Part shown: positions 1 to 64,000 of the stretch, one piece after another
Numbering within the stretch: the first letter of the stretch is position 1
Layout: every line of letters begins with the position of its first letter
IMG/VR virus record: IMGVR_UViG_3300011977_000424
Direction: 5' to 3' (one strand)
Length of the DNA: 64,000 nt
DNA from: an uncultured virus (IMG/VR IMGVR_UViG_3300011977_000424)
Taxonomy: Duplodnaviria; Heunggongvirae; Uroviricota; Caudoviricetes
Program-made: the position numbers and the translations under genes
Notes under the pieces: model-generated
The model's input: only the letters and a program-made list of their open reading frames with translations
Told to the model about the DNA's origin: nothing
Database searches by the model: none

Positions 1-864
1 ATGAAGAAGTTTACTTTTCTGCTTTTCTTAGTTTGTGGTGTGATGGCTTGCAAAGCCCAAACCTTTGTAGAAAACGGCATCACCTACTCTGTACTGACCG
101 ACTCTACCGTTGCCGTGGCAAGCAACAAGGGCGCTTATGCAGGCGCAGTGACCGTTCCTGCCACCGTGACACACAACGATTCGGCTTTCCACGTGGTGGC
201 TGTGGCTGCGCGGGCCTTTCAAGCCAGCAAGGCACTCACATCGGTTACACTGCCCGAAAGTGTCACTACGCTGGGCAATTATGCCTTCAACCAGTGCACG
301 GCACTCACCACAGTGCATCTGCCAGAGAGCCTGACAGAAGTGCCTAACTACACTTTCTACTTCTGCACATCGCTCACCTCGGTCAACATTCCGGCGGGCA
401 TCACACGCGTGGGACGCTCGGCCTTCTCTTATTGCACGGCGCTATCAAACCTCACACTGCCTGCCACGTGCACCGAACTGGGCGGTTCGGCCTTCTTGGG
501 CTGTGGCCTGACCACGTTCGAAGTGCCTCAGGGCGTGACTCTCATACCCTCTTATTGCTTCTCATCGTGTGTAAATCTTTCCAAGATAACCCTGCCTTCG
601 TCGCTCGACTCTATAGCTGCCGATGGCTTCCAGGCTTGTTCCTCGCTCACCAGTATCACCCTTCCGGCCAGCCTGCACGGCATGGGCACCATGGCTTTTG
701 CCTCTTGCTCCGGTCTGGTGTCAGTGACCGTGCCCGACGGAGTGGCCTATGTGGGCAACCAATGCTTTTACAACTGCCCCAACCTGCAGCGTGTTACGCT
801 GGGCAAGGGCGTGCGCTCGTTGGGCTCGGATGTGTTTACAGAATATAGTACAATAATTTTATAA
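1..864 (+). CDS. Host BspA/TpLRR-type leucine-rich repeat surface protein, probably C-terminally truncated by prophage insertion
   Basis: Signal-peptide-like N-terminus; repeated LTSVTLPxxxxxIGxxAFxxC units; the last repeat breaks off at GSDVF-TEYSTIIL* exactly where GC content falls (~835). Confidence 0.8.
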   Translation: MKKFTFLLFLVCGVMACKAQTFVENGITYSVLTDSTVAVASNKGAYAGAVTVPATVTHNDSAFHVVAVAARAFQASKALTSVTLPESVTTLGNYAFNQCTALTTVHLPESLTEVPNYTFYFCTSLTSVNIPAGITRVGRSAFSYCTALSNLTLPATCTELGGSAFLGCGLTTFEVPQGVTLIPSYCFSSCVNLSKITLPSSLDSIAADGFQACSSLTSITLPASLHGMGTMAFASCSGLVSVTVPDGVAYVGNQCFYNCPNLQRVTLGKGVRSLGSDVFTEYSTIIL

Positions 865-1024
865 GGTCATAGAAATTTTGAAACTTTGAATATTTGTAAT
901 TGCTTGATAATTAGAGCATACCAAATTATTCTTATTTATTCTAAAATATACTGATTTCAAAATTAATCAAATCTTATCAAAAATTATTGCTACGTTTGTG
1001 TAACGTTTCTCAGATTATTTTTCT

Positions 1025-1032
1025 TATCTTTG
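1025..1032 (+). promoter_or_regulatory. Bacteroidetes -7 promoter element upstream of integrase
   Basis: TATCTTTG(C) matches TAnnTTTG, about 27 nt before the ATG. Confidence 0.6.
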
Positions 1033-1059
1033 CAACCGTAATCTTCTTATTTATGGCTT

Positions 1060-2493
1060 ATGGTAACAATAATCTGTCGCAAGTACGGCAACACTGATTC
1101 GGTGATGCTGTCTGTCCGGATCAAGTCGGGCGACTTCAACAGTGCCGTGGCGCTGGGCATCAGTGTGAGCGCTGCGCGCTGGATGCTGCTTAGCTCCACT
1201 CTCAAACAGGCGCGCACTTCTTATCGTCGTGGTACCACGATTTTCATTGATGATGTACTCACTTCCAAACTCTGGGACTTGCTAAAGCGCCTCATGGCTC
1301 AGGATAAGGCCGGAATTATCACGCACAAGAGCGTTGATGAGGCTATCCGGGCAACCCTTCATCAGGACGAATTAGAGGAGCTTAAACGCTCGCAAAAGGA
1401 GAAGGATGAAATGGATAAGCTTCGCGCACTGGCTAACAAGACAACGCTCAACAAGTTTATTCAGAAGTATTATGAGGACTGCCGGGATGGCGTGCGCCTG
1501 AAACGTGGTAGCACAAAGAAGCAATCTCCCATGATGGTGAAACTGTATCGTGGATTTATCCACGTATTCAACGACTACCAAAAAGATAAGCATAGGGTGG
1601 TAGACTGGGACGACGTTACTCTTGATCTCTTCTATGATTTCAAATCATGGATGGTTGAAAAACGACAGTATGCACCTAACACAATAGTTCTCCAGTTCAG
1701 GATCTTCAAAACCATGTTGCGCGCTGCCAGGGAAATGAAGCTCACGACGACGGACGACTTCATGAGCGATAGATGGAACCTCTCAGCCGAGGAGGTAGAT
1801 AACATCTGGATCCCGAAGGACCGGCTAAAGCAAATGCACGAGTTTGATGTAACCGATGAGGCTAATCTTGAATCACATATCAATAAACTCTCACGTGTGG
1901 AGCTGCCAAAACAGGAGCGTGCGGATCTGCTTCTCTTCATCAAGTATGAGCGTCACCGGCAATGGCTCGCGGATGCAAAGGATATATTCTTACTCGCTTG
2001 TTCTATTGGCCAACGTAAATCTGACTTCATGCGAGTGAACAACAAAATGCTCATCAACTTCAATGGCCGCGACTTCATTCAGCTCACTCAACAGAAAACG
2101 GGGAAGATGGTGTATATTCCTGTGAACAATGTCGTGCGTGAAGTATTGCTGAAGCATGGTGGCACGCTGCCAAAGATGCAGTCTCAGAAGCTTGTTGATT
2201 TGGTTAGAAAGATTGCGCTTATGCTCGGATGGACAGAGGATGCAGGAATAGAGACGCAGAAGGGCAACATGGCCTATCCTTCACACAAGAAGTTCTGGGA
2301 GTGCATCAAGACACACACGGCGCGGCGCACATTTGCCACAAACGCTTATCGGGATGGCGTGCCACTGCCGGCAATACAGGCGGTAACGGGCCACTCATCA
2401 GAAGGTATGCTCCGAAAGTATCTCAAACTGGACAGCAAGGAGCGCGCCTTGATGGCTGCTGACGCTCTGGCCAAGGTAGCCAACAACTTCTAA
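1060..2493 (+). CDS. int: Tyrosine recombinase/phage integrase
   Basis: GQRKSD (Arg), QQKTGK (Lys), HTARRTFAT (HxxR), TGHS and C-terminal KY catalytic motifs; SAM-like core-binding region. Confidence 0.95.
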   Translation: MVTIICRKYGNTDSVMLSVRIKSGDFNSAVALGISVSAARWMLLSSTLKQARTSYRRGTTIFIDDVLTSKLWDLLKRLMAQDKAGIITHKSVDEAIRATLHQDELEELKRSQKEKDEMDKLRALANKTTLNKFIQKYYEDCRDGVRLKRGSTKKQSPMMVKLYRGFIHVFNDYQKDKHRVVDWDDVTLDLFYDFKSWMVEKRQYAPNTIVLQFRIFKTMLRAAREMKLTTTDDFMSDRWNLSAEEVDNIWIPKDRLKQMHEFDVTDEANLESHINKLSRVELPKQERADLLLFIKYERHRQWLADAKDIFLLACSIGQRKSDFMRVNNKMLINFNGRDFIQLTQQKTGKMVYIPVNNVVREVLLKHGGTLPKMQSQKLVDLVRKIALMLGWTEDAGIETQKGNMAYPSHKKFWECIKTHTARRTFATNAYRDGVPLPAIQAVTGHSSEGMLRKYLKLDSKERALMAADALAKVANNF

Positions 2494-2774
2494 CTTTTCA
2501 TCCGGACAATAACGTCTTTCAAAGCCTCCACTTGCGCCTGGAGGCTTTTTATTTGCTCCTTATCTTCGTTGTGGCCGTCGGCGTCGGCCTCATCAAAGAA
2601 GTAACCCACTGGCACACCATAGAAGGCGGCTATCCTTTCCAACAGATCGGTTTGGAAGGGGCGCTGCTTGTGTATGATATTCCACATCGTTTGGTAGGTG
2701 GTGCCCATCTTCTTGGCATCACCGTACTTGTCTGTGCTCTTTTCGTAGAGCTGCTTCAATCGGTCTGTGTTCAT
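2490..2774 (-). CDS. Xre-family HTH regulator with C-terminal coiled coil
   Basis: AKKMGTTYQTMWNII...LERIAAFYGVPVGYFF; start moved to MNTDRL (ATG 2774). Confidence 0.75.
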   Translation of the reverse strand: MNTDRLKQLYEKSTDKYGDAKKMGTTYQTMWNIIHKQRPFQTDLLERIAAFYGVPVGYFFDEADADGHNEDKEQIKSLQAQVEALKDVIVRMKS

Positions 2775-3154
2775 TTTGATGCCACCTTGAAAAGAATTAT
2801 ACAAAACAATACGAATACTATAATATTGCTGACACAAACTATTCTATTGAAAGTTACACTATATTGAAAGAAAAGCCAAATATTTGATGCAATCAATGCT
2901 ATTGGTGTGAAAATAGTAAAAAACACATTAATTTTTCCAGGCCCAAGAATACTTAATCGGCTATTCAATTTGACACCATGTTTTTCTGCAAAATAAGCAG
3001 CTCCTATATACTGCATCTTAACATAAGCTAAAACAAATGCACACGTAGTAACAGTAATCACGGTCAAATTTTGTAATAATCCGTCCGTAAACCACATGAC
3101 AACGAATGATATTATCAGTAATAAATGGCAACCTATATAGACTAAGCCTTTCAT
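2771..3154 (-). CDS. Low-GC small membrane protein in the immunity region (ORF boundaries uncertain)
   Basis: Several hydrophobic segments; AT-rich; lies between two HTH genes. Confidence 0.5.
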   Translation of the reverse strand: MKGLVYIGCHLLLIISFVVMWFTDGLLQNLTVITVTTCAFVLAYVKMQYIGAAYFAEKHGVKLNSRLSILGPGKINVFFTIFTPIALIASNIWLFFQYSVTFNRIVCVSNIIVFVLFCIILFKVASK

Positions 3155-3173
3155 ATTTTTGGTTTGAGATTAA

Positions 3174-3500
3174 TTATCCAACATTCACCATCCCACCATG
3201 GTTCTTCTTTAACCCAACAACTTCGCGAAGAACACTATTCTCCGCACGAAGTTGAATAATCTCGTCGTGCTCACTTGTTGAAACACGCTCTGACCGAAGC
3301 ATATCACCTTCTCCGCCACTTAGAAGCCAGTCACCTGAAAGACCTTCGCATTTTGAATACACCAATTCAATATCAAAAGATTGGCGTTTTATCCAAGTAT
3401 TGATAGTCTGAGGTGCTACACCTAACATGTTAGCAAACTTAGCTTTATTCCCATCTGTATAATGAGATATAAGTTCTTCGAGCATTTCTTTCTTATCCAT
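3174..3500 (-). CDS. CI-like phage repressor (HTH plus coiled coil, no S24 peptidase domain)
   Basis: NKAKFANMLGVAPQTINTW HTH and GLSGDWLLSG motif; divergent from the early operon. Confidence 0.8.
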   Translation of the reverse strand: MDKKEMLEELISHYTDGNKAKFANMLGVAPQTINTWIKRQSFDIELVYSKCEGLSGDWLLSGGEGDMLRSERVSTSEHDEIIQLRAENSVLREVVGLKKNHGGMVNVG

Positions 3501-3521
3501 AGTCTAAAACGTTAAAAAGTT

Positions 3522-3582
3522 CAAAATGAATATTAAAAGTATTCGTTTTGCTTGCTTTGTTAATTCATATTGCTTATCTTTG
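3522..3582. promoter_or_regulatory. Lysis/lysogeny switch region: operator-like inverted repeat plus rightward -7 element
   Basis: CAAAATGAATA (3522-3532) / TATTCGTTTTG (3540-3550) inverted repeat at 10/11; third half-site 3562-3572; TATCTTTG at 3575-3582. Confidence 0.65.
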
Positions 3583-3610
3583 CACCATAAAGTTAGTAAA
3601 TAAGTAAGTA

Positions 3611-3811
3611 ATGAGCAAGAAAAAAGCAGAAAAACAGCCTATTGCACCTGCACTTCGGGCGCTTTCTTTAGGCAAGTGCACAGTGTTCAAGCTTCATCGC
3701 CTGGCTACTGTGAAGAACACCTGTTCTTATCTCTCTCTCACGGAAGGTATGCAGTTCTCTACACACCTCAACCGGACAGACAAAGTTATTGAAGTCACTC
3801 GTACACGCTAA
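3611..3811 (+). CDS. Small Cro-position DNA-binding protein
   Basis: 66-aa basic ORF, first gene divergent from the repressor. Confidence 0.55.
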   Translation: MSKKKAEKQPIAPALRALSLGKCTVFKLHRLATVKNTCSYLSLTEGMQFSTHLNRTDKVIEVTRTR

Positions 3812-4125
3812 TGGAAAACTTGATGTCTATAATCAACTCTGGTGCTGGCAACACGCTTCTTGTGGTGTCGCTCGCCGATCTCAAAGCCTTTGCTGATTCC
3901 CTCATCAGCAAGACTGTGAAGGTTGTTGAGGCTCAGTACCAGGATGAGAATTATACCATCGAAGAGGCTGCCAAGTATCTCAAGGTAACACCGGCCACTG
4001 TCTATAACTATATCAGTGACGGCAAACTCACTCCACAGAAGATAGGCGGTCGCACGCTCATCAGCCGGTTCAACATTCAATCGGCACTCAACTCAGGAGC
4101 AATCAAGAAGTATAAACACTTATAA
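3811..4125 (+). CDS. Excisionase-like HTH_17 DNA-binding protein
   Basis: YTIEEAAKYLKVTPATVYNYISDGKL...KIGGRTLI. Confidence 0.85.
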   Translation: MENLMSIINSGAGNTLLVVSLADLKAFADSLISKTVKVVEAQYQDENYTIEEAAKYLKVTPATVYNYISDGKLTPQKIGGRTLISRFNIQSALNSGAIKKYKHL

Positions 4126-4135
4126 GCTTCGATAT

Positions 4136-4537
4136 ATGAAAACAAATGTAATCTTCCGTAAAGATGGTTCCATCATGTGGGGAAATGTTATGATTGGGAC
4201 CTGGAAAACTACCAATAGTCACGGCTATGGTACAGTGTGTAACTTCGACGGCCTTGTTAAGCTTGGCGAAATGATCTATTCAAGACGTGCGGATGCTGCT
4301 CTTGATATAGAGCGCAAGGTTGCTAAGCACATGTGGGCCGTGGTGATTAATGGCTCCGAGGTGGTAGGCATCACTCCGGATCAGTTCTACGGCCAACGTG
4401 TCGTCGTGCGTCTCTACATGCGCGGCGAGAAGTCGGCGGCCCTCACTCCTCTCTACCGCCTGTGGCGCTCCATGTGGGACCATAGCAACATAGAGAACTA
4501 TAACGAACTTCCGTCCATGATCCTGGGCAATCACTAA
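4136..4537 (+). CDS. Hypothetical phage protein
   Basis: 133-aa ORF within the early operon. Confidence 0.6.
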   Translation: MKTNVIFRKDGSIMWGNVMIGTWKTTNSHGYGTVCNFDGLVKLGEMIYSRRADAALDIERKVAKHMWAVVINGSEVVGITPDQFYGQRVVVRLYMRGEKSAALTPLYRLWRSMWDHSNIENYNELPSMILGNH

Positions 4538-4554
4538 CTTAAAACACTACGACT

Positions 4555-4683
4555 ATGAAGGAATTATTAGAAGATTATCGTCGTGAAGGTTTCACGCTCC
4601 GTGAATGGATTATCTACGGCGTTCTATATCCTTTAGGCCTCTTCGGCGCTGTGCTGCTTGGTGGCCTCTTTGAAACGCTCTAA
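4555..4683 (+). CDS. Small membrane protein (42 aa), absent from the ORF track
   Basis: MKELLEDYRREGFTLREWIIYGVLYPLGLFGAVLLGGLFETL*; A-rich start context; one TM segment. Confidence 0.6.
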   Translation: MKELLEDYRREGFTLREWIIYGVLYPLGLFGAVLLGGLFETL

Positions 4684-4781
4684 GCATACGATTAACTACA
4701 TAGATAAGTAACGTTAGAAAACATCGGCTGCATACTGTTATGAAACAGTTGCAGCCTCAACTAAAAACACTTCTGACTATT

Positions 4782-5024
4782 ATGGCAAAGAAATATAAAC
4801 AGGGCACTACCTGTGCCCAATGCATAGCGGCTCACCTCTACCGGCATAACACTTACGATCCTATCCTTCGCGAGTGTAAGAAACGGCCGTTGCCGTCGTC
4901 TGATCTCTCCGGCAACATCTACGAAGTAGACGTGGCCAGTCGGCCAGGTTGTGAGCGTTTTGATGAGGCCAAAGTGCCAAACGTTGTTCACGACTATGCC
5001 CTGAAAGAAAGGGTCTCTGCTTAA
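4782..5024 (+). CDS. Hypothetical Cys-containing phage protein
   Basis: Likely start MAKKYK; CAQC...C...C pattern. Confidence 0.55.
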   Translation: MAKKYKQGTTCAQCIAAHLYRHNTYDPILRECKKRPLPSSDLSGNIYEVDVASRPGCERFDEAKVPNVVHDYALKERVSA

Positions 5025-5041
5025 CTTGTGGAGGCATCTGT

Positions 5042-5758
5042 ATGAAGGAGAGTTTTGTTCTATACACTTCGCAGTATGAGGCTATCACTGAGCTTTCACA
5101 GGCTCAGAAGGGAGAACTGTTTGAAGCGCTCTTCCACTACGTGATGTCCGATGAGGTGCCCACATTCTCATGCCCTGAGATTAAGATGGCCTTCAACTTC
5201 ATGCGGCTCCAAATAGACCGGGACACAAAGAAGTACGAAGGCATCGTGGCTAAGCGCAAAGCGGCTGGCCGTCGGGGTGGTCGTGCAAAAGCAAATGCTG
5301 AACAAGCACGGCAAGAGTTAGCAAATGTAGCAAACCAAGCAAATGCTAATTTTGCTAAGCATAATGATAATGTAAATGATAATGATAATGTAAATGATAA
5401 TGTAAATGATAGTAATACAAACATAGTTTGTGATACTAACTATTCAAAAAAAACAAAACGCGAGGAGGTTTTGAAAAACGAAGAAGAATGGTTTTTGAAA
5501 GTGCTGCATTGGTTCAACGATATGGTTGCCTACACCGGCGCTTCCATCCGTCCGGTAAGGGTAATAACCGATAAACGGCGTGAAGCTCTGAGGGCCATTC
5601 GCAAACAGTACAACGGCGATCAGATACGCACGGCCTTGGGCAATGCCCTTCACTCTCCCTACGCCAACGGAAAGACAAAGCAACGCAAAACGCCTGCTGA
5701 CTTCGACTGGATTATTCGCTTCGACAACTTTACTCGTGCTTTTGAAGGTTCACTCTAA
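5042..5758 (+). CDS. Phage replication initiator/replisome organizer (DUF6291-like N-terminus)
   Basis: KESFVLY...LSQAQKGELFEALFHY, AGRRGG, Asn/Asp linker, C-terminal ADFDWII...FEG. Confidence 0.8.
   Translation: MKESFVLYTSQYEAITELSQAQKGELFEALFHYVMSDEVPTFSCPEIKMAFNFMRLQIDRDTKKYEGIVAKRKAAGRRGGRAKANAEQARQELANVANQANANFAKHNDNVNDNDNVNDNVNDSNTNIVCDTNYSKKTKREEVLKNEEEWFLKVLHWFNDMVAYTGASIRPVRVITDKRREALRAIRKQYNGDQIRTALGNALHSPYANGKTKQRKTPADFDWIIRFDNFTRAFEGSL
5290..5411. repeat. Putative intragenic replication origin: AGCAAA iterons followed by AT-rich short tandem repeats
   Basis: AGCAAA at 5290, 5320, 5329 and 5338, inverted TTTGCT at 5351, then AATGAT/AATGTA repeats at 5363-5411. Confidence 0.55.
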
Positions 5759-5771
5759 AACGAAAACGATT

Positions 5772-6248
5772 ATGAAACATAAAGAATCAGACCTGCAGAT
5801 CTCCTGCATAAAGTGGTTCAGGGCTCAGTACCCTGCTTACGCCAAGCTGCTCTTCCATCCAAAGAACGAGGGCAACGGCAATCGTCGTCAAGGTGCAATC
5901 CACAAGGCCGAGGGCGTGGTGGCCGGTGTGGCTAATCTCATGCTCCAGGTGCCTGCCGACTTCAACACTCCGGTGTTTCAGAAATACTACACCTGCCTGG
6001 CACTGGAAATGAAAACCAAGACGGGACGTCAGGAGCCATCACAGAAAATCTTTCAGCAATATCTGGAGGCTGCCGGTGGCAAGTATAACATCATCCGCGA
6101 TTTAGATACTTTCTGTGACGTGGTAACAGACTACATGGGGTGGGTGCCTAAACAGATAGACAAAAGCATTAAGCAAGCCTACAAGGAAATCGAGGACGAA
6201 GAGACTGCACGCGCTCGCGCTGAGTTCAAAAAACTATTAAACAAGTAG
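5772..6248 (+). CDS. VRR-NUC family nuclease
   Basis: ESDLQISCIKWF, HPKNEG, GVVAGVANL, LEMKTKTGRQ..SQK; the usual PD-motif Asp appears as Asn. Confidence 0.8.
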   Translation: MKHKESDLQISCIKWFRAQYPAYAKLLFHPKNEGNGNRRQGAIHKAEGVVAGVANLMLQVPADFNTPVFQKYYTCLALEMKTKTGRQEPSQKIFQQYLEAAGGKYNIIRDLDTFCDVVTDYMGWVPKQIDKSIKQAYKEIEDEETARARAEFKKLLNK

Positions 6249-6252
6249 CATC

Positions 6253-6430
6253 ATGGCCAAAGTATTTTTCAGTTGTGAAGCATGTTGTTTCTGCATCGTA
6301 GATGGCCCTTATGGGGGGGGGTAGATGCTTCAATAGCAAATCTCCGTATTACGGCCAATGGCCCGGAATGTTCGGGAGTTGTGCACAAGGTAAGCCGATA
6401 AGGCATTTAGTTAAACTTCAAAAAGCATGA
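6253..6430 (+). pseudogene. Small Cys-rich protein frameshifted at a G9 tract
   Basis: G9 at 6313-6321 gives TAG at 6322; G8 would give a 58-aa ORF ending in TGA at 6428-6430, next to the following ATG at 6432. Confidence 0.6.
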
Positions 6431-6431
6431 T

Positions 6432-6737
6432 ATGGAAAAATCAACAGACAACAAACAGGGTTCAACCTTCTACGAGCTTATGGGCTACGCTCTCGATGCG
6501 TGCGCTCACTTCCGTTCACCGGCGGACACGGCCATTTGCGTGGTTACTGACGGACACAGCGTGCAGCATCTTTTTGGCGGCAACTCGGTATCAGCAACAA
6601 TCGCGCTGGCACAAACTATTCAGGCCTACCCGGCACTCGAACAAATCTTCAAGGATGCACTCACCTTGGCTAAGACTGCTGTGCGTGCTCACGCTCCGGA
6701 AGTTCTTTCCGACGGCGTTTCAGAAAACGAAGTGTAA
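6432..6737 (+). CDS. Hypothetical phage protein
   Basis: 101-aa ORF in operon. Confidence 0.6.
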   Translation: MEKSTDNKQGSTFYELMGYALDACAHFRSPADTAICVVTDGHSVQHLFGGNSVSATIALAQTIQAYPALEQIFKDALTLAKTAVRAHAPEVLSDGVSENEV

Positions 6738-6757
6738 TCAACTTTATCAATACAACT

Positions 6758-7561
6758 ATGGCAAAAGAAAAATTAACACCAACCGACGACGGCCTGAGCA
6801 TACAGTCTATCACGGCCAGTTGGTTTGAAGTAGGAATCCGTTATGACAAAACAATGGAGGATGGCACCCAGAAGAAGGTTACAGAACAGTATACCGTGGA
6901 TGCGCTATCGTTTAGCGAAGCTGAGGCTCGCATTACAGAAGAAATGTCGGCCTATATCTCGGGCGACTTCAAGGTGGTTACTGAAAAGGTAGCTACCTAC
7001 GGTGAGATCTTCTTCTCCGACAAAGATGCTGACGACAAATGGTACAAGGTCAAAGTAGCCTTCATCACCATTGATGAGAAAACAGAGAAGGAGAAGCGCT
7101 CGCGTGTCACTTATCTGGTTCAGGCCAACAGCACGGCCAAGGCTGAGAAGTATATGCACCATGTGATGGGCGGTACCATGATCGACTATGAGGTACTTTC
7201 GGTATCTGACACTAAGATTATGGATGTGTTCCGGCACTCCTATGCTGACAAGCCAGGTAACAAGATTCCTGCCACTGTTGCTAAGAAGATGTGTGAGCAA
7301 CTACCGGAAGATGCCATTGAGAAGGTTAATCTCATGGATGAGAATGAGAAGAGTGGCCTATTCTTCATCGGTCGTACTCTTGCCAAACCGGCAAAGTATG
7401 AAGAGAGACGAATAGTTACTTTGCAAGCCGGCTCGGTGATAGCTGACATCGACATGTATCAAGGCTTACTGCATGCTGGTATGGCGGCGAAGGATCTCAC
7501 GGTGTATCTCGTCAAACTTCCGGAAAATATGCAAGGTCCGGACACAGACAAAGAAGAATAG
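6758..7561 (+). CDS. DUF4494-like Bacteroidetes phage protein with C-terminal extension
   Basis: WFEVGIRYDKTMEDGTQKKVTEQYTVDALSFSEAEARI...KWYKVKVAFITIDEK. Confidence 0.8.
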   Translation: MAKEKLTPTDDGLSIQSITASWFEVGIRYDKTMEDGTQKKVTEQYTVDALSFSEAEARITEEMSAYISGDFKVVTEKVATYGEIFFSDKDADDKWYKVKVAFITIDEKTEKEKRSRVTYLVQANSTAKAEKYMHHVMGGTMIDYEVLSVSDTKIMDVFRHSYADKPGNKIPATVAKKMCEQLPEDAIEKVNLMDENEKSGLFFIGRTLAKPAKYEERRIVTLQAGSVIADIDMYQGLLHAGMAAKDLTVYLVKLPENMQGPDTDKEE

Positions 7562-7564
7562 CCC

Positions 7565-8038
7565 ATGAAGCGCGTGCACGTTGAGATAGGATTGGAAAGC
7601 TACGACGCTCCCGTGGTCCAGGAATGGCCGGATGATCCCTTCTGGAAAGACTACATCAAAGTACAGAAGGTTCCACACACCACAGCCTTGATGCACAAGC
7701 GTTGGGTGCGCTGCCTCGATGATGAGGCTCCGGCCACTACCACTTGTGAGGAGTTCCTCCGCACTCATTGGGACAAACAGCGCAACTGCCTTGGCACTGA
7801 CTATCTGGAGGAGTTCTACCAACTATATCGAAGCTGCCATAATCCTAAACCCACAGTTGGCACTTCTCCGGTCTCAGCGCCTGCAATGGTAGCAACAGGG
7901 GATGCACAGGGGATCCCCCATACATCCCCTCATCCGGTCGCTCCGTGCACGCCTTCACCGGCTCCCTCTCACAAAAAGAAATCTAAGAAGGCTGTCTCTC
8001 ATCAGCCTCAGCAACTCGAACTAAATTTTGATTGGTAA
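7565..8038 (+). CDS. Hypothetical protein ending in a QLELNF (clamp-binding-like) motif
   Basis: 157-aa ORF with Pro-rich linker. Confidence 0.55.
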   Translation: MKRVHVEIGLESYDAPVVQEWPDDPFWKDYIKVQKVPHTTALMHKRWVRCLDDEAPATTTCEEFLRTHWDKQRNCLGTDYLEEFYQLYRSCHNPKPTVGTSPVSAPAMVATGDAQGIPHTSPHPVAPCTPSPAPSHKKKSKKAVSHQPQQLELNFDW

Positions 8039-8039
8039 T

Positions 8040-8582
8040 ATGAAGCGTTGTTTCTATCATACTAAATACGGCCGTGTAGTGGAGCGTGAAGGCTATGCCA
8101 CTCGCATATCATGGAGCAAGCAAATGCTTGATGATCTTCGGCGCCTCTATCCTCGTACAAAGAATGAGGACGTGGCGATAGAGTGCGGCGTCTCTGTCCG
8201 CACGATGATCCGCAAAGCTCGTGAGCTGGGTTTGCAGAAGGATCCGGAATGGATGCGTGCTCACTCTCGTGCCAACTGCAAGACAATGCGTATTCTGAAC
8301 AAATGCATAGGGAACAGTGGACAATGGAAACGTGGCGAGCACGCTTCGCCTGAGCACGAGTTTAAGCCTGGCCGTCGTGTCTGGACCGACGATAAGGTTA
8401 TTCAGCTCCGTCAGCTCTACGCAAAGCACACCTCTCGGGAGGTTGCGGATATAATGGGCGTGTCGGTGAGCGCAATCAATAACGCCTCTCGCGTTTTCGG
8501 TCTGCGCAAGGATCCCGATTGGCTGCGTTCTCATCGTCGCTACGTTCAAATGCAATTAGCAAGCAAAAGAAGAAAGAAATGA
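8040..8582 (+). CDS. Protein with duplicated HTH-like repeat
   Basis: Two copies of W....L..LY......VA...GVSV......A...GL.KDP.W.R.H. Confidence 0.7.
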   Translation: MKRCFYHTKYGRVVEREGYATRISWSKQMLDDLRRLYPRTKNEDVAIECGVSVRTMIRKARELGLQKDPEWMRAHSRANCKTMRILNKCIGNSGQWKRGEHASPEHEFKPGRRVWTDDKVIQLRQLYAKHTSREVADIMGVSVSAINNASRVFGLRKDPDWLRSHRRYVQMQLASKRRKK

Positions 8583-8872
8583 AGAAAAGAACGATCACAA
8601 TTACGATTTACAGTCCACGCGAACTTTGGGATAAGTTTGCGTATTGGATTTGGCGGCTGATTCTTTTTCACTATCGGCTTCAGTGCCGCAATCTTGTAAA
8701 CGATCTGGAGAATGATATAACTAATCATATAGGTGAAATCATTACTGAGGCCTATAATCAACAGGGCACTCCTCATTGGGTGGGGACAATGAATAAAGAA
8801 ATAATGAAGAAAGTAACCAGTGACTTTGAACTATATAAGAAACTGGTTTATTATGGACCATATAAAGATTAA
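8579..8872 (+). CDS. Hypothetical phage protein
   Basis: Likely start MKKRTI overlapping the upstream stop. Confidence 0.5.
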   Translation: MKKRTITITIYSPRELWDKFAYWIWRLILFHYRLQCRNLVNDLENDITNHIGEIITEAYNQQGTPHWVGTMNKEIMKKVTSDFELYKKLVYYGPYKD

Positions 8873-8877
8873 GCATT

Positions 8878-9309
8878 ATGGAAAAACAGAATGAATTGAA
8901 GCTGGTGCACTACACCGGCACTAAGACTATCCAGGCTTGCCCGATGAGCAAACTGGATGCAGAGAAAGAACTTGGTCGTTCTCTCAAATCGGCTCACTCC
9001 AAAGAAGGTGAGGATGAGCCAGGCTATCTTGTAGTCTATCCTGACGGCTATCGTTCATGGTCGCCTGAATCTGTCTTTGAAGATGCCTATCATTGCACTG
9101 AAGATGAAATAGATACTATTTCTTATGAGCTTTCTATCTTTCGTGGTATTTTATCTCGTTTACAAACTTACAGGGATAGAAGTCGCGAAATAAGCTTGGA
9201 GGCCGGGAGGTACTATGGACTGCTCCAACTAACAGGACAAAAAGCGGTAGATCTGCGTAACATGTTACATCAACAATCAAATAAGCAAGCCACTCATGAA
9301 GAAGTCTAA
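8878..9309 (+). CDS. Conserved phage domain protein (YxGTK...GYxVxYxDGYxSWSPxxxFxxAY)
   Basis: Recognisable widespread phage motif; function unknown. Confidence 0.6.
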   Translation: MEKQNELKLVHYTGTKTIQACPMSKLDAEKELGRSLKSAHSKEGEDEPGYLVVYPDGYRSWSPESVFEDAYHCTEDEIDTISYELSIFRGILSRLQTYRDRSREISLEAGRYYGLLQLTGQKAVDLRNMLHQQSNKQATHEEV

Positions 9310-9547
9310 AGCAACTATCACTATCTCCCCGGTCGCATGGTCCGGGGAGAAGGTATTGAAATTCCAGGCATGCGGCGAGTGCTCCGGCCGTCGTATCTGG
9401 GGTGATCCTCGCGCTACTCAGAAAGGCGCTCTCTCGGCGTTGGCTCAGGCCTGCGAAAGCTTCGCTACGGCTGCTGGCAACATCAATGCAGAATTGAACA
9501 GTGACAAGTATCAAAAGATTATCAACAATGCAGAAGATCCTATTTAA
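9296..9547 (+). CDS. Hypothetical phage protein
   Basis: 83-aa ORF overlapping both neighbours. Confidence 0.5.
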   Translation: MKKSKATITISPVAWSGEKVLKFQACGECSGRRIWGDPRATQKGALSALAQACESFATAAGNINAELNSDKYQKIINNAEDPI

Positions 9548-10175
9548 CGATGCGTTCCACCTCACAGAAAAGGTGCTTAACGGCGACAAAACAATGACAC
9601 GTCGTGTTGCTCGCCTGATGATTGAAGAGAAACAACACCTCGACGACACTGCCGACTTTGAATCGGTGGCAAAGATACTCATCAACTTGCGTTCTCACTA
9701 TCACGTGGGCGAAGATGTGGCCGTGGCCATGAGTTATGAACACGCCTATCAACTCATACAGAAAAGGATTGCAGAAATCAATCCGGATGTAGTCACAACG
9801 GCTGCTCTCGACTATAAGGTGTGGGCAGAGAAACTTCCAGGATGGAGCAATAAGATGTTCGTGCTCTCTCAGTTCATGCCCTACTTGATTACTATTGACG
9901 AAGTGCGACTGGAGCGTTTGCAGTGGATCTCACCTGGCGACTGCATACAGGAAGGTGTGCGTATCAACGATGCCGGCAAGGAAACATTCTATACCATTGG
10001 CAACGGCCAGGTCTTTGATGATCCTCGCGCTGTTTTCGCTGGTCTTGTCAATCGCTGCATGAATAAAGACGTGTTCAGCGAAAACCCGTGGGTGTTCGTC
10101 TATCACTTCTCGGTACATTCTTCTCCATTCCTGGAGCATCAACTATCAAACGTCAAGCCACATGAGCAAGAGTAA
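9528..10175 (+). CDS. ASCH/PUA-like phage protein
   Basis: ILFND...VLNGDKTMTRR, VRLERLQWIS..DCIQEG, NPWVFVYHF. Confidence 0.7.
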   Translation: MQKILFNDAFHLTEKVLNGDKTMTRRVARLMIEEKQHLDDTADFESVAKILINLRSHYHVGEDVAVAMSYEHAYQLIQKRIAEINPDVVTTAALDYKVWAEKLPGWSNKMFVLSQFMPYLITIDEVRLERLQWISPGDCIQEGVRINDAGKETFYTIGNGQVFDDPRAVFAGLVNRCMNKDVFSENPWVFVYHFSVHSSPFLEHQLSNVKPHEQE

Positions 10176-10383
10176 CTATTTCCCTCCCACCTCGCCAACG
10201 GAAGAACATCCGGGAGCGTGGTATGCTGAATACATTGCCGACTTCATGCGGCGCACTGCACCAAAGGTATATTTCTCGCCGTTCTTTCCTCTGAGTGCTT
10301 CGACGGTTCCTTTATTCATAAGGCCTCAACACGATTGGTAGTTTATCACATCAACCTCAACAAGCATAACTAATTTTGTACAC

Positions 10384-10887
10384 ATGAGTAAACTTAGATT
10401 ATTTGATTTGTTCCGGTCGTGGCTGCATGATTACTTCAAGCATCCACTGGAGAATATACGGCAAGCGCGGCCTATCATCCCTGGGCGGCTCTATTCCAAC
10501 TTCGGAAACATCTGCAAGGCGGTGCCCATGACTGATGAGGAACTTGCCTTTGTGGCTGCTCACAAGTTTGCGCTGCCCTTGGGTGTCTTGACTGCTGTTC
10601 CTGGTGCTTCTATCCAGTTCATGGAGGATTTATACAGTGAGCTGGGGGATGAGAAAGAAGAGCTTGATACACAGACTGGTGATCTCAACGAGCTCTACAA
10701 GAAACAGAAGGAGTTGCAGCGCACTCAGTTGCGTATCTCATTCGACGATGGCATACCGTCTCGTTGCAACCTCTGTGACTTCCACAAGAATGGCATACCC
10801 TGTCCTCTCTACAATGTACTGAAGGATGGCTCCACCGTCTGCGACACTCACAAGTATATCATCATCAAGCATAACAATAGCGTATGA
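10384..10887 (+). CDS. Hypothetical protein with C-terminal Cys cluster
   Basis: CNLCDF...CP...C motif. Confidence 0.6.
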   Translation: MSKLRLFDLFRSWLHDYFKHPLENIRQARPIIPGRLYSNFGNICKAVPMTDEELAFVAAHKFALPLGVLTAVPGASIQFMEDLYSELGDEKEELDTQTGDLNELYKKQKELQRTQLRISFDDGIPSRCNLCDFHKNGIPCPLYNVLKDGSTVCDTHKYIIIKHNNSV

Positions 10888-11687
10888 AAAAGAATAAACC
10901 GGCTTCCAGTCCTTCAACGACGGGCGCTAATGGTGGCCTCAACCGTCGCGCACGGCGCCAACTGGAGCGTACAAAGAAAAAGCGCACGCGCCTTATTTCT
11001 GATCCCTCAAAGATAGTCACTAAGGATAAGGTTATATATAAGGACAACTCCTATATAGACAAAACAAAGCGTTTGTTCACTTCTGGTCTCCAGGCCGTCA
11101 AGGATCGTCTTGCACGCAAGAAGCAAACCTTTGATCTCCCCGAACAAGTGAACATGGTGCGCAAGCCTCTCCGGACAACGGTGCTCGTACTGAATAAGGA
11201 TGGGCGCTCTCGCACGATACTTCCGGACATTCCAGGCTGCCACAAGATTCTCTGTCATGGCTCCATTGCTAAGGTGATGGTATCGGGTGTGTGCATGTTG
11301 GTGCGTGTGCAAGCGTCTGAGGATGCTCACGGCGTCTTTATTGATGGCTCCTGGGCTATCACGCCTGCTGACTATCGCCTCATCAATGAGACTACCATTC
11401 AGCATGTGCGCCGGCGGCGTTGGTGGTTCTTGCATCGCTACTGGTATGAGATCTCATTCGATGGCCATGTGCAACCGGCTAATCTTTTCTTCGACTACAA
11501 CATGGAGGTGCTTTCTCACAAGCAACGCTTCTGGATAACTCGCGAGTATGTACCGGTACGCAAGAATAACTCTACCGTCGTTGGTGGTACTCCCGTTCGT
11601 GTCTACAACGACTACTTCCGTTTCTGGCGCTTCAAGCCAAATAAAACCACTGCTTCCCGTCTTTCCACGACGGGGCAAAAAGATTAA
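10884..11687 (+). CDS. Hypothetical basic phage protein
   Basis: 267-aa ORF coupled to both neighbours. Confidence 0.6.
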   Translation: MKKNKPASSPSTTGANGGLNRRARRQLERTKKKRTRLISDPSKIVTKDKVIYKDNSYIDKTKRLFTSGLQAVKDRLARKKQTFDLPEQVNMVRKPLRTTVLVLNKDGRSRTILPDIPGCHKILCHGSIAKVMVSGVCMLVRVQASEDAHGVFIDGSWAITPADYRLINETTIQHVRRRRWWFLHRYWYEISFDGHVQPANLFFDYNMEVLSHKQRFWITREYVPVRKNNSTVVGGTPVRVYNDYFRFWRFKPNKTTASRLSTTGQKD

Positions 11688-14656
11688 TGATTATGAATCA
11701 GGAAATAAAATTTAAGGGCCTCAGCCTCAACCGTGATGAAGAGATCATTGATAATGGTGAGCTCTCCCTTTGTGGTGGCGTGGAGCTGCACGACGGCGCG
11801 CTGCGTCCGTCGGTGCTCTCTGGTGAGTATGTTGGCCGGCCTTCTGGGGATGGCATAACGCCTGTTCCTCTCACTACAGGACAAGATACTTATAAGGATG
11901 CTAACGGCAATACTATCGAATATCCCTGCACGCTGCGTTATGTCCATGAGACAACGGCCTACAAGCATTTCATTGCTGAATACACCAACGGCACATATCA
12001 TGAGCTTTATTGGTATGATTTCGACGGTACCTTCATGGGCCTTGTGCATAAGTTCTCTGATGGTGTTACTATCAAGTCTGTGGAAAGCGTGGGGAATACA
12101 GTTATTATTCTTGCCTCTGATGGCATCCACTATGCGCTCTGGAAGAATACCGACACTCTTTATAAGTACCTCGGGCAAAAGCCTCCATTCCTCACCATAA
12201 GATTTGATCTGAGCGATAATCAGACTGCCGACTATGAGACTGGCGGTATCTCTGTGGATGGCTCTGCAGATGGCTTCAACGCTGCCTTCCAACAGACAAC
12301 TACAAAGTGTTGGGATGTTCTTAACAAGGTTGAAACTTCAACGGCTTTCAAGGCTGGAGATACTGTTTTCCGTATCAAGACGGATAAGCAAGGTGATATA
12401 ACAGATCAGGTGTGGGCACTCATCAACCGTACTAACAGCACCATCGCCAAGGCTGGCCACTTCTACGCTAACTTCTTCGTGCGCTACTGCTATCGGCTCT
12501 ACGATGGCTCCATGGTCATGCACTCGGCGCCTATCTTCATGCCGGTGTTGGTTCCTGGCAACTTCCAGGTGTATGTTGTCAATGCCCATAAGGATAGCGA
12601 CACTTCGGTGGGCCTCGACGACACTATCAAGGTAAACCGTGTGGATAGCAACGGCAAGAGTTATGCTTTCTCCATTGGTAAGCTCACCTTCATGTATAAC
12701 CCTCGCAATGTGAAGTTGAAGTACACATGGATGAGCAACAATGAAGTTGTGTCTGGCCTCAAAGAGTGGTCCGATATTGTGAAGTCCATTGATATTTTCG
12801 TGTCGGCTCCCATAACGCGCACTGATAGCGCTCAGACGTGTAAGAATATCATCATGCAGAAGCCTGACTATGGCATACGCACGTATGGCGAGTTTTCCAA
12901 CATCTGGCACTACGACGGCGACACTTCGCGTGTTGGTATCTATGTGGTTGATGTTCCTGGTCTCACTGATGAGGCTTACGCGGATAAGATAGCCAACGTC
13001 TCTGCCTTCTTCAAAATTCACTCCATCAAGATCAACGACGAGTTTGGCGGTACCGGCGAATGGCATGTTATCACTGATAGCTCCGCTATTGAGAATGTCA
13101 CTACTCAGGAGCAAATGAAGGACGACTACAAGACGCACAACTACATCTTCCCTGTTGGATCCTACGTCTACAATCATCGGCTCAACGTCTTTGGAGCTTA
13201 TGAGAAACTGTTTCAGGGCTTCAATCCGCAACAACTTTTCCCTGAATACCCGTATCTGGTCTATAAGAATAACGCCAACATATCTAAGATGGTGGTACGC
13301 CTTAGCACGACTGATGGCTACAAGCATGTGGAGATACCAACATCCGGCCTCGGCTCTCGTAGTTTCGATACTTACGTGCTCTATAATATGCCTAAGTTCT
13401 ATCCGGATTCGCGCGCTGACCACATGTATATTTGGTGGACTGACATCGACAACAATGTCTCTCACGTCACCGACTTTATTCTCACGGCCTGCAATGAGCT
13501 CAACGGCGCAATGAATATCGGAAAGTTCACTGAGGATTACACATACATATCCTCTGAGCCAACCTACACCGTGGACGATATTGTCACCATGCCAAACAAG
13601 ATCTACACATCGGAAGCGGACAACCCTTATTACTTCCCTGTCAATGGCATCAACACGGTGGGCATCGGTACTATCCGTGGCATAGCCTCAACTACCCGTG
13701 CGCTCTCTCAGGGCCAGTTCGGCCAATATCCTCTCATGGCGTTCTCTACGGATGGTATCTGGGCGCTCGAAGTGGCATCTTCTGGTACTTACTCCAGTAT
13801 TACGGATGGTATCTGGGTGCCCGAAGTGGCATCTTCTGGTACTTACTCCCGTATTCATCCTATCTCCCGTGAAGTGTGCATCAATGCTGCGTCTATCGCT
13901 CAACTCGATCAGTCGGTGGTCTTTGCCACTGACCGTGCACTGAACAAGGTAGTGGAATCGTCTGTTGCTTCCTTCTCGGATATGCTCGACGGGCCTTTCT
14001 TCAACATTGCCTCTCAGCTCGGCAAACTGCGTGCGCTCTTCGCTGCGGATGGCAAGTATCAGGATGAAGAGATTATCCAGCTCATCGACTTCTCCACTCC
14101 TCCTATCGAATACTTCAAAGATGGCACTGTCCTCAATGACTACGTGAACAAGCGTCTCATTATCTTGCCGGCTGTTCCTTCTCAGGAGGATATAGACGAT
14201 AATAAAGAAGTGGCACTGGTCTACTCTATTCGTGATGGTGCCTGGTCCACAATGATGATAGAAACGCCTCTGGCGGTCCTCAACTCTAATCCTTATCCTT
14301 ACGTACAGAAAAGGGATGGCTCGGTTCTCATGCTGAATAAGAAGTACGACTATACAGATCAGACGGTACACTCGGGCCTCATCGTTACTCGTACTCTCAA
14401 CTTCCAGGGTGTCCGACTGGCCATTAATGGCTTTGCTCAGCTCTCGGATGCTAAGGAGCCAGGAGTGATATTCTTCTACGGTTCCAACGATAACCGTACA
14501 TGGAAGTGTTTTGGCTGGTCGCATCAGGATCATGTGTCCTATCTCCCTGCTCCGGCCTACCGTTTCTTCCGGCTTGCTCTCTTCTTGCGTCTTACTCCAG
14601 GAGAAAAGTATTGGGGCACTCAACTCAACGTTACACAAAAATATGCCAAGCTATGA
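11687..14656 (+). CDS. Tail nozzle/stabilization-type protein (tail tubular B-like, beta-rich)
   Basis: 989 aa; N-terminal FKGL...GEL motif; NKIYTSEADNPYYFP and ALSQGQFGQYPLMAFSTDGIWAL motifs recalled from Bacteroidetes phage nozzle-like proteins. Confidence 0.6.
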   Translation: MIMNQEIKFKGLSLNRDEEIIDNGELSLCGGVELHDGALRPSVLSGEYVGRPSGDGITPVPLTTGQDTYKDANGNTIEYPCTLRYVHETTAYKHFIAEYTNGTYHELYWYDFDGTFMGLVHKFSDGVTIKSVESVGNTVIILASDGIHYALWKNTDTLYKYLGQKPPFLTIRFDLSDNQTADYETGGISVDGSADGFNAAFQQTTTKCWDVLNKVETSTAFKAGDTVFRIKTDKQGDITDQVWALINRTNSTIAKAGHFYANFFVRYCYRLYDGSMVMHSAPIFMPVLVPGNFQVYVVNAHKDSDTSVGLDDTIKVNRVDSNGKSYAFSIGKLTFMYNPRNVKLKYTWMSNNEVVSGLKEWSDIVKSIDIFVSAPITRTDSAQTCKNIIMQKPDYGIRTYGEFSNIWHYDGDTSRVGIYVVDVPGLTDEAYADKIANVSAFFKIHSIKINDEFGGTGEWHVITDSSAIENVTTQEQMKDDYKTHNYIFPVGSYVYNHRLNVFGAYEKLFQGFNPQQLFPEYPYLVYKNNANISKMVVRLSTTDGYKHVEIPTSGLGSRSFDTYVLYNMPKFYPDSRADHMYIWWTDIDNNVSHVTDFILTACNELNGAMNIGKFTEDYTYISSEPTYTVDDIVTMPNKIYTSEADNPYYFPVNGINTVGIGTIRGIASTTRALSQGQFGQYPLMAFSTDGIWALEVASSGTYSSITDGIWVPEVASSGTYSRIHPISREVCINAASIAQLDQSVVFATDRALNKVVESSVASFSDMLDGPFFNIASQLGKLRALFAADGKYQDEEIIQLIDFSTPPIEYFKDGTVLNDYVNKRLIILPAVPSQEDIDDNKEVALVYSIRDGAWSTMMIETPLAVLNSNPYPYVQKRDGSVLMLNKKYDYTDQTVHSGLIVTRTLNFQGVRLAINGFAQLSDAKEPGVIFFYGSNDNRTWKCFGWSHQDHVSYLPAPAYRFFRLALFLRLTPGEKYWGTQLNVTQKYAKL
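13747..13855 (+). repeat. In-frame 54-bp tandem duplication
   Basis: 13747-13800 vs 13801-13854 with 3 mismatches; TDGIWALEVASSGTYSSI / TDGIWVPEVASSGTYSRI. Confidence 0.95.
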
Positions 14657-15138
14657 AGTCAAAGAAAAACATGTATAACATCATCTACAGGCTGCGCAAC
14701 CGTGGCCTGCGGATTGATACTCGTGAGCGTATGGTGTTCCCCACCATGGCTTTCCCTGTTGAGGCTGGCAATTATCCTCCTCTGCTTAAGAAGCTCTGCT
14801 CTCAGTATGGTTTCAATGTTCAATTGGAGACGTTTGAAAGTGGCTCTCGGGCGCGCGTCTATATCTCCGGCCCTATCTCTCACTATGATCTTAAGGAGCG
14901 TATGGAAACTTTCTCTAAGGCTGAACACTTGTTACGCAAGCAAGGCTATCTGCCTATCAGTCCTTTCAAGAATGGTATTTCCCAGTCAGCCGACTGGCAT
15001 CTGCACATGCGCAAGGATTTCACAATGCTCCTCACGTGTCAGTACATCTATTTCCTCCCTGAATGGGAGAAGTCTAAAGGTTGCCGGCTGGAACTTGACG
15101 TTGCCGTGTCCTCCGGCCTCACCGTCCTAAAATTCTAA
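14653..15138 (+). CDS. DUF4406-family (nucleoside deoxyribosyltransferase-like) protein
   Basis: RVYISGPIS...HMRKDFTMLLTCQYIYFLPEWEKSKGCRLE; start MKSKK overlaps the upstream stop (ATGA). Confidence 0.8.
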   Translation: MKSKKNMYNIIYRLRNRGLRIDTRERMVFPTMAFPVEAGNYPPLLKKLCSQYGFNVQLETFESGSRARVYISGPISHYDLKERMETFSKAEHLLRKQGYLPISPFKNGISQSADWHLHMRKDFTMLLTCQYIYFLPEWEKSKGCRLELDVAVSSGLTVLKF

Positions 15139-15142
15139 GATT

Positions 15143-15352
15143 ATGACTGATAAGAAATGCCCTAAATGTGGAAGTAGGAACTTCCAAATTATCGATTATT
15201 CCGTAACTGGATACATCTATCAAGTAGAAGATGGTGTAGTAACTGGTGATGGTGATGATGCTGGTGGTGAGCATGTACGCACTATCTGTGAATGTGCTGA
15301 ATGTGGCCACGTTTGGCATCCAAGAAATTTTGATTTTGAGGTAGATGGGTAA
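15143..15352 (+). CDS. Small zinc-ribbon protein
   Basis: CPKCGS...CAECGH. Confidence 0.7.
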   Translation: MTDKKCPKCGSRNFQIIDYSVTGYIYQVEDGVVTGDGDDAGGEHVRTICECAECGHVWHPRNFDFEVDG

Positions 15353-15932
15353 GGATTGGACGGGAAATAGAAAGAGCACCTACGTTACTATCGGAGCAAG
15401 CTCACATTCCGAGCATGCACGCCAACGTGAGGATTACTATGCTACCTCTCCAGAAGCCACAGAATGGCTGCTGCGCCTTGAAAAGTTCTCAGGGCCTATC
15501 CTGGAGCCTGCATGTGGCGAAGGTCATATCTCAAAAGTTCTCAGTAGGGGGTACGACGTCACCTCTCGGGATCTCATAGACCGGGGCTTTGGAGAAGTGG
15601 CCGATTTCCTTTCTATCGACAATCTCCATTGGGATGGGGATATAGTTACCAACCCACCATACAAGTATGCTCAGGAGTTTGTGGAGAAGGCTTTACAGAT
15701 CATTCCCGATGGGCACAAGGTTTGCATGTTCCTCAAACTGACGTTCCTTTCATCAAAGGCACGTAGATATCTATTCGATACTCAGCCTCCCTGTCGTGTG
15801 TGGGTGTCGTCCTCTCGTTTGAAGTGTGGTTTCAACGGCCATTTTGAAGGTCCTTCTTCGGCTGTTGATTATGCCTGGTATGTGTGGGTAAAAGGTTACA
15901 AAGGTGATACTGTTATTAAGTGGTTCAACTGA
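15345..15932 (+). CDS. Solitary amino (N6-adenine-type) DNA methyltransferase
   Basis: DYYATS, ILEPACGEG (motif I), IVTNPPY (motif IV). Confidence 0.85.
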   Translation: MGKDWTGNRKSTYVTIGASSHSEHARQREDYYATSPEATEWLLRLEKFSGPILEPACGEGHISKVLSRGYDVTSRDLIDRGFGEVADFLSIDNLHWDGDIVTNPPYKYAQEFVEKALQIIPDGHKVCMFLKLTFLSSKARRYLFDTQPPCRVWVSSSRLKCGFNGHFEGPSSAVDYAWYVWVKGYKGDTVIKWFN

Positions 15933-15933
15933 T

Positions 15934-16188
15934 ATGATTGTTTTGAAGTTGGTTGTCCAGGCTGTCTTGATTGCAGTTCTGGTGCCATTGTTCTCTCGTC
16001 TGTGGAGTGCCTTGCTTGCTCATGTTCATTTACCTGCTTGGAAAAGAAGGTTAATAAAATACTATATTATACCAAAGCCTGGTCGTACTCCTGATATATA
16101 CGATGGGGAAAAGTATTGGCGTGTAGAAGATGCATATTGGGTAGGCTTCTACAACAAATGGCCATTTGTAATTATTCAGTGGCATTAA
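15934..16188 (+). CDS. Hypothetical protein with N-terminal hydrophobic segment
   Basis: Likely start MIVLKL; last gene before the convergent terminator. Confidence 0.5.
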   Translation: MIVLKLVVQAVLIAVLVPLFSRLWSALLAHVHLPAWKRRLIKYYIIPKPGRTPDIYDGEKYWRVEDAYWVGFYNKWPFVIIQWH

Positions 16189-16210
16189 TGAGTAACTCCT
16201 CTAAACATGC

Positions 16211-16244
16211 GAAGGCCGTCCAAACATCACGCTGGACGGCCTTC
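16211..16244. terminator. Hairpin between convergent operons
   Basis: Perfect 12-bp inverted repeat GAAGGCCGTCCA-N10-TGGACGGCCTTC. Confidence 0.75.
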
Positions 16245-16330
16245 TGTTACCTAAAAACACCTCTTTTCTGTTAACCTTAAAAACTAATATCTATGAAGAA
16301 AAACATTGTACAAAAAAGCTTATCACATTT

Positions 16331-16885
16331 CTACAACCAAGTGGCCCTGCGCATGGTGAAGCGCTCCCGGCTGTTCAGGTCGGCAATGATATTGTCGTGG
16401 TCCTCAGCATCGGCCAGTCCTTTATATTCGGCGGCCTTGTCTGCTACCTGGTCCTGAAGGAAGCGGTACATCGTCCAGTCCACAACATACTTGTGCATCA
16501 TACTCTTTAGATGATCCGTCACGGCCGTATTGAAGTTTGGTATCTGGAGATTGATGGTCACTGTCTCGTAGGTCATGCTGGTAATGTTGCCGTCGGCATC
16601 GGTGGTGCTGATGGCCACAATCCTCTCCAGGGCGTTGTTGTCAGTGTCACGGCCCACTGTCAGGTAACGCTGGCTCATGGCTTTCACGGCTCCAAAAGCT
16701 TCTGTAATGGCTCTGTTGATGATACTGCGAGTTTCCGGATTGTCCGGGTCCTGCACATTCGCCTTGATGTCGTCAAGCGCTGCATCGTGGATGCTCAGCG
16801 AGATCAAGTTACATTTAGCCAGGATGTCGTTGCAAACTTCACCCAGGTCAAATGTCAGTTTGATTTTCTTTAAGTTGGTTCCCAT
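16331..16885 (-). CDS. Head-tail adaptor/tail ring-like protein
   Basis: Helical 184-aa protein; LKSMMHKYVVDWTMYRFL resembles the adjacent paralog. Confidence 0.55.
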   Translation of the reverse strand: MGTNLKKIKLTFDLGEVCNDILAKCNLISLSIHDAALDDIKANVQDPDNPETRSIINRAITEAFGAVKAMSQRYLTVGRDTDNNALERIVAISTTDADGNITSMTYETVTINLQIPNFNTAVTDHLKSMMHKYVVDWTMYRFLQDQVADKAAEYKGLADAEDHDNIIADLNSRERFTMRRATWL

Positions 16886-16897
16886 ATCTAATACGTA

Positions 16898-17848
16898 TTA
16901 AATTTTTCTTATCCGGTGTGGATGGCGCAAGAAGAACTCGTCTCTTGTGTCGCTCCAGTCGGTATCGTCTCTCCAGTGCCTCACCTCGGCGTTGTCCTCG
17001 TGGCGTGCTCCAGTGTCTGCGCTCTGCTCGGTGCCTTTCTCGGTGTCCTTCGTGTCGTGGCGCTGGCCGGCTTTCTGCTCGTCGGGCGTGGCGGCTTTGC
17101 TGGCGTCGGTGGTGCGCTTGCCGGCCTTCTGGTCGGCGGCCGTCGTGGGCTTGTTTTTATCGCCGGTGCGTGCGCCTGCCTTCTGGTCGTCTGCGGTGAT
17201 GGCTTTCTGCTCGTCCTCGCTTCGTGCGCCTGCGGTTACGCTGTATTCGCTCGCCTCTTTGTCGGTGTCGTTGACTCGTGCGCCTGCGGTTTGCAAACGT
17301 TCCTCTTCGGCTTTATTGGTGTCCGTCTGGCGTGCGCCTGCGGTGGTGCTGTATTCTTCTTCGGCTTTGTCAGTGTCGGTGCCTCTTGCAGCCTCAGCGC
17401 GTGTAAAGCTTCGGTTCTGCACGATAACGCGGATGTCGTCAAGGTCGGTGGTGGCCATGGCCTGAAAGTCCTGCTTCACGGTGAGACCTTCAAAGTCGTT
17501 GATCCATCCGGCGGTGACGCTGTGCACCAGGTAGTCCTGCATCTTGTTGCTCAGTAGTCCTTTCAGCCGGGGCGGCCAGTGGTCGCTAAGCTCCAGGATG
17601 CAAACATAGTCCTCGCCGTTGGCCTGCAAGTCAAACTGGGCGCTGCTCTGCTTGATATATTCTATCAAGTGGCGCTCCAGGTCGCCAATGGCCTCTCTAT
17701 AATAGATGTCGAGTTTGGGGCCTTCGGCGTCACTGGCCCATAACTGTTCAAAGGTCGGCGTGCCTCCATTGTGCATACTGATGGTGACGGAGATACCTTC
17801 TACTATCCCCATCACGCTCTTTCTGTTTATCTGCACAATCACTTTCAT
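16898..17848 (-). CDS. Head-tail adaptor-like paralog with C-terminal 18-aa repeats
   Basis: LSNKMQDYLVHSVTAGWI core followed by about 7 repeats ending AGAR/AGKR/AGQR. Confidence 0.6.
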   Translation of the reverse strand: MKVIVQINRKSVMGIVEGISVTISMHNGGTPTFEQLWASDAEGPKLDIYYREAIGDLERHLIEYIKQSSAQFDLQANGEDYVCILELSDHWPPRLKGLLSNKMQDYLVHSVTAGWINDFEGLTVKQDFQAMATTDLDDIRVIVQNRSFTRAEAARGTDTDKAEEEYSTTAGARQTDTNKAEEERLQTAGARVNDTDKEASEYSVTAGARSEDEQKAITADDQKAGARTGDKNKPTTAADQKAGKRTTDASKAATPDEQKAGQRHDTKDTEKGTEQSADTGARHEDNAEVRHWRDDTDWSDTRDEFFLRHPHRIRKI

Positions 17849-17852
17849 ACGG

Positions 17853-17893
17853 CAAATATAATTTGGTTTCTTTCTGTCTCAGTCATAAAATAC
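17853..17893 (-). promoter_or_regulatory. Putative late promoter copy 1: GTATTTTATGAC-N21-TATATTTG
   Basis: Box 17882-17893, -7 element 17853-17860; ATG only 4 nt further on. Confidence 0.8.
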
Positions 17894-17921
17894 AAATTCC
17901 CGTCCACTGCTGCGCGGCTTT

Positions 17922-18395
17922 TCACGCCGTGCGCTTCTTCTCGTGCCTATAAAGTCTATACACACCATAAGCAATGGCCAGGACCAACACAACGCCTATC
18001 ACCCACAATAGGAGATTGCCAAGCTTCGTAAAGAACTTATCCTTTGCTGATGGTGCCTTCTCCACTGGATAGGGCTGCGGTATGCTGTCACGGATGATAA
18101 CGGTATCTCTCCCTGCCTGCTTATAGTAGTGGTTGTTATAGTAGTTCGTCGTCCGGTTCTTCTCCAGTACCAAGGTGTCACCCTTCATGTACTGGTTGGT
18201 CCAAATGCTGTCTCTGAAGAAGATGCTGTCCTTCTGATGGATGGTGTCTGTCCTCGTCCGGTATTCGGTGTGCGCCTCTTTTACTGGTACATACTTCGTC
18301 GTGGTGCATCCCATAAACAGACTGGCTATTGCCAACAGCATGCCTATGCCAAGGATCCACAACACACATCCTACACTCTTCTGCTCGTCGTCCAT
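17922..18395 (-). CDS. Spanin-like lipoprotein with C-terminal TM
   Basis: Lipobox-like LFMGC, DSI/DTV repeats, C-terminal hydrophobic helix; lies after the endolysin. Confidence 0.7.
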   Translation of the reverse strand: MDDEQKSVGCVLWILGIGMLLAIASLFMGCTTTKYVPVKEAHTEYRTRTDTIHQKDSIFFRDSIWTNQYMKGDTLVLEKNRTTNYYNNHYYKQAGRDTVIIRDSIPQPYPVEKAPSAKDKFFTKLGNLLLWVIGVVLVLAIAYGVYRLYRHEKKRTA

Positions 18396-18478
18396 TTGTC
18401 TTGATTTTGTTACGTTTTCAATAATGGCCCTTCGGGTGGCGCTGCGCCTGCCCTCGGGGCCTCATCTGCTATGGTAGA

Positions 18479-18928
18479 TCAGATGTTCTGATATTCTGTC
18501 TTAGCGTCAAAGCACGGGCACGCCTTGATCCACTCGTTGGGTTCTATCTTCCCGTTGTGGTTCAGATCGGGAGATGTGTCGCGGTGGCCAAGTATCTTTG
18601 CGCCTGGGTACTTCTTCTTAAGATCTTTAAGAATACTCCTCAGTCCGGCTTTTTGTGCCGGTGTCCGGGTGTCCTTGGGTTTACCATCCTTGCCTACGCC
18701 TCCCACATACACTACACCGATGGAGAATTGATTGTGCCCTTTGCAGTGGGCGCCTACCTGGTTCTCTGGTCTGCCTGGGTGCACAGTGCCGTCTAAGTAC
18801 ACTACATAGTGATAGCCAATGCAGCGCCAACCGTTGGCCTTGTGCATACGGTCGATGTCGGCAACGGTCTCGTTACGGCCTTCTGGTGTTGCCGTACAAT
18901 GCACGATAATTTCCTTAATCTGTCTCAT
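18479..18928 (-). CDS. Endolysin, N-acetylmuramoyl-L-alanine amidase (Amidase_2, T7-lysozyme-like)
   Basis: IIVHCTAT, IGYHYVV, GAHCKGHN, GHRD, KACPCF. Confidence 0.95.
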   Translation of the reverse strand: MRQIKEIIVHCTATPEGRNETVADIDRMHKANGWRCIGYHYVVYLDGTVHPGRPENQVGAHCKGHNQFSIGVVYVGGVGKDGKPKDTRTPAQKAGLRSILKDLKKKYPGAKILGHRDTSPDLNHNGKIEPNEWIKACPCFDAKTEYQNI

Positions 18929-19403
18929 TTGCTCGTTCTTCTTGATATTCTTTATCTTTCTTCTCTAAGTACTTCTTCACGGCTGGCAACTTCTCGATGA
19001 TCTCAAAAGAGATTATCCAATATAGGATGTCCACAAGCTGCCACATCGTGGTACCTTTCTCCAGTATGTGGTCGCGAAGGTTCCGCAAGATGTTCCTGGA
19101 GTATGCCCACACGGCAATGATACACACATACTGCACGCCTATCAATGCTTCGTCGCCTTTGTGAAGGAAATGGCCGGTCACAAAGATAAACACGATGATA
19201 CCAAAGAATACGAAACACTGCTTGCCAAAGCTAAATGTTTTCTTCATGCTCCAACTTCCACCGGTAACCCTGTCGGCCGTCCAGCCTGCCAGGTAGTTCA
19301 GCGTGAACACTATCAGCATGCCCACCACAAAGTCTTTGATGGGGTTCAGCATGAGTATGATGCTGCTCACTATTCCCATAAGTATTGTTTTCCAGTCGTT
19401 CAT
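18915..19403 (-). CDS. Holin
   Basis: Several TM segments, charged C-terminus, overlaps the amidase start. Confidence 0.75.
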   Translation of the reverse strand: MNDWKTILMGIVSSIILMLNPIKDFVVGMLIVFTLNYLAGWTADRVTGGSWSMKKTFSFGKQCFVFFGIIVFIFVTGHFLHKGDEALIGVQYVCIIAVWAYSRNILRNLRDHILEKGTTMWQLVDILYWIISFEIIEKLPAVKKYLEKKDKEYQEERANETD

Positions 19404-19415
19404 AAGCCGTCCTCC

Positions 19416-19688
19416 TTATATTAAGTAAATGATTACTCCGTAAATGGTTCCCAGGATGTCGGCCAATAGATCTTGCTTGTCAAAGATACCACCGGTGCGC
19501 CGGTCTCTATCTTCCTTCACCACTCCGGCGCACAGTGCTACAATGGTACCACAGATCAGCGAAATGTAGTCACGGTCGTACACGGCAAACAACTTTGCCA
19601 CAGTGAGGACAATCAATGCGCACAATGCGAAGTGGCATATCTTATCCATGTGCTTGCCCATCCATTGAAATATTTTCTCCATGGCCAT
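19416..19688 (-). CDS. Small membrane protein (VanZ/DUF2279-like)
   Basis: DKICHF...KE..D....FDKQDLLADILG. Confidence 0.6.
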   Translation of the reverse strand: MAMEKIFQWMGKHMDKICHFALCALIVLTVAKLFAVYDRDYISLICGTIVALCAGVVKEDRDRRTGGIFDKQDLLADILGTIYGVIIYLI

Positions 19689-19693
19689 GCCTC

Positions 19694-20188
19694 CTACTCT
19701 TTAAGATCGTACTTATCCCAGTCAATGCTAAGCTTAGCCTGCCAAGCCTCAGCAAGTGTGTCTGAGATATGTTTGTTCACTGTGTTGAAGAAGGCCAGGA
19801 AGTCACCTGCAGTATTGAACTGCTGGAGCACTGGTGCCTCATCGGTTCCTAACTTCACGCTTACCGGCAAGACGCTCGTGTCGCCTGTCTGGATCCTGAT
19901 GGCCGTCGCTGTATAATTCCGTTGGTTCTCGGCACTTAGCCACACAAGCAAGCCGTTAAACGTCAGTCCGGATAGGATCTTCTGCTGTGCGTCAGTGTCA
20001 ATGGCCTTATAGATGAAGTCCTGGATGTCCTCTTTAGTCGGCTCATGCCCAAACTCCTCTTCCCAGAAGTCTACATTCTCCCCGGTCTCGTTCGTCGGGG
20101 TCAGTCCCCAACGCACACGCCACTTGTTCTTCATAGGGTTCACACATTCTTTCAGTGCCACACCCTTGTAACCGTTTGCTCTGTTCAT
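19694..20188 (-). CDS. DUF4376-like tail-fibre-associated protein
   Basis: KILSG..FNG..VWLSAENQRNY...K.SIDW..Y; directly downstream of the DGR RT. Confidence 0.6.
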   Translation of the reverse strand: MNRANGYKGVALKECVNPMKNKWRVRWGLTPTNETGENVDFWEEEFGHEPTKEDIQDFIYKAIDTDAQQKILSGLTFNGLLVWLSAENQRNYTATAIRIQTGDTSVLPVSVKLGTDEAPVLQQFNTAGDFLAFFNTVNKHISDTLAEAWQAKLSIDWDKYDLKE

Positions 20189-20200
20189 AATAGCATTATT

Positions 20201-21502
20201 TTATGTAAATATGTATCTTATCTTTCCGTCGCCGTAGTGCTCCAGTTGTATCTCGGTGCGGAAGGGCATTAGTCCTTTGTCCTTGAACTGTTGCAGGAAA
20301 TAGAGCTGCTGCTTGTCCTCGGTGAAGTACTTACCCTGTGTCCCGTCCTCTTTCTCGAAGCTCACGAGCGTACGAAGTCCGTTCTTTGTCTTTACGTCTG
20401 TCTCAAAGTCCTTGATGATGATATGCGTGTTCACCAGTCGGGAGAGTTTCATCATTTCTCCGTTGAAGTGCTTCTTACCATCGTCGGCCTTGTATGTCAT
20501 TCCAACTTCCTTGAACTCTATCATAGTCTTTCCTGTTAATACATAGAACAGATGCCTGCCGTTGCAGTGTTTGAGCATGGCATACAGGCTCGCTTCCAGT
20601 TCATGCCTGCGCTTCTTGCTCTTCACTTTCTTTAGCCTACGGGCGGCTTTCTGTTTGTTTCGTTTCCTGAGCAATGTCTTTTCGGGGTATATCACATAGC
20701 CCAGATAGTCTATACCCTCCGTCACGGGAAATATCCGTTCGTTTGGCTTTATCGTCAGACTGATGGCCTCTGATAGCTCATTTACGATGTCACGGATAAT
20801 CCATAGCTTCTGTTTGTTGCTTGCGGCCTCGCTACCGTCGTCACAGTATCTGTAATGGTGGCTAAGCCTGTATTGGTCTTTCAGCACATGGTCAATATAG
20901 ATGCTCGCAAGCATGTTGGCAAGTATCTGGCTGCTTCTGAGGCCTATCGACAAACCATGTTCAAGCATGGTGATAAAGTCCTCCAACAGTGTAAGGGTGC
21001 GCTTGCCCTTGAAGATGTGCCTGCAACCTTGCATCATCACTTCGTGGTCTATGTTCTCGTAGAACTTTCTCCAGTCCCATTTATACCAGTACTTTGTTCC
21101 TTCGTGGTCCGTCAGGATGTCACGTCTGATATAGTTCAACAGGTCATGGGTGCCACGGTTCTTGATGCTGGCGGCGGTGGTTCTTATCCACCTGCCGTGT
21201 ATTTTTCTTTCCGCAACGGTGCAAAAGGCGTTCATGCCTACACGGTCATAGAGGCACACACTCTGCACTCGTCTAATCTTTGGCCCGTCGGTGACAAGCA
21301 TTTCATGATAGCCTTGCAGACGGAAGGTGCCATTCCTTAGCTCCGTCTGGAGCTTCTTTATCACCTCGTCACGGTGTTTGAGGATATATCGGCCTTGGTT
21401 GCTGTGCTTCCTGCGCTTGCCTCTCAACACCACTCCTATGCTGTCTGATATGTTGCCATAGTCGGCAACCTCGTCGAGCATTTCGTCACCTATACGTTCC
21501 AT
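20201..21502 (-). CDS. DGR reverse transcriptase with a fused ~107-aa C-terminal domain
   Basis: KWDWRKFYENIDH, GLSIGLRSSQ (DGR-type GxxxSQ), YRYCDD, GIDYLGY; adjacent TR/VR pair; ATG start chosen at MERIG (ORF track extends to TTG at 21610). Confidence 0.95.
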   Translation of the reverse strand: MERIGDEMLDEVADYGNISDSIGVVLRGKRRKHSNQGRYILKHRDEVIKKLQTELRNGTFRLQGYHEMLVTDGPKIRRVQSVCLYDRVGMNAFCTVAERKIHGRWIRTTAASIKNRGTHDLLNYIRRDILTDHEGTKYWYKWDWRKFYENIDHEVMMQGCRHIFKGKRTLTLLEDFITMLEHGLSIGLRSSQILANMLASIYIDHVLKDQYRLSHHYRYCDDGSEAASNKQKLWIIRDIVNELSEAISLTIKPNERIFPVTEGIDYLGYVIYPEKTLLRKRNKQKAARRLKKVKSKKRRHELEASLYAMLKHCNGRHLFYVLTGKTMIEFKEVGMTYKADDGKKHFNGEMMKLSRLVNTHIIIKDFETDVKTKNGLRTLVSFEKEDGTQGKYFTEDKQQLYFLQQFKDKGLMPFRTEIQLEHYGDGKIRYIFT

Positions 21503-21748
21503 ACCTATTCTATTTGTAGCCTTCCTTTTTTGATGCCCAAGTTCTTCGGCCGCTAACTTCTCTGTAGCCCTACCAAACTCTACATCCCGATTTATGTTTC
21601 CGCTTTCCAAACACCTTGTGATGGTGCTTGCTGCTGCCGAGGCTCATTCTCCCATGCTCAGCGTTGGGATATACATATCCCGGTGTCGTACGCATGTTAA
21701 TTTCTTCTGGCTACCACATCAAACGGTAAACCTTATTTCTTTCAGATT

Positions 21749-21862
21749 GCAAGCCGAGACCCGATGTTCGCATTCGTGTTCGATGAATCGTTGTTCGCAT
21801 TCGAGTACGACACACCGCCATTCGCGTTCGCATTGTTGTTCGACCGATAGACCACACGAGCC
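21749..21862 (-). ncRNA. DGR template repeat (TR), 114 bp
   Basis: Non-coding copy rich in AAC/AAT codons; aligns without gaps to 22079-22192 with 11 mismatches, all at TR adenines on the minus strand. Confidence 0.97.
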
Positions 21863-21875
21863 CACTGGAGAAATC

Positions 21876-21995
21876 CGCCTTTCGGCGACTGTTCGTCGCC
21901 TATATCGTCTTAACCATATCGTATCATTTTCATTCCGTTTTATCGTTTTCGTTTTGTCGGGTGGGAAGCTCGGCTTCGGGGCCTCGCTCCCCACC
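21876..21995 (-). other. Hairpins between the target stop codon and TR (DGR cis elements)
   Basis: GGTGGGGAGC-GA-GGC-cccgaa-GCC-GA-GCTTCCCACC (21960-21995); overlapping GGCGAC-gaaca-GTCGCC and CGCC-GAAA-GGCG (21876-21900). Confidence 0.6.
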
Positions 21996-22011
21996 AACCA
22001 CGTGTCACGCC

Positions 22012-25000
22012 TCACGCCACCTGCGTCACGCTCAGGAACGCTTCGACGCTCTCAGCACGTTTTATCGTTCCTCGGAAGGCAAGCCGAGACCCGAGGTACG
22101 CATTCGAGAACGATGAATCGTAGTTCGCACCCGAGCACGACACACCGCCATTCGCGTACGCATAGTTGTTCGACCGATAGACCACACGAGCCGTTGCGCC
22201 AATATTGTATGCGTACATTCCATCGGCATAGTATGTGGTACTGCTGCCATAGCTGTTGGTAGCTGGCAACAGGTCCATAAACCTGCCGTGGATAACCCTG
22301 ATGGCATATCCGTCGCAATCGTAGGCCTTGGCAACTCGCTCCTCACCGTTCACGGTCACACGGAGCTTGTTGTCATGCAAGGTCTTGTTATACCATGTGT
22401 TGCCAAGCCACTCAGCCTTGTTGCCCCAAAGGTTTTCATAACCCAGTGCGCAAGGTGAGCTGATGTTAGTCTTGGTACCATCGGTATAGTTGTTCGCCTT
22501 GGTGCCTCCCACATTCACGTAGGCTGTCTGCTCGTCGGTGTCCGCATTGTTGGAGTATGTTTCCTGCATACCCGTGGCGTTGGTTCTGCCGTTAGTGCGT
22601 CCACTATCATTTGAGCCATAGCCGTTGGTGTCCTGAGCGTTCCTTGTGCCGTGGCTGGCAAAGTACAGGTTGCCGATGTCCTTGTGCATGTCCCAGTCGA
22701 TGAGCTGGAAACCGTCGCCTCTGTTCTTTGCGTAGGTGGTGAAGGCACTCTGGTTTACTCCTCCAGTAGAGACACGTCCCGACACTGAGCGTAGGATGTC
22801 GTCTACCATGTTGGCTTCATACACACCTATCAGGCACTCATCGTGGAATACCCAGTCAGGTTCAATGGCCTCAACATTGCCACTGGTACAGAAGAGCACA
22901 TAGTCCCAGTCCACACCGTCCTTGATGGTGATGGCCACTTTCTTGGCTTTCTCAGGCAACGTGCAGAAGAGATACATTCCGTCCATGAAGCCGTTGATAC
23001 TCTGTCCGTTCATGTAGCTCAACACATTGTTGTCCTCGTCGAGTATCAACGTGCCGTAAGCGGAAGATGCGAAGCTCGGCACTCTCACCTGCTTATACTC
23101 CTTGTCCGTCGGTATCTCTATCACGGCATAGTTGTATCCTGTGAGTGCGGTGATGGCCCTGCCAAGGGTCGTCTCATTCAGCTTCAGCGCATAGCCTGTG
23201 GTGATGGCCATATCGCTTTGCACGAGTTTCTTATACTCGCCCATCTGCTCCGGCTCGCTGTCCTCGTCGCCATTGGCATAGCAAGCATACTTCTTCTTGT
23301 TGGTGAGGTCGTTGATGCCCTTATACCAATACTTAGGCTCCCATATCATCACGTCACCACTGGGGCCTGTGAGGTCGGCTTTGGTGGCCTGCGTGTAGTC
23401 GTCGTTGTCAGCGAAGTAGTTGCTGTTGTCGTCGTGGAGCTGGCACACGGTCATTTCTCCAGTGGCCGTTTTCTTCGCAAGGTAACGGTGACGCTTCGCA
23501 AGGATGGCCGACACATGGGCACTCGGCTTGAAGGTGTTGTTGAATTTGTAACCTGTCTTGTTGTCAAGGTTGCTAATGTTGGCCGGGTCGCTGATGCTGT
23601 CGTCAAACTCAATGGTGGTGCAGGTCGGCTGCTTGATGGTCAGCTCGTCGAAGAAGCTCTTCAGCACGGCCAGTTTGTCGTCGTCCATGTAGCTGGTGAG
23701 CTGGTAATGGCCTGTCAGCTTACATGTGCCTACAACGATGTTTCCGTTCTCGTCCAGTCCTCCGAAGTCCTTGTCTTTGAGGGCTTGCAGGTCGCTACCG
23801 TCACCCTCTATATTAATATTGGTGATGCGTAGGTATTTCAGCTTGCTGCCACTGGTGGCCACAATCTCCTGCATGAGTGCGTAACCGTCGAGTTGCTCAC
23901 AGTTCTCAACACTCAGGCCTGTGAGGTTGGCGATATTGTCAAAGACAATACCATTTCTCTTGATGGCTGGTAAGCTCTTCAAGATAAGCGTCTGGAAGTT
24001 CTCAGGAAGATGCAGGCTTGCCAGTGGGCTGGCCTCGGCAAAGCTCATCGTGCTCATTGTCGTGCAGCCTGTGGCATCCACATACTCCAACTTCATGCAC
24101 TTAGAGAGGTCGAGACTGCTCAGGTTGGTGTAGTTCTGTATCTCCAGTTTCCTGAGCATCGGTAGCTGGCTACCAATGGCAAGCTCTGTCAGTGAGTAGG
24201 TCTTACCCGTTGACGCAAGGCCAAGGATAAGGTGCTCCAACACTGGCAAGCTCGGCAATGTGAGGTCGGTGAAGCCTCCCCACTGGCTAAGGTCGAGATA
24301 CTTCATCCATGTACCACCATACAGATGGAAGATTGTACCGATGTTGGCCTCTTCTGAGTAGGTGGCACTCCACTCTGCATCAGCCTCAACTTTATCATGC
24401 TGCAAGCTGGAGTTTTCACGCAACAGTTCAAAGTAGTACTGGCGGCTTGCCTTGGCCACTACCTTTGCGCCTGCTGCGCTGTTGCCTTTCCAACGAATAT
24501 CACTCATGGTGTAGGTGCCTGTGCTGGCCCATGCGTCAAGGAGGCTGTTGCGGTTCGTCACAAAGCGGTGGCGGTGGGTCTTGCGGCTTCCCTGCATGCT
24601 CTCCAGATAGGAGTAGGTCTGCTTCGTCTCTACTCCATTGGTAAGCACGCTGATACCCTGTGTCTTTGGTATCACATACTTGTTGATGGCATCTTGGTTA
24701 TACACGGCCTCACAGAACTTATCGCTCTGTTGCTCGTCGAAATACTTAAAGATGAGGTCGTTGGTCAGCTTTGCGCGGATGCGCTTGTAGCTGGCTTTAA
24801 GCTCCGTCTGGAACATGGCTCTGAGGTTGGCCCACAGCACACTGTCATGGCCTGCGTAGGCATACACGGTGTGGTCGGCTGTGCTCAGCTCTGCGTCCAC
24901 GGTGTTCTCGTCCACGTCCCAGTCGTATTTCAGTCGTCCGTCGTTGCGCACACCAAGGATGGTATCGCAATCGTAGAAGATAAAGTAGCCGAGTACCTTG

Positions 25001-28000
25001 CCCTTGTCGGGGTTATACCAGAAAGCAAGCATCATGTTCTTTACTCGTTGGTCACAGCAAGCGAAGATGTCGGTAAACTCGTAGTAGTCGCACAGATAGT
25101 CGGTGTCGAAATAGTCGCCTATCTCGTCATGGAACTTCTTTCTGCGGTTTTCCACGGTGTCGGCAACGCTGCTGCCATTGATGGTGATAGTGCCTCCGTC
25201 CACCACTGCGGTGGTGTCGGTGCTCTGCACCCACTTCACAAGTCTCTCAAGGAAGTAGGGCTTCACGGTGCCGTTGGCGTAGGCATCGTTCAGGGTGTCG
25301 TTGTCGGGGAAACGGCTCTCAAACACCTTCGTCCAGTCGGCAACCTCAGCCTTGGCGTCGCTGTCGTAGGTCTTGCTGTCGAAGTCGGCAGTCTTGAACA
25401 TGCCCATTGGATAGTCGTTGTTCAGGAACTCCCAACACTCTGTCGGGTTGTCACCCATGACGCTATCTTCTCCGTCCATCACGCTGAACTCTGTCTTGGC
25501 AAGGGTGGCGGCATCCATGCTGCCCTTCAACGTGTCGAAGTAGCTCTTCATGCGTGCGTCGTCATGGTAGCCGGGAATATCACAGAAGCCAAACACGGCC
25601 TCCGTGCTCTTGTCGTTGTTCCAGTTGAACTTGCCCAAGAAGATGGGGTCGTCGTCGAGCGTCGCACGGTAGAACATGTAGCATGGCTCTCCGTCCACGG
25701 TGGTGCGCACGTCGTAGTCGTACTTCGTGCGGTCCACATGCTGCTGTGCCGGGGTCACGTCGCCGATGGCCACAAGCACGTCGTTGGCGATACGTGCCAT
25801 ACCTGTGTTGTGCGAAGATGAGCTCTCGGCATAGTCGGCCTTGCCACACCAACAGTTCACTGGAGCTGCGATATACTCGTGGTTGTCGTCCTTCAGGTGG
25901 AAACTCCACTTGCCCTTCGCTGCCTCCGTGCCTCCTATGCCCTGCTCGTCGCAACCGATATACACCGGGCTCTGCGTCTTGTCGGCCTTCTTGGTGTAGA
26001 AGCGGTAGTTCTTGATAGGATAGGCCAGTGAGCTGGTACCCTGCAAACGGATGCAACCTCCGTCCACTCGCATGTTCTGTTCGGCATAGCCTCCCTTCAC
26101 ATAGGTGAGGATTTCGGTCACGTCGTACTTCTGACTTTTGTTGTTGTTCACTGCGGCTTGCAACACGGTGGGCACTCCGTTGGCCTCAACGCCTGTCACG
26201 ATAACCACTCGTGTGCCTTCGGGCACGCTGTCCACGGTGATGTTGCCGTTGGCATCGAAGATGTTGTTCTCCTCATACTGGGCAAACATGTCGTCGGCAG
26301 TCTCTTGGTCGATGATGTAGAGCGCAAGCATCTGGTGATGGGTTAGGAAGCTGGAGTAGGAGCGCATGTTGTACACGTCCACTGTGGCCTCGTCGGTGCC
26401 TCCGATGGTGATAGGCATGGCCGTGCCCTGATAGATGCTGTCGCTGCTGGCTCGCTGCACGCCATTGCTGGCGATACCGTCGATATACATGTAGAGCATC
26501 AGGTCGCTCTGCTGCTCGTCGATGCTACTGCCATCTTGCTTCTGGGGATAGGCCACAAAGCCCACCTCGTGCACCTCGCCACTGGCCATCTTCATGCTCA
26601 CGGTGCTCTTGCCTCTCGTCTGCATGCGTGCCTCCTGCGGTGTGATGACAAAGCCTGTTCCGTCAGCATCCACACAACTGATGATAACGGCATCCTCATT
26701 CGTCACCTCGCTGGCCTTGAACTTCACTTCAAAGGCAAAGGCGTTGGTGGGGTTGCTGCTCGGCTGCTCCAGTGGGTTGAAGTTCACCACGGTCTTGGCA
26801 CTGTTCTTATGTCTGAGGAAGGTGCCCATCCATCCGTCACCACCAAAGGTGAAGCCTGTCAGCGTCGATGTGCTGGTGCCGTCCGTCCACTCTTCCCTGT
26901 TTGCATCGTTGTTGGTGCGTCCGTCGGCAGTGAGTTTCAGCTTCAGGTTGTCGGTGGGCTCTTCAAGGTTCAGGTCGCTCTTCGAGCTTACGAGATTATA
27001 CGTGAATGTCGTCGCTCCAACGGTGATGGTACAGGGCAGTGTGCCTGCGTTGGCACTGCGAAGCGTGAGCTGGGTGTTGCTGAAGCTCACACGGCTCTGA
27101 CTAACCACTACTCCGTTCACTTTCACTGTGGCCAGTGTCGGGGTCTCCTTGGGGTTGTAGGCGGCAAAGTTCACATTGTAGGTGTCAAACTGTGTCGTCT
27201 GGATATATGGTGTTGCGCCTGCCTCTATGATGGTGCCGTCGGCATAGTCGAAGCGTGCCACGACAATAGGCGTGGTCTTGCCACTCTCTCTTACGGCTAT
27301 GCCCATGTAGATGCTGTTACTCTTCAGCACGGTGCCACTGGCAAGCTCCAGCTCGGCCACGAGTTGTATGCTGTGGGCTCCGTGAGTGAGGTTCAGGGTA
27401 GACAAGCTGAAAGCTCCTGTTGACGTGGAAGTGGTGATGCTCTTGTCTTGGCTCTGCACTCCGTCAAGATACATCTTCAACGTCTTGGTACCTGAGCCAC
27501 TGAGGGAGTAAGAAATACTGATGGTGTCGCCTCGGTTGATTACCGATGCAATGTTGAATGTCGATGTCAGCGTGAGCTGCACCACGTTCACGTTCCATGA
27601 GATAGTCTGCGACTGCACATAGTCGCCTGCGTCCACATTGGCCTTCACCTTCACAGTGTTGTTGCCCAGTCCAAGGTACTTGGTAACGTCGAGTGTCGTG
27701 GTGCTGCCTGCGGTGAGGTTGATGTTCAGTGTGTTGCTCGTCGCTCCGTGAACGATGGTGACAACGGCCGTGGCGGCGTTACCTGTGCTCTCGCCTGTGT
27801 CGGTGCTCACATGGTCGTAGGTGAAGCTGAGCTTCACTTGGTCGCCACTCTTCACCGTCGGGTTGGCACTGAGCTTGGTGAGCTGCACCTTCGTTGTGGC
27901 GGTGCTGCCTCCACCACCTCCTCCACTAAACTCGTCGGTCTGGCTTATCTCCTCTCCGTTCTGGTCCAGAAGGGAAAGGGAATAGGTCTTGCTGTCTCCG

Positions 28001-28872
28001 TCGCCGTTGGTGTTCAGCCTCAACGCTGCTCCGAAGTTCTTGCCCACCTGCTCAATGGCTGCGGCAACGGCCTTGTTCTGCGGTGGATTGGTGCTGTTCG
28101 GGTCGATGGTCTCGTCTGTCACCACTTCGGGTATCTGGAGATTGACGTTTCCGTCTGCGTCCGGGGTGAGCTCGCTTGTCACGGTGCCCTGAGTGACGTG
28201 TATCTTCTTGATAACGTCCTTGGCTCCGTACTCTACCCATGAGGCTGCATCGTAGAAGGCGGTGATGTCGTCCACTGAGAAGCGGAACTCCATCCATGTG
28301 CCTGCACTGGCCTCAAAGGTGATGATAAGGCCTTGCTTCAACTCGTCCTTGATGCTCACCTCTTTCAGGGCGGCAACGGCTCGCTCCTTGGTGTAGTAGT
28401 CGCCTGCGCTCAGTGGCACGGCCGACGTGACGTTGAGGAAGCCTCCACCAACGCTGTTGCCACTCACGGCCACAAGGCTGGCTGTGCCTGCGTCCCACAC
28501 ATACAGGTAGGTGTCACAGTAGAATGGCTTTTTCTGGAGCACTGCGCCTGTACTGTCCACATACAAGTCCATGCCAAGCCAGTAGGCGTAATAAGTCTGC
28601 CCTGAGCGTGCATAGAAACGCTTGGTGGCTTCATCGTAGGCAATGGCATCGTACTTGATAAGCGTCGTGTTCCTGTTGAATACGGTGTCCGTGCCACTCT
28701 TGAAAATTTCATTGAAGGGCGACAGACCACCTGTCAGGGCGAGCTTGTTCACGTCGCTCTGCGATTTCGCTTGGTCGCTGTCCCATATCTGGTCGCTCGT
28801 GGTGACGTGGCCGGGGTTCTCGCCGTTCATCCACTTTGCTACCAATGGGCCTAAGATTGGTATGTTATCCAT
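22012..28872 (-). CDS. DGR target: 2286-aa putative receptor-binding virion protein (beta-rich domains, CotH-kinase-like region, LRRs, C-terminal CLec-type domain)
   Basis: GYENLWGNKAEW and GSRLAF CLec motifs containing the VR; LRRs such as LSSLDLSKCMKLEYVDATGC; QGTSS..YPIKNYR, DQRVKN and YDCDTILG motifs. Confidence 0.85.
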   Translation of the reverse strand: MDNIPILGPLVAKWMNGENPGHVTTSDQIWDSDQAKSQSDVNKLALTGGLSPFNEIFKSGTDTVFNRNTTLIKYDAIAYDEATKRFYARSGQTYYAYWLGMDLYVDSTGAVLQKKPFYCDTYLYVWDAGTASLVAVSGNSVGGGFLNVTSAVPLSAGDYYTKERAVAALKEVSIKDELKQGLIITFEASAGTWMEFRFSVDDITAFYDAASWVEYGAKDVIKKIHVTQGTVTSELTPDADGNVNLQIPEVVTDETIDPNSTNPPQNKAVAAAIEQVGKNFGAALRLNTNGDGDSKTYSLSLLDQNGEEISQTDEFSGGGGGGSTATTKVQLTKLSANPTVKSGDQVKLSFTYDHVSTDTGESTGNAATAVVTIVHGATSNTLNINLTAGSTTTLDVTKYLGLGNNTVKVKANVDAGDYVQSQTISWNVNVVQLTLTSTFNIASVINRGDTISISYSLSGSGTKTLKMYLDGVQSQDKSITTSTSTGAFSLSTLNLTHGAHSIQLVAELELASGTVLKSNSIYMGIAVRESGKTTPIVVARFDYADGTIIEAGATPYIQTTQFDTYNVNFAAYNPKETPTLATVKVNGVVVSQSRVSFSNTQLTLRSANAGTLPCTITVGATTFTYNLVSSKSDLNLEEPTDNLKLKLTADGRTNNDANREEWTDGTSTSTLTGFTFGGDGWMGTFLRHKNSAKTVVNFNPLEQPSSNPTNAFAFEVKFKASEVTNEDAVIISCVDADGTGFVITPQEARMQTRGKSTVSMKMASGEVHEVGFVAYPQKQDGSSIDEQQSDLMLYMYIDGIASNGVQRASSDSIYQGTAMPITIGGTDEATVDVYNMRSYSSFLTHHQMLALYIIDQETADDMFAQYEENNIFDANGNITVDSVPEGTRVVIVTGVEANGVPTVLQAAVNNNKSQKYDVTEILTYVKGGYAEQNMRVDGGCIRLQGTSSLAYPIKNYRFYTKKADKTQSPVYIGCDEQGIGGTEAAKGKWSFHLKDDNHEYIAAPVNCWCGKADYAESSSSHNTGMARIANDVLVAIGDVTPAQQHVDRTKYDYDVRTTVDGEPCYMFYRATLDDDPIFLGKFNWNNDKSTEAVFGFCDIPGYHDDARMKSYFDTLKGSMDAATLAKTEFSVMDGEDSVMGDNPTECWEFLNNDYPMGMFKTADFDSKTYDSDAKAEVADWTKVFESRFPDNDTLNDAYANGTVKPYFLERLVKWVQSTDTTAVVDGGTITINGSSVADTVENRRKKFHDEIGDYFDTDYLCDYYEFTDIFACCDQRVKNMMLAFWYNPDKGKVLGYFIFYDCDTILGVRNDGRLKYDWDVDENTVDAELSTADHTVYAYAGHDSVLWANLRAMFQTELKASYKRIRAKLTNDLIFKYFDEQQSDKFCEAVYNQDAINKYVIPKTQGISVLTNGVETKQTYSYLESMQGSRKTHRHRFVTNRNSLLDAWASTGTYTMSDIRWKGNSAAGAKVVAKASRQYYFELLRENSSLQHDKVEADAEWSATYSEEANIGTIFHLYGGTWMKYLDLSQWGGFTDLTLPSLPVLEHLILGLASTGKTYSLTELAIGSQLPMLRKLEIQNYTNLSSLDLSKCMKLEYVDATGCTTMSTMSFAEASPLASLHLPENFQTLILKSLPAIKRNGIVFDNIANLTGLSVENCEQLDGYALMQEIVATSGSKLKYLRITNINIEGDGSDLQALKDKDFGGLDENGNIVVGTCKLTGHYQLTSYMDDDKLAVLKSFFDELTIKQPTCTTIEFDDSISDPANISNLDNKTGYKFNNTFKPSAHVSAILAKRHRYLAKKTATGEMTVCQLHDDNSNYFADNDDYTQATKADLTGPSGDVMIWEPKYWYKGINDLTNKKKYACYANGDEDSEPEQMGEYKKLVQSDMAITTGYALKLNETTLGRAITALTGYNYAVIEIPTDKEYKQVRVPSFASSAYGTLILDEDNNVLSYMNGQSINGFMDGMYLFCTLPEKAKKVAITIKDGVDWDYVLFCTSGNVEAIEPDWVFHDECLIGVYEANMVDDILRSVSGRVSTGGVNQSAFTTYAKNRGDGFQLIDWDMHKDIGNLYFASHGTRNAQDTNGYGSNDSGRTNGRTNATGMQETYSNNADTDEQTAYVNVGGTKANNYTDGTKTNISSPCALGYENLWGNKAEWLGNTWYNKTLHDNKLRVTVNGEERVAKAYDCDGYAIRVIHGRFMDLLPATNSYGSSTTYYADGMYAYNIGATARVVYRSNNYAYANGGVSCSGANYDSSFSNAYLGSRLAFRGTIKRAESVEAFLSVTQVA
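22079..22192 (-). repeat. DGR variable repeat (VR) in the target C-terminus
   Basis: Encodes ARVVYRSNNYAYANGGVSCSGANYDSSFSNAYLGSRLA; TR would encode ARVVYRSNNNANANGGVSYSNANNDSSNTNANIGSRLA. Confidence 0.97.
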
Positions 28873-28885
28873 ATTGCTGTTGTGT

Positions 28886-30157
28886 TTAAGAAATTACGAA
28901 AGTATATGATCCGCTAACAAGTGGATAGCTGCTGCGGTAGTAGCGGTAGCCGTCCTTGGCGATAGGCAACTGCATCGGCACTTCATAGCCGGCAAGCTTC
29001 ACACTGTTCAAAGTCTGGTCGTCGGGGATCACTATCCACAGATAGGTCTTGTCAATGGTATTCTCCATCGTGAAGGATCCAGTGGGGGATGCAAAGATAG
29101 CCTTCACTCCAAGGGCGGTAATGTCGGTTATCTCTTCGGCATTGGCCGTGGCTGCAAAACCAAGGTAGGAAGCATTAACGCCGATGTAGCTCTTGCTCAC
29201 CTCAACACTCATCTTGTCTTTGGTGGCCTTTAACACGGTCGTATGGCTGCCAACGGTAGGACTGCTTTTATAAGCTGATTCTGGAGCTGTCGCTACTTCT
29301 GTCCCGTCGTAGGTGATACTGAATGTGTCCGGTTTATCTATTGCAGTACCGTCCTGACGCTTTACAGAACCCATAATGACAAAGTAATCAGATTGTCTTG
29401 CCTCGACAACACCGGTGGGCGCGTTGAGCGTTGCTACCATTGGATTGGTAAACTCACTGATCTGATCGTTCACCTCGCCTTTGAAGGTGTCCATGGCCTC
29501 GTTGATCTCGGTCTTGAACTCCGTGAAGCTCTGGCTAAGCGCGTCAAGGGTGCTCTTCTTAGCCAGGCCGGTATCTTCTTTGTCCCAGCTCTTGCCGTCC
29601 CACTTGAACAGGGCTACTTCGTCGGCGTCTACGGTCTTGTCGCCAAAATTTTTATAGGTGCCCTCTGTGAGTGCCAGGAAGCACACCTTCGTTGTGTTCA
29701 TCGTCGGCGCAATGGTGGCGGCATTGATGATGCCTCCAAACATGTAGCCGGCGCTCACAAGGTTGGTGATGGTAGTTTGGAACTCGTCGATCTTGCCTAC
29801 CTGCCCTGTCAGGGTGGTAATAACCTCGTCAATGTATTCGTCGCGGTTCTCGTTCACTACCCAGGTATTGCGGTCGGCCTGCCAGTAGTGGGCAAAACCA
29901 AGGATGATTACATAGTCGCCTTCAACACCTCCATTCGGGTAGCATCGTTGTACATTGTAGATGTTGGTGAAGGTTCCCTTATAGTGTGTCGTGTTCGTCG
30001 ATACCTCCAGTGCGCTGGTGCTCGCGTTCCACTCGTACACCTTACCATTGATCATAGCGAAATCGCCGGCCAGTGCGGTCGGCTTGATAAGCGCCGTTGC
30101 TGCCGTCAGACTGGTAAAGTCGCCTCGGTAGCGTAATAGTGTTGTCTGTTGTGCCAT
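28886..30157 (-). CDS. Putative tail fibre/structural protein
   Basis: YRGDF/YKGTF repeats, GYMFGGI...GTYKNFG module, coiled coil, beta-rich C-terminus. Confidence 0.6.
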   Translation of the reverse strand: MAQQTTLLRYRGDFTSLTAATALIKPTALAGDFAMINGKVYEWNASTSALEVSTNTTHYKGTFTNIYNVQRCYPNGGVEGDYVIILGFAHYWQADRNTWVVNENRDEYIDEVITTLTGQVGKIDEFQTTITNLVSAGYMFGGIINAATIAPTMNTTKVCFLALTEGTYKNFGDKTVDADEVALFKWDGKSWDKEDTGLAKKSTLDALSQSFTEFKTEINEAMDTFKGEVNDQISEFTNPMVATLNAPTGVVEARQSDYFVIMGSVKRQDGTAIDKPDTFSITYDGTEVATAPESAYKSSPTVGSHTTVLKATKDKMSVEVSKSYIGVNASYLGFAATANAEEITDITALGVKAIFASPTGSFTMENTIDKTYLWIVIPDDQTLNSVKLAGYEVPMQLPIAKDGYRYYRSSYPLVSGSYTFVIS

Positions 30158-30173
30158 ATCTATTGCTTATTTA

Positions 30174-30836
30174 TTATCTTGATAGTGCATACATGCGGTC
30201 GGCAAGCTCGGCCTCCTTCTTGCTCTCCAGGTAGATACCGGCGGCGCGGTAGATGATGGAGCGCTCGGCCTCATCTTTCAGATTGCAGTCTATCACGCTG
30301 CCGTCACTCGATAGTTCAGGCGTGCCGATATAGGCAAAGGTCTCTATCCTGTGGTCATAGATGGCCTTCACCTCGCGGCCGTCGTTGTTGGCAAAGCGGC
30401 CTGCCGTCCAATAGCGAAGTATCTTGTTGCCGGCGCGATCCTGGCTCTCCATGGCCTTGGGCTTCTGGGGCGTGCCTCGTCCCCATCGGCTGGCTTGGCG
30501 TTTGGCTTCGTCGCTGGTGGGATCCATCAGCTCCCACACACTGCTGCTCCACGACGTTAGTTTCAGTTCCATCAGCCTCAGAAAGTCGGGCGGCAAGATG
30601 ATGTAGCCGGTTCCGTCGTCGTTCTTTACCTGTGCTGGAGTAAGATCGCCTTTAAGAACTTTCGGCTCCAACATATCGGGGCTGGCCTCCTTGCTGAGCT
30701 GCATGATGGCCGTCTGGAGGGCTTGCGCTATCTCGGTGTCGGCATTAGCGGTAAATCCGTCGGCCTCATCCTCGGGCAAGATCTCGTCCAGGGCTATGCG
30801 TACCTTCTCTATGAGTGATTGGATGGTTGCCTGCAT
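30174..30836 (-). CDS. Head-tail adaptor-like structural protein
   Basis: GYIILPPDFLRL and IIYRAAGIYL motifs; downstream of the MCP. Confidence 0.55.
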   Translation of the reverse strand: MQATIQSLIEKVRIALDEILPEDEADGFTANADTEIAQALQTAIMQLSKEASPDMLEPKVLKGDLTPAQVKNDDGTGYIILPPDFLRLMELKLTSWSSSVWELMDPTSDEAKRQASRWGRGTPQKPKAMESQDRAGNKILRYWTAGRFANNDGREVKAIYDHRIETFAYIGTPELSSDGSVIDCNLKDEAERSIIYRAAGIYLESKKEAELADRMYALSR

Positions 30837-30838
30837 CG

Positions 30839-31318
30839 TTAATCGGTTTTATAGGCTATGGTGATACCGTTGTCCTTTGCGGCCTGTTCCACAAGGGCCG
30901 GCGTTTTGAGCTTGGTCTTGGGGATGCCAAATGTCTTGCTTAGGTATTCCTTAGCCTGAGTTATATTCTTGAAAGTCTTTGTGTTGTCGTCCTTGGCCGG
31001 CTTCTTTCCGGTCTGGGGCTTGGTGAGCTTTTTGATGTCAAGATCTTCACCGGCCTGTTTCTTATCCGGCGCCTGCTGGGGTTTCTTGGGGGCTTTCCCT
31101 TTAGTGGGTTCGGCAATCTCTTCTTTCGGGGCCTCAGCAATGCTGCCTCGTTTGAACAGGTTGTTGTTTCTTATGGCCTCGGCAATCTTCGCGTCCTTGG
31201 TGTTGAATACGCTTGTGCCAAACTGGTTGCGCTCACCAAAGCGGATCAGATGTGTTCGTCCTTCTACGGCCACACTGAAAATGAATTGTCGGGGTGCTGC
31301 AAATCTGTATATTACCAT
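30839..31318 (-). CDS. Hypothetical head-module protein with Lys/Pro linker
   Basis: 159-aa ORF with C-terminal AKEYLSKTFGI...AAKDNGI. Confidence 0.6.
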   Translation of the reverse strand: MVIYRFAAPRQFIFSVAVEGRTHLIRFGERNQFGTSVFNTKDAKIAEAIRNNNLFKRGSIAEAPKEEIAEPTKGKAPKKPQQAPDKKQAGEDLDIKKLTKPQTGKKPAKDDNTKTFKNITQAKEYLSKTFGIPKTKLKTPALVEQAAKDNGITIAYKTD

Positions 31319-31332
31319 AGCTGATGTAAAAG

Positions 31333-31366
31333 AAAAGGGCTCGCTCGCCTGGTGCGAGACGAGCCC
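31333..31366 (-). terminator. Rho-independent terminator after the MCP
   Basis: GC-rich stem GGGCTCG..CTCGC/GCGAG..CGAGCCC followed by TTTT on the minus strand; second inverted repeat at 31401-31423. Confidence 0.7.
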
Positions 31367-31429
31367 AGTTGTTATTTATTATTGGTATTGTAGCCACTGC
31401 TCCGGCTCTTTTAACGAGCCGGAAAGACG

Positions 31430-32968
31430 TTACGCCACAAGTTCCTCATCGGTAACACCAAGTTTGGTGTCAAACTCAGGACGGAACACACGGGCGTGGG
31501 CGTTGGGGAAGTAAAGGGTCCAACAACTGAACTCCTCCATCACAACGGCGTTACTATTGCGGATGAAGAGGTCTTTCAGGTTGTACTCCTTACGGCTCCA
31601 GTCACCAAATACCCACTTCTCCAGGTATCGGGGATCCAACAGGAAGGCGCAACCACTCATGCCCATGTAGTTGAAGGCATCGTGGCGATAGATGAGAATC
31701 TTTGTGCCCATGCTGCTGAAGCTCTCGAAGTCAAGTCCCCAGTTGCGATAGTTGCTCTCGGTCTGAGTGATAATGCGCTTGTTGCTCTTGAGGTTGCTGA
31801 ATGCCTGATAGATGAGGTTATCCACAAAGAACAGCTTGGTACGGCTACCGTTACCGGCGTCTTTGATTACGTTGTTCACAAAGCTGGTAAGCTCCTTCTC
31901 AGAAATCACGTACTCATAGACGGTCTTTTCAACGGTGCTGCCGTCACCCTTGCCGGCGTCTACTGTGGCCGTAACGGCTTTCTTGTTGCCCTGAGCATCA
32001 ATCTCGATCTTCGGTGCCCAGTGGCCAAGCTGGATGTCCTTGCCGGCGGTCCAATAGATACCACCAGTGGTGTAGACGTTACCATTTTTGCCGTAACGTG
32101 TCTTGCTCTTGATACCAAACAGGCCGGAACGTTCCATACCGTCGCGCATATCGTCCATGGCAATGCGCTCCTGCTTGGAGAAGTCCCAGTCAAGGGTCTT
32201 AGCGCTCATGCGCTCAATGATGCTCTCCTCAGCCTGCATGATGAAGCGCTGGCAATACTGCTCGCTGGCCTCGGGAAGCTGATAGTAGCTGGCGGTCTCT
32301 ACGTCGGTCTCACCGGCTGCACGGCCAAGACGCAACATCAGCGTGCCGGCTGGGATGTCGGGGAGGTCCCAACGGTTGCCCTTAGTGGTGTTCTTCTTAC
32401 CATTGATGGCTATAACCATGGGGTTGAGATCGTCGTTCTGGGCCACAACACGTACCATGAGGGGCTTGATAGTGGAGCGAGTAGTGCCGTCGTCCTCATA
32501 ACCCATGATGTTGGGGAAGAGGATAGAGTCCATACTGTCAAAGACGGTATTGTTCACTGGCGTGATCTTCGTCGCTGCACCTGTGGTAGTGGCGGTAATC
32601 TTCTCTTCCAGGGTGGTAGTGATCGGGCGCTGGCCAATCTCGTAGTACTTCACGGTGATACTCTTCGAGTGATTGGTACGGGTAGAAGCGCGAAGGATCT
32701 GGTCGATAGGACAACTCTCCAACTTCATTTCACAGATACGCTTGTTGATCTGCGTAACATAGAAGTCGTAGTCCTTGTTCTGACCTTCCACTATCTCCTC
32801 GCTCTGGGTATGGGAGTTTGCACCTCCCACACCGGTACCAGGACCATCAAGAGGGCCTACCGGGTCTGTGATGGCAGGATCATCTGCAAGGGCAAATGCG
32901 CTGCCGGAACTGAGGATCATAACTGCGGTGGCAATCATGAATCCAAACCAATGCTTAAATGTTTTCAT
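31430..32968 (-). CDS. Major capsid protein (SU10/DUF5309-like) with a hydrophobic signal-like N-terminal leader
   Basis: Follows the scaffold gene and precedes a terminator; QYCQRFIMQAEES, MERSGLFG, TTGGIYW motifs. Confidence 0.8.
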   Translation of the reverse strand: MKTFKHWFGFMIATAVMILSSGSAFALADDPAITDPVGPLDGPGTGVGGANSHTQSEEIVEGQNKDYDFYVTQINKRICEMKLESCPIDQILRASTRTNHSKSITVKYYEIGQRPITTTLEEKITATTTGAATKITPVNNTVFDSMDSILFPNIMGYEDDGTTRSTIKPLMVRVVAQNDDLNPMVIAINGKKNTTKGNRWDLPDIPAGTLMLRLGRAAGETDVETASYYQLPEASEQYCQRFIMQAEESIIERMSAKTLDWDFSKQERIAMDDMRDGMERSGLFGIKSKTRYGKNGNVYTTGGIYWTAGKDIQLGHWAPKIEIDAQGNKKAVTATVDAGKGDGSTVEKTVYEYVISEKELTSFVNNVIKDAGNGSRTKLFFVDNLIYQAFSNLKSNKRIITQTESNYRNWGLDFESFSSMGTKILIYRHDAFNYMGMSGCAFLLDPRYLEKWVFGDWSRKEYNLKDLFIRNSNAVVMEEFSCWTLYFPNAHARVFRPEFDTKLGVTDEELVA

Positions 32969-32995
32969 TTGCTTGTTGTTTAATGAATTGATGTT

Positions 32996-33124
32996 TTAAC
33001 TTATTTGATGCTTATATAGGTCCGGCTGGCCTTCGGCGTTGATAACATCCTCGGTCTTGCTGCGGCTGTGGGCTCCTCTGACAATGTAACCGGCTCCTTT
33101 CAGTTTTCCGTAATTCGTTTTCAT
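32996..33124 (-). CDS. 42-aa peptide paralogous to the MCP N-terminal arm, absent from the ORF track
   Basis: MKTNYGKLKGAGYIVRGAHSRSKTEDVINAEGQPDLYKHQIS*; TAATG coupling to the scaffold stop; 12/35 identities to MCP residues 40-75. Confidence 0.7.
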   Translation of the reverse strand: MKTNYGKLKGAGYIVRGAHSRSKTEDVINAEGQPDLYKHQIS

Positions 33125-33918
33125 TAGCCAAACGCATATTTCATGCGATCCAGGGCGGCCATCTGGCTGTCCTTCGGCTTCTCGGGCTTGGCGTTGCCTC
33201 CACCACCTCCCACATCGGGTGGCATGTTGCGGCGCTTCTGCTGCTTGTGCTCGAACATGTCGATACGCTCGTTCTTGCCTCGCTTATAGCCTCTGTCCTC
33301 ACTCTCGGCCATCTTTACGTCGTAGTCTTTAATGCGGAACAGTTTAATGAAATCGTCCTTGGTAAGCTCGAAGTTGGCGGCGCGGCGAATAAAGCCGGTC
33401 TTGCTGTCATAGATCCAACTGATAAGGTCCTTCACCTGCTCGGGCTTGTAGTTGGATTCTTTCAGGGCGGCGTCAAGCTCGTCATCCTCTTTCTTCACCT
33501 TGGCATCCTTGTCTTTCAGGAAGGCAGCCTCAGCATCTTCATCGGCCTTGCGCTGCTTGCTCCGGCCTGCCCAACGTGCCTTCGCTTTGTCGGGGCCGTT
33601 CTGGGCATAGTCCTGGAGATAGTCCACAACATCGTCGTTGCTCAGGAGCCAGTCGCGCAAATCGAAGTCGCTGCCGTCGGGGTTCTTCTTGCTGATAAGG
33701 CCGGCAAGGATCTCGGGGGCATACTTGGTACTCTTCAACGCCTCGTTAAGCTTGCCTCGCTGCTCCTGCATCTGGTCATACTTGTCAAGGTCGTCGTTGG
33801 CGGCGCCGTACAATGCCTCATCGTCGTCTCCGTTAAACTCCGGATTCGATTTCTTAAAACGGTCCACCATTCTTTGGCGGTTCGTAATAGTCTGTTTCTC
33901 AGCGTTTTCTTTTGCCAT
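33124..33918 (-). CDS. Putative capsid scaffolding protein
   Basis: Charged helical protein upstream of the MCP; start at MAKENAEK. Confidence 0.65.
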   Translation of the reverse strand: MAKENAEKQTITNRQRMVDRFKKSNPEFNGDDDEALYGAANDDLDKYDQMQEQRGKLNEALKSTKYAPEILAGLISKKNPDGSDFDLRDWLLSNDDVVDYLQDYAQNGPDKAKARWAGRSKQRKADEDAEAAFLKDKDAKVKKEDDELDAALKESNYKPEQVKDLISWIYDSKTGFIRRAANFELTKDDFIKLFRIKDYDVKMAESEDRGYKRGKNERIDMFEHKQQKRRNMPPDVGGGGGNAKPEKPKDSQMAALDRMKYAFG

Positions 33919-33946
33919 AACGTTATCGCGATTTGTTTTCTTTGCG

Positions 33947-33987
33947 TAAAGATAAAGGTACTTTTTTTGTTGGCAGTCATAAAATAC
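33947..33987 (-). promoter_or_regulatory. Putative late promoter copy 2: GTATTTTATGAC-N21-TATCTTTA
   Basis: Box 33976-33987; -7-like element 33947-33954 with one mismatch. Confidence 0.75.
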
Positions 33988-34070
33988 CAATCTAAATTGT
34001 TATTTTTACCCAATTCACTTAATATCAATACCAAATAAATTTGTTATTTTTGCATAGCCGACTTGATAAA

Positions 34071-34505
34071 ATGAAACATAAGGGCTCTATAACTGACACC
34101 TATATCCATCGTGACAATGTTGTTTTGCCGGCATTGTTCCGCAAAGCTAAGGAAGTGGCGAGTTATCCAACCACCATGAAGGAGCTTTGCCAAATAGCTG
34201 CGTCTCTGCCCGTGCCCTATTTCTGTATCAGCTATGATGCGGCTCTCGACTATATCCGTAACCGGCTGCTGCATGGTAGGATAAAACGGTTTAAGACTGA
34301 GTACAAAAACCAACTCTTTGAAGCGCTCTACCAAACGGTGCTCTCGCTCATGGAGGATGGGCGGCGCGACATAAAGAAGGTTACGCTACTGGCACTCGAC
34401 AAACCGGCCCCCTGCGTGGGTATTTCTCCGGTCTGCATAATGAATAAGCTCTACGATTTAAAGAATAAAAAGTTCAAAGTTCAAAGTTCAAAGTTCAAAG
34501 TATAA
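34071..34505 (+). CDS. Phage protein with internal repeat; candidate DNA-binding regulator
   Basis: Repeats PVPYFCIS / PAPCVGIS; own -7 element TATTTTTG at 34045-34052. Confidence 0.6.
   Translation: MKHKGSITDTYIHRDNVVLPALFRKAKEVASYPTTMKELCQIAASLPVPYFCISYDAALDYIRNRLLHGRIKRFKTEYKNQLFEALYQTVLSLMEDGRRDIKKVTLLALDKPAPCVGISPVCIMNKLYDLKNKKFKVQSSKFKV
34469..34501 (+). repeat. Heptamer tandem repeat (AAAGTTC)x4 plus partial copy
   Basis: Read directly from the sequence; lies just before the TAATG stop/start junction. Confidence 0.95.
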
Positions 34506-34999
34506 TGACAAAGTTCTACATCACACTGGCTTTCTGCCTGCTGCTCATTCCGTTCATAGCACACACATCGTGGTTTGCTGTGGGGGCCTCAACGGCTCTC
34601 TACACTCACTTCGTGTATATGTTCGGACACTCTGGCTGGCTTCATTGGGCCGTAAATGCCTGGAGCCTGTTGATGTTGCACAATGCCATACGATGGTACC
34701 GACTGCTGGCGGCCTACGTGCTCTCGGTACTATTGTCTTTCGTCTACCTGCCTGCACTTCCTGTGGTGGGAATCTCTGTTTTCGTGGTGTTCCTGCTGGG
34801 TATGGCGGCCACTCAGATATGGCGTCGGGATCGGTGGGCACTCGGCCTCACCATGGGATTGCTCCTCATGGGGTGCTTTCTGCCAGGCTTCGCCGGTGTC
34901 TATCACGTGGTGATGTTCTGTCTCGGCTTCGCCTTCTATCGGCTGGAGCGTCTTGTTCGTCGGTTTGTTAATTACGCGCAACGTGGCAACAGCGACTAA
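34505..34999 (+). CDS. Rhomboid-family intramembrane serine protease
   Basis: YMFGHSGWLHWAVN (HxxxxHxxxN), VVGIS (GxS), YHVVMFCLG (catalytic His); multiple TM segments. Confidence 0.8.
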   Translation: MTKFYITLAFCLLLIPFIAHTSWFAVGASTALYTHFVYMFGHSGWLHWAVNAWSLLMLHNAIRWYRLLAAYVLSVLLSFVYLPALPVVGISVFVVFLLGMAATQIWRRDRWALGLTMGLLLMGCFLPGFAGVYHVVMFCLGFAFYRLERLVRRFVNYAQRGNSD

Positions 35000-37136
35000 G
35001 ATAAAGAAACAAGCAAAGATGCCTCACGCGCTCTTTGATAGTATCATCAAGGAGGATAAGCGCCGTATCTTGGTGCTCTTTGAGGGCTACGATCCCATGA
35101 CGGGCCGTAATGCTCCTGGAAAGCGCTTCCGGTGCGTGCTCACCGATTTCTTCGCCGGTCAGGAACTGTGGCTTCCTGTTGAAATGTTGAAGTCGTCGTT
35201 TGTCTGTGCGCTCGTCAAGGCTGGCTCTATACGCTCCTATATCGAAAAGTACATGCCTGATAGCAGCTATGAGAAAGCGCGTGAAGCTATCGTGCGCCGG
35301 TTCTCTCGCCTGCGCTGCAAGCATGATTTCTATTTCTTTGCCTATGCTTATGCCAGGATCAAGAATAAGGAGGGCGGCCCGGACATTCCTTTCTACCTGC
35401 GTCCTGCCCAGGTGAAGTGTTGCAAGGTCTTTGAGCACCTGCGTCTGGCTGGCCTGCCTATCTTCGTGATTTTGTTGAAGTGCCGTCAGTGGGGTGGCTC
35501 TACGCTCACCGACATCTACATGGCATGGATAATGATATTCTGGAAAACCAACTGGAACTGCAATATTGTCGGCCATCAGTCTACATCGTCTATCACGGTG
35601 TTCAATATGTATGAGCGCCTTATCAACTCTATTCCTCTCTGGCTCTTCTATGACACTGGAGAAGAGTATAAGACGGATGCACGCAAGATCAAGAATGATT
35701 CCAAAAATCCAAACATCAAATACTTGGTGCCTCGCAACTGTAAGATACAGACTGGCTCGGCGCTTAATCCTGAATCGGCTCGTTCTGACGACGTGGCAAT
35801 GGCTCATATCACGGAGGAGGCTTTCTTCCCTGATACGGAGAAGTGGACACCGGCAAAGGTGGTGAAGTCGGTAATTGCACCTATCATGTTGAAGCCTTAT
35901 TCCTTCGTGGTGCGTGAAAGCACGCCTAACGGCTCTGAGAATGAGTATCACGACGAGTGGGTAAAGGCTAAACAAGTGGATGAGCACGGAAACAAGCTCT
36001 CTGCATATACGCCTGTGTTCGTGGCATGGTTTGAGATTGAGACGTACTTTGAGCACATGACTGACGATGAACGTGCCGACTTCCTGATAGATCTCTGGAA
36101 GATGCGCAAGGATGGGGGCATTGGCGAATACTTGTGGTCACTATGGGAGAAGGGCGCTACCATTGAGGGTATCAAGTGGTATTGGGATAAAGCAAAGACT
36201 TTCGATTCCTACCCGTCTCTTGACGACATGCAGCAAGAGTACCCGTCCGACGACATCGAAGCATTCAAATACTCTGGCTCTGCGGTGTTCGACATCTATC
36301 AGGTGGAAGCACTGCGTGACGACTGCCAGGAGCCTGTCTTTGTCGGCGACATTGAGGGCGCAAGCGTCTCTCCTGAGCTTCCGGAGTGCATGGATAATGT
36401 GCACTTGGTAGAGCAACGCGGCGGCCCATTGAAGGTGTGGGAAATGCCGGATGATACAGAAGATGTGCGTAACCGGTATCTCGTCGCCTGTGATATTGGC
36501 GGTTCTCATCGTACTTCTGACTACTCGGATATAGTGGTGCTTGACCGTTACGATGAAATGTACGGTGGTGTTCCAGTGGTCGTCGCGGAGTGGCACGGGC
36601 ACTGTGATCCGGATCAACTGGCAATGCGCTGCGCTCAGATTTCCCACTTCTACTATGATGCCTTCTTGGTGGTGGAGAATAACACGGCCTACTCGAAGAT
36701 GAACAACACCGACGGTGACGTCTCTGAACTCTTCTTCCCAATCCTCGTGCCTCTCTATGATAACATCTATAACAGTAACCATAGCAAGACACTAAAGCGC
36801 AAGCCAAAGGAATTGCGCTGGGGATTCAACACCAACACCTCAACAAAGGTGGGTGTGATAATGAACTTGAAGAGTATCATCCGTACATCTGGATATATCG
36901 AGCGTGAACAGGAGGCGCTTAATGAATACTCCTACTACATGCAATATCCGGATGGTAAGTACGGCAACGTGCCAGGCAAACATGATGATAGGGTGATGGC
37001 CAGGGCCATTGCGCTCTACGTCGATAAGCTGGAAATGGATCCTGTCTACGTCGTGAAGATTAAGACACGTGAAGAGATAGCTGCAGAAGAGCGCCGAAAG
37101 AAAAAGCCTCTGGCGCCTGAACTCGTCTTTAGATAA
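34983..37136 (+). CDS. terL: Terminase large subunit
   Basis: LKCRQWGGST (Walker A), AHITEEAFF (Walker B), ESTPNG, CDIGG, VVENN, HDDRVMA; start uncertain (GTG 34983 or ATG 35019). Confidence 0.92.
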   Translation: MATATKIKKQAKMPHALFDSIIKEDKRRILVLFEGYDPMTGRNAPGKRFRCVLTDFFAGQELWLPVEMLKSSFVCALVKAGSIRSYIEKYMPDSSYEKAREAIVRRFSRLRCKHDFYFFAYAYARIKNKEGGPDIPFYLRPAQVKCCKVFEHLRLAGLPIFVILLKCRQWGGSTLTDIYMAWIMIFWKTNWNCNIVGHQSTSSITVFNMYERLINSIPLWLFYDTGEEYKTDARKIKNDSKNPNIKYLVPRNCKIQTGSALNPESARSDDVAMAHITEEAFFPDTEKWTPAKVVKSVIAPIMLKPYSFVVRESTPNGSENEYHDEWVKAKQVDEHGNKLSAYTPVFVAWFEIETYFEHMTDDERADFLIDLWKMRKDGGIGEYLWSLWEKGATIEGIKWYWDKAKTFDSYPSLDDMQQEYPSDDIEAFKYSGSAVFDIYQVEALRDDCQEPVFVGDIEGASVSPELPECMDNVHLVEQRGGPLKVWEMPDDTEDVRNRYLVACDIGGSHRTSDYSDIVVLDRYDEMYGGVPVVVAEWHGHCDPDQLAMRCAQISHFYYDAFLVVENNTAYSKMNNTDGDVSELFFPILVPLYDNIYNSNHSKTLKRKPKELRWGFNTNTSTKVGVIMNLKSIIRTSGYIEREQEALNEYSYYMQYPDGKYGNVPGKHDDRVMARAIALYVDKLEMDPVYVVKIKTREEIAAEERRKKKPLAPELVFR

Positions 37137-37177
37137 CCGTTCTGAGGCTTTCAAGCCTCAGCCAAATACAAATTAAT

Positions 37178-37672
37178 ATGGACAAAAGAATTACAACCTT
37201 CCTCAACAACTGCCTCTATCGTGTCTATGCGCCGGTGGCTTATCGTGTTGAGAAGTACCGGGCCACTCGTATGTGGCACGACGGCGTGCGTCAATGTGTG
37301 AAGATGTATAAAGAGATAGGTTCGCCTCGCGTCTATCTCTTCTTCGATGCCAAACACATGGTGTGGTCGCCTATGACGTATGAGGAGAATAAGAAATACA
37401 AACCGTCGTTGCGTGTGCTGCGGCGAATGGGCAAGTTGCGTGGATCCAACCTGCCCACAAACGTTGAGGATATGAAAGCTAAGTCTTTCTACTACACGCC
37501 TTCTAAATGGGGTGCGCGCGGCTGTTATGAGGATAACGAGCTGCGCGCACGAAAGTTAAAGCAATGGGTGGCGTATTATCTCACCCATCTGTCGCCTGTT
37601 ATGTTGAAGCTCCGGCACTACCGGTCTGCGCTGGCAAAGCCTCTCCATCCTTCGACGGCAGAATGTGATTAG
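37178..37672 (+). CDS. Hypothetical basic protein
   Basis: 164-aa ORF; its 3' end overlaps the portal 3' end by 74 bp. Confidence 0.6.
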   Translation: MDKRITTFLNNCLYRVYAPVAYRVEKYRATRMWHDGVRQCVKMYKEIGSPRVYLFFDAKHMVWSPMTYEENKKYKPSLRVLRRMGKLRGSNLPTNVEDMKAKSFYYTPSKWGARGCYEDNELRARKLKQWVAYYLTHLSPVMLKLRHYRSALAKPLHPSTAECD

Positions 37673-39659
37673 TATTCTGCTGCTGGGGCTGGCCTTGGAT
37701 AACAGGCTGCTGACCTGCGGCGGCCTGTTCCATGGCCTGTTGTGCCTTGCGCTGGTTAAAGTCCATCCAGGCGCGCTTGAGCTGCTGGTGTCCGCCATTG
37801 CCAATGAAGTCAAGGAACTGTCCAAAGTCAATCTCGTTGCGCTGGTATGCCTGGTAGGCAATATCTTTCATTTGGTCACGGATAACGGGGTTGTCGTTGT
37901 CAGGAGCCATTGCGAGTGACAAATCAATATCACTCATCTTCTTCCTGTCAAAGTAGGTCTTGAAGTCCTCACCGGTCATGATGATACTGCGCTGGCTGCT
38001 GTAATAGCCCTGCATGGTCCACACCTGTTTCTTGGCTACTCTGAGCTGGAAGTTGTTGTAACTGCTGATATAGTCGGTAACACTCGTTACGGCGCTGTCC
38101 TTCTCTATCTGGTACTGCTTGCCGGAGGTGTTCTTGTGCACACCTTGCATGGCTGGCTGAATACCACTCTGGCGCTCTACCATGTTGGCGTCGCGCTGCA
38201 TGATGAGGTCTATGCCGGCCGGCAAGCTCTTGTTCTGAATCTGTGTAGGCATGTTTCCACCTTTCTTGCTGGTGTATAGGATAATTCCGTCTACCTTCAC
38301 GTAGTTCTCTACCATTTCCTCGAAGCTCTGCTTGTCGCTGATACTCTCCACATCAATGGCCATGGCGCCTTTGGCGCTGTTCATGATGATAAAGTCAAGC
38401 ATGATGTTGTCGTGGGTGTACTGCCTCTGACGGTCTATCATGCGGTCCACAAAGCTTCTCACCTCTCCCTGCAAGCAAGGATAGGCCAGGAACACGTAGG
38501 GATGATAATAGAAACTATATCCTTCCCTCACAACCTTATAGGGGCTAACACCTTCATCAAGCAAATACCCGTTGGGACTGATGAAGCGGTAGTACCACAA
38601 ATCTTCAATGCCAAACTCATACTCTATCAACTGGAGCTCGTCGGGATCCACATAGTAGGTGGGGTTGCCGTCTGCGTCAAGCACGGGCACACCGTTCTCA
38701 TCCTTCACGATGTTGTCTTGCTTGCGCTTCTCGTTCTCAGCGTCCATGGCGGCCTTGTCTTTCAACGGGCGGTAGCCTACGGTGGCGTTAAGCCTGTCGT
38801 GGTACCAATAAGCGCGGTTATACTCCTTGGTCCATATCTCGATAACGCGGTACTTGCCTACAACGCTGGAGTGATAAAAGTCGTCCAGGTGGTCGGTCTG
38901 ATTCATGCCGGTATCATTGTAGCCCTGCACATAGGCGTTGTTCTGGGCGTTGGCTGCGTAGATTTGGCTTAGCTCGTTCTCCTCGGCGGTGGTATGGGCA
39001 AAGAGTTGCAACAGTGCCGGCCAGGTGAGATCGTGAGCCTCAGCAATAAACTCAACGTCGCTCGCGTCCTTCTTGGCAAACACGGGTAATGCTAATTTGA
39101 ACTGGTCCACACTGTCTACAAACACATCTTCACGGCCTTCACGGAAAGTGTACTGCACCTTGGCACCAACAAATCCCATATCGGCAAACTGCTCGAAGCG
39201 GTCGGCGTTCTGCTCGCTCATGTTGTTATTATTGTCGTTCTGGCGAAGGAACTCACTGAAGATACCGGCCATATTGCTGTCGTTTTGGTCGGTGTCTACG
39301 CTCTTCACCTGGGGCGACATGTATTGCTGCCTAACGGTACCTTTCAACGACATCATCTTATCGCTGATAATATCGAAGGGGATAGCGGCCATGCCCTTGA
39401 TCTCCATATACTGCTGCACGGTATATTCACGGCCATTGTACACTACCTTATCGTTGAACTGGCGGCCCATGTAGTAGTCTATATCTCGCACAAACTTCTT
39501 ACGCAAGTCGCGCATATCGTCGTAATAGTGGGCGGCCTCGCGCACGAGAAGGGCATATTTCCGGTCGTTACTGAAACGACTGTGATCATAGCCTCTCAGG
39601 GAGTTGGCGCCTCGCTCCTGAGCGTTGGTATTCTCATTTGTCAGTTGAGCTTGTATCAT
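37599..39659 (-). CDS. Portal protein (P22-like)
   Basis: DIDYYMGRQF, HPYVF...GEVRSFVDRMIDRQRQY, NSAKG, Gln-rich tail; start at MIQAQL. Confidence 0.85.
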   Translation of the reverse strand: MIQAQLTNENTNAQERGANSLRGYDHSRFSNDRKYALLVREAAHYYDDMRDLRKKFVRDIDYYMGRQFNDKVVYNGREYTVQQYMEIKGMAAIPFDIISDKMMSLKGTVRQQYMSPQVKSVDTDQNDSNMAGIFSEFLRQNDNNNNMSEQNADRFEQFADMGFVGAKVQYTFREGREDVFVDSVDQFKLALPVFAKKDASDVEFIAEAHDLTWPALLQLFAHTTAEENELSQIYAANAQNNAYVQGYNDTGMNQTDHLDDFYHSSVVGKYRVIEIWTKEYNRAYWYHDRLNATVGYRPLKDKAAMDAENEKRKQDNIVKDENGVPVLDADGNPTYYVDPDELQLIEYEFGIEDLWYYRFISPNGYLLDEGVSPYKVVREGYSFYYHPYVFLAYPCLQGEVRSFVDRMIDRQRQYTHDNIMLDFIIMNSAKGAMAIDVESISDKQSFEEMVENYVKVDGIILYTSKKGGNMPTQIQNKSLPAGIDLIMQRDANMVERQSGIQPAMQGVHKNTSGKQYQIEKDSAVTSVTDYISSYNNFQLRVAKKQVWTMQGYYSSQRSIIMTGEDFKTYFDRKKMSDIDLSLAMAPDNDNPVIRDQMKDIAYQAYQRNEIDFGQFLDFIGNGGHQQLKRAWMDFNQRKAQQAMEQAAAGQQPVIQGQPQQQNTNHILPSKDGEALPAQTGSAGAST

Positions 39660-39678
39660 AGCTAATGGATATTTTGCA

Positions 39679-39719
39679 CAAAAATAAGGCGTTATCGCTC
39701 GTCTGTGGTCATAAAATAC
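39679..39719 (-). promoter_or_regulatory. Putative late promoter copy 3: GTATTTTATGAC-N21-TATTTTTG
   Basis: Box 39708-39719, -7 element 39679-39686; upstream of the portal. Confidence 0.8.
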
Positions 39720-39783
39720 ATATTTTATAACTTTCACTTTCTGTTTCTGCCGTATCTTTGAAGCAAAAATAATTTGTAACACT

Positions 39784-40227
39784 ATGGCTAAGACAGTGAA
39801 AGTTTCTGAGCGCTGTGTAATGACAACCGATGATAAGGGTCAGCGCTCGCTGGTGGCAAACGCCAAGGAGGTGCTTACCACAATGAGTAAAAACGGCATC
39901 GACGTTTCTATCTTCCTCATCGACACACCAAAGGATGCGGCGGCAAAGTTCCTCAAAGAGAACAATGTGCCATACAAAGCGCTGCTCGCTAAAGACGATA
40001 AAGAAGCACGCGAACAGAAGTTTGACTGCTGCGTCCTGCCAAGTGATAAGGTGGTGCTCCTGCGCGACAACTGGAAGTACACCATGGAGGATATTGTCAA
40101 TAAGCTCTATCGCAACGATGAGCGCAAGCCGGACCTAACGGTCCAGGATAAGATGGACAATGCCTTCAAGGATTATAAGAAGTGGACCGACGAAGCCAAC
40201 AAACGGCGCGCTGGTGTTGTTGGATAA
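39784..40227 (+). CDS. Hypothetical protein (possibly degenerate HAD-like fold)
   Basis: 147 aa; own -7 element TATCTTTG at 39753-39760. Confidence 0.6.
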   Translation: MAKTVKVSERCVMTTDDKGQRSLVANAKEVLTTMSKNGIDVSIFLIDTPKDAAAKFLKENNVPYKALLAKDDKEAREQKFDCCVLPSDKVVLLRDNWKYTMEDIVNKLYRNDERKPDLTVQDKMDNAFKDYKKWTDEANKRRAGVVG

Positions 40228-40263
40228 CATTCCTTCATTGACTAAATACTTTCCATTACAATC

Positions 40264-40296
40264 AAAGGGGAGCCAACGCAAGTTAGCTCCCCTTTT
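40264..40296. terminator. Bidirectional terminator
   Basis: AAAGGGGAGCcAAC-GCAA-GTTaGCTCCCCTTTT between convergent genes. Confidence 0.75.
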
Positions 40297-40358
40297 CTAA
40301 TTATGCCAAACTACTCCGGTGGGTGGCCGTGACGCTTCACGGCTCCCTGCCGATTTCT

Positions 40359-43300
40359 TTATTTAGGAGTTTCTATTTCATCAACGGCTCTCTGCGCCTG
40401 CTGGCGTATCTCCCTGATCTGCTTCATCACTTCTGCGTCGTGGCCCTGGCCCAGTTGTTTCTTGGCCTTGCCTATGGCACTGGTGGCTTTGTTCAGAATG
40501 TCGTTGATAGCAAACCAAGCTCCGTAACGCTGGCCAAGGCGTGCGGCTGTGGCATCGTCGCCTGCGGTCTGTGCTTCCTTCACCTGGTCTACATACTTCT
40601 TAGCTTGCTTCTTCAACGCTTTCAGCTTGTAATCGTCGCGGATGTCGGCGGCTGTCGTCTGCATCAGATATTTGTCACTCTCTTGCTCCACGTCGTTATA
40701 GCTGCCATTCAGGAAGTCGTTTACCTGGCTCATAGCCTCATCACGTGTGAAGGCCTGGTAGTTCTCGGCGGCAAGATATTTATTGATCTTGTTGCGGAGA
40801 TACTTCTTCTCGCTAAGCGTCTCGGCCTTATCGTACTTCTCAAAGGCGGTCTGCAGATCAACAATGCCGTCGCCCATTTCATTCTTCTGCTCGGCTTTCA
40901 GGGTGGTAATGGCGGCCTCTAAGCATTTCTTTGCGTCGATACCGTTCATGGTGGCGGCGCGGTAGGTCAGCAGCACTCCTCCCATGTCCCCAGAAAGAAT
41001 AAAGGTCTTGAAGAAATCGACGGTCTTGTATCGGGTAAATCCCTTTTGGCTTGGCATCACAATATCAAGCATCTTAAACTCCTTGTCACTTTGTGTGGGC
41101 ACGGAGAATGGCATGAAATGTCTTGCAGTTACCGCTAACGCGGCTATTTGCTTACCATATTTATTTTGAATATCTGTCATATCATCTCCATAAGTATTGG
41201 AGAATCCATGAACACCAAGAGTACCGAATACATCAATACCTGTTCCTATGATTGGGTTTGATTTGCCCATCATACGTTCAATCATAGGGGTTGGGAACTC
41301 CAGTCCATGACGACCGATAAACATTTCGGGGAACTCGCGGAACTGCTTTCCCCAACGTGCATACCATTCGGTGCCGTCTTTATACCTTCCTACAAACAGG
41401 TGCGTCTGCTGGCCCAGACTGTTGCCGTACATCGTGTAGTCGTACCACTTCATGCCGTCCGGATAGGCAAGCTCATACGGGCTCTTATAGTCCGGATTGG
41501 TCAGCCTCATCTTTTCGGCCTTCTCTTTCTCCTTCTCCTCGTCCTGAGCGCGGAAGAAAGCATTTAAGGCATTCCACATTATATTGTAGAATACCAATAC
41601 GCCTAAGATGTAACACTGCTTTGCGCTCTTACTGCGGAAACGCCGGAACTCGTTCCTCGGGATGCTGAAACCAAAGGCGCGTTTCAGGTTGTCTCTGTTG
41701 TAGCGCAAGTAGTTCAGGAAACCGCCTTCACTATACAGGGATCCAAAACCAAAGTTGGCAAAGAAGTGGCGCTGTGTAGATACAAGCCAGTCGGGGGACA
41801 ATAATAGACGGCGCATCCATTTTAGTTGAGCTGGAGTTACATCCAAAAGCTCCCAATATTGTCCACCAAAGCTATCATTCACGTACTGGCCTGCCTCATC
41901 CAACAGTTGGTCGTGCTGCTCGGCGCTCAGGCCTTCTTTCTCTACTCGCTTGGCTACCTGCTCGGCAAACAGTTTGAAGCATGCTATCTTCAATCCGTCG
42001 TGGAGATAGTTCCACAGAACTTTATCCATGCCCTTGTTCATCCAGTCAAGCATGGTAGCAAGAGGAGTACCGGCAACTCCGGCGGCTTTAATGCCGGCGC
42101 TATCGCTGGCGGCAAGCTTCTTCACGTAGTTGCGTAACTTCTCTGTTATCATGTTCACATCGGCGGCGGCGTAGTCCTGAGTGGCGCCAAGCTGCACAAG
42201 GTGACTGGCGGCAAGCTTGTAGTCCTCGGGGTGGGCGTAGGCCGGGATGGTGCGTTTCTTAATACTGTCGAGTATAATATACTTTACCAAAGCCTTTGCT
42301 GCTCTGTCTGGTCTCATCTGCGCGCCGGCAACTTCCGTTAGTGCCAAAGCGTGAAAGCCTGAGAAGCTGAGCTGTATCTTCTTCATCGTGCTGGCGCCAA
42401 GGTCACAGCCCTTACCAACCTTTGATAGCCAGTCGGGGATGTCCTTAGTTCGCATGGTGCCAAAGATACTTGCAAAGCGTCTCTGAATATCCTTCAGTAC
42501 CCACACATCACCCACACCGGGAATATGGTACATGGCATAGCGCTCTTCATTGAAGGCGCTGGGCTTGTTGCTGTCCATGAGTGGCAATGTCCTTGTTACC
42601 TCGCCGTCCTTGTTTGTCTCACTGATAGTGATAAAACTAAGGTCGTCAAGGAACTTGCGGTTCGCAATGGCTTCGTTGTTGCTGCGGCTGTAATAGGCAA
42701 TGAGCTTACCAACGTCGGTGAACTTCGGAACAAGGCCGATCTTGATACCGTCCTTATAGGTCAGTATCTCACGGTGCTTCATGTTCTTTGACTTCGTGCG
42801 CTGGAAGTTGTCTACATACTCCTCCCAGGCTGACGGGTCGCTCTTGTCTTTGTCCCACACGTGGTTGATATACCCGTTCTCGATATATCCGGCACCACCT
42901 CTCAGGCCGGCATCCTCCAACAGATGGAAGAAGTTGTCGTACCAATCGTGAATCTCGTCGATGATGGGCTTGATGTCGGGGTCTATACCATCTGCCTGCT
43001 GATAGCCTAACTCTACGTCGGCAAGGTAGGCATTGGCAAAGGTCTGGGCCATTCTGATAACGTCGCTGCGGTCCAGTATGCCCTGTGCCTTCGGGTTGTT
43101 CTCGTAGAACTTGTTGAGCTTCTTGGCAACGGCACTCGCGGCCTCTGATAGCTGTTGTTTGGCAAGGCGGCTACTGGGCTGTTTGCCCTCCTGAAGATAC
43201 AGATCAACAAACTTCTTTAGCTCATCCTTCGCGTCTCGTAGGCCTTCACCTTCTATATAGAAGTGGCTGTCGGCAAAGGTACGGGAAATGTTCAGGGCGT

Positions 43301-46300
43301 TGGTCATATCGTCCACGTCGGCTTTCAACTCGTTTTCTACCAAGGGGGCTTCTATCATGTAGATAATCTGCTCCCTCAACTCCTCGGGCTTCATACCTTT
43401 GCGCTTGGCTACGGTGTCGATACGCTTCATAAGGTCGTGAATGAAGATAGCATCCTCGGCGCTGGCGCTCTCCAGGTTCTTACGGCGTTCTATCACTGCA
43501 AGCTTAGCCTGGCGGCGTGCTCCCTGTGGAGTAACATCTACACCTACGGCATCAGCCATATCACGATCCATGCGGCTCTCTATCTCGGCCTCACTCTGGA
43601 ACTCTTCTTCTGTCTGTGGCTCCTCGGGGCCTGTACCGGAATAGAGCATTTCATCAACACTCTCCTGTTCCTGTATTCCATAACGTGTTTTCCACTCGTT
43701 ATAGTCATTACGGAAAGCATCGGCGGCATCCTTCTGATATTTGAAGTAGTCCGGGGCGGTCTGCCAAAGGTCGCTCTTGGTCTCATAGTCAGCAACACGG
43801 ATGGCATAGTCCTGCGGCGTCTCATCTTCCTCACGTTTCGGGAAGGTTCCGGCGCCTTCTTCGTCCTCTGCTATTCCGTTGTCCTTCTTCCACTGAGCAA
43901 GATCTTCCTGATAGTTCTTATTGTACTTCTCGGTGTAGTCCTCTTCCTTTGGCATGGGGTCGTTGGCGGCTTTGCTGGCTTCCTCGGCCATGTGCCACTT
44001 CTCCCACTCTCTCAGTCTCTGGAAATAGTGGGCCATATCCTCATCTTTGCGTTTGCGCGGCTTGCCCTTGGTACGCTTGGAGAATCTATCATCACGGGTG
44101 GCGGCCTCTTCCTTCTCGGCGTCGGTCATGCCCTTCCAATTCTTCAACGCCTTGCCGGTCCTCAGCACGTAATATCTCAGGTCGTGGTCGTTCAACAGGC
44201 CTCTTACTCTCAGTCCGATCTTATTCAGGAAGCGGATAAGGTAGTGCTTAACCTTTCTCCACAAACTAAATTCCTCGGGTGTAGCCGGGCCTTCTTCGGC
44301 AATGTCGGAAAATACTTCCTGTGCGGCCTCGCTGTATGGGTTGTTGTCGGTGAGGTCTACACCTCCTAACTCCTCTGCCTTATCCAGTATGCGGTCGCGC
44401 AACTCCTTGCCGGCACTCTCAAAGATGAAGGTGCCAAACTGCTTCACGGCATCGTCGCTACCTAACAGTGCGCGCAATCCCTCGTGGCCTAACTTCTCAT
44501 GGAACACGGTGCGCTTTACATCGTCTACTCCCTGCATAGCCGGTGTATAGACATGCACACTGCCGTCCTTCCAGTCGTACCAACCTTTGGTACCGTCGCC
44601 TCCTTGGATCTCACGGCGTAAGCTCTCGTTGCTGATTGTGCTCATGTTGTCGAAGTGCACGGGCATGCCTCCCAACTGCTCGGCGGTTTCCTGTGCGGCC
44701 TCAACCTGCAAGCGGTACTGTTTATCGCCTTCCTGGTCGGTGAGCTTCGTCACCACAACGGCGCGTGCGCCTTTGAGCTCGGGAATAACCTTGCCGGCGG
44801 CCTCAACGCTGAAACCGTTGCCTAAGCTCTCCTGCACCCAGTTCTCCAGTTCACTTTGTGTAAAGCCTTTCTGGTAGGCACGTATCTTGCCTTTCTTATC
44901 GGTAACAAGTATCTCGCTCGGGCTGTCAAGCTCTATCTTCTGCTTCTGTTTCTCGATCTCCTTCGCGTCGCGCACATTGATGATAAGCTTACCACCTGTT
45001 TTCATGTGGCGTACCATGTCACTTAGTACGTTGGCTCTCCAGTCGTCGGGAATAACATTGAGCACGGCGTTGCTGATTACTACGTCGTAGTCCTTATCAA
45101 TGGCGGCATAGTCGGTGAAGGTGGGGGCGCCTGCCTCGCGGTGTTCGGCTGGGTATGGTTCCACATCATCTACGGTAAAGTTGAATCCGGCGCTCTGGCC
45201 GTTCTCACTCTGTCCGCGTAACGTCATGGTACCATAGCCTAAGCCACTGCTGGCATCAAGGACGGTGAGCGTCTTACCGGTGCGCTCCTGCTCGCGCTGC
45301 ATCCAGTTGCCTATCTTGATATAGGTTTTCTCGGTGCTGCGTATCTGCGTGGAGTGCTGGCCGGTGCTCGTCTCTTGATCCTCAATCCAACGCTGGCCAA
45401 ACTCATCAAACAGTGCGGTGCTACTGCGTTTGCTGATGTCGTTTGTACTATTTTTGTTACCCTCGTCGCCTTCGGGCTTCTTATCCTTGTTGTCGGCTGT
45501 GAGTTTCTTATATTCAGCGTCGATTTTCTTCTTTTGCTCCAGGGCCTCGGCAAGCTCGGCTTCACGTGGGAAATTAGGTTCTCCGGGGTCGCCTCCCTCC
45601 AACTTATGTTTGTATTCATCAATGGCCTGCTGATAAGCTTTGCCATTGTTGATTACTTTCTCCAACATGCGGCGGTAGGTCATACCGGCGGCGGTGTCGT
45701 CGTCGCTGAGCACACCTTCGTACTTAATCTTTGATGGGGCACGGAGAATCACTTTGCGGACTGGCTGAGTGCTGATTTTGAGATCAGTAGTAGGCGTGCC
45801 TACCTCAGCATCTATGCCAAATCCGGACAGTTTCACCATTTCACCCTTCTTCAGCAAAGAATGAATATACTTGCCTGCCTCTCCGGCCTTGGTGAACTTC
45901 TGGCCCTCGGGGTGCTTATCAGAAGTGACGGTGACAGTAGAAGGATATTTACCTTCTTTGTCTGGCTTGAAGCCTGCGTCGGTGATAATCTCCTGGTCCC
46001 TGGCGTTGCCTCGTTTCAATGCCTCGAAGTTGGAAAGTGAGCGCTTATCACGGTAGAACTGATTAACTCGCTGCTCATGCTCTACCATGTATTGGCGCTT
46101 CGCCTTAATCAACTTGTCCACCTTCTTATCCATCTTGGACTTGTCAAGGATGATTGGATTGCCGGACAGAAGGGCGACAACGCTTGCTGGGTCGAAATCG
46201 CTATCATCACCGGCGGCTCCTTCGTCAAAGCTTCGTGCCTCGCTTCCATTGCTGGCGCTTACCTTAAAGGCGTCGATCATCCTCTGTTTGGTAGACACAA

Positions 46301-49300
46301 GCTGATATTTATAGAGATCCAAACTTTGCTCGGTAGCATAGTAGAACACTTCTACTTTGTCATCGTTCTTGTCTCTTGCAAGCCAGTTGCCCTGACGGGC
46401 GCCACGGCCATTCTCCTGTGTCACGTTGGCTGGGTTCCAACTCATATCTACATGGTGGATAGCAACCATGCGCTGTTGAATATTCAGTCCTGTACCGGCG
46501 TTCTTAGCACCTCCAATGAGAATACGAACGGTACCGTCGTTCATCTTCTTACAAAGCTCAGCGCGTTTCTTGTCTGTATTAGCCTTGTGAATATCGAAAA
46601 TCTCTTCCTTGGGGATTCCGTAATCAGTGGAGAGACGATTGATGAAGTCTGTGTATACGTCATATTCCTTCTTACCGTCGGGCACACCAAGGTCACAGAA
46701 AATAACTTGTGTGCCTTTGTCAGCACTGAATTTGTCGTATATTTTCTTTACGTTGTCACACACGTAGGTAATCTTACCTCCGTCGCCGTCGTCCATATCG
46801 GGCTTCACCAACTTAACGTTGATGGCTGCCTTAGTACTGATATTGGTTGCCAACAATGCCCACGGTTGATCCTGTCCACTCGCTGTTTTGTCGGGGATAC
46901 CAAAATATCCTCCATGATGGTTCCTGACCATGTTCAACACTTCACGGGTAATCTCTTTAAGTGAATCACTGGCTGGTACCGTGACGACGTGGACATTCAT
47001 CTTCGGCTTGGGCAACTGTAAGTTGAGGTCGTTGCGCACATCGGCTACCTCTGTATAGAGCTTCGCAAGCTCTGCCAGGTTTTCAAAGTTCCTAAACCGT
47101 GCCTTGTCTACCAATTCGCCTTTGTAGTCGAACTCGCCTTCGGTAGAACACTCTGCAAAGTTGGCGGCCCAGGCATCAAAGGTATTGAAGCCAAGCTCCT
47201 TCATCTTGTTGGGGCGTATATACTGGAACAGACTGTACAACTCCACAAGTGAGTTACTGATGGTGGTACCTGAAGCAAGTATCAATCCTTGGTCGCCTTG
47301 GTGAAGCTGCTGCAGATAGCGTGCTCCACAAAGCAAGGCCATAGAGCGTGCACTTCCTTCGGGGTTGCTAAGTCCGGCGATCCTGTTATGGGTTGTGACG
47401 TATGCAAGGTTCTTGAATTGCTGGCACTCGTCCACAAACAGATAGTCCACGCCTAAGTCCTCAAAGGTAAACTCGCGGTCTACCTTCCTATCTAATAGAC
47501 GCTGGACCTTTACCTTTAGTCGTTCTCTTCGCTTCTCCAGTGCCTTCTGTTGGCGCTTGGTGAGTTGAGAGTTGCCGGACGCCTGCTTTAGTATTTCTAT
47601 CGCTGCTTCAAGCTGGTCGATCTGTTCTTGCAAAATACCGGTCTCTATTTCTTCCTTGTGGGGCAACATACCATATTGCTCATGGCTCAGGATAACGCAA
47701 TCCCAGTCGTTCACGGCAATGCGTGAAAGCATCTGCTTGCGGTTCTCCTTCTTGAAGTCGTTGTCCATAGGAGCAAGCACACGCGCAGTAGGGAAGGCTT
47801 CGTGAAACTCCTTCACCATCTGTGGCACGGTAGCCTTCAATGCAATAATCATTGGCTTTTTGGCAATGCCCATACGGCGCATTTCCATAATAGCACTGTG
47901 CATAACCAACGTCTTGCCGGCGCCGACAATATGATCAATAATGCCTCCGCGATTGTTAATGAGCATCCAAACGGCATCCTTCTGATGAGGGCGCAAGGTC
48001 TTACCCTGCAAGCCTGGTATCTGGAGGTGGCTTCCGTCAAACTTCGGAATAACGGTAGTATTAAACTTCTCGTTATAAATCTTGGTTAGGCGGTCGGAAA
48101 TATCGTGGTGCGCACTGATAAAGTCCTCGAATTTCTCGCGGATCTGGTCTATCTTATCGTTGGCACTGTTGGTCTCGTCCTCGTCGGTATATTCGTGGCC
48201 GTCTCTGTCTTTAAGTCTGACAGTTACCTTATTGTTCGTTAATGCGGCCTCTATGAGTTTTTGATTATTGCAGTGCTCGGTCTTCCACTCGTTGGCTTTG
48301 CCGGATGTCTCATAGCCTTCAATATAGACGTTAAACACGTCGGCTTCTGGACTATAAACAATACCGGTGTTGGCATTATAGCGGTCTACGCCTAACAGGT
48401 CTTGAATGAAGGCGGTATAGATGTCGTCGGGTACCCAACGGGCTCCCATGTGGATGGCAATACCAATAAATGGGATGTCGGCTGGCTGCACGGCTTTCAG
48501 AGCCTCAACATTCCTGTCAAAGCGGTGATCCATCTTCGCGGCGGCCTCAGCTTCTTTCAGCTTGGCTTTAACATTGCCACTAAGATATAAGTCGCGCATT
48601 TGGTAGCCTCCACCGGGTTCCTCAAACACAACGCCGTCTACCTTGTCTATCCAGTCCGGGCCTAACTTAGATTCCATGTACTCGGGGCGTATCTCTCCAT
48701 ACTCGGCGAGTGACAACGTAATCATTTCAGAAGGCGTGCTGGCGCTGTCAAGGTCAATCTTGCTCTTGATGGTACTCTTCTCGAAGATGTCGCTAAGGCC
48801 GGCAAACTTGCCGTCGTTCATCTTCTCCAGGGATAGGATGCTATAACCGTCGATGTCCTTCTTGATAAAGTCGTTCTTCTTATCATTCAGACGGCCATAG
48901 TGGGCTACAAAGTTGTTGTAGGCCTGTTTGAGCTTGGCACGCAACAGTTTCACCTGTGCTTCTTCTGCTCCTCCTATCTCCTCGGCAATGAGCTGCTTCA
49001 TGGCGGTGCGCACGGGGATCATCAGGCGTATCTTGGCGGCCTGGCTCGCAAGTTTAGGATCGGCAAGGAACTGGAAGGTTCCTGATTTGTCGCCTTTGGG
49101 CTTGGATAGGTAGCCAAACTTGCCGTTCTGCTCCACAATGTTACCGTCGCCTTGGTAGTCACCATTGCCTACATACTCTTCGCGCACTGCGTCGTAAACC
49201 TGACGTGAGCTCTTGGTGGTATCGTAAAGCTTACCCTTGCGGCTGGCTGGTACCACGTATTTGTCGATGAGGTCTGTGAGCTTCTGGGCTATCTCGGCGG

Positions 49301-52300
49301 TGCTCAGGTCTGAGGTGAGGCCGTAAGCGTCGCCTCTGTACTGGTTACCAAGTTTGATGTTGCCGATAACCATTTCAGGATGCTTTCCGTAATAGCCATT
49401 GTAGTGCACAACGGCGCTTTCCCACTTCTGCTGTATCTCTTCTTCATAGTCGCTCAGGAATGGAGTTTCTATGTCAGATAGGTACTGCTCGGTGCGTGTG
49501 GCTGTCTTATCCTCTCCGTCTTTATACTTGCGGAAGAAGATAATATCAGTAACAGGATTGGTACCGGCTCCTTTGAAGGCGTTATCCGGCAAACGCACGG
49601 CTCCAAGTATCTCACAGTTGTCTGCGATATACTTGCGCACAAGCTGGTTGCCCTTCGTGTCCATGATGGCATTGCTGGTCATTATATAACCAATGCCTCC
49701 GGGCTTCAAAAGGCTGATGTTCTTAACCGTGAAATAGTTGTGGATGCGGCTCTGAGCAAACTTCTTGACGGGTTCACTGGTGCCCTTCCATGACGGATCG
49801 TTGACGGCAATATCGCCAAATGGGATATTACTGCCTACTACGCTCATACTATTGTCAGGGAATCCGGCATCCTGGAAACCGATAATCCTAATGTTGGCAT
49901 CGGGATAGAGCAACTTCACAATATTACCGGTGAGCCAATCAAGTTCGGTACCGTAGATCTGGGTACGCTGCTGCATGCTCTTAGGCATGGTTCCTTCAAG
50001 CACACCACTACCGATACTGCCGTCAAGGAAACTGCCTCCTCCCTTGTAGCCTGCACGGTCAAGGAAGTGGTTAATGCCTCGGGCTACATCAACAGGGGTG
50101 TAATAGCTCGTCAGGGCGGCATGTTGGATGTCGTCAAGTAGTTTGTGCTCGTTGTGAGGGTCTATTTCCTCGAGTATGTCGGCAAGCTTAGCTACATCTG
50201 CTGATCCACGACGGCGCATGTAGTCGTAATCATACCACATACTGCCGTCGGTGCCTCCCCATCCTCTGAACTTGCCAAGCTCGGCACGCTCCTCGGGGGT
50301 GGCTGGTCTGCCCTGGCGCAAACAGTCTCTCAGTATCTCAAGGGCGCGTATGTTAGTGCGCAAGCGCTGGCCGGCGTTCATGTTGTCGATGTCGGTGGCA
50401 TCGTCGGGATAGAGATAGTTGCGCGTGTTAAGCGGCTTCTCTTTCTCGCTTGCGGTCTTGGTACTGTGATCGTCCGGCCTTATATCGTCCTTTACTTCTG
50501 GCTTGGGCTTTGAGGCTGGTTTGCTTGCTGGCGTCTTGCTGCCAGTCGGCGCTGGCCGTCCTCCACGATCTGGTTTATCCAGTCCGCCATTGACGGGTCG
50601 CTGTCCTCCTCGTCCTCCGTCTGCATGTACTGTTCCTGCATCTGGGCTCTCAGTATCTCCGAAATCTGATCTGTCGAATAAGTCCCCTGAACTCGTAGGT
50701 CGTGTTCCTGGTCGTCGTACGCTTCCTGAGTGTCCTCCAGGCTTGCTTCCAGTTGTCCCTGCTGAAGAAGCTGCTCCAGTTCCTCCGGCCTGAACTCCTG
50801 CATCAGATCCAGTCTTTGCTGTGCCCAATACTCCCGGCTTTGGATTAGCTGGTTTCTCAGCTCCTCCACCTGTTGCTGTTGTTTCTTGTCCATGGTTATC
50901 TGTCTTTACTTCATGTTCTGTTGGCAAAGATACGGAATTTTCCGGCTTCTTGGTCTCAGGAAGGGTAATATCTTCCCAATCGGCCACTTCATACATCACT
51001 GGAGCCAGGCCGGTATCAAGCACGGGCTGGCCGGTTGTCTCAAAGTCGGTAACGGTGGCCGGCTCGCCTTTGTATATCACCTTATCACCGATATTCAGTT
51101 TCGGGTGCTCGGCATGGGCGGCGTTCTCACGTGCAAGTAGCTCCTCGGCGGCATCTATCTGGCCCTTCACCTTTTCAAGCTCTATTTCAAAATGACGGTG
51201 CTTGTTCAGTGTATGGCTGCCATTCATGCTGTTTGTTAGCTGGTCTCTGAGATCTCTTAATCTCGTCAGCTCTTGTTTGAGAACATCGGCGGTATCAGTA
51301 GCATGGTCAGATGCATATCTAACTGCGGCTTTGGCGTTCACATCCTTCAAGGCGCTAAAGAACTTTGATGAGCTCAGTGTGAGAAGGTTCTTCTCGCTTA
51401 GATAATCTTCATCGGTAGGCTTTAATGGGCTGGCGGCTTCATCTTGCTTGGCTGCCTTCCTCTTCTCGTAGTCGGCAATAAGCTTGTTAGCCTCATCAAC
51501 GGCTTTCTTTACAAGCTGGGTAAACTTCTCATCACCTACGGCGCTCTGTGCCTCAGCTATCCAACGTTTCAGATAGTCGCGCTGTTCATCGTTCTGCATG
51601 GGTTGTTTCCCACTGCGGATGGCATCAACCATATCACGCACAATGAAGTTGCGCATGAGCTCGAAATCTTCAATACGTTTGAGCACATGTTTGCTGCCTT
51701 GTGTCAATGCAAGGTCTATCTTGGCCTGCTCAAGTATCTTGTTGATGCGTGCAAGGTCGGGGCGTCCGCACTCGTTCCATACGAAATAGAACTTATCGCG
51801 CTCGGGGTCACCCTTCATTCCTCTCAATACGGCATATTCGTAGGTAGGCTCGTCGATATAGTGAAGATGGTCGCCGGCATCGCTAAGGATCTCATAACCT
51901 TTCTTTCCGTCGTGTGACTTCTGCATCTTCACTTGGTTCTTACCCTCGCGTGCCCACTGGTCGATGTATTCAGCAACAGTCTTATAACCTTCTCCCCAGT
52001 CCTGCTTCTCATTCAGGAGCATCTTAGCCATTTCGCGCTTGCGTGGGGTAAGGGTATTAAGATACTGCTCCACTGCATCGGCGGTGCGGTTATCATTGCC
52101 TCCTTCCTGTGGTGCTGGATCCTCGGCGGCTGGTTGCACGGTGTCGGTAGTCTTAATGCCTAACTGCTCGTCGGCTTTCGGGTTCTGGGGCTCTATCATG
52201 TCAAACAAGGATGGCTCCTGAACTGTTGCCTTCTTTGATTTGGCTGCCTTGGTGGGCTTAGACTTTGGCGCTGGTGTCTCGGGAACTTCATAGCCAGTAC

Positions 52301-55300
52301 TCCTCGCTAAACGCTTCATATCCTCTAAGAAGGTGGAAAGCGGTGTATCAACGGCTGTGAAATGGTTACTCTCGCTTCGTCCTTCTCCCTGCAGGCGGTA
52401 CATGATACGGCCTAACACAAGGTCGTCAAAGTCGTTGCGGTCAAGATTCAAATTGATGTAGATATACTTGCCGGTGCCCGGAAGGTCTATCTTCATATAG
52501 ATGTCACCTCCTATCGGGGCAAGGTTAGCATTGGCAAGGTTGCGTTTGTTGGTCTTTTGGCCAAGGGCGGCATAAATCTCCTTTGCCAATCGGTTGGCGT
52601 CCTTCAACGCTAACTTTTCTGCCGACTTCATATAACCATAACTCTCATGCTCGGGGCTATTGGGGTCATGCTTGTAGAAGCCTAACAGGGCAAGTTGCTC
52701 ATCTACCTTCTCTAACTGCTCATCAATCTTCTTCTGGGCGTCGTTTACTTCATCCTCAGTTGTTGCTGTTTCTGCAACACTTTCTGCTTGGCTTGCAATA
52801 GCCTCTGCTTGGCTTGCAATAGCCTCTGTATTTGCTGGTTCGTTTCCTGTTTCATCGTTATTCTGTTTACCTAATACTGATTCTGCAAACTTCTTGGCAT
52901 CGGCCTCTCCGGATTCAAAAACAAATCCTGCCTTGCCAAAGCTGGAGTAATAGCCTCCAAAACTCTTTACCTGTTTCTTAAGATCAAGGAACTTGTCTCT
53001 GTCGAAACGCTCGGTGAAGTTCACTACCCAAATATCAATGCCTTTCTTCTTGTGCCAACGCTGAGTGATGGAGTAGCCGGGGTTATCCTCGGCCTTGTCT
53101 ATCATTTCTCCTCCGTCGGTACTGCCAATGGTGGGTGACGGGATGGGCTCGGGTGCCTGCGCCTCCACGGTGGGGGCTTCGGGCTCTTCTGGCTTGTTCG
53201 CTGCCTTGCCACTGTTCTCAGGCTTTGAAGCCTGAGCTACTTCATTGCGGCGGTTCACCTCTGCCAACAGACTGTCTGCATCCGTAACCTTGATTGGCTC
53301 GGCGGCTGTTTTCTCCTCCTTGGTTGGATCAAACTTCTCAACGTCGAAGTTGTCTACCTCGTCGTGGCTCGACATTTCCTTGCGATACTCCTTCATATCG
53401 TCCATCTGTCGTGCTGCATCGTAGAAAGCTTTGAGATATGGGCGTATCTTATCGCCACAGTCCTCAATCATTCTGCGTGCATACTCGGCAAACTTCCTTG
53501 CGCCGGCCTCAATATGGTACATGGCCATCTGACTACCAATCATGAACAGTTCAGGATCAATACCTGAGTTGAGGTTGTTCAACTTATCGCGCATGCGCTT
53601 CTTCAACTGCTCATAAGCATCATCGGTGATGATCTTATTATTGGTCTTGCGCTTTTTGCTGCCTCCGGCCTTGGATTGCTCCTGCTTCTTCTCGGCGTCT
53701 TTCTTGGCCTTCTGTTGCTTTTGCTTTTCCTGATTGGCTTGCTCTGCCTGCTTCTGCTCTTCTGGGCGCACATGGTCCATATAGTCTTGAAGGGCATCAC
53801 GCTCACCCATAGCTTTCAAGAGTGTGGAGAATAAATCTACACTCTTGTTGCCTCGGAATGGTCCGGTCTGCTCGCCTTTCTCCACTCGTGGGGTAAGCTC
53901 GTCAATAGCTTGGTCGCGGTCACGGATAGCGGCATTGATGAGGCCGGGCTTCATCAGCTTGCCTTGCTTCTTTAAGTTCGCGGCCATAATGTTATATGCC
54001 TGTTTGGTGATAGCATCGGTGGTACCGGCAATATCAGCCTCAGCAACATTCATGGATGTTACAGGGAGATACTTCGGACCTGAGACGACATTATAAGTGC
54101 CGTCCTCGTTCACGCTATCTATCTTAGCCATCTGGCCGCGATACATAACAAGTTCACCCTTTTTATACTTGCTCTCAGGCTTCTCTTCTGGTGCTGACTT
54201 AGGCTTGGGAATACCACCTATAACAAGGTGCTGCTGCACGTAGGCTTTATCCTTTGCAAGCTTGTAATCGGCAAAGGGCTTGGTCTTGCGGTGGCTGCTC
54301 TCTACCCAGGCCTTGAAGTCGTCCTTGCTCACCTCGGTAACGGTGCCTACCTTCCATCCCTTTTCATACTGTGACTTGTAAGCTTCAATGGCGGCTTCCT
54401 TGGATGGGAAACCGTACATTACCTTGTGCTCATCAAAACTGCCGTCGCTCTGGTTCACCTGGTCTACAACATACACATTTCCGGTCGTAGGATCGTCACT
54501 GAGATAGACGTCGATATGGTCGCCGTCTACACCTTCGGTGCCTTTGATGTAACCATAGTCATAGTTCATCTTTACGCTCCATTCCTTGCCGTCCTTGCCA
54601 TGGCCGGTGCGCGTGGATCCATTCGGATTTTCAATAGTAATGTCGTAACCGTCAATCTTCACATGGCCCTTCTTATAGTTGCCGGCTTCCTTTTGCGCGT
54701 CGGTCGGGTGGGTGTCCACCTCCTTGCGCGCTGCTGCAATATCGCCACTGCTGGCACTCTTTTCACGAGTGTCATTGCCAGGTGCATTTTTCTGCTCATT
54801 TCTTTGCATGGTAGCGGAATTTTCACTACCTTTGCCTTCAGAAGAAGCGTTATTCTCTTGCGTAGGAAGGAGGTCCGGCACATCATTTTGATGTTCAGCT
54901 AAGCGCCTGTCAGAGCTGTTGGAGAGTAACGCTTGCTTTGTGTATTTACGTCTGTACTCCGTAAGCTTCTGCTTGATCTTGTTCTCGTTATTATAGTGGC
55001 TGCTTACTGAAACTTCAAGGCCTTCTTGTGATACTGTAACTGATGTAAAATACTTGGTGGTGGTGCCGTCAGACTTCTTGAACGTCTTTACGAATACATA
55101 GGAATAGGGGCGCTCGGTTATCGTGCCTTCCTTAGCTTCGCTTGGCTCTATGAAAATAACATCTGGGTCGGTAAGCGTAAGAGAAACCATACCAAACTCC
55201 TTTGTCCTTTTCTTATCCACAAGCTTATTGTACTGATGTTCTCCCATCTTCACCTTACCGATAGGTGTGCCTATCTGGTTGTTAAAGCCAAATGTAGACA

Positions 55301-58300
55301 TCCAATTTTCAGGTGTAAGGCTTATCTCAGGGTCTACTACGGCGCCCTGCGACATGGCCTTAATTATTGAGTCTGCTTTATCTACAGAGAGGGGGGCTTC
55401 ACTCTCCGGCTCCATCACGGCAATATCATCGCCGCTGGTGCCTACTTCTCCTGATTTTGCTTCTGACTGTACAGGTACGCCTCCGTTAGCATGGCCATTG
55501 CCAGTTGGTACTGGCGCTTGCGCTGGCTTACGTTCCGGTTCTGCAGTATGCGTACCTTCAACGCCGGGCTGAGAAGGTTCTTTTCTTGGCACAGGCGTTT
55601 CGCCTTGGCCATTTCCTGTTTTAGCTGCTGGTCGTTGAGGCTCTTGATCCATTCGCCTGCTGCCTGCAACTGTGGGTTGTTGCTGATTTTCTCCATTTTC
55701 TATTTCGTTTAACAGTTCTGCCTGTTCGGGCAACATCTGGTTAATAGCTTCCTCATAGGCTTGACGCTCTTCCTCACGTTTGGCAATATCATCGGCAATA
55801 AGTCCGTCGATGTAAGCTTCTACTTCAGGACTGGGTTCATCGGCGCTCATGGCATCAAGATAGTCTTGATACTCCTGGATCTTCGCCTGACGCTCGGCTG
55901 CTTCCTCCTCCATGTATTGTCTCTCCTGCTCTTCCTGAGCACGAAGGAACTCTTCGGCATCGGCAATGCGGTTGCGGACTATCATGTACGTGATATCCGA
56001 TGGTTTGCGTGCTGAGCTGAGCAAGTCAAGCAAGGCGTTGCGGATCTCCTGGGTGCCTACGTTCTCAAAGCCAGGAGTGCTAAGGGCGGATTCCCACATT
56101 TCGTGAACAATGGCATCTACACTCTTCCCATGTCCCTTGGGCGCAAGGAAATAGTTAATAGTGTTGCTGTCATATCCATGGCCAATGCCACGACGGGTGC
56201 CAAGCTCTTGCTGTAAACCGGTGTACTTAACGCCTCCTCGCTCTATGCCTTCCCAGTTGATGGTATGGGGGCCAAGGTGGCTTGCCACAAATTCTTCAAG
56301 GGTCTGTGGCTCTTCTGCGTCAAGCAAGAATCCGGCCTCGGTACCGTCGTACACCTCGTGGGCCTTCTTCCAAAGGTCTTGCACGTTCTTTGCACCGGAA
56401 AGGGCGGCTGCTCGCTGCTCTTCGGGTGGTAGCTTCTTAATCTCTTCGGCGTTGCGCTGGGCATAGATGTTGGTAAGGGCGCCTAATGTGTCCTTCAACT
56501 GTTTCTGTGTCTGGAGAAGTGTTTTCTCCTGCTGCTCCAGTGCGGCCATTCTGTTGGCGGCCTCTTGGATCTCTACGTCGCTGAGCTCGGCGGCTCCATC
56601 CTCGTAGTCACCGATAAGGCGGCGCACGTCGGCCATTTCGCTGCCTACTCCGTTACTCCACTGCTTTTGCAGCTCCATGCGCTTATCGGTAATGAAACGC
56701 TCAGCGTCACCTTGGGTGGGGAAGTTAGCGAGTAAGCTCTCGCCACTCAACTCTTTTGGCTTCTCAGGTGCCAACACTTGCGGATTGGCCTTGGCTACCT
56801 CTGCGCGTGCATGCTCAACGGCCTTGCCTACTTTGTTGGCTCGCTCCTGGGCAAACTGCGCACGCTGCTCACCGGTCATAACGCCTTTGCGGATCTCTCC
56901 CCACTTGCGCTGCCGTTGCAGATTGTCGGAAAGCTCTTCTTGCAATCGCTTGATGAGTGCGTCTTTCTGCGCTTTCTGCTCTGGAGTGTACATATCGCCG
57001 TTGGTCTCCATCCATTGGGTGTGGCGGTCCAGGTCGAAACGGATGCGGCGCTCATGCTCCTTCAACTGGTCCTTCTCGGCCTGTATATTCTTCAGCACTC
57101 CGTCGGTCTTGCCGTCGGGGGCGGTCGTTCTCAGATACTCGGCGGCTGCGCTTGCGTCGGTTCCCTTAGCTGAATAGTCGGGGTGGCCTTCATTGTAGCC
57201 AACAATACCGGTAGTGAAACGATCCTTCTGCTCATTGGCCTTGTTCTGCTGGGCTTCCTGCTGGAGCTGGGCTTCTATCTTGGCATAGTCGGCCTCAGCT
57301 ACATAACCGGAGGCTTCCAGTGGGCTCAGGGCAAAACGGCTGCCGTCCTCTCCCTCGAAGATAGTGTTGCCGTTTGGATCCTGGCCGGCTACCTTCACAT
57401 GAAGGTCTTTGCCGGCCACTCTCAGGTCGGTTTCCATACCTGGCATTAGTCCTACGCTGGCTCTCAGGTTCCTATACTGATCGTCCAACTGCATGGTGAA
57501 GGTGTCCACATCGGCTTTCAATGCGTCGTTCAACGGCACGGCCTCACCAAGCTGCTTGATACGTCTCACTGGTACCTGTTGTGTCTGGCCGTCCTCATCA
57601 ACAACAATAATACCTCCGTACTGGTTGGTGACGTCACCACTCTTCACGTAGGCTTCGGTACCGTCGTCAAGCAATACGGGAATAATAGTGCCCTGGTCGC
57701 TGACTACGGTCTGCAATTGCTCTCGCCGTTCCTGCTCATAGTCGGCGGTCTGCTGATAGATGCTGTCATCCTGTCCTGCCTGTGCTTCCTGCACATCAAG
57801 ATAAGCCTCAACGGCTTCTCTTTGGTAGGGCGTGAGGTTCTGACCGTCCAGGAACTGTTGCACGGCATCATCGTCACCGGCCTCAACAAGTGCGTTAAGG
57901 TCGTGAACAAACTTCGCGTTCTTTGGCTCTGACATTGGGAAAAGCATGTCCATACGGTGACGGGCAAGTCTATTCTCATATTCCAGTTGTGGCAATACGC
58001 TCCTGTCCTCGGCGGCTGATGCTCCGTGGTTATAGGCTGCCTCTCTACGCTGCTGGGTAGGTGTCAATGGTGCTTCGCCTTCTCCGGCGCCTGTGCCTCC
58101 CTGTGGTGCTTCTGGGCCTTGTCCTGCCGGCTGTTGTCCTGCTGGTCCTACTGGCTTTTCAGGAGAAACACCACCGTCCCCACCGGTGCCTCCGCTATCG
58201 ACTGGGGGCAATCCGCGTGGGGCGTCGGGTGGTGTCGGGACGTTGGGAGATTCGTCTATATCTTGTGGCGCCTGGTCGGCTGGCTGTTCAGGTTCCTGTG

Positions 58301-61300
58301 ACTGTTGTGCTCCTGGGCCTGCCTGCTGGCGCTCTTCTGTTGCATGGTCGTAAATGGTTGGTGGCGCGTTCTGAATGTCGGCGCGCAATGCTTCCTGATA
58401 AGCCTTAACAATACGTTGTTCTGCTGGCGTGCGGAAATGCCCGTCGCCGGCATCTACTACTTGCTCTCCTTCCTGCAAAAGCGATGTGGCCTCACGCTTT
58501 GTGTGGCCCTTCATAGCTGCTTGAAGTGCACCTTTGCTCAGGCCCATGGATGCTTCAAAGTTCTCTGCATACATTGTGGCTGCCTCGGTGCCTTGCTGGA
58601 GATCATTGTAAACCTGGCGGTAGGAGTTGAAAAGATTAGCCTCATCTTCGGTGAGCTCTTCACCTCGGTTGCGGCGCTCGGCTACGTCTGAGAACTTCTT
58701 GGCGTTCTGGAACAGATAGACGGCTTTCTTCTCTTCATCGGTGAGCTCTTCACCTCGCTGTTGCTTGGAAACAACTTGCTCGTACTGTCGGCGAAGGTCG
58801 TTCTGGAGATAGATATTGTTATACATCCCCTCCAGGGCTCCGGTAGTGTTCACCTCTTTCTGCCAACGTAGTCTGTCGTTGTCTTTGTCTGCATCTGCGG
58901 CGCTATCGTAGTGGCGGCGGTCTATAACTCCTCCATCTTGGTTGTATGTTGTCAGGGTGGCTCCGTCGCCGTATTCGTCGGGTGTAACCTCGCTGTTGAT
59001 AACAGGTGAGAAGGCATCTGGGCGCTTGCCCTCGATAACATTCATCATCTTGGCCTTGGTAGTCTCTGGAACATCTGGATCACGAAGTAACTGCATATAC
59101 TCGGGGGTGTGCTGGCGCATAACCTCGTAGTCTGCATCTGCCTTGCTCCTTACTCCTGGCTGCTCTGCCTCTTGTGGGCCTCGGCTGTCCTGGCCCATCT
59201 TCAAGAAGGCATCGTAAAGACCTGCATATCCCTTTTCATTCAACACATGAAGGTCGTCGTCGTTGAATTGAAACTTTCGGTTGAACTCTTGCTGATTACG
59301 GAAGTTGAGATACTTGGTAGCCTTGTGGGGCAAGCCTAACAGGTTCAAAGAAACATAGCTCTCTAAGAAACTTTCTGCGGCATCCTTGCCGGTGGGTGTG
59401 AAGGAAGGATCGGAGGCCATACGCTCCAGGAGTGAAGATGTGCCCATAATACCGGCGTCGGCGGCTGTGCCTAATTGACCTCCAAGCACATTAGCCCACA
59501 CACCTTTGCCTCTGGTAAGGAACTGGCCCACGGTGTTTCCCTGCATGAGTGCACCCATGGCGGCGTTTTTAGCGGTGTTCACAACGGTATGGCCTACTAT
59601 CTTGCCTACTGATGTCTGGTAGGTGGTGCCGTCGCCTTGTGGCTGGCCGTTACGGTAAGCCTCGTTTACAGGAGTGGCAATTACAGACTGTCCACCAAAG
59701 GCAATAGCATTACTGATGGCGCTCTTCTTGATTGTGAAGCCTAATTGCTTTTCAAGAATAACCTTTGCGGCACGCTCGGCGGCGGCTTTCTCCATACCAT
59801 GTGATGTGAGGTCGGCGGCAAGCTTTTTAACGGCTCCTGCGGCTGCCTTCTCGCTTACCTTAGCACCAACACCACCTGGAATAAGATAACTCCACATGTC
59901 GGCGCCAAAGGTCACGGCGCCACTGGCTACTTTGTCCCAGAAGCCTGCATGCTTCTGTTCATAGTCGCTGTTGGCCATATCCTCCAACCAATTCTGATAA
60001 TTGGTCTGTGTGAGCTTGCGGCCTATCTGTCCGATAATGGAGTTACCTAAGCCGGTCTTTAGAATGTACTCCAGACTGCTCTTTGGCATCTGACGGGCCA
60101 TTTCTGTCTGCATGTAGCGGTTAGTAATGGCGTCGCCTAACTGCTTCTCAACATAGGTGCGGTAATAGTCGCCTAAGTCCATTCCTAATTTGTCGGCGTT
60201 GGCCTGCATCTGCTTGACAAACTCGGGGTTCTGTACGATCTTCTTCACCTGAGTAGCGAGATAGTCAAGCACCTTCTTTGGATCCTTGGCCTCGTTTGCT
60301 TGGCGTGTAGCCTCACCAACCATACCCATACGCATACCTCCAGGCATACCGGCAAAGTTGTCACTGTTGATTTCCTTCTCAAATGCTTGCTTGGCCAACT
60401 GGTCAAACTTGCTAATGGCATCATCAATGGGTTTCTGTGCCAGGTCGCCTATCATGTCGGCGGCTACGCGGCTATTCTTATCACGCTGGAGAAACTCTTG
60501 CTTGGTAAACATGCCACTGGTGAGCATACCGGCGGTGCCCTCGTCATAGCCTTTCTGCTGAAGTAGCTTTTGTGTGTATGCTTTCACAAGGTCATAGTAA
60601 CCTTGGCCACTATAACGGTTCTGGGCGCTGCGCTTATCCTCATCAGTCCAATTAGCGTTTGCCGTAACAAAGTTGGGAAGGAAGTCCGGACGATAATAGA
60701 TCTCCTCAATAGCTTTCTTCACCTCCTCAGTGGTGGCGCCTTCTGGGATATTGCCTACTATCTTGGTGGCAATGTCGGCGGCACTCTGGCGCATATACAT
60801 GCGGCGTGCCTCATCGTATAGGACCTTCTTTGTCTTAGGAGGAAGGTTCGTTAGGTCTTTATCGGCATTAACAAGATCATTAACCTTATGAATGTCCGAA
60901 GCTCCGTTGGTTAACTGCACATACTGATACATCTTGTTCAGCAAATCTTCGGTCTTGTATTGATCTCTATTCTCGACAAAGCCTTTTGAGGATTTGCCTT
61001 CTGGCAATTTTGCAGTAATAACTGCTTCTGGCTCCTGTTCCAGTTGTGGAACATTAGCCATTTGTGCCTGTTGCTGTGCGGATGGGGCCTGCTGTTGCTG
61101 CTCCTGAGCTCCGGCGAAAGGTTGGTTAGCCTGCTGAACGGCTGGCGTTGCCGGCTGGCCGTTGGCTGCTCTATCCGGGTCGGTTGCCTGCGAAATAAGG
61201 CCTGATGCGTATGGGATTTTTACATCCTGAGACTTCACCACAGGCTTAAATTGGTACTGCGACTGATTAATAGCCTGTTGCAGCAAACTGCCATTGAGCA

Positions 61301-61670
61301 CCGGATTTTGTTGCGCTGCTTTCTGCTGCTCTGCGCGCTGTCTCTGTTGTTCCTGGGCTGTGGTCGTCGGTGCCTGCTGCCTCTGTTGCTGAGGTGCGGC
61401 GGCTTGGGCCTGCTGTGCCGGCTTGGCGTTTGGATCCTTAGTGTTCACGTAGATAGGTTTGTCAGTCTCTACAAACTGATAGCCGGCATCGTAGGCTGAG
61501 CTAAGATCATCCATCTTAACATCACGCTCCGTGCCTTCTTTGTCTCTCATGCGGATGGTAGCATCTGGCATTTCACTGACAAACATATCTACTTTGTCGT
61601 TGAACTTATCGGCTGCAACAGTGCGCTGCTTGCCGTTCACATTCAACATGTATCTCTTGGTGTTTGGCAT
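40359..61670 (-). CDS. 7103-aa polyvalent DarB-like protein: PBECR2-like nuclease, inorganic pyrophosphatase-like domain, N6-adenine MTase, SNF2 helicase, second SAM MTase, zincin-like metallopeptidase, helical C-terminus
   Basis: TPIGKVKMGE...TLTDPDVIF (~54940-55380); YGYIKGTEGVDGDHIDV...FDEHKVM (~54270-54720); FLDGSIGSG/NIPFG (~49500-50400); HIVGAGKT/VDECQ/QENGRGARQGN (~46250-48000); VLDASSGLG/ISNAVLNVI (~44750-45400); VFHEKLGHEGL (~44150-44700). Confidence 0.88.
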   Translation of the reverse strand: MPNTKRYMLNVNGKQRTVAADKFNDKVDMFVSEMPDATIRMRDKEGTERDVKMDDLSSAYDAGYQFVETDKPIYVNTKDPNAKPAQQAQAAAPQQQRQQAPTTTAQEQQRQRAEQQKAAQQNPVLNGSLLQQAINQSQYQFKPVVKSQDVKIPYASGLISQATDPDRAANGQPATPAVQQANQPFAGAQEQQQQAPSAQQQAQMANVPQLEQEPEAVITAKLPEGKSSKGFVENRDQYKTEDLLNKMYQYVQLTNGASDIHKVNDLVNADKDLTNLPPKTKKVLYDEARRMYMRQSAADIATKIVGNIPEGATTEEVKKAIEEIYYRPDFLPNFVTANANWTDEDKRSAQNRYSGQGYYDLVKAYTQKLLQQKGYDEGTAGMLTSGMFTKQEFLQRDKNSRVAADMIGDLAQKPIDDAISKFDQLAKQAFEKEINSDNFAGMPGGMRMGMVGEATRQANEAKDPKKVLDYLATQVKKIVQNPEFVKQMQANADKLGMDLGDYYRTYVEKQLGDAITNRYMQTEMARQMPKSSLEYILKTGLGNSIIGQIGRKLTQTNYQNWLEDMANSDYEQKHAGFWDKVASGAVTFGADMWSYLIPGGVGAKVSEKAAAGAVKKLAADLTSHGMEKAAAERAAKVILEKQLGFTIKKSAISNAIAFGGQSVIATPVNEAYRNGQPQGDGTTYQTSVGKIVGHTVVNTAKNAAMGALMQGNTVGQFLTRGKGVWANVLGGQLGTAADAGIMGTSSLLERMASDPSFTPTGKDAAESFLESYVSLNLLGLPHKATKYLNFRNQQEFNRKFQFNDDDLHVLNEKGYAGLYDAFLKMGQDSRGPQEAEQPGVRSKADADYEVMRQHTPEYMQLLRDPDVPETTKAKMMNVIEGKRPDAFSPVINSEVTPDEYGDGATLTTYNQDGGVIDRRHYDSAADADKDNDRLRWQKEVNTTGALEGMYNNIYLQNDLRRQYEQVVSKQQRGEELTDEEKKAVYLFQNAKKFSDVAERRNRGEELTEDEANLFNSYRQVYNDLQQGTEAATMYAENFEASMGLSKGALQAAMKGHTKREATSLLQEGEQVVDAGDGHFRTPAEQRIVKAYQEALRADIQNAPPTIYDHATEERQQAGPGAQQSQEPEQPADQAPQDIDESPNVPTPPDAPRGLPPVDSGGTGGDGGVSPEKPVGPAGQQPAGQGPEAPQGGTGAGEGEAPLTPTQQRREAAYNHGASAAEDRSVLPQLEYENRLARHRMDMLFPMSEPKNAKFVHDLNALVEAGDDDAVQQFLDGQNLTPYQREAVEAYLDVQEAQAGQDDSIYQQTADYEQERREQLQTVVSDQGTIIPVLLDDGTEAYVKSGDVTNQYGGIIVVDEDGQTQQVPVRRIKQLGEAVPLNDALKADVDTFTMQLDDQYRNLRASVGLMPGMETDLRVAGKDLHVKVAGQDPNGNTIFEGEDGSRFALSPLEASGYVAEADYAKIEAQLQQEAQQNKANEQKDRFTTGIVGYNEGHPDYSAKGTDASAAAEYLRTTAPDGKTDGVLKNIQAEKDQLKEHERRIRFDLDRHTQWMETNGDMYTPEQKAQKDALIKRLQEELSDNLQRQRKWGEIRKGVMTGEQRAQFAQERANKVGKAVEHARAEVAKANPQVLAPEKPKELSGESLLANFPTQGDAERFITDKRMELQKQWSNGVGSEMADVRRLIGDYEDGAAELSDVEIQEAANRMAALEQQEKTLLQTQKQLKDTLGALTNIYAQRNAEEIKKLPPEEQRAAALSGAKNVQDLWKKAHEVYDGTEAGFLLDAEEPQTLEEFVASHLGPHTINWEGIERGGVKYTGLQQELGTRRGIGHGYDSNTINYFLAPKGHGKSVDAIVHEMWESALSTPGFENVGTQEIRNALLDLLSSARKPSDITYMIVRNRIADAEEFLRAQEEQERQYMEEEAAERQAKIQEYQDYLDAMSADEPSPEVEAYIDGLIADDIAKREEERQAYEEAINQMLPEQAELLNEIENGENQQQPTVAGSRRMDQEPQRPAAKTGNGQGETPVPRKEPSQPGVEGTHTAEPERKPAQAPVPTGNGHANGGVPVQSEAKSGEVGTSGDDIAVMEPESEAPLSVDKADSIIKAMSQGAVVDPEISLTPENWMSTFGFNNQIGTPIGKVKMGEHQYNKLVDKKRTKEFGMVSLTLTDPDVIFIEPSEAKEGTITERPYSYVFVKTFKKSDGTTTKYFTSVTVSQEGLEVSVSSHYNNENKIKQKLTEYRRKYTKQALLSNSSDRRLAEHQNDVPDLLPTQENNASSEGKGSENSATMQRNEQKNAPGNDTREKSASSGDIAAARKEVDTHPTDAQKEAGNYKKGHVKIDGYDITIENPNGSTRTGHGKDGKEWSVKMNYDYGYIKGTEGVDGDHIDVYLSDDPTTGNVYVVDQVNQSDGSFDEHKVMYGFPSKEAAIEAYKSQYEKGWKVGTVTEVSKDDFKAWVESSHRKTKPFADYKLAKDKAYVQQHLVIGGIPKPKSAPEEKPESKYKKGELVMYRGQMAKIDSVNEDGTYNVVSGPKYLPVTSMNVAEADIAGTTDAITKQAYNIMAANLKKQGKLMKPGLINAAIRDRDQAIDELTPRVEKGEQTGPFRGNKSVDLFSTLLKAMGERDALQDYMDHVRPEEQKQAEQANQEKQKQQKAKKDAEKKQEQSKAGGSKKRKTNNKIITDDAYEQLKKRMRDKLNNLNSGIDPELFMIGSQMAMYHIEAGARKFAEYARRMIEDCGDKIRPYLKAFYDAARQMDDMKEYRKEMSSHDEVDNFDVEKFDPTKEEKTAAEPIKVTDADSLLAEVNRRNEVAQASKPENSGKAANKPEEPEAPTVEAQAPEPIPSPTIGSTDGGEMIDKAEDNPGYSITQRWHKKKGIDIWVVNFTERFDRDKFLDLKKQVKSFGGYYSSFGKAGFVFESGEADAKKFAESVLGKQNNDETGNEPANTEAIASQAEAIASQAESVAETATTEDEVNDAQKKIDEQLEKVDEQLALLGFYKHDPNSPEHESYGYMKSAEKLALKDANRLAKEIYAALGQKTNKRNLANANLAPIGGDIYMKIDLPGTGKYIYINLNLDRNDFDDLVLGRIMYRLQGEGRSESNHFTAVDTPLSTFLEDMKRLARSTGYEVPETPAPKSKPTKAAKSKKATVQEPSLFDMIEPQNPKADEQLGIKTTDTVQPAAEDPAPQEGGNDNRTADAVEQYLNTLTPRKREMAKMLLNEKQDWGEGYKTVAEYIDQWAREGKNQVKMQKSHDGKKGYEILSDAGDHLHYIDEPTYEYAVLRGMKGDPERDKFYFVWNECGRPDLARINKILEQAKIDLALTQGSKHVLKRIEDFELMRNFIVRDMVDAIRSGKQPMQNDEQRDYLKRWIAEAQSAVGDEKFTQLVKKAVDEANKLIADYEKRKAAKQDEAASPLKPTDEDYLSEKNLLTLSSSKFFSALKDVNAKAAVRYASDHATDTADVLKQELTRLRDLRDQLTNSMNGSHTLNKHRHFEIELEKVKGQIDAAEELLARENAAHAEHPKLNIGDKVIYKGEPATVTDFETTGQPVLDTGLAPVMYEVADWEDITLPETKKPENSVSLPTEHEVKTDNHGQETTATGGGAEKPANPKPGVLGTAKTGSDAGVQAGGTGAASSAGTTGSKPGGHSGSVRRPGTRPTSSGDLFDRSDFGDTESPDAGTVHADGGRGGQRPVNGGLDKPDRGGRPAPTGSKTPASKPASKPKPEVKDDIRPDDHSTKTASEKEKPLNTRNYLYPDDATDIDNMNAGQRLRTNIRALEILRDCLRQGRPATPEERAELGKFRGWGGTDGSMWYDYDYMRRRGSADVAKLADILEEIDPHNEHKLLDDIQHAALTSYYTPVDVARGINHFLDRAGYKGGGSFLDGSIGSGVLEGTMPKSMQQRTQIYGTELDWLTGNIVKLLYPDANIRIIGFQDAGFPDNSMSVVGSNIPFGDIAVNDPSWKGTSEPVKKFAQSRIHNYFTVKNISLLKPGGIGYIMTSNAIMDTKGNQLVRKYIADNCEILGAVRLPDNAFKGAGTNPVTDIIFFRKYKDGEDKTATRTEQYLSDIETPFLSDYEEEIQQKWESAVVHYNGYYGKHPEMVIGNIKLGNQYRGDAYGLTSDLSTAEIAQKLTDLIDKYVVPASRKGKLYDTTKSSRQVYDAVREEYVGNGDYQGDGNIVEQNGKFGYLSKPKGDKSGTFQFLADPKLASQAAKIRLMIPVRTAMKQLIAEEIGGAEEAQVKLLRAKLKQAYNNFVAHYGRLNDKKNDFIKKDIDGYSILSLEKMNDGKFAGLSDIFEKSTIKSKIDLDSASTPSEMITLSLAEYGEIRPEYMESKLGPDWIDKVDGVVFEEPGGGYQMRDLYLSGNVKAKLKEAEAAAKMDHRFDRNVEALKAVQPADIPFIGIAIHMGARWVPDDIYTAFIQDLLGVDRYNANTGIVYSPEADVFNVYIEGYETSGKANEWKTEHCNNQKLIEAALTNNKVTVRLKDRDGHEYTDEDETNSANDKIDQIREKFEDFISAHHDISDRLTKIYNEKFNTTVIPKFDGSHLQIPGLQGKTLRPHQKDAVWMLINNRGGIIDHIVGAGKTLVMHSAIMEMRRMGIAKKPMIIALKATVPQMVKEFHEAFPTARVLAPMDNDFKKENRKQMLSRIAVNDWDCVILSHEQYGMLPHKEEIETGILQEQIDQLEAAIEILKQASGNSQLTKRQQKALEKRRERLKVKVQRLLDRKVDREFTFEDLGVDYLFVDECQQFKNLAYVTTHNRIAGLSNPEGSARSMALLCGARYLQQLHQGDQGLILASGTTISNSLVELYSLFQYIRPNKMKELGFNTFDAWAANFAECSTEGEFDYKGELVDKARFRNFENLAELAKLYTEVADVRNDLNLQLPKPKMNVHVVTVPASDSLKEITREVLNMVRNHHGGYFGIPDKTASGQDQPWALLATNISTKAAINVKLVKPDMDDGDGGKITYVCDNVKKIYDKFSADKGTQVIFCDLGVPDGKKEYDVYTDFINRLSTDYGIPKEEIFDIHKANTDKKRAELCKKMNDGTVRILIGGAKNAGTGLNIQQRMVAIHHVDMSWNPANVTQENGRGARQGNWLARDKNDDKVEVFYYATEQSLDLYKYQLVSTKQRMIDAFKVSASNGSEARSFDEGAAGDDSDFDPASVVALLSGNPIILDKSKMDKKVDKLIKAKRQYMVEHEQRVNQFYRDKRSLSNFEALKRGNARDQEIITDAGFKPDKEGKYPSTVTVTSDKHPEGQKFTKAGEAGKYIHSLLKKGEMVKLSGFGIDAEVGTPTTDLKISTQPVRKVILRAPSKIKYEGVLSDDDTAAGMTYRRMLEKVINNGKAYQQAIDEYKHKLEGGDPGEPNFPREAELAEALEQKKKIDAEYKKLTADNKDKKPEGDEGNKNSTNDISKRSSTALFDEFGQRWIEDQETSTGQHSTQIRSTEKTYIKIGNWMQREQERTGKTLTVLDASSGLGYGTMTLRGQSENGQSAGFNFTVDDVEPYPAEHREAGAPTFTDYAAIDKDYDVVISNAVLNVIPDDWRANVLSDMVRHMKTGGKLIINVRDAKEIEKQKQKIELDSPSEILVTDKKGKIRAYQKGFTQSELENWVQESLGNGFSVEAAGKVIPELKGARAVVVTKLTDQEGDKQYRLQVEAAQETAEQLGGMPVHFDNMSTISNESLRREIQGGDGTKGWYDWKDGSVHVYTPAMQGVDDVKRTVFHEKLGHEGLRALLGSDDAVKQFGTFIFESAGKELRDRILDKAEELGGVDLTDNNPYSEAAQEVFSDIAEEGPATPEEFSLWRKVKHYLIRFLNKIGLRVRGLLNDHDLRYYVLRTGKALKNWKGMTDAEKEEAATRDDRFSKRTKGKPRKRKDEDMAHYFQRLREWEKWHMAEEASKAANDPMPKEEDYTEKYNKNYQEDLAQWKKDNGIAEDEEGAGTFPKREEDETPQDYAIRVADYETKSDLWQTAPDYFKYQKDAADAFRNDYNEWKTRYGIQEQESVDEMLYSGTGPEEPQTEEEFQSEAEIESRMDRDMADAVGVDVTPQGARRQAKLAVIERRKNLESASAEDAIFIHDLMKRIDTVAKRKGMKPEELREQIIYMIEAPLVENELKADVDDMTNALNISRTFADSHFYIEGEGLRDAKDELKKFVDLYLQEGKQPSSRLAKQQLSEAASAVAKKLNKFYENNPKAQGILDRSDVIRMAQTFANAYLADVELGYQQADGIDPDIKPIIDEIHDWYDNFFHLLEDAGLRGGAGYIENGYINHVWDKDKSDPSAWEEYVDNFQRTKSKNMKHREILTYKDGIKIGLVPKFTDVGKLIAYYSRSNNEAIANRKFLDDLSFITISETNKDGEVTRTLPLMDSNKPSAFNEERYAMYHIPGVGDVWVLKDIQRRFASIFGTMRTKDIPDWLSKVGKGCDLGASTMKKIQLSFSGFHALALTEVAGAQMRPDRAAKALVKYIILDSIKKRTIPAYAHPEDYKLAASHLVQLGATQDYAAADVNMITEKLRNYVKKLAASDSAGIKAAGVAGTPLATMLDWMNKGMDKVLWNYLHDGLKIACFKLFAEQVAKRVEKEGLSAEQHDQLLDEAGQYVNDSFGGQYWELLDVTPAQLKWMRRLLLSPDWLVSTQRHFFANFGFGSLYSEGGFLNYLRYNRDNLKRAFGFSIPRNEFRRFRSKSAKQCYILGVLVFYNIMWNALNAFFRAQDEEKEKEKAEKMRLTNPDYKSPYELAYPDGMKWYDYTMYGNSLGQQTHLFVGRYKDGTEWYARWGKQFREFPEMFIGRHGLEFPTPMIERMMGKSNPIIGTGIDVFGTLGVHGFSNTYGDDMTDIQNKYGKQIAALAVTARHFMPFSVPTQSDKEFKMLDIVMPSQKGFTRYKTVDFFKTFILSGDMGGVLLTYRAATMNGIDAKKCLEAAITTLKAEQKNEMGDGIVDLQTAFEKYDKAETLSEKKYLRNKINKYLAAENYQAFTRDEAMSQVNDFLNGSYNDVEQESDKYLMQTTAADIRDDYKLKALKKQAKKYVDQVKEAQTAGDDATAARLGQRYGAWFAINDILNKATSAIGKAKKQLGQGHDAEVMKQIREIRQQAQRAVDEIETPK
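50492..50893 (-). CDS. Nested +1-frame gene inside the polyvalent ORF (TnpV-like by recall)
   Basis: 133-aa helical ORF; TATCTTTGC -7 element at 50924-50932; A at -3, -6, -12 and -13 of the ATG; the host frame here is a G/P/S/T-rich linker. Confidence 0.6.
   Translation of the reverse strand: MDKKQQQQVEELRNQLIQSREYWAQQRLDLMQEFRPEELEQLLQQGQLEASLEDTQEAYDDQEHDLRVQGTYSTDQISEILRAQMQEQYMQTEDEEDSDPSMADWINQIVEDGQRRLAARRQQANQPQSPSQK
52783..52828 (-). repeat. 21-bp tandem duplication (EAIASQA x2)
   Basis: TCTGCTTGGCTTGCAATAGCC twice on the + strand. Confidence 0.9.
54803..54834 (+). promoter_or_regulatory. Full Bacteroidetes promoter antisense to the polyvalent gene
   Basis: TTTG (54803-54806)-N20-TACCTTTG (54827-54834). 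Confidence 0.65.
54842..54940 (+). ncRNA. Putative structured antisense small RNA
   Basis: 13-bp closing stem 54845-54857/54922-54934 with three internal hairpins, starting just after the promoter. Confidence 0.45.
55442..55696 (-). CDS. Nested +1-frame gene (84 aa) just upstream of the PBECR domain
   Basis: Amphipathic helical ORF; A-rich start context TTAAACGAAATAGAAA-ATG; the host frame is a low-complexity linker. Confidence 0.5.
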   Translation of the reverse strand: MEKISNNPQLQAAGEWIKSLNDQQLKQEMAKAKRLCQEKNLLSPALKVRILQNRNVSQRKRQYQLAMAMLTEAYLYSQKQNQEK

Positions 61671-61693
61671 AATGATATATGTTTGGGTTCTCG

Positions 61694-63025
61694 TTAATCA
61701 AGGAGTGAAGAAGCACTACCTGAACTCTTCTTGCGGCCACTGAACTTGTCAGCAATATAACCGTTGTACTGGTCGATGAGCTCTTTATTCCAGTTCTTCT
61801 TATCCCATGAGTGTATGTTATTCTGCTGCATGAAGTCGCGGCTCTCATTTGGATGGAGACGGCGGTTTCTTGCCCATATCCGGTAACGGTCCTTCTCATA
61901 TCGCTTACCATAGGCCTGTTCGTTGGTGGCTCGTGTCGCTGCCCTGCTATGAGCTGCACTTGCCTCGCTGGCATCTGCACTGGCGTTGCTTGCTCTGGTC
62001 TGTGCCTGAACACGTTCTCTAACCAACGGTGCCAAAGCTTCTTCGCGTTTATCTTTGTTGTTGATGGCTTCCGTCTGTGCTTCATGCTGTTTCTGCTGAG
62101 CTGCGATATTGCCTACATTAGCATCAGCAACGGCTTTCTTGTTAGCGGTATCACCTTCTATGCCTGCCTTGCGTGCTGCTTCGGTGTCCTGCTTGGCTCC
62201 ATACAGTTTTTCCTGGGCTTTTGCCAAATCATTCTTGCGCTCATTGGCTTGCTGGTTCCAAAGCTGGGTAAGAAGGTTCTGGTTATTCTTGTCACGTTGC
62301 TGCATGGTGGCATCGTAAAGTGCCTGTTGACGCTTGGAAAACTCAGGAGCTTCAATCTTCTGGGCTGGTCCTCCTGCGAGTGTCCCGGCAAAGTTGCCAA
62401 GGTGGGTGAGCACTAAACCTAAGCTGTCCCACATCTGTTGCCGTTTGGCTTTCTTCTCCTCTGCTGCGTTCTGGGCTGCGCTCTTGGTTATGTCCTGGCC
62501 CTGCATGGCTCCCATGACGTTGATAATGTCAATGGGCTTATCATTTTGATTGGCCCAGTTCCAATAGGAGCTAAGCACGTCGCCTATGCTATCGTTGCTG
62601 GTCTTTGCATAGTCGCTGATGCTCTGGCCGTGGTTCCATGCTTCTTCGGCGGTGTCGTAGATGGTTTCACCGTTGGGGCCAATATGAAAGCCTAATTTCG
62701 GTGGTTGGTTCAGTAGTCCGGCGGTCGGATCAGTCAGTGAGCCAAGTGAAGAAGGATCAACCTGCATTGAGGCTGGGTTATTCTGGCCTCCTGCCTGCTG
62801 ATTCTGGTCTGTGGTTGGCTGTCCTGTTCCTCCGGTACCTGGATTATCGTCCCCACCTTGCTGTTGGCTCTGGTCGGACACATTAGTATTAGCCTTGGCA
62901 TTTCCGGTGCCAGGGTTATCGTCACCTCCCTGTTGCTGATTCTGGTCGGTATTGCTATTGTCATTAACAGACGTGCTATCAGACTGCGGTGTGGTGGTCT
63001 GTTTCTTCTCTTCTTCTTCTCCCAT
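61694..63025 (-). CDS. Putative internal virion/ejection protein
   Basis: Q/N/G-rich N-terminus with QQQGGDDNPGTG x2, hydrophobic LGLVLTHLGNFAGTLAGG segment, coiled coil; directly upstream of the polyvalent gene. Confidence 0.55.
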   Translation of the reverse strand: MGEEEEKKQTTTPQSDSTSVNDNSNTDQNQQQGGDDNPGTGNAKANTNVSDQSQQQGGDDNPGTGGTGQPTTDQNQQAGGQNNPASMQVDPSSLGSLTDPTAGLLNQPPKLGFHIGPNGETIYDTAEEAWNHGQSISDYAKTSNDSIGDVLSSYWNWANQNDKPIDIINVMGAMQGQDITKSAAQNAAEEKKAKRQQMWDSLGLVLTHLGNFAGTLAGGPAQKIEAPEFSKRQQALYDATMQQRDKNNQNLLTQLWNQQANERKNDLAKAQEKLYGAKQDTEAARKAGIEGDTANKKAVADANVGNIAAQQKQHEAQTEAINNKDKREEALAPLVRERVQAQTRASNASADASEASAAHSRAATRATNEQAYGKRYEKDRYRIWARNRRLHPNESRDFMQQNNIHSWDKKNWNKELIDQYNGYIADKFSGRKKSSGSASSLLD

Positions 63026-63037
63026 ATCTCAGTCCTT

Positions 63038-63541
63038 TTACCATGGTAAACTATTTGCGGCACTGGCAAGTCCTCCGGCGGCGCTGCTAATAGCACTCGC
63101 CTTGGCTTGTGCCTGGCCTAACTTTGCGTCTGCAAGATACTTTGAGAAAGTGTCAATCTGATTGTCGGCACTCTGCCAGGCTTGATCCTTGCGCGCCTGC
63201 CCACTCGCGGCCTGCTGCTGCATCATATTGCCAACGGTGCCTGCTGCTGCCTGTTTGGCCATGGCTGCACTCTCGTCGCTGCCTCCGGTCACAATGCTTG
63301 TGGCCTGAGCACGTGCATTAGCATCATCAAGTACTTGCTGGGCTTGCGTAACGGCGGCCTGGTTCTCGGCGCTCTGCGTCGGGTCCTGGTAGTACACTGC
63401 ATCACGATGTGCCTTCACATCGTTAATGCGGTTATTGTATAGCTCCTGCTGCTGGCGGTAGCCTTTGGCAAGCGCCTTGCCGGCAAAGATTCCACCGGCT
63501 GCGCTGGCGGCTCCACCTATAATGCCTCCAATAAGTCCCAT
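63038..63541 (-). CDS. Putative DNA ejection/pilot protein
   Basis: Gly/Ala-rich hydrophobic ends with a Gln/Ala coiled-coil core. Confidence 0.65.
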   Translation of the reverse strand: MGLIGGIIGGAASAAGGIFAGKALAKGYRQQQELYNNRINDVKAHRDAVYYQDPTQSAENQAAVTQAQQVLDDANARAQATSIVTGGSDESAAMAKQAAAGTVGNMMQQQAASGQARKDQAWQSADNQIDTFSKYLADAKLGQAQAKASAISSAAGGLASAANSLPW

Positions 63542-63568
63542 ATTATTTCAGTTTTTATATTTTGTGAA

Positions 63569-63609
63569 CAAAAATAATGTATTAGCTTTGCCACACAGTC
63601 ATAAAATAC
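63569..63609 (-). promoter_or_regulatory. Putative late promoter copy 4: GTATTTTATGAC-N21-TATTTTTG
   Basis: Box 63598-63609, -7 element 63569-63576; a + strand TAGCTTTG (63583-63590) lies in its spacer. Confidence 0.8.
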
Positions 63610-63628
63610 CAAATCAGAAAGGGACGAT

Positions 63629-64000
63629 ATGAAGAAGAAAGACGAAAACAAAACCGAAAAATCGGAAAGTAAAACTCCGAAAAAGCCTACAAGGGCGGCT
63701 TCAACGGCAAAGAAACGCACGAAAAAGGAAAGTGCTGCGCCTGCTAAGGAAAATAAAGAAGCTGCAGTGGAAAATCCTGCTCCAGTTGAGGAAAGCAAGC
63801 CTAAGCAAACGCGCAATGAGAAGGGCCAGTTCGTTAAGGGCTCACACTCCACTGGGCGGCCTCGTGGTGCCAAAGGTAGATATACCAATGTTCGTGACGC
63901 TCTCAAAGAACAAGTTATGCCATTCGTAAATACTCTGGGTGAGCTACTCATACAAATCAAGGATCCTGGCGACCGTGCCGGTGCTATTGCCAAGTTCCTA
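63629..64000 (+). CDS. Terminase small subunit-like protein (partial, runs off the window; absent from the ORF track)
   Basis: Open for 124 codons: Lys/Glu-rich N-terminus then RNEKGQFVKGSHSTGRPRGAK (GxFxKG...GRPxG motif). Confidence 0.6.
   Translation, partial: MKKKDENKTEKSESKTPKKPTRAASTAKKRTKKESAAPAKENKEAAVENPAPVEESKPKQTRNEKGQFVKGSHSTGRPRGAKGRYTNVRDALKEQVMPFVNTLGELLIQIKDPGDRAGAIAKFL

Follow-up and report, generated by a model that had tools for sequence, protein, structure and literature searches.

The major capsid protein (MCP) of an uncultured virus, a temperate gut Bacteroidales phage, begins with a secretion-type leader, and its gene stands divergent to that of a predicted rhomboid intramembrane protease lying immediately ahead of terL. 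This pairing belongs to the syntenic core of a large Bacteroidales phage clade; IMG/VR contains at least 497 relatives, and no description of the pairing of a phage rhomboid with a leader-bearing capsid protein was found in the published literature. Leader and rhomboid, the latter beside a packaging gene, hint at a candidate membrane step in the building of a tailed-phage head. The link between the two is circumstantial, and that the phage rhomboid acts on the capsid leader is a serious possibility that we place somewhat below an even chance. Throughout, "the window" denotes the whole stretch of DNA analysed (64,000 nucleotides).

The capsid protein and the head module

The features of the window that matter here are the following.

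31430..32782, minus strand: MCP core, residues 63-512 plus stop codon; SU10/HK97-type major capsid protein
32783..32884, minus strand: MCP linker, residues 29-62; acidic, Gly/Pro/Thr-rich, joining the junction to the conserved capsid core
32885..32968, minus strand: MCP leader, residues 1-28; basic n-region, hydrophobic segment, SSGS, junction AFALA
33124..33990, minus strand: scaffold-like charged protein, immediately upstream of the MCP; phrog_22323, 1.7e-8
34071..34505, plus strand: conserved small protein of 144 aa, counted from the ATG, with the stop codon running into the start of the rhomboid gene (TAATG)
34505..34999, plus strand: predicted rhomboid intramembrane serine protease, 164 aa; six-helix core only
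34628-34630, 34643-34645 and 34655-34657, plus strand: rhomboid codons H42, H47 and N51
34775-34777 and 34904-34906, plus strand: codons of the predicted catalytic S91 and H134
35019..37136, plus strand: terL, large terminase subunit; phrog_2, 9e-22; likely start ATG 35019
37599..39782, minus strand: portal protein; Pfam P22_portal, 1.5e-21; phrog_156, 5e-33

The MCP (512 aa, ORF 31430-32968, minus strand) is of the SU10 type: it matches Pfam SU10_MCP (PF17236) at 6.5e-17 with 62.4 bits, above the 24.1-bit gathering cutoff, and phrog_26635 at 2e-75, whereas its profile finds PDB 9in6, the "major capsid of VP1", at 1.5e-24. Its core has 442 homologue clusters in the representatives library. The gene is flanked by the scaffold-like gene and an adaptor-like gene; for the former, whose likely ATG lies further in, at residue 25, we infer a scaffold function, a gene of equal size occupying the equal position in all relatives inspected. 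The 144-aa protein, which gave zero matches in Pfam, PHROGs or NCBIfam, is perhaps a small subunit of the terminase or a protein that binds DNA; its family motif, ERDxDF...RFYVS...PAPxFY, recurs in phages with and without a rhomboid and in chromosomal rhomboid pairs. Portal, scaffold and terminase are leaderless; within the head module only the MCP and the rhomboid itself have a hydrophobic segment, and no further protease or membrane-inserted protein was found there. Elsewhere in the window, membrane proteins are encoded at 17922-18395 (spanin-like) and at 18915-19403 and 19416-19688 (multi-TM, holin-like).

The N-terminus of the MCP, quoted in the original prediction as MKTFKH-WFGFMIATAVMIL-SSGSAFALA-DD, is the exact translation. 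It is made up of an n-region (MKTFKH), a 13-residue h-region (WFGFMIATAVMIL) and a Gly/Ser c-region (SSGSAFALA) followed by DD, thus displaying the n-h-c layout of a signal peptide for Sec and signal peptidase I (SPase I), in which the residues at -3 and -1 are small; the early mature region after the junction is acidic and has no positive charge. The leader was kept in 84/84 first-round MCP relatives and is retained in homologues down to 19% identity; across 81 close relatives it varies by conservative replacements and synonymous codon changes, the pattern of a coding sequence, and A28 is invariant among 20 diverse rhomboid-linked MCPs. By this pattern of variation the leader is under protein-level constraint and no chance feature. 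The linker is poorly conserved: tblastn identity to cultured phages begins only at MCP residue 63-68, and the hydrophilic gap after the leader measures 15-75 aa in rhomboid-bearing loci. An internal start bypassing the leader is unlikely, the only in-frame starts between residue 17 and the core being two GTGs (V47 and V60); given these poor alternatives and the coding constraint, the leader is likely translated and not skipped.

The rhomboid

The protein encoded at 34505-34999 on the plus strand, 1.5 kb from the MCP start, had been called a rhomboid, and this call stands, on the strength of the family profile and of the predicted fold. Taken singly, the sequence matches Pfam Rhomboid (PF01694) weakly (E 0.004, 17.7 bits, under the 22.6-bit gathering cutoff), gives no NCBIfam match at E <= 0.01, TIGR03902 included, and matched nothing in a tblastn search of GenBank phages. 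A profile of 20 family members, on the other hand, finds GlpG (9.8e-6) and brings the catalytic motifs of the two into register, and the AlphaFold model (pLDDT 93.8, pTM 0.88) has the six-transmembrane-helix rhomboid core; its top 37 Foldseek matches in the PDB are all GlpG or iRhom (TMq 0.54-0.68, probability 0.99-1.00), at E-values of merely 3e-3 to 5e-2. The profile and the model thus argue that the protein is a member of the rhomboid family (S54, PF01694).

The catalytic serine and histidine that had been announced are both present, as S91 on TM4 (GxS motif, VVGISVF) and H134 on TM6, G89/S91 and H134 aligning with GLSG (S201) and AHIAG (H254) of GlpG; GHSGW, however, belongs to the TM2 motif HxxxxHxxxN, represented here by H42, H47 and N51, and does not hold the catalytic serine. 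H42 and H47 are invariant in the family, whereas N51 is replaced in some relatives. Among 20 rhomboids at 15-49% identity the invariant residues are F40, H42, H47, G89, S91, H134 and G141, which, together with the GlpG-like fold and profile, argues that the rhomboid is under selection as a predicted active protease. The overlap with terL postulated originally exists only if terL begins at TTG 34953, the start of its longest ORF; the likely ATG at 35019 leaves a 19-nt gap, and in the relatives the distance ranges from -47 to +92 nt (median 32). A predicted complex of the rhomboid with MCP residues 1-64, run with no controls, scored 0.02 against a mark of 0.32 and is counted neither for nor against an interaction.

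The core and motifs resemble those of GlpG (E. coli, H. influenzae) and of AarA (Providencia stuartii), which share the six helices, the TM2 HxxxxHxxxN, the GxS serine on TM4 and the histidine on TM6; the Foldseek TM-score for this comparison is 0.55-0.68. Unlike these enzymes, the window rhomboid is phage-encoded, consists of a minimal core without an extra domain and resides in a head and packaging operon; where GlpG has GxSG it has GxSV. Rhombosortase (TIGR03902) offers a further parallel as a dedicated rhomboid-family enzyme with a signal of its own, GlyGly-CTERM, which combines Gly-Gly with a hydrophobic helix and a cluster of basic residues; the signal in the window is instead N-terminal and mirror-imaged, and the window rhomboid, as stated above, gives no TIGR03902 match at E <= 0.01.

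Synteny and co-occurrence

Of 107 related rhomboid-bearing loci, 106 have the rhomboid immediately ahead of terL and in the same orientation, and all 107 have it divergent from the MCP, at 1052-1903 nt; it is thus part of the core of the head and packaging module and no stray accessory gene. A leader-bearing MCP is present in 108/108 typed rhomboid-bearing loci, most of which were found via the MCP; the search starting from the rhomboid comprises 5 loci and 5 genomes, and 5/5 loci found in this way in genomes have an MCP with a leader. Related rhomboids also occur in bacterial chromosomes (loci L152, L154 and L155), paired with the same small protein and with no adjoining capsid gene.

The arrangement is shared by three cultured Bacteroides phages, BF1-TP2 (PQ571263), BKO1-TP3 (PQ571269) and BS-TP4 (PQ571277), whose MCPs are 31-38% and whose rhomboids 25-26% identical to those of the window. 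As in the latter, the order is small gene, rhomboid, terL, the scaffold and MCP genes pointing the other way, the MCP has a leader and a giant polyvalent protein is encoded. Their rhomboids were located only through synteny, tblastn with them matching only one another. Their records label terL as a "tail spike protein" and one of the rhomboids as a "glycoside hydrolase".

That leader and rhomboid should occur together turned out to hold in one direction. In its favor, all 108 rhomboid loci have the leader and all four loci with a leaderless MCP (L141, L145, L146 and L149) are devoid of a phage-type rhomboid, nearby or elsewhere in their genomes. Against it, the same x-[L/M/I]-Ala junction (e.g., AYALA-AVIP) ends the leader of 32 typed relatives that have no phage rhomboid in the DNA searched. 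Ten of these 32 lie in phage surroundings next to terL, with no gene filling the place between the latter and the small gene, and in nine of the ten the upstream DNA spans 3.3 kb or more, enough to judge the rhomboid absent; whole records of rhomboid-less leader relatives, most of them incomplete, contain a rhomboid in 0/5 cases. The leader, being kept by these relatives, therefore does not require a phage rhomboid. Furthermore, the rhomboid state needs approximately two changes on the MCP tree, so that the co-occurrence rests on few independent events.

Two features considered as discriminators between the leaders of the two classes failed. The hydrophilic gap separated them perfectly at first (23-75 vs 5-17 aa), until L148, with 15 aa, proved to bear a rhomboid; in this locus the rhomboid-terL block is 15 kb away, and its rhomboid-bearing sister L117 has a homologous leader. 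The length of the h-region, judged by eye, is 16-18 hydrophobic residues in the deep-branching rhomboid-bearing leaders, overlapping the rhomboid-less range. No alternative protease was found near the MCP in the rhomboid-less loci L095, L113 and L116, and in the rest of the records G002, G004 and G005 the only protease is a ClpP-scaffold fusion in G004, situated 20 kb away from the MCP and next to Mu-type head genes. This gene probably belongs to a second element; none of its homologues lies within 8 kb of any typed MCP.

Junction, topology and the host signal peptidase

In an alignment made by eye of 37 rhomboid-linked representatives, P1 (i.e., -1) is Ala in all 37, P4 is a large hydrophobic residue (V/Y/F/W/M/I) preceded by Gly/Ser/Thr in 34, position -3 is small or aliphatic in 31 and Met in six, and P2' is mostly D, T, A or P and seldom hydrophobic. 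Rhomboid substrates reportedly have a small P1, a hydrophobic P4 and helix-breaking residues; the P2' of their motif is hydrophobic, unlike that found here. Judged by these residues, the junction would suit host SPase I, for which it is a textbook -3/-1 site, as well as a rhomboid.

The charge distribution, with Lys2 and Lys5 ahead of the hydrophobic segment and Asp29-Asp30 behind it, predicts an N-in, C-out leader, and the positive-inside loops of the rhomboid (RWYR, RRDR and the C-terminal RRFV) predict an active site facing the periplasm, as in GlpG. Given these two predictions, a cut would set the MCP loose on the periplasmic side, barring an unusual topology, whereas tailed-phage heads assemble in the cytoplasm. 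The likeness to TatA, the substrate of AarA, is partial: the candidate MCP substrate shares with it a single hydrophobic segment, small helix-breaking residues and an Ala at P1, but TatA has an N-out topology.

It is possible, if unlikely, that host SPase I, or no protease at all, handles the leader everywhere and that the rhomboid has another substrate, such as a holin, an antiholin, a spanin, some other membrane protein of the phage or a protein of the host envelope; late co-expression alone would then account for its position next to terL. The MCP leader does resemble the Sec signals cut by SPase I (LepB) in its n-h-c build and in the Ala at -3 and -1; moreover, identical Ala junctions occur on MCPs of phages without a rhomboid, spanin-like and multi-TM holin-like proteins in the window provide other candidates, and the chromosomal rhomboids at L152, L154 and L155 have the small protein and no capsid gene beside them. 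However, that the rhomboid keeps one place in the head and packaging operon of very diverged phages suits a morphogenetic role better, and the distribution of the rhomboid (0/4 leaderless loci, with the leader in 108/108 rhomboid loci) speaks against an unrelated substrate. Sec export of a capsid protein and its cleavage by a signal peptidase would themselves be left unexplained: unlike the usual LepB cargo, this one is a tailed-phage major capsid protein that assembles in the cytoplasm with leaderless partners, and its leader is conserved much more strongly than signal peptides ordinarily are.

The two enzymes could also work in succession, SPase I cutting at the Ala and the rhomboid acting as a phage signal-peptide peptidase that degrades the leftover leaders. 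The MCP is the most abundant late phage protein, and removal of tens of thousands of membrane leader peptides would spare the membrane and the Sec machinery until lysis. This division of labor, which would reconcile an SPase-like junction with the presence of a leader in every rhomboid-bearing phage and fits the Gly/Ser-rich, helix-breaking residues inside the leader, is nevertheless improbable: the rhomboid-less relatives manage without such an enzyme and the established clearance enzymes are SppA and RseP; to our knowledge, bacterial signal peptides are cleared by these two and not by rhomboids.

The absence of a soluble prohead protease (HK97 gp4, T4 gp21 or ClpP/S49 type), as originally claimed for the window, was borne out for approximately 50 ORFs scanned against Pfam and 33 against PHROGs. 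The prohead proteases HK97 gp4, T4 gp21 and lambda C are soluble enzymes that become enclosed in the prohead and whose cleavage sites are hydrophilic. With these systems the window shares an HK97-type capsid protein extended at its N-terminus and a head module that includes a protease gene; it differs from them in that its lone protease is a predicted integral membrane enzyme and its propeptide resembles a membrane signal. The N-terminal delta domains of HK97-type capsid proteins, which are assembly propeptides, are a precedent for taking the hydrophobic N-terminus as a scaffold-like propeptide, or as a virion-retained segment, that is no membrane element and has nothing to do with the rhomboid. 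This is very improbable in view of the complete Sec n-h-c layout, the lack of positive charge in the early mature region, the separate scaffold-like gene and the lack of a prohead protease among the ORFs scanned, even if one passage on Porphyromonas phages ventures the guess that prohead proteases remove the predicted signal peptides of their capsid proteins (PMC10367356).

A possible pathway of head maturation

Should the phage rhomboid act on the capsid leader, the following pathway can be envisaged. The MCP would be made as a precursor in which residues 1-28 form a Sec-type membrane-inserting leader that ends at the invariant alanine and is followed by a flexible acidic linker. The phage would supply a minimal rhomboid, predicted to be catalytically intact and translationally coupled to the small upstream gene; lying immediately ahead of terL and being so coupled, the rhomboid is probably produced together with the head and packaging proteins. 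Within the inner membrane it would act on the leader, either by cutting the hydrophobic segment at its Gly/Ser-rich end or close to it, or by clearing the leader stub after cleavage, and would substitute for the soluble prohead protease that is missing from the ORFs scanned. Membrane insertion of the MCP, its cleavage, the identity of the protease and the tie to packaging are steps that we infer, gene adjacency being the one observation that suggests a coupling of maturation to packaging.

The original prediction, that the MCP is tethered to the inner membrane during assembly and set free by the phage rhomboid, agrees with the pairing, with its synteny and with the lack of any other protease or membrane-inserted protein found in the head module; in its simple tether-and-release form it faces three contrary results, namely the leaders of relatives without a rhomboid, the SPase-type junction and a cut predicted on the periplasmic side. 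The full scenario, in which a Sec-type leader inserts the MCP in the inner membrane, heads nucleate there and the rhomboid is the maturation protease that releases the protein, must be regarded as tentative and rather doubtful.

Significance

Head assembly of tailed phages is regarded as a soluble cytoplasmic process, whereas in a clade of abundant gut Bacteroidales phages the shell protein has a secretion-type leader and many members have a predicted intramembrane protease in the packaging operon. If leader and rhomboid are not linked, a capsid protein bearing a signal peptide still wants an explanation; if they are linked, they would represent a new maturation route and add one of the very few natural substrates of bacterial rhomboids. 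Since three cultured phages share the arrangement, the question can be addressed at the bench. Should the rhomboid indeed prove to be the maturation protease, it would be the first intramembrane protease in virion morphogenesis and the MCP the first membrane-tethered HK97-type capsid precursor, and the two would constitute a rhomboid-substrate pair that occurs naturally in gut Bacteroides and is genetically tractable.

Gene organization of the phage

The window is a temperate Bacteroidales phage, whose closest virus record has 94% of the window's sampled words in common with it. The genes relevant to this identification and to head formation are the following.

Features of the window
1060-2493, integrase
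3174-3500, CI-type repressor
18479-18928, amidase
33124-33990, minus strand, scaffold-like gene
31430-32968, minus strand, major capsid protein (MCP) gene, following the scaffold-like gene
34071-34505, plus strand, small gene, divergent from the scaffold-like gene and MCP
34505-34999, plus strand, 164-aa membrane protein (rhomboid), between the small gene and terL
35019, plus strand, likely ATG start of terL, after the rhomboid
beyond terL, minus strand, portal gene

The stop codon of the small gene and the start codon of the rhomboid overlap (TAATG), and the most likely start of terL is ATG 35019, 19 nt past the rhomboid stop. Elsewhere in the window, a single ORF of 7103 aa (40359-61670, minus strand) with InPase, N6 DNA methylase, ResIII and Helicase_C domains encodes a giant polyvalent protein of the DarB-like kind, and the equivalent protein of the cultured Bacteroides phage BKO1-TP3 is annotated "DarB-like antirestriction". 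A reverse transcriptase (20201-21610, minus strand; PF00078; phrog_1423, 2e-76) adjoins a 2286-aa tail protein (22012-28872, minus strand), and the two look like a candidate diversity-generating retroelement targeting the tail protein. Just outside the integrase, a BspA-type leucine-rich-repeat protein (1-864, plus strand; PF13306, 2e-63) with a lipoprotein-like signal belongs either to the host flank or to the phage as cargo.

Capsid protein and N-terminal leader

In Pfam the MCP matches SU10_MCP (6.5e-17), and its family profile matches the solved capsid protein 9in6 (1.5e-24). Its N-terminus, for which the translated ORF agrees exactly with the residues quoted in the original prediction, consists of MKTFKH as the basic n-region, a run of 13 hydrophobic residues, a Gly/Ser stretch (SSGS) and the junction AFALA, which a 34-residue acidic and Gly/Pro/Thr-rich linker separates from the conserved MCP core; the start codon is an ATG in A-rich surroundings. 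Across 81 close relatives, which give 63 distinct sequences, replacements in the leader are conservative, each conserved residue is encoded by several codons and most differences fall at third positions, a pattern indicating that it is translated and under constraint. In three of the loci compared (L089-L091) the hydrophobic leader is preceded by ~70 additional N-terminal residues, comprising an amphipathic stretch and then a Gly/Asn/Asp-rich run.

Identity of the rhomboid

Because the Pfam Rhomboid score of the 164-aa protein (17.7 bits) lies under the 22.6-bit threshold, membership of the family was tested by alignment, family profile and fold. Among 20 aligned homologues with 15-49% identity, drawn from phage contigs as well as Bacteroidales genomes, F40, H42, H47, G89, S91, H134 and G141 are invariant; the family profile matches GlpG (9.8e-6) in such a way that HxxxxHxxxN, GxS and the His of TM6 line up; and the top 37 Foldseek matches of the AlphaFold model (pLDDT 93.8) are all GlpG or iRhom (TMq 0.54-0.68). 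The motif GHSGW was considered as the catalytic GxSG and rejected, since it belongs to the TM2 motif; S91 is the serine of the active site. By inspection of the translation and the model, alternate loops and the C-terminal tail are positively charged, which points to a GlpG-like topology whose active site would face the periplasm. Thus translation, alignment, profile match and fold confirm the observation from which the original prediction started, namely that a leader-bearing MCP and a phage rhomboid occur together.

Distribution of leader and rhomboid

At least 497 relatives of the MCP are present in IMG/VR. In a first set of 84 loci, made of the best 80 of these, three cultured Bacteroides phages and the window, the leader was found in 84/84 and the rhomboid in 83/84, the single miss being a locus whose DNA ends 1352 nt upstream. 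The three cultured phages (BF1-TP2, BKO1-TP3 and BS-TP4) have the same gene order, the MCP leader and the rhomboid. In their GenBank records (PQ571263, PQ571269, PQ571277) terL is annotated "tail spike protein", the MCPs are annotated as DUF5309 or DUF2951 proteins, and the BKO1-TP3 rhomboid is annotated "glycoside hydrolase". A search of a library of representatives with the MCP core yielded 442 homologous clusters; most of the top 150 carry a hydrophobic leader at the N-terminus, which a minority lack.

The set was extended by 35 IMG/VR loci that a profile built from leaderless MCPs retrieved and by 28 loci from the 28/401 Bacteroidales genomes having an MCP match. Weak matches (hmmsearch E > 1e-40, L087 being kept) and N-truncated ORFs were left out before the count, and L148, whose rhomboid-terL block lies 15 kb from the MCP, was counted in the rhomboid class.

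Typed loci by leader and rhomboid
108/145, rhomboid present, leader in all
32/145, leader, no phage rhomboid found; upstream DNA too short to judge in several
4/145, leaderless, no rhomboid
1/145, L076, flank cut, outside the classes

Accordingly, among the typed loci there is no rhomboid without a leader-bearing MCP and no leaderless MCP with a rhomboid; the leader does occur without the rhomboid. Where present, the rhomboid is directly upstream of terL in 106/107 loci and divergent from the MCP in 107/107. A search of the Bacteroidales genomes starting from the rhomboid found a leader-bearing MCP adjoining in 5/5 loci. In the set of 401 genomes, a phage-type rhomboid adjoins terL in 5, each with a leader-bearing MCP; where the MCP locus of a genome is leaderless or lacks the rhomboid, no such gene was found elsewhere in that genome, three cellular-type rhomboids aside.

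Ten of the 32 leader-only loci are clearly in a phage setting, with terL adjoining, and for nine of these ten the upstream DNA extends 3.3 kb or more; at L095, L096, L113 and L116 the small gene directly abuts terL with no gene between. Whole-record searches of leader-only phage records (completeness 28-93%) found a rhomboid in 0/5. In an MCP tree of 58 representatives the rhomboid-bearing lineages are deep and paraphyletic, and the rhomboid-less ones form two nested clades, one of which includes the leaderless MCPs, so that the association of leader and rhomboid rests on about two independent events.

Related chromosomal loci

Many chromosomal matches to the MCP family (L126 6258-10292, L130 7058-14988 and similar loci within L124-L143) are small cassettes in which a leader-bearing MCP and a scaffold-like gene are accompanied by a few more genes. 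The cassettes are surrounded by housekeeping genes, no terminase lies close by, and they might represent remnants of phages, satellites or domesticated capsid genes. Matches of the rhomboid-less kind occur in 23/401 genomes searched, L126, L130 and L141 alone being mapped gene by gene. In Bacteroidales chromosomes a member of the family to which the phage's small protein belongs (ERDxDF...RFYVS...PAPxFY) is paired with a related rhomboid of 190-361 aa (L154 7534-8930, L155 8095-9062, L152 1077-2162). Two of these three pairs are beside alaS, no terL or capsid gene adjoins any of them, and they may derive from the phage pair as domesticated or remnant copies. In G004, a provirus record that also holds L098, a fusion of a ClpP-type protease with a coiled-coil scaffold (L157 2529-3566) adjoins Mu-type portal, F and gp36 genes; this record probably joins two elements.

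The junction and the possible role of the rhomboid

The claim that the MCP, tethered to the membrane, is released by the phage rhomboid, coupling maturation to packaging, is supported in part. The rhomboid belongs to the core genes of the head/packaging operon and its catalytic residues are conserved, the MCP is, rhomboid aside, the only membrane-type protein of that module, and scans of about 50 window ORFs against Pfam and of 33 against PHROGs found no other protease. On these grounds the rhomboid may act on the capsid leader, as leader peptidase or by clearing it, a reading that we hold tentatively. Against it, rhomboid-less leaders have the same junction (e.g., DCAYALA-AVIP...GGKIVxGEPLTT), and the residues past it align with the N-termini of leaderless homologues, which speaks for processing at the Ala junction throughout the family, independently of the rhomboid.

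The published motif of rhomboid substrates has a small P1, a hydrophobic P4 and a hydrophobic P2'. Scored by eye in 37 rhomboid-linked representatives, the junction has Ala at P1 (37/37), V, Y, F, W, M or I at P4 (34/37), a small or aliphatic residue (31/37) or Met (6/37) at P3, and mostly D, E or A at P1'. It fits signal peptidase I, and in part also the rhomboid motif, small P1 and hydrophobic P4 agreeing and the hydrophobic P2' not. That the host signal peptidase cuts the leader and the rhomboid has a different substrate, an explanation with which the junction shared by rhomboid-less loci is consistent, is somewhat less likely. It is rather improbable that the rhomboid clears leader peptides after the cut made by signal peptidase, and very improbable that the N-terminus is not a membrane element.

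For a rhomboid acting on the leader the main obstacle is topology: with the leader predicted N-in, signal peptidase or rhomboid should cut at the periplasmic face, yet the heads have to form in the cytoplasm. Speculatively, leader and linker might enter the membrane as a loop while the folded MCP core stays inside, and after the cut the chain would slip back to the cytoplasmic side.

Among the papers searched, none linking a phage rhomboid to capsids was found. A study of Porphyromonas phages (PMC10367356) mentions briefly that signal peptides are predicted for some of the capsid proteins, and guesses that these are removed by prohead proteases. The arrangement described here represents a known theme, a propeptide-bearing capsid protein accompanied by a protease of the head module, in which the putative propeptide is here a membrane-type signal and the protease an intramembrane enzyme.

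Follow-up and report, generated by a model that had tools for sequence, protein, structure and literature searches.

The window examined here (the whole stretch of 64,000 nucleotides) contains a long minus-strand gene for a polyvalent protein, which is adjoined by portal and capsid genes and belongs to a temperate phage of gut bacteria (Table 1). A PBECR nuclease domain had been claimed for this gene by the first-pass annotation, which was made from the letters alone, and this is borne out by a match to Pfam PBECR2 that lies just over the threshold (29.9 bits versus a cutoff of 27.1; E value of 7e-7), Pfam giving no other match for this domain. The best matches in the Atlas are PBECR2 clusters (0.94), and the PF18810 match lies inside a large multidomain phage protein, which places the domain in this family.

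The predicted structure of the domain (model pLDDT of 92.3) has a weak fold likeness to the CdiA-CT tRNase (best Z score of 4.9, to 5i4q; rmsd of 4.2, 85 aligned) and to the colicin D tRNase (Z score of 4.0; rmsd of 3.2, 80 aligned); Foldseek gave no match to the model at an E value of ≤0.001, and a PDB sequence search gave two chance-level matches only. Since all fold matches fall below a Z score of 5, it may be that the domain binds RNA and does not cut it. Most PBECR families are described as having an active site made up of a His within the N-terminal helix together with a Ser/Thr in the last strand, with Arg replacing the His in one family (PMC5512222, text in part). Across 52 PBECR2 sequences, the N-terminal helix has no conserved His, and residues Q53, K56, R62, E93, R94, E126, and S130 are invariant. 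From the gene context and the available text of PMC5512222, we infer that the polyvalent protein is delivered with the virion.

Table 1. Features of the locus, with window positions
Feature	Position	Strand	Description
Polyvalent protein gene	40359..61670	-	7,103 aa; PBECR2, InPase, N6-methylase, and SNF2 helicase domains
PBECR2 domain	54927..55391	-	Phage BECR-fold predicted RNase; Pfam PF18810
-33 element TTTG	54803..54806	+	Antisense to the polyprotein gene; Bacteroidota housekeeping-sigma promoter
-7 element TACCTTTG (TAnnTTTG)	54827..54834	+	20-nt spacer after the -33 TTTG
Predicted small RNA, type A	54840..54945	+	~95-105 nt; four-way junction; antisense, in the linker after PBECR2
P1, closing stem	54845-54858 with 54921-54934	+	Includes U-G pairs
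P2	54859..54880	+	3-bp covarying stem (54859-61/54878-80), GUA/G internal loop, GGA/UCC stem, ANNAGG loop
P3, variable-length arm	54880..54894	+	4/4 counted pairs covary
P4	54896..54918	+	Stem; its 13-nt loop, AAG-N6-UCAG, has conserved ends and one conserved internal C

The antisense promoter corresponds to the Bacteroides sigma-ABfr consensus, as given in the accessible text of PMC7366714; a sigma-70 scan did not detect a promoter at 54803-54834. The full pattern occurs four times in the window versus 0.62 times expected, and none of 100 shuffles reached four. Read on the coding strand, the -7 element is a recurrent x-K-x-T/N/S linker peptide. Of 62 distinct homologous segments, 60 have an antisense TAnnTTTG at a distance of 148 to 319 nt past the last core strand, and the other two carry a one-base variant of it.

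The conserved promoter that the first-pass annotation had supposed behind homologous domains was found, in its strict form, behind 58 of 65 PBECR2 domains. For four further families, whose profiles were seeded with promoter-preceded examples, the counts were 17/18 for PBECR1 (10/11 among unseeded cases), 9/9 for LPD13 (3/3), 3/6 for PBECR3 (2/4), and 6/11 for LPD3 (0/5). Control domains gave 0/71 (InPase, 0/35; N6-methylase, 0/12; SNF2, 0/12; helicase-C, 0/12), the background rate is 270/17,852 (1.5%), and the sense-strand count is 0 behind every domain family. Even the 16 domains that miss the strict rule all have a -7-like site about as far away, and no domain lacking a promoter-like site was seen among PBECR1, PBECR2, PBECR3, LPD13, and LPD3. 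Conversely, 88 of 97 strong in-frame sites lie behind one of these domains.

Fold, strand, and conservation of the predicted RNA

A covariance model (R1, built from sequences including this one) matches 54840-54939 with 101.8 bits, as a single copy in the window. The start of the predicted RNA is set by the position of the promoter, and its end by a U-rich run past the closing stem. The promoter, closing stem, and three arms that the first-pass annotation had placed here were all recovered in position, among them the GGA-AGGAGG-TCC arm (54865-54876); the 3-bp outer stem of P2 had escaped it and was added by covariation.

Judged from this single sequence, the fold is unexceptional. The minimum-energy structure is a rod (-32.6 kcal/mol; cloverleaf, -29.4 kcal/mol), the folding z scores are -1.7 for 158 nt and -2.8 for the 89-nt core (opposite strand, -3.0), and among 47 windows sampled from the polyprotein gene, 2 fold better than that core. 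The predicted cloverleaf is established through covariation: downstream of PBECR2 homologues, where a search for covariation had been proposed, two-sided changes occur at 21 of 28 pairs in 59 homologues, with the fold on the antisense strand, and 90.0% of cells are paired, versus 71.2% in shuffled and 36 to 49% in slid alignments. Repeating the analysis on 35 distinct copies from protein-found loci gave the same outcome.

In the 59 sequences, two-sided changes affect all 12 counted pairs of P1 (83.5% of cells paired) and all three outer pairs of P2 (98.3% paired); the three inner pairs of P2 are invariant, with one two-sided change among the protein-found copies, and its GGA/UCC stem is near-invariant. 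The highest corrected mutual information belongs to column pair 44-58, in P3. Two of six pairs in P4 covary and two vary one-sidedly through G-U. One loop segment, of 5 to 6 nt, is hypervariable inside an invariant frame. The strongest covarying column pairs form nested helices, with no crossing pairs among these signals and with loops too invariant to reveal any.

The strand can be read from the same data. Counted on the antisense strand, G-U combinations number 126 versus 31 for A-C, and all 43 RNA-model matches in 61 protein-oriented loci are antisense. In seven homologues, synonymous differences at identical residues occur at 305 of 508 positions (60%) in the domain versus 13 of 151 (9%) in the RNA. 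These comparisons show that the predicted RNA is selected as an RNA. The matches of a mouse-gut homologue in a search of sequencing runs are all assembled contigs; its coverage in four runs is unstranded, flat, and multi-kilobase, without ends or level, and possibly derives from DNA.

Usable consensus folds were also obtained for type C (10 sequences; 7/28 pairs two-sided; -34.7 antisense versus -24.1 sense) and for the LPD13 tails (9 sequences; 10/22 pairs two-sided; -21.2 versus -5.5); these two alone were usable because automatic pooling mixed types, and hardly any or no consensus fold emerged from the pooled tails of PBECR1, LPD3, and G/H/F. Sequence comparison shows domain, antisense promoter, and predicted structured RNA to be one evolutionary unit. 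RNA types cluster on the domain tree, a quick and weak tree of 134 columns with some wrong peptide-pattern labels, with 31 changes versus 88 when shuffled, and this distribution shows that each domain lineage has its own predicted RNA type. Close sister domains have swapped types in three well-supported pairs, which a strict lock-and-key relation would not predict, unless an RNA-linked C-terminal helix sets specificity.

Known identities were considered for the RNA. The cloverleaf-like character noted by the first-pass annotation stands as topology and fails as a tRNA: ARAGORN found 0 tRNA or tmRNA genes, no Rfam tRNA match was obtained at an E value of ≤10, and the third arm varies in length and sequence. 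Rfam gave three chance-level matches, none convincing, in 54500-55600, and 0 matches at an E value of ≤1 in 12 loci of other RNA types and orphans. Plus-strand frames that start inside the RNA, as candidates for an antitoxin peptide, span only 3 to 25 codons. Among the papers listed in literature searches, none was judged to describe such an RNA, and two core RNA motifs were not found in six supplementary files of PMC8040213, whose sequence archives, outside that search, may bear on novelty.

Orphan copies, cassettes, and arrays

Among 70 motif-found copies of the RNA, 19 have no adjacent PBECR2 match. These orphans are stacked behind other domains, stand alone in intergenic DNA, or lie inside noncoding arrays; nine copies are located in noncoding DNA. 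In 61 of the 70, the promoter lies on the same side of the RNA and points the same way. Nine copies outside an open PBECR2 frame retain 21 to 23 of 23 pairs while differing at 3 to 21 sites from the nearest comparison copy, and one orphan (L126) differs at 18 of 76 sites with 21 of 23 pairs kept. The proposal that the RNA is carried as a cassette fits these loci well, as RNA and promoter travel with the domain even in frame into a host PD-(D/E)XK gene (L110); at the same site in another locus (L118), only the RNA and promoter are present.

Two long noncoding arrays, of about 2.4 and 2.0 kb, lie on Prevotella mobile DNA, one of them (L324) about 3 kb from a relaxase (PF03432). The type A unit is present in both, together with one that a phage (L327) has behind an LPD3 domain with promoter; units from other domains occur too, and the shared blocks vary in content and order. 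The arrays are stem-rich, with overlapping ORFs of which none is gene-like by inspection, and neither has a canonical promoter at its start. A blastn comparison with the collected loci recovered nothing beyond the type A unit, one weak LPD3-tail match, and a unit that L121 also has. An nhmmer search with 358 promoter-downstream segments gave weak matches to the L216 tail (E value of 2e-5), the L225 tail (4e-4), and a second L121 unit (6e-6); the L327 unit was missed, and most array units stayed unmatched. A pattern for another recurring array unit had two viral matches, both chance, inside a baseplate-like gene.

PBECR2 was found in one of five genomes tested (G004) and not in the two array genomes, the assemblies being incomplete. 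In one family sample, the RNA model matched in 2 of 151 genomes, the new match lying behind PBECR2, too few for an orphan rate. There is thus an asymmetry between putative toxin and putative antidote in the loci collected: RNAs without a domain are common, and domains without a promoter-like site were not seen. The orphan copies and arrays that give rise to it were unforeseen by the first-pass annotation.

A candidate antidote and its alternatives

Even with a mechanism other than the one set out here, the RNA family is real, as are the arrays and the antisense promoters tied to particular domains, and the searches made gave no match to any of them. We consider it probable, without great confidence, that domain and RNA form a toxin-antidote cassette in which the RNA is a protein-binding antidote to a virion-delivered predicted RNase. 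Host RNA polymerase would read the antisense promoter once phage DNA enters the cell, and through lysogeny, producing a four-way-junction RNA of ~100 nt. By binding the PBECR2 domain, this RNA would block it, probably in the role of a substrate mimic that the domain cleaves slowly or cannot cleave; that it binds the toxin we infer from the invariant loops, covarying stems, and orphan copies. Protection would extend to the cell making the polyprotein and to a lysogen receiving it from an incoming virion. No immunity gene can follow downstream of a domain that is enclosed by polyprotein sequence, so the antidote would be written on the opposite strand of the linker. Extra units on phages, chromosomes, and mobile elements would confer immunity to nucleases not self-encoded. 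An argument against this reading comes from PMC5512222, which in the text available argues that the tRNA and rRNA of the host might be left alone by PBECR domains.

Lone RNA copies, arrays, and domain-specific RNAs together suggest an RNA-based antidote system. In its widest form, which we put forward tentatively as a reading that falls somewhat short of probable, Bacteroidales phages would have a polymorphic toxin system with RNA immunity factors: an aptamer-like antidote would lie antisense behind each injected BECR-type nuclease (PBECR1/2/3, LPD13, LPD3), and orphan antidotes, gathered by phages, chromosomes, and mobilizable elements into kilobase noncoding arrays, would amount to a library of acquired RNA immunity to RNases brought in by virions. 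On this reading, destruction of the incoming DNA would also cost the cell its antidote.

A different role for the RNA, which we regard as rather unlikely, is that of cofactor, guide, or product, the domain binding or processing it into a ribonucleoprotein against a host or rival-phage target, or that of an exclusion or antidefense effector, with the domain as its maturase or antidote. The nonconserved catalytic His, the hypervariable loop segment within its invariant frame, and the type swaps between sister domains would all suit such a role, and the arrays, with their diverse units, could serve as libraries of effectors. However, an antidote or maturase domain should often lack the RNA, and none was seen to; a guide would need a longer variable segment; and the distribution of PBECR2 over the five genomes, incomplete array assemblies included, also speaks against it.

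Silencing in the manner of type I systems is improbable in our judgment. Leaky expression of a toxic domain would be kept down by pairing of the RNA with the polyprotein mRNA where the two overlap, or by interference from convergent transcription, and orphans would silence incoming phage mRNA. By construction, the RNA is a perfect complement of the mRNA, and its place at the domain's 3' end, the strong consensus promoter, and the specificity for predicted RNase domains would fit. Yet cis pairing needs no conserved sequence, whereas junction and loop bases are near-invariant and stems covary; orphan stems drift through compensated changes, as in L126, retaining shape and losing complementarity; and an antisense RNA cannot neutralize a protein that, as delivery is envisaged here, arrives ready-made in the virion. 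Of the two actions that the first-pass annotation had offered, silencing or decoying the cognate RNase, the second, by binding, fits better than the first. Very improbable is an origin without a transcript, with a single-stranded DNA structure, a recombination site shuffling polyprotein domains, or a conserved peptide tail beside a chance promoter, since cassette-like gain, loss, and reordering of units and the spurious antisense starts common in Bacteroides (PMC7366714, in part) are outweighed by synonymous suppression and the copies in noncoding DNA, which exclude peptide conservation, by the fixed side and orientation of the promoter, by a G-U bias pointing to the promoter's strand, and by InPase, methylase, and helicase domains not being followed by a promoter.

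If the antidote reading is true, it explains how nuclease domains in mid-polyprotein spare their maker, a gap left by PMC5512222 in its available text, and RNA would take the place of protein in immunity to polymorphic toxins. A set of natural RNA inhibitors of BECR-fold nucleases would be hidden in coding sequence, out of reach of RNA screens confined to intergenic DNA, and the 2-kb noncoding arrays on Prevotella mobile DNA would be a possible new antiphage layer. PBECR, LPD13, and LPD3 domains would also become testable: the RNA should permit cloning, and its shape hints at substrates.

Comparison with known systems

In type I toxin-antitoxin systems, the toxin is a short membrane peptide, and some have a 3'-overlapping antisense RNA. 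The locus resembles them in having a convergent small RNA over the 3' part of a toxin-coding region, complementary to the putative toxin mRNA. Unlike in type I systems, the domain is internal to an ORF of 7,103 amino acids with no stand-alone small toxin gene, and the RNA has a covarying multiarm fold with invariant loops, kept in orphan copies too.

The protein is one of the polyvalent proteins with PBECR described in PMC5512222 (PBECR2, InPase, N6-methylase, and SNF2 in this case), in whose main text the word "antisense" is absent and whose section on PBECR mentions neither an RNA partner nor an immunity factor. Temperate phages also carry MuF and other polymorphic toxins of prophages (PMC5576092; Bxa/Bsi/BAH, PMC11699363; both in part), in which a head-associated protein likewise bears variable toxin domains, with a cognate protective element behind each; there, this is a downstream immunity protein, whereas here it would be an opposite-strand RNA and the domain is internal to a polyprotein. 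The acquired interbacterial defense (AID and rAID) arrays (bioRxiv 10.1101/471110, in part) share orphan units, putatively protective in the present case, variable content, mobile DNA, and gut Bacteroidales as hosts, but they consist of immunity proteins against T6SS effectors, and the candidate units here are RNAs of ~100 nt matching phage nuclease tails.

The type III systems (ToxIN, CptIN, and TenpIN; PMC5086642, text in part) share a structured noncoding RNA paired with an endoribonuclease, here a predicted one; in both, RNA and protein lineages covary, and phages can borrow copies of the antitoxin RNA. As described there, a type III antitoxin consists of pseudoknot repeats in tandem and lies upstream of the toxin, sharing its strand and forming one operon with it, with an intervening terminator. 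The phage RNA, in contrast, is a single unit, antisense and within coding sequence, with its own promoter and a predicted four-way junction, and on the toxin side stands a BECR-type domain in a virion polyprotein instead of ToxN, CptN, or TenpN. Our best reading of these comparisons is that the candidate antidote would act like a type III antitoxin or like immunity to a polymorphic toxin, yet the system would be a member of neither class.

Conservation of the antisense RNA

The window is a temperate phage whose genes include an integrase, a major capsid protein, a portal and a reverse transcriptase. The last of these adjoins a 2,286-amino-acid gene with a weak CotH match, and the pair may be a diversity-generating retroelement. 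The element studied here lies within a 7,103-amino-acid ORF for a polyvalent protein, as PMC5512222 uses the term, with PBECR2, InPase, N6-methylase, and SNF2 domains. For a nested 133-codon ORF in this gene, a Pfam scan found no match and Atlas gave only weak leads: the top one, at 0.89, is unnamed, and another, at 0.78, has TnpV on 11% of its members.

The promoter, closing stem, and arms proposed in the first-pass annotation were all present as described. Matches to the promoter pattern are rare, numbering 4 across the window versus 0.62 expected. The fold of this sequence is only moderately stable (z −2.8; opposite strand, −3.0), and of 47 windows sampled from the polyprotein gene, 2 fold better. 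At minimum energy the sequence adopts a rod, which is 3.2 kcal/mol more stable than the cloverleaf, so the single sequence is by itself no proof of an RNA.

Loci were compared after being gathered two ways, by protein and by RNA motif; 113 motif matches were dereplicated at 94% to 58 sequences and aligned with the window (alignment A3). The covariation that the annotation had suggested looking for behind PBECR2 homologues was found, as a conserved four-way junction with two-sided changes at 21 of 28 pairs. Two-sided changes occupied 352 cells versus 135 in shuffled alignments, a control that ignores relatedness, although several pairs nonetheless show at least 3 pair types. Cells were paired in 90.0% of cases (71.2% shuffled, 36 to 49% slid), and RNAalifold recovered identical helices unaided. 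The invariance of the core motifs in A3 partly reflects how the sequences were picked, because the search pattern fixed them. A covariance model gave 35 distinct copies (61 of 160 long protein-found loci) that were 91.1% paired, again with 21 pairs changing on both sides, in an alignment fitted to the model, with which it shares sequences; all 43 model hits were antisense to the polyprotein. On the promoter strand, G-U outnumbered A-C (126 versus 31). Among seven related, nonindependent homologues, codons for identical residues differed at 305 of 508 positions in the domain and 13 of 151 in the RNA. We conclude that the structured RNA is real.

Promoters behind predicted RNase domains

Conservation of the promoter behind homologous domains, also proposed earlier, was borne out: an antisense TAnnTTTG box (the −7 box) lies 148 to 319 nt downstream of 60 of 62 distinct PBECR2 ends (82 viral loci plus the window), and a one-base variant behind the other 2. 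We then took a census of polyproteins for a strict antisense promoter 5 to 110 codons past the domain end; the set comprised 65 sequences, left after dereplication of 145 ORFs of ≥1,000 amino acids at loci selected via PBECR2. It followed PBECR2 in 58/65 cases, PBECR1 in 17/18, LPD13 in 9/9, LPD3 in 6/11, and PBECR3 in 3/6, against a background of 1.5%; the last four profiles were seeded with promoter-preceded examples, and by our count the unseeded values were 10/11, 3/3, 0/5, and 2/4, respectively. Each of the 16 strict misses still has a −7-like site about as far from the domain. No strict antisense promoter followed InPase (0/35), N6-methylase (0/12), SNF2 (0/12), helicase-C (0/12), or methyltransferase (0/2) in these polyproteins, and the sense strand had none behind any domain counted, PBECR2 and the other four families included. 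In the other direction, a scan covering 97 of the 100 strong in-frame sites placed 88 behind one of the five families (56 PBECR2, 13 PBECR1, 8 LPD13, 6 LPD3, and 5 PBECR3). Within polyproteins, the promoter thus appears, from sequence, to follow only predicted RNase domains; that LPD3 is a nuclease is our own inference. Nearly all of 54 genome records with the RNA motif have Bacteroidales or Bacteroidia titles, in keeping with the promoter type.

The PBECR2 structure model is confident (pLDDT 92.3). Its nearest folds, all with Z below 5, are CdiA-CT (Z 4.9), a Salmonella toxin-antitoxin toxin, colicin D (Z 4.0), and RelE-like toxins; its N-terminal helix carries invariant Q, K, and R and no conserved histidine. 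Nuclease activity is plausible. LPD13 weakly cross-matches PBECR2. Four short PBECR2 proteins (P0006, P0013, P0014, and P0016), some from short contigs, end a few residues from the promoter-derived peptide motif and are possibly stand-alone versions of the cassette.

The peptide tails of 168 domain matches fell into several types. Type C and the LPD13 type have covarying folds, more stable on the antisense strand; for the pooled PBECR1, LPD3, and G/H/F tails, a consensus fold did not resolve. Mapped onto a quick 153-domain tree, RNA type required 31 changes versus 88 when shuffled and is thus clustered, yet close sisters sometimes carry differing types, and the C-terminal helix of the domain changes along with the RNA. 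Different domains bear different RNAs.

Orphan copies and noncoding arrays

The motif search found 70 distinct copies: 51 are located behind a PBECR2 match, and for 61 a −7 box is no more than 150 nt away. By inspection, the 19 without adjacent PBECR2 comprise 6 that form a stack with a different preceding domain or unit (such as LPD13 or LPD3), 2 in frame with no domain present, 9 noncoding, and 2 remnants or contig-end cuts.

Positions of the element, related loci, and neighboring features
Location	Position	Strand	Feature
Window	54840-54945	+	Predicted type A RNA
Window	40359-61670	−	7,103-amino-acid ORF
Window	50924-50932	−	Internal TAnnTTTG box immediately preceding nested ORF
Window	50492-50893	−	Nested 133-codon ORF, other frame of polyprotein gene
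Window	20201-21610	−	Reverse transcriptase (RVT_1)
L110	2-2326	+	In-frame insertion of PBECR2, RNA, and promoter into host PD-(D/E)XK (AddB-like) gene
L118	2-2338	+	Relative's PD-(D/E)XK gene, same site: RNA and promoter alone
L115	about 1460-2070	+	Orphan promoter and RNA running straight into unrelated same-strand gene
L120	1465-1567 (RNA)	−	Orphan promoter and RNA running straight into unrelated same-strand gene
L159	about 1300-1700		Two orphan units, types B and D, tandem, intergenic (Barnesiella record)
L121	about 1200-1800		Type A unit, LPD3-type unit, and a third unit with own promoter, all orphan
L323	about 8870-11310	+	Noncoding array, many stem-rich units, 2-2.4 kb class (Prevotella record)
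L324	about 9600-11630	−	Noncoding array, many stem-rich units, 2-2.4 kb class (Prevotella record)

The genes downstream of the L115 and L120 units resemble, by eye, a HAD-like phosphatase and an XRE-like small protein; since these cassettes read into same-strand genes, driving or regulating such genes may be another of their roles. A gene near the L159 units resembles McrB by eye.

In two Prevotella records (L126 and L152), a type A unit sits inside arrays that are rich in stems and measure about 2.4 and 2.0 kb. Each array closes with a terminator-like hairpin; their units are neither the same set nor in the same order, and a relaxase lies ∼3 kb from one of the arrays. Some units in these two long arrays (L323 and L324 in the table) are framed by short complementary motifs, and mobilization-type genes lie nearby; no canonical promoter was found at the start of either. 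Two of the L121 units are common to the long arrays, and one of these, the second array unit, also occurs in phage L327, where it lies antisense after an LPD3 domain; two further units weakly match other phage tails. Together these assignments account for a minority of the array units. PBECR2 was found in one (G004) of five incomplete assemblies searched (G002 to G006).

Proposed mode of action and known systems

The RNA often occurs without the domain, no domain lacking a promoter-like site was seen, and stems covary while loops stay fixed even in copies that have no reading frame to preserve. This pattern fits an antidote acting by shape, on the protein, better than its three rivals, and we lean toward that reading: the antisense RNA would be transcribed, bind the toxic domain by shape, and rescue the cell, with transcription, toxicity, binding, and rescue all steps that we infer. 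A cofactor or effector role is conceivable though unlikely, action by antisense pairing is more doubtful still, and an element that is not transcribed at all is highly improbable.

The RNA is so far undescribed and belongs to a family of antisense cassettes that is tied to particular domains and has arrays of orphan units. Literature searches, covering few subscription papers, found nothing of this arrangement, and the word "antisense" is absent from the main text of PMC5512222 and of a 2026 BECR classification preprint (10.64898/2026.08.28.747851). A 33-nt Capnocytophaga candidate, HMP2_1418, reported near PBECR1, PBECR3, and LPD3 genes in PMC8040213, may be a related element. The arrays recall AID clusters (10.1101/471110), yet are noncoding. 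The layout departs from those that define type I systems and, as the sources describe them, MuF toxin-immunity pairs (PMC5576092; PMC11699363) and type III systems (PMC5086642); in its proposed working, the RNA would resemble a type III antitoxin and the immunity factor of a polymorphic toxin.
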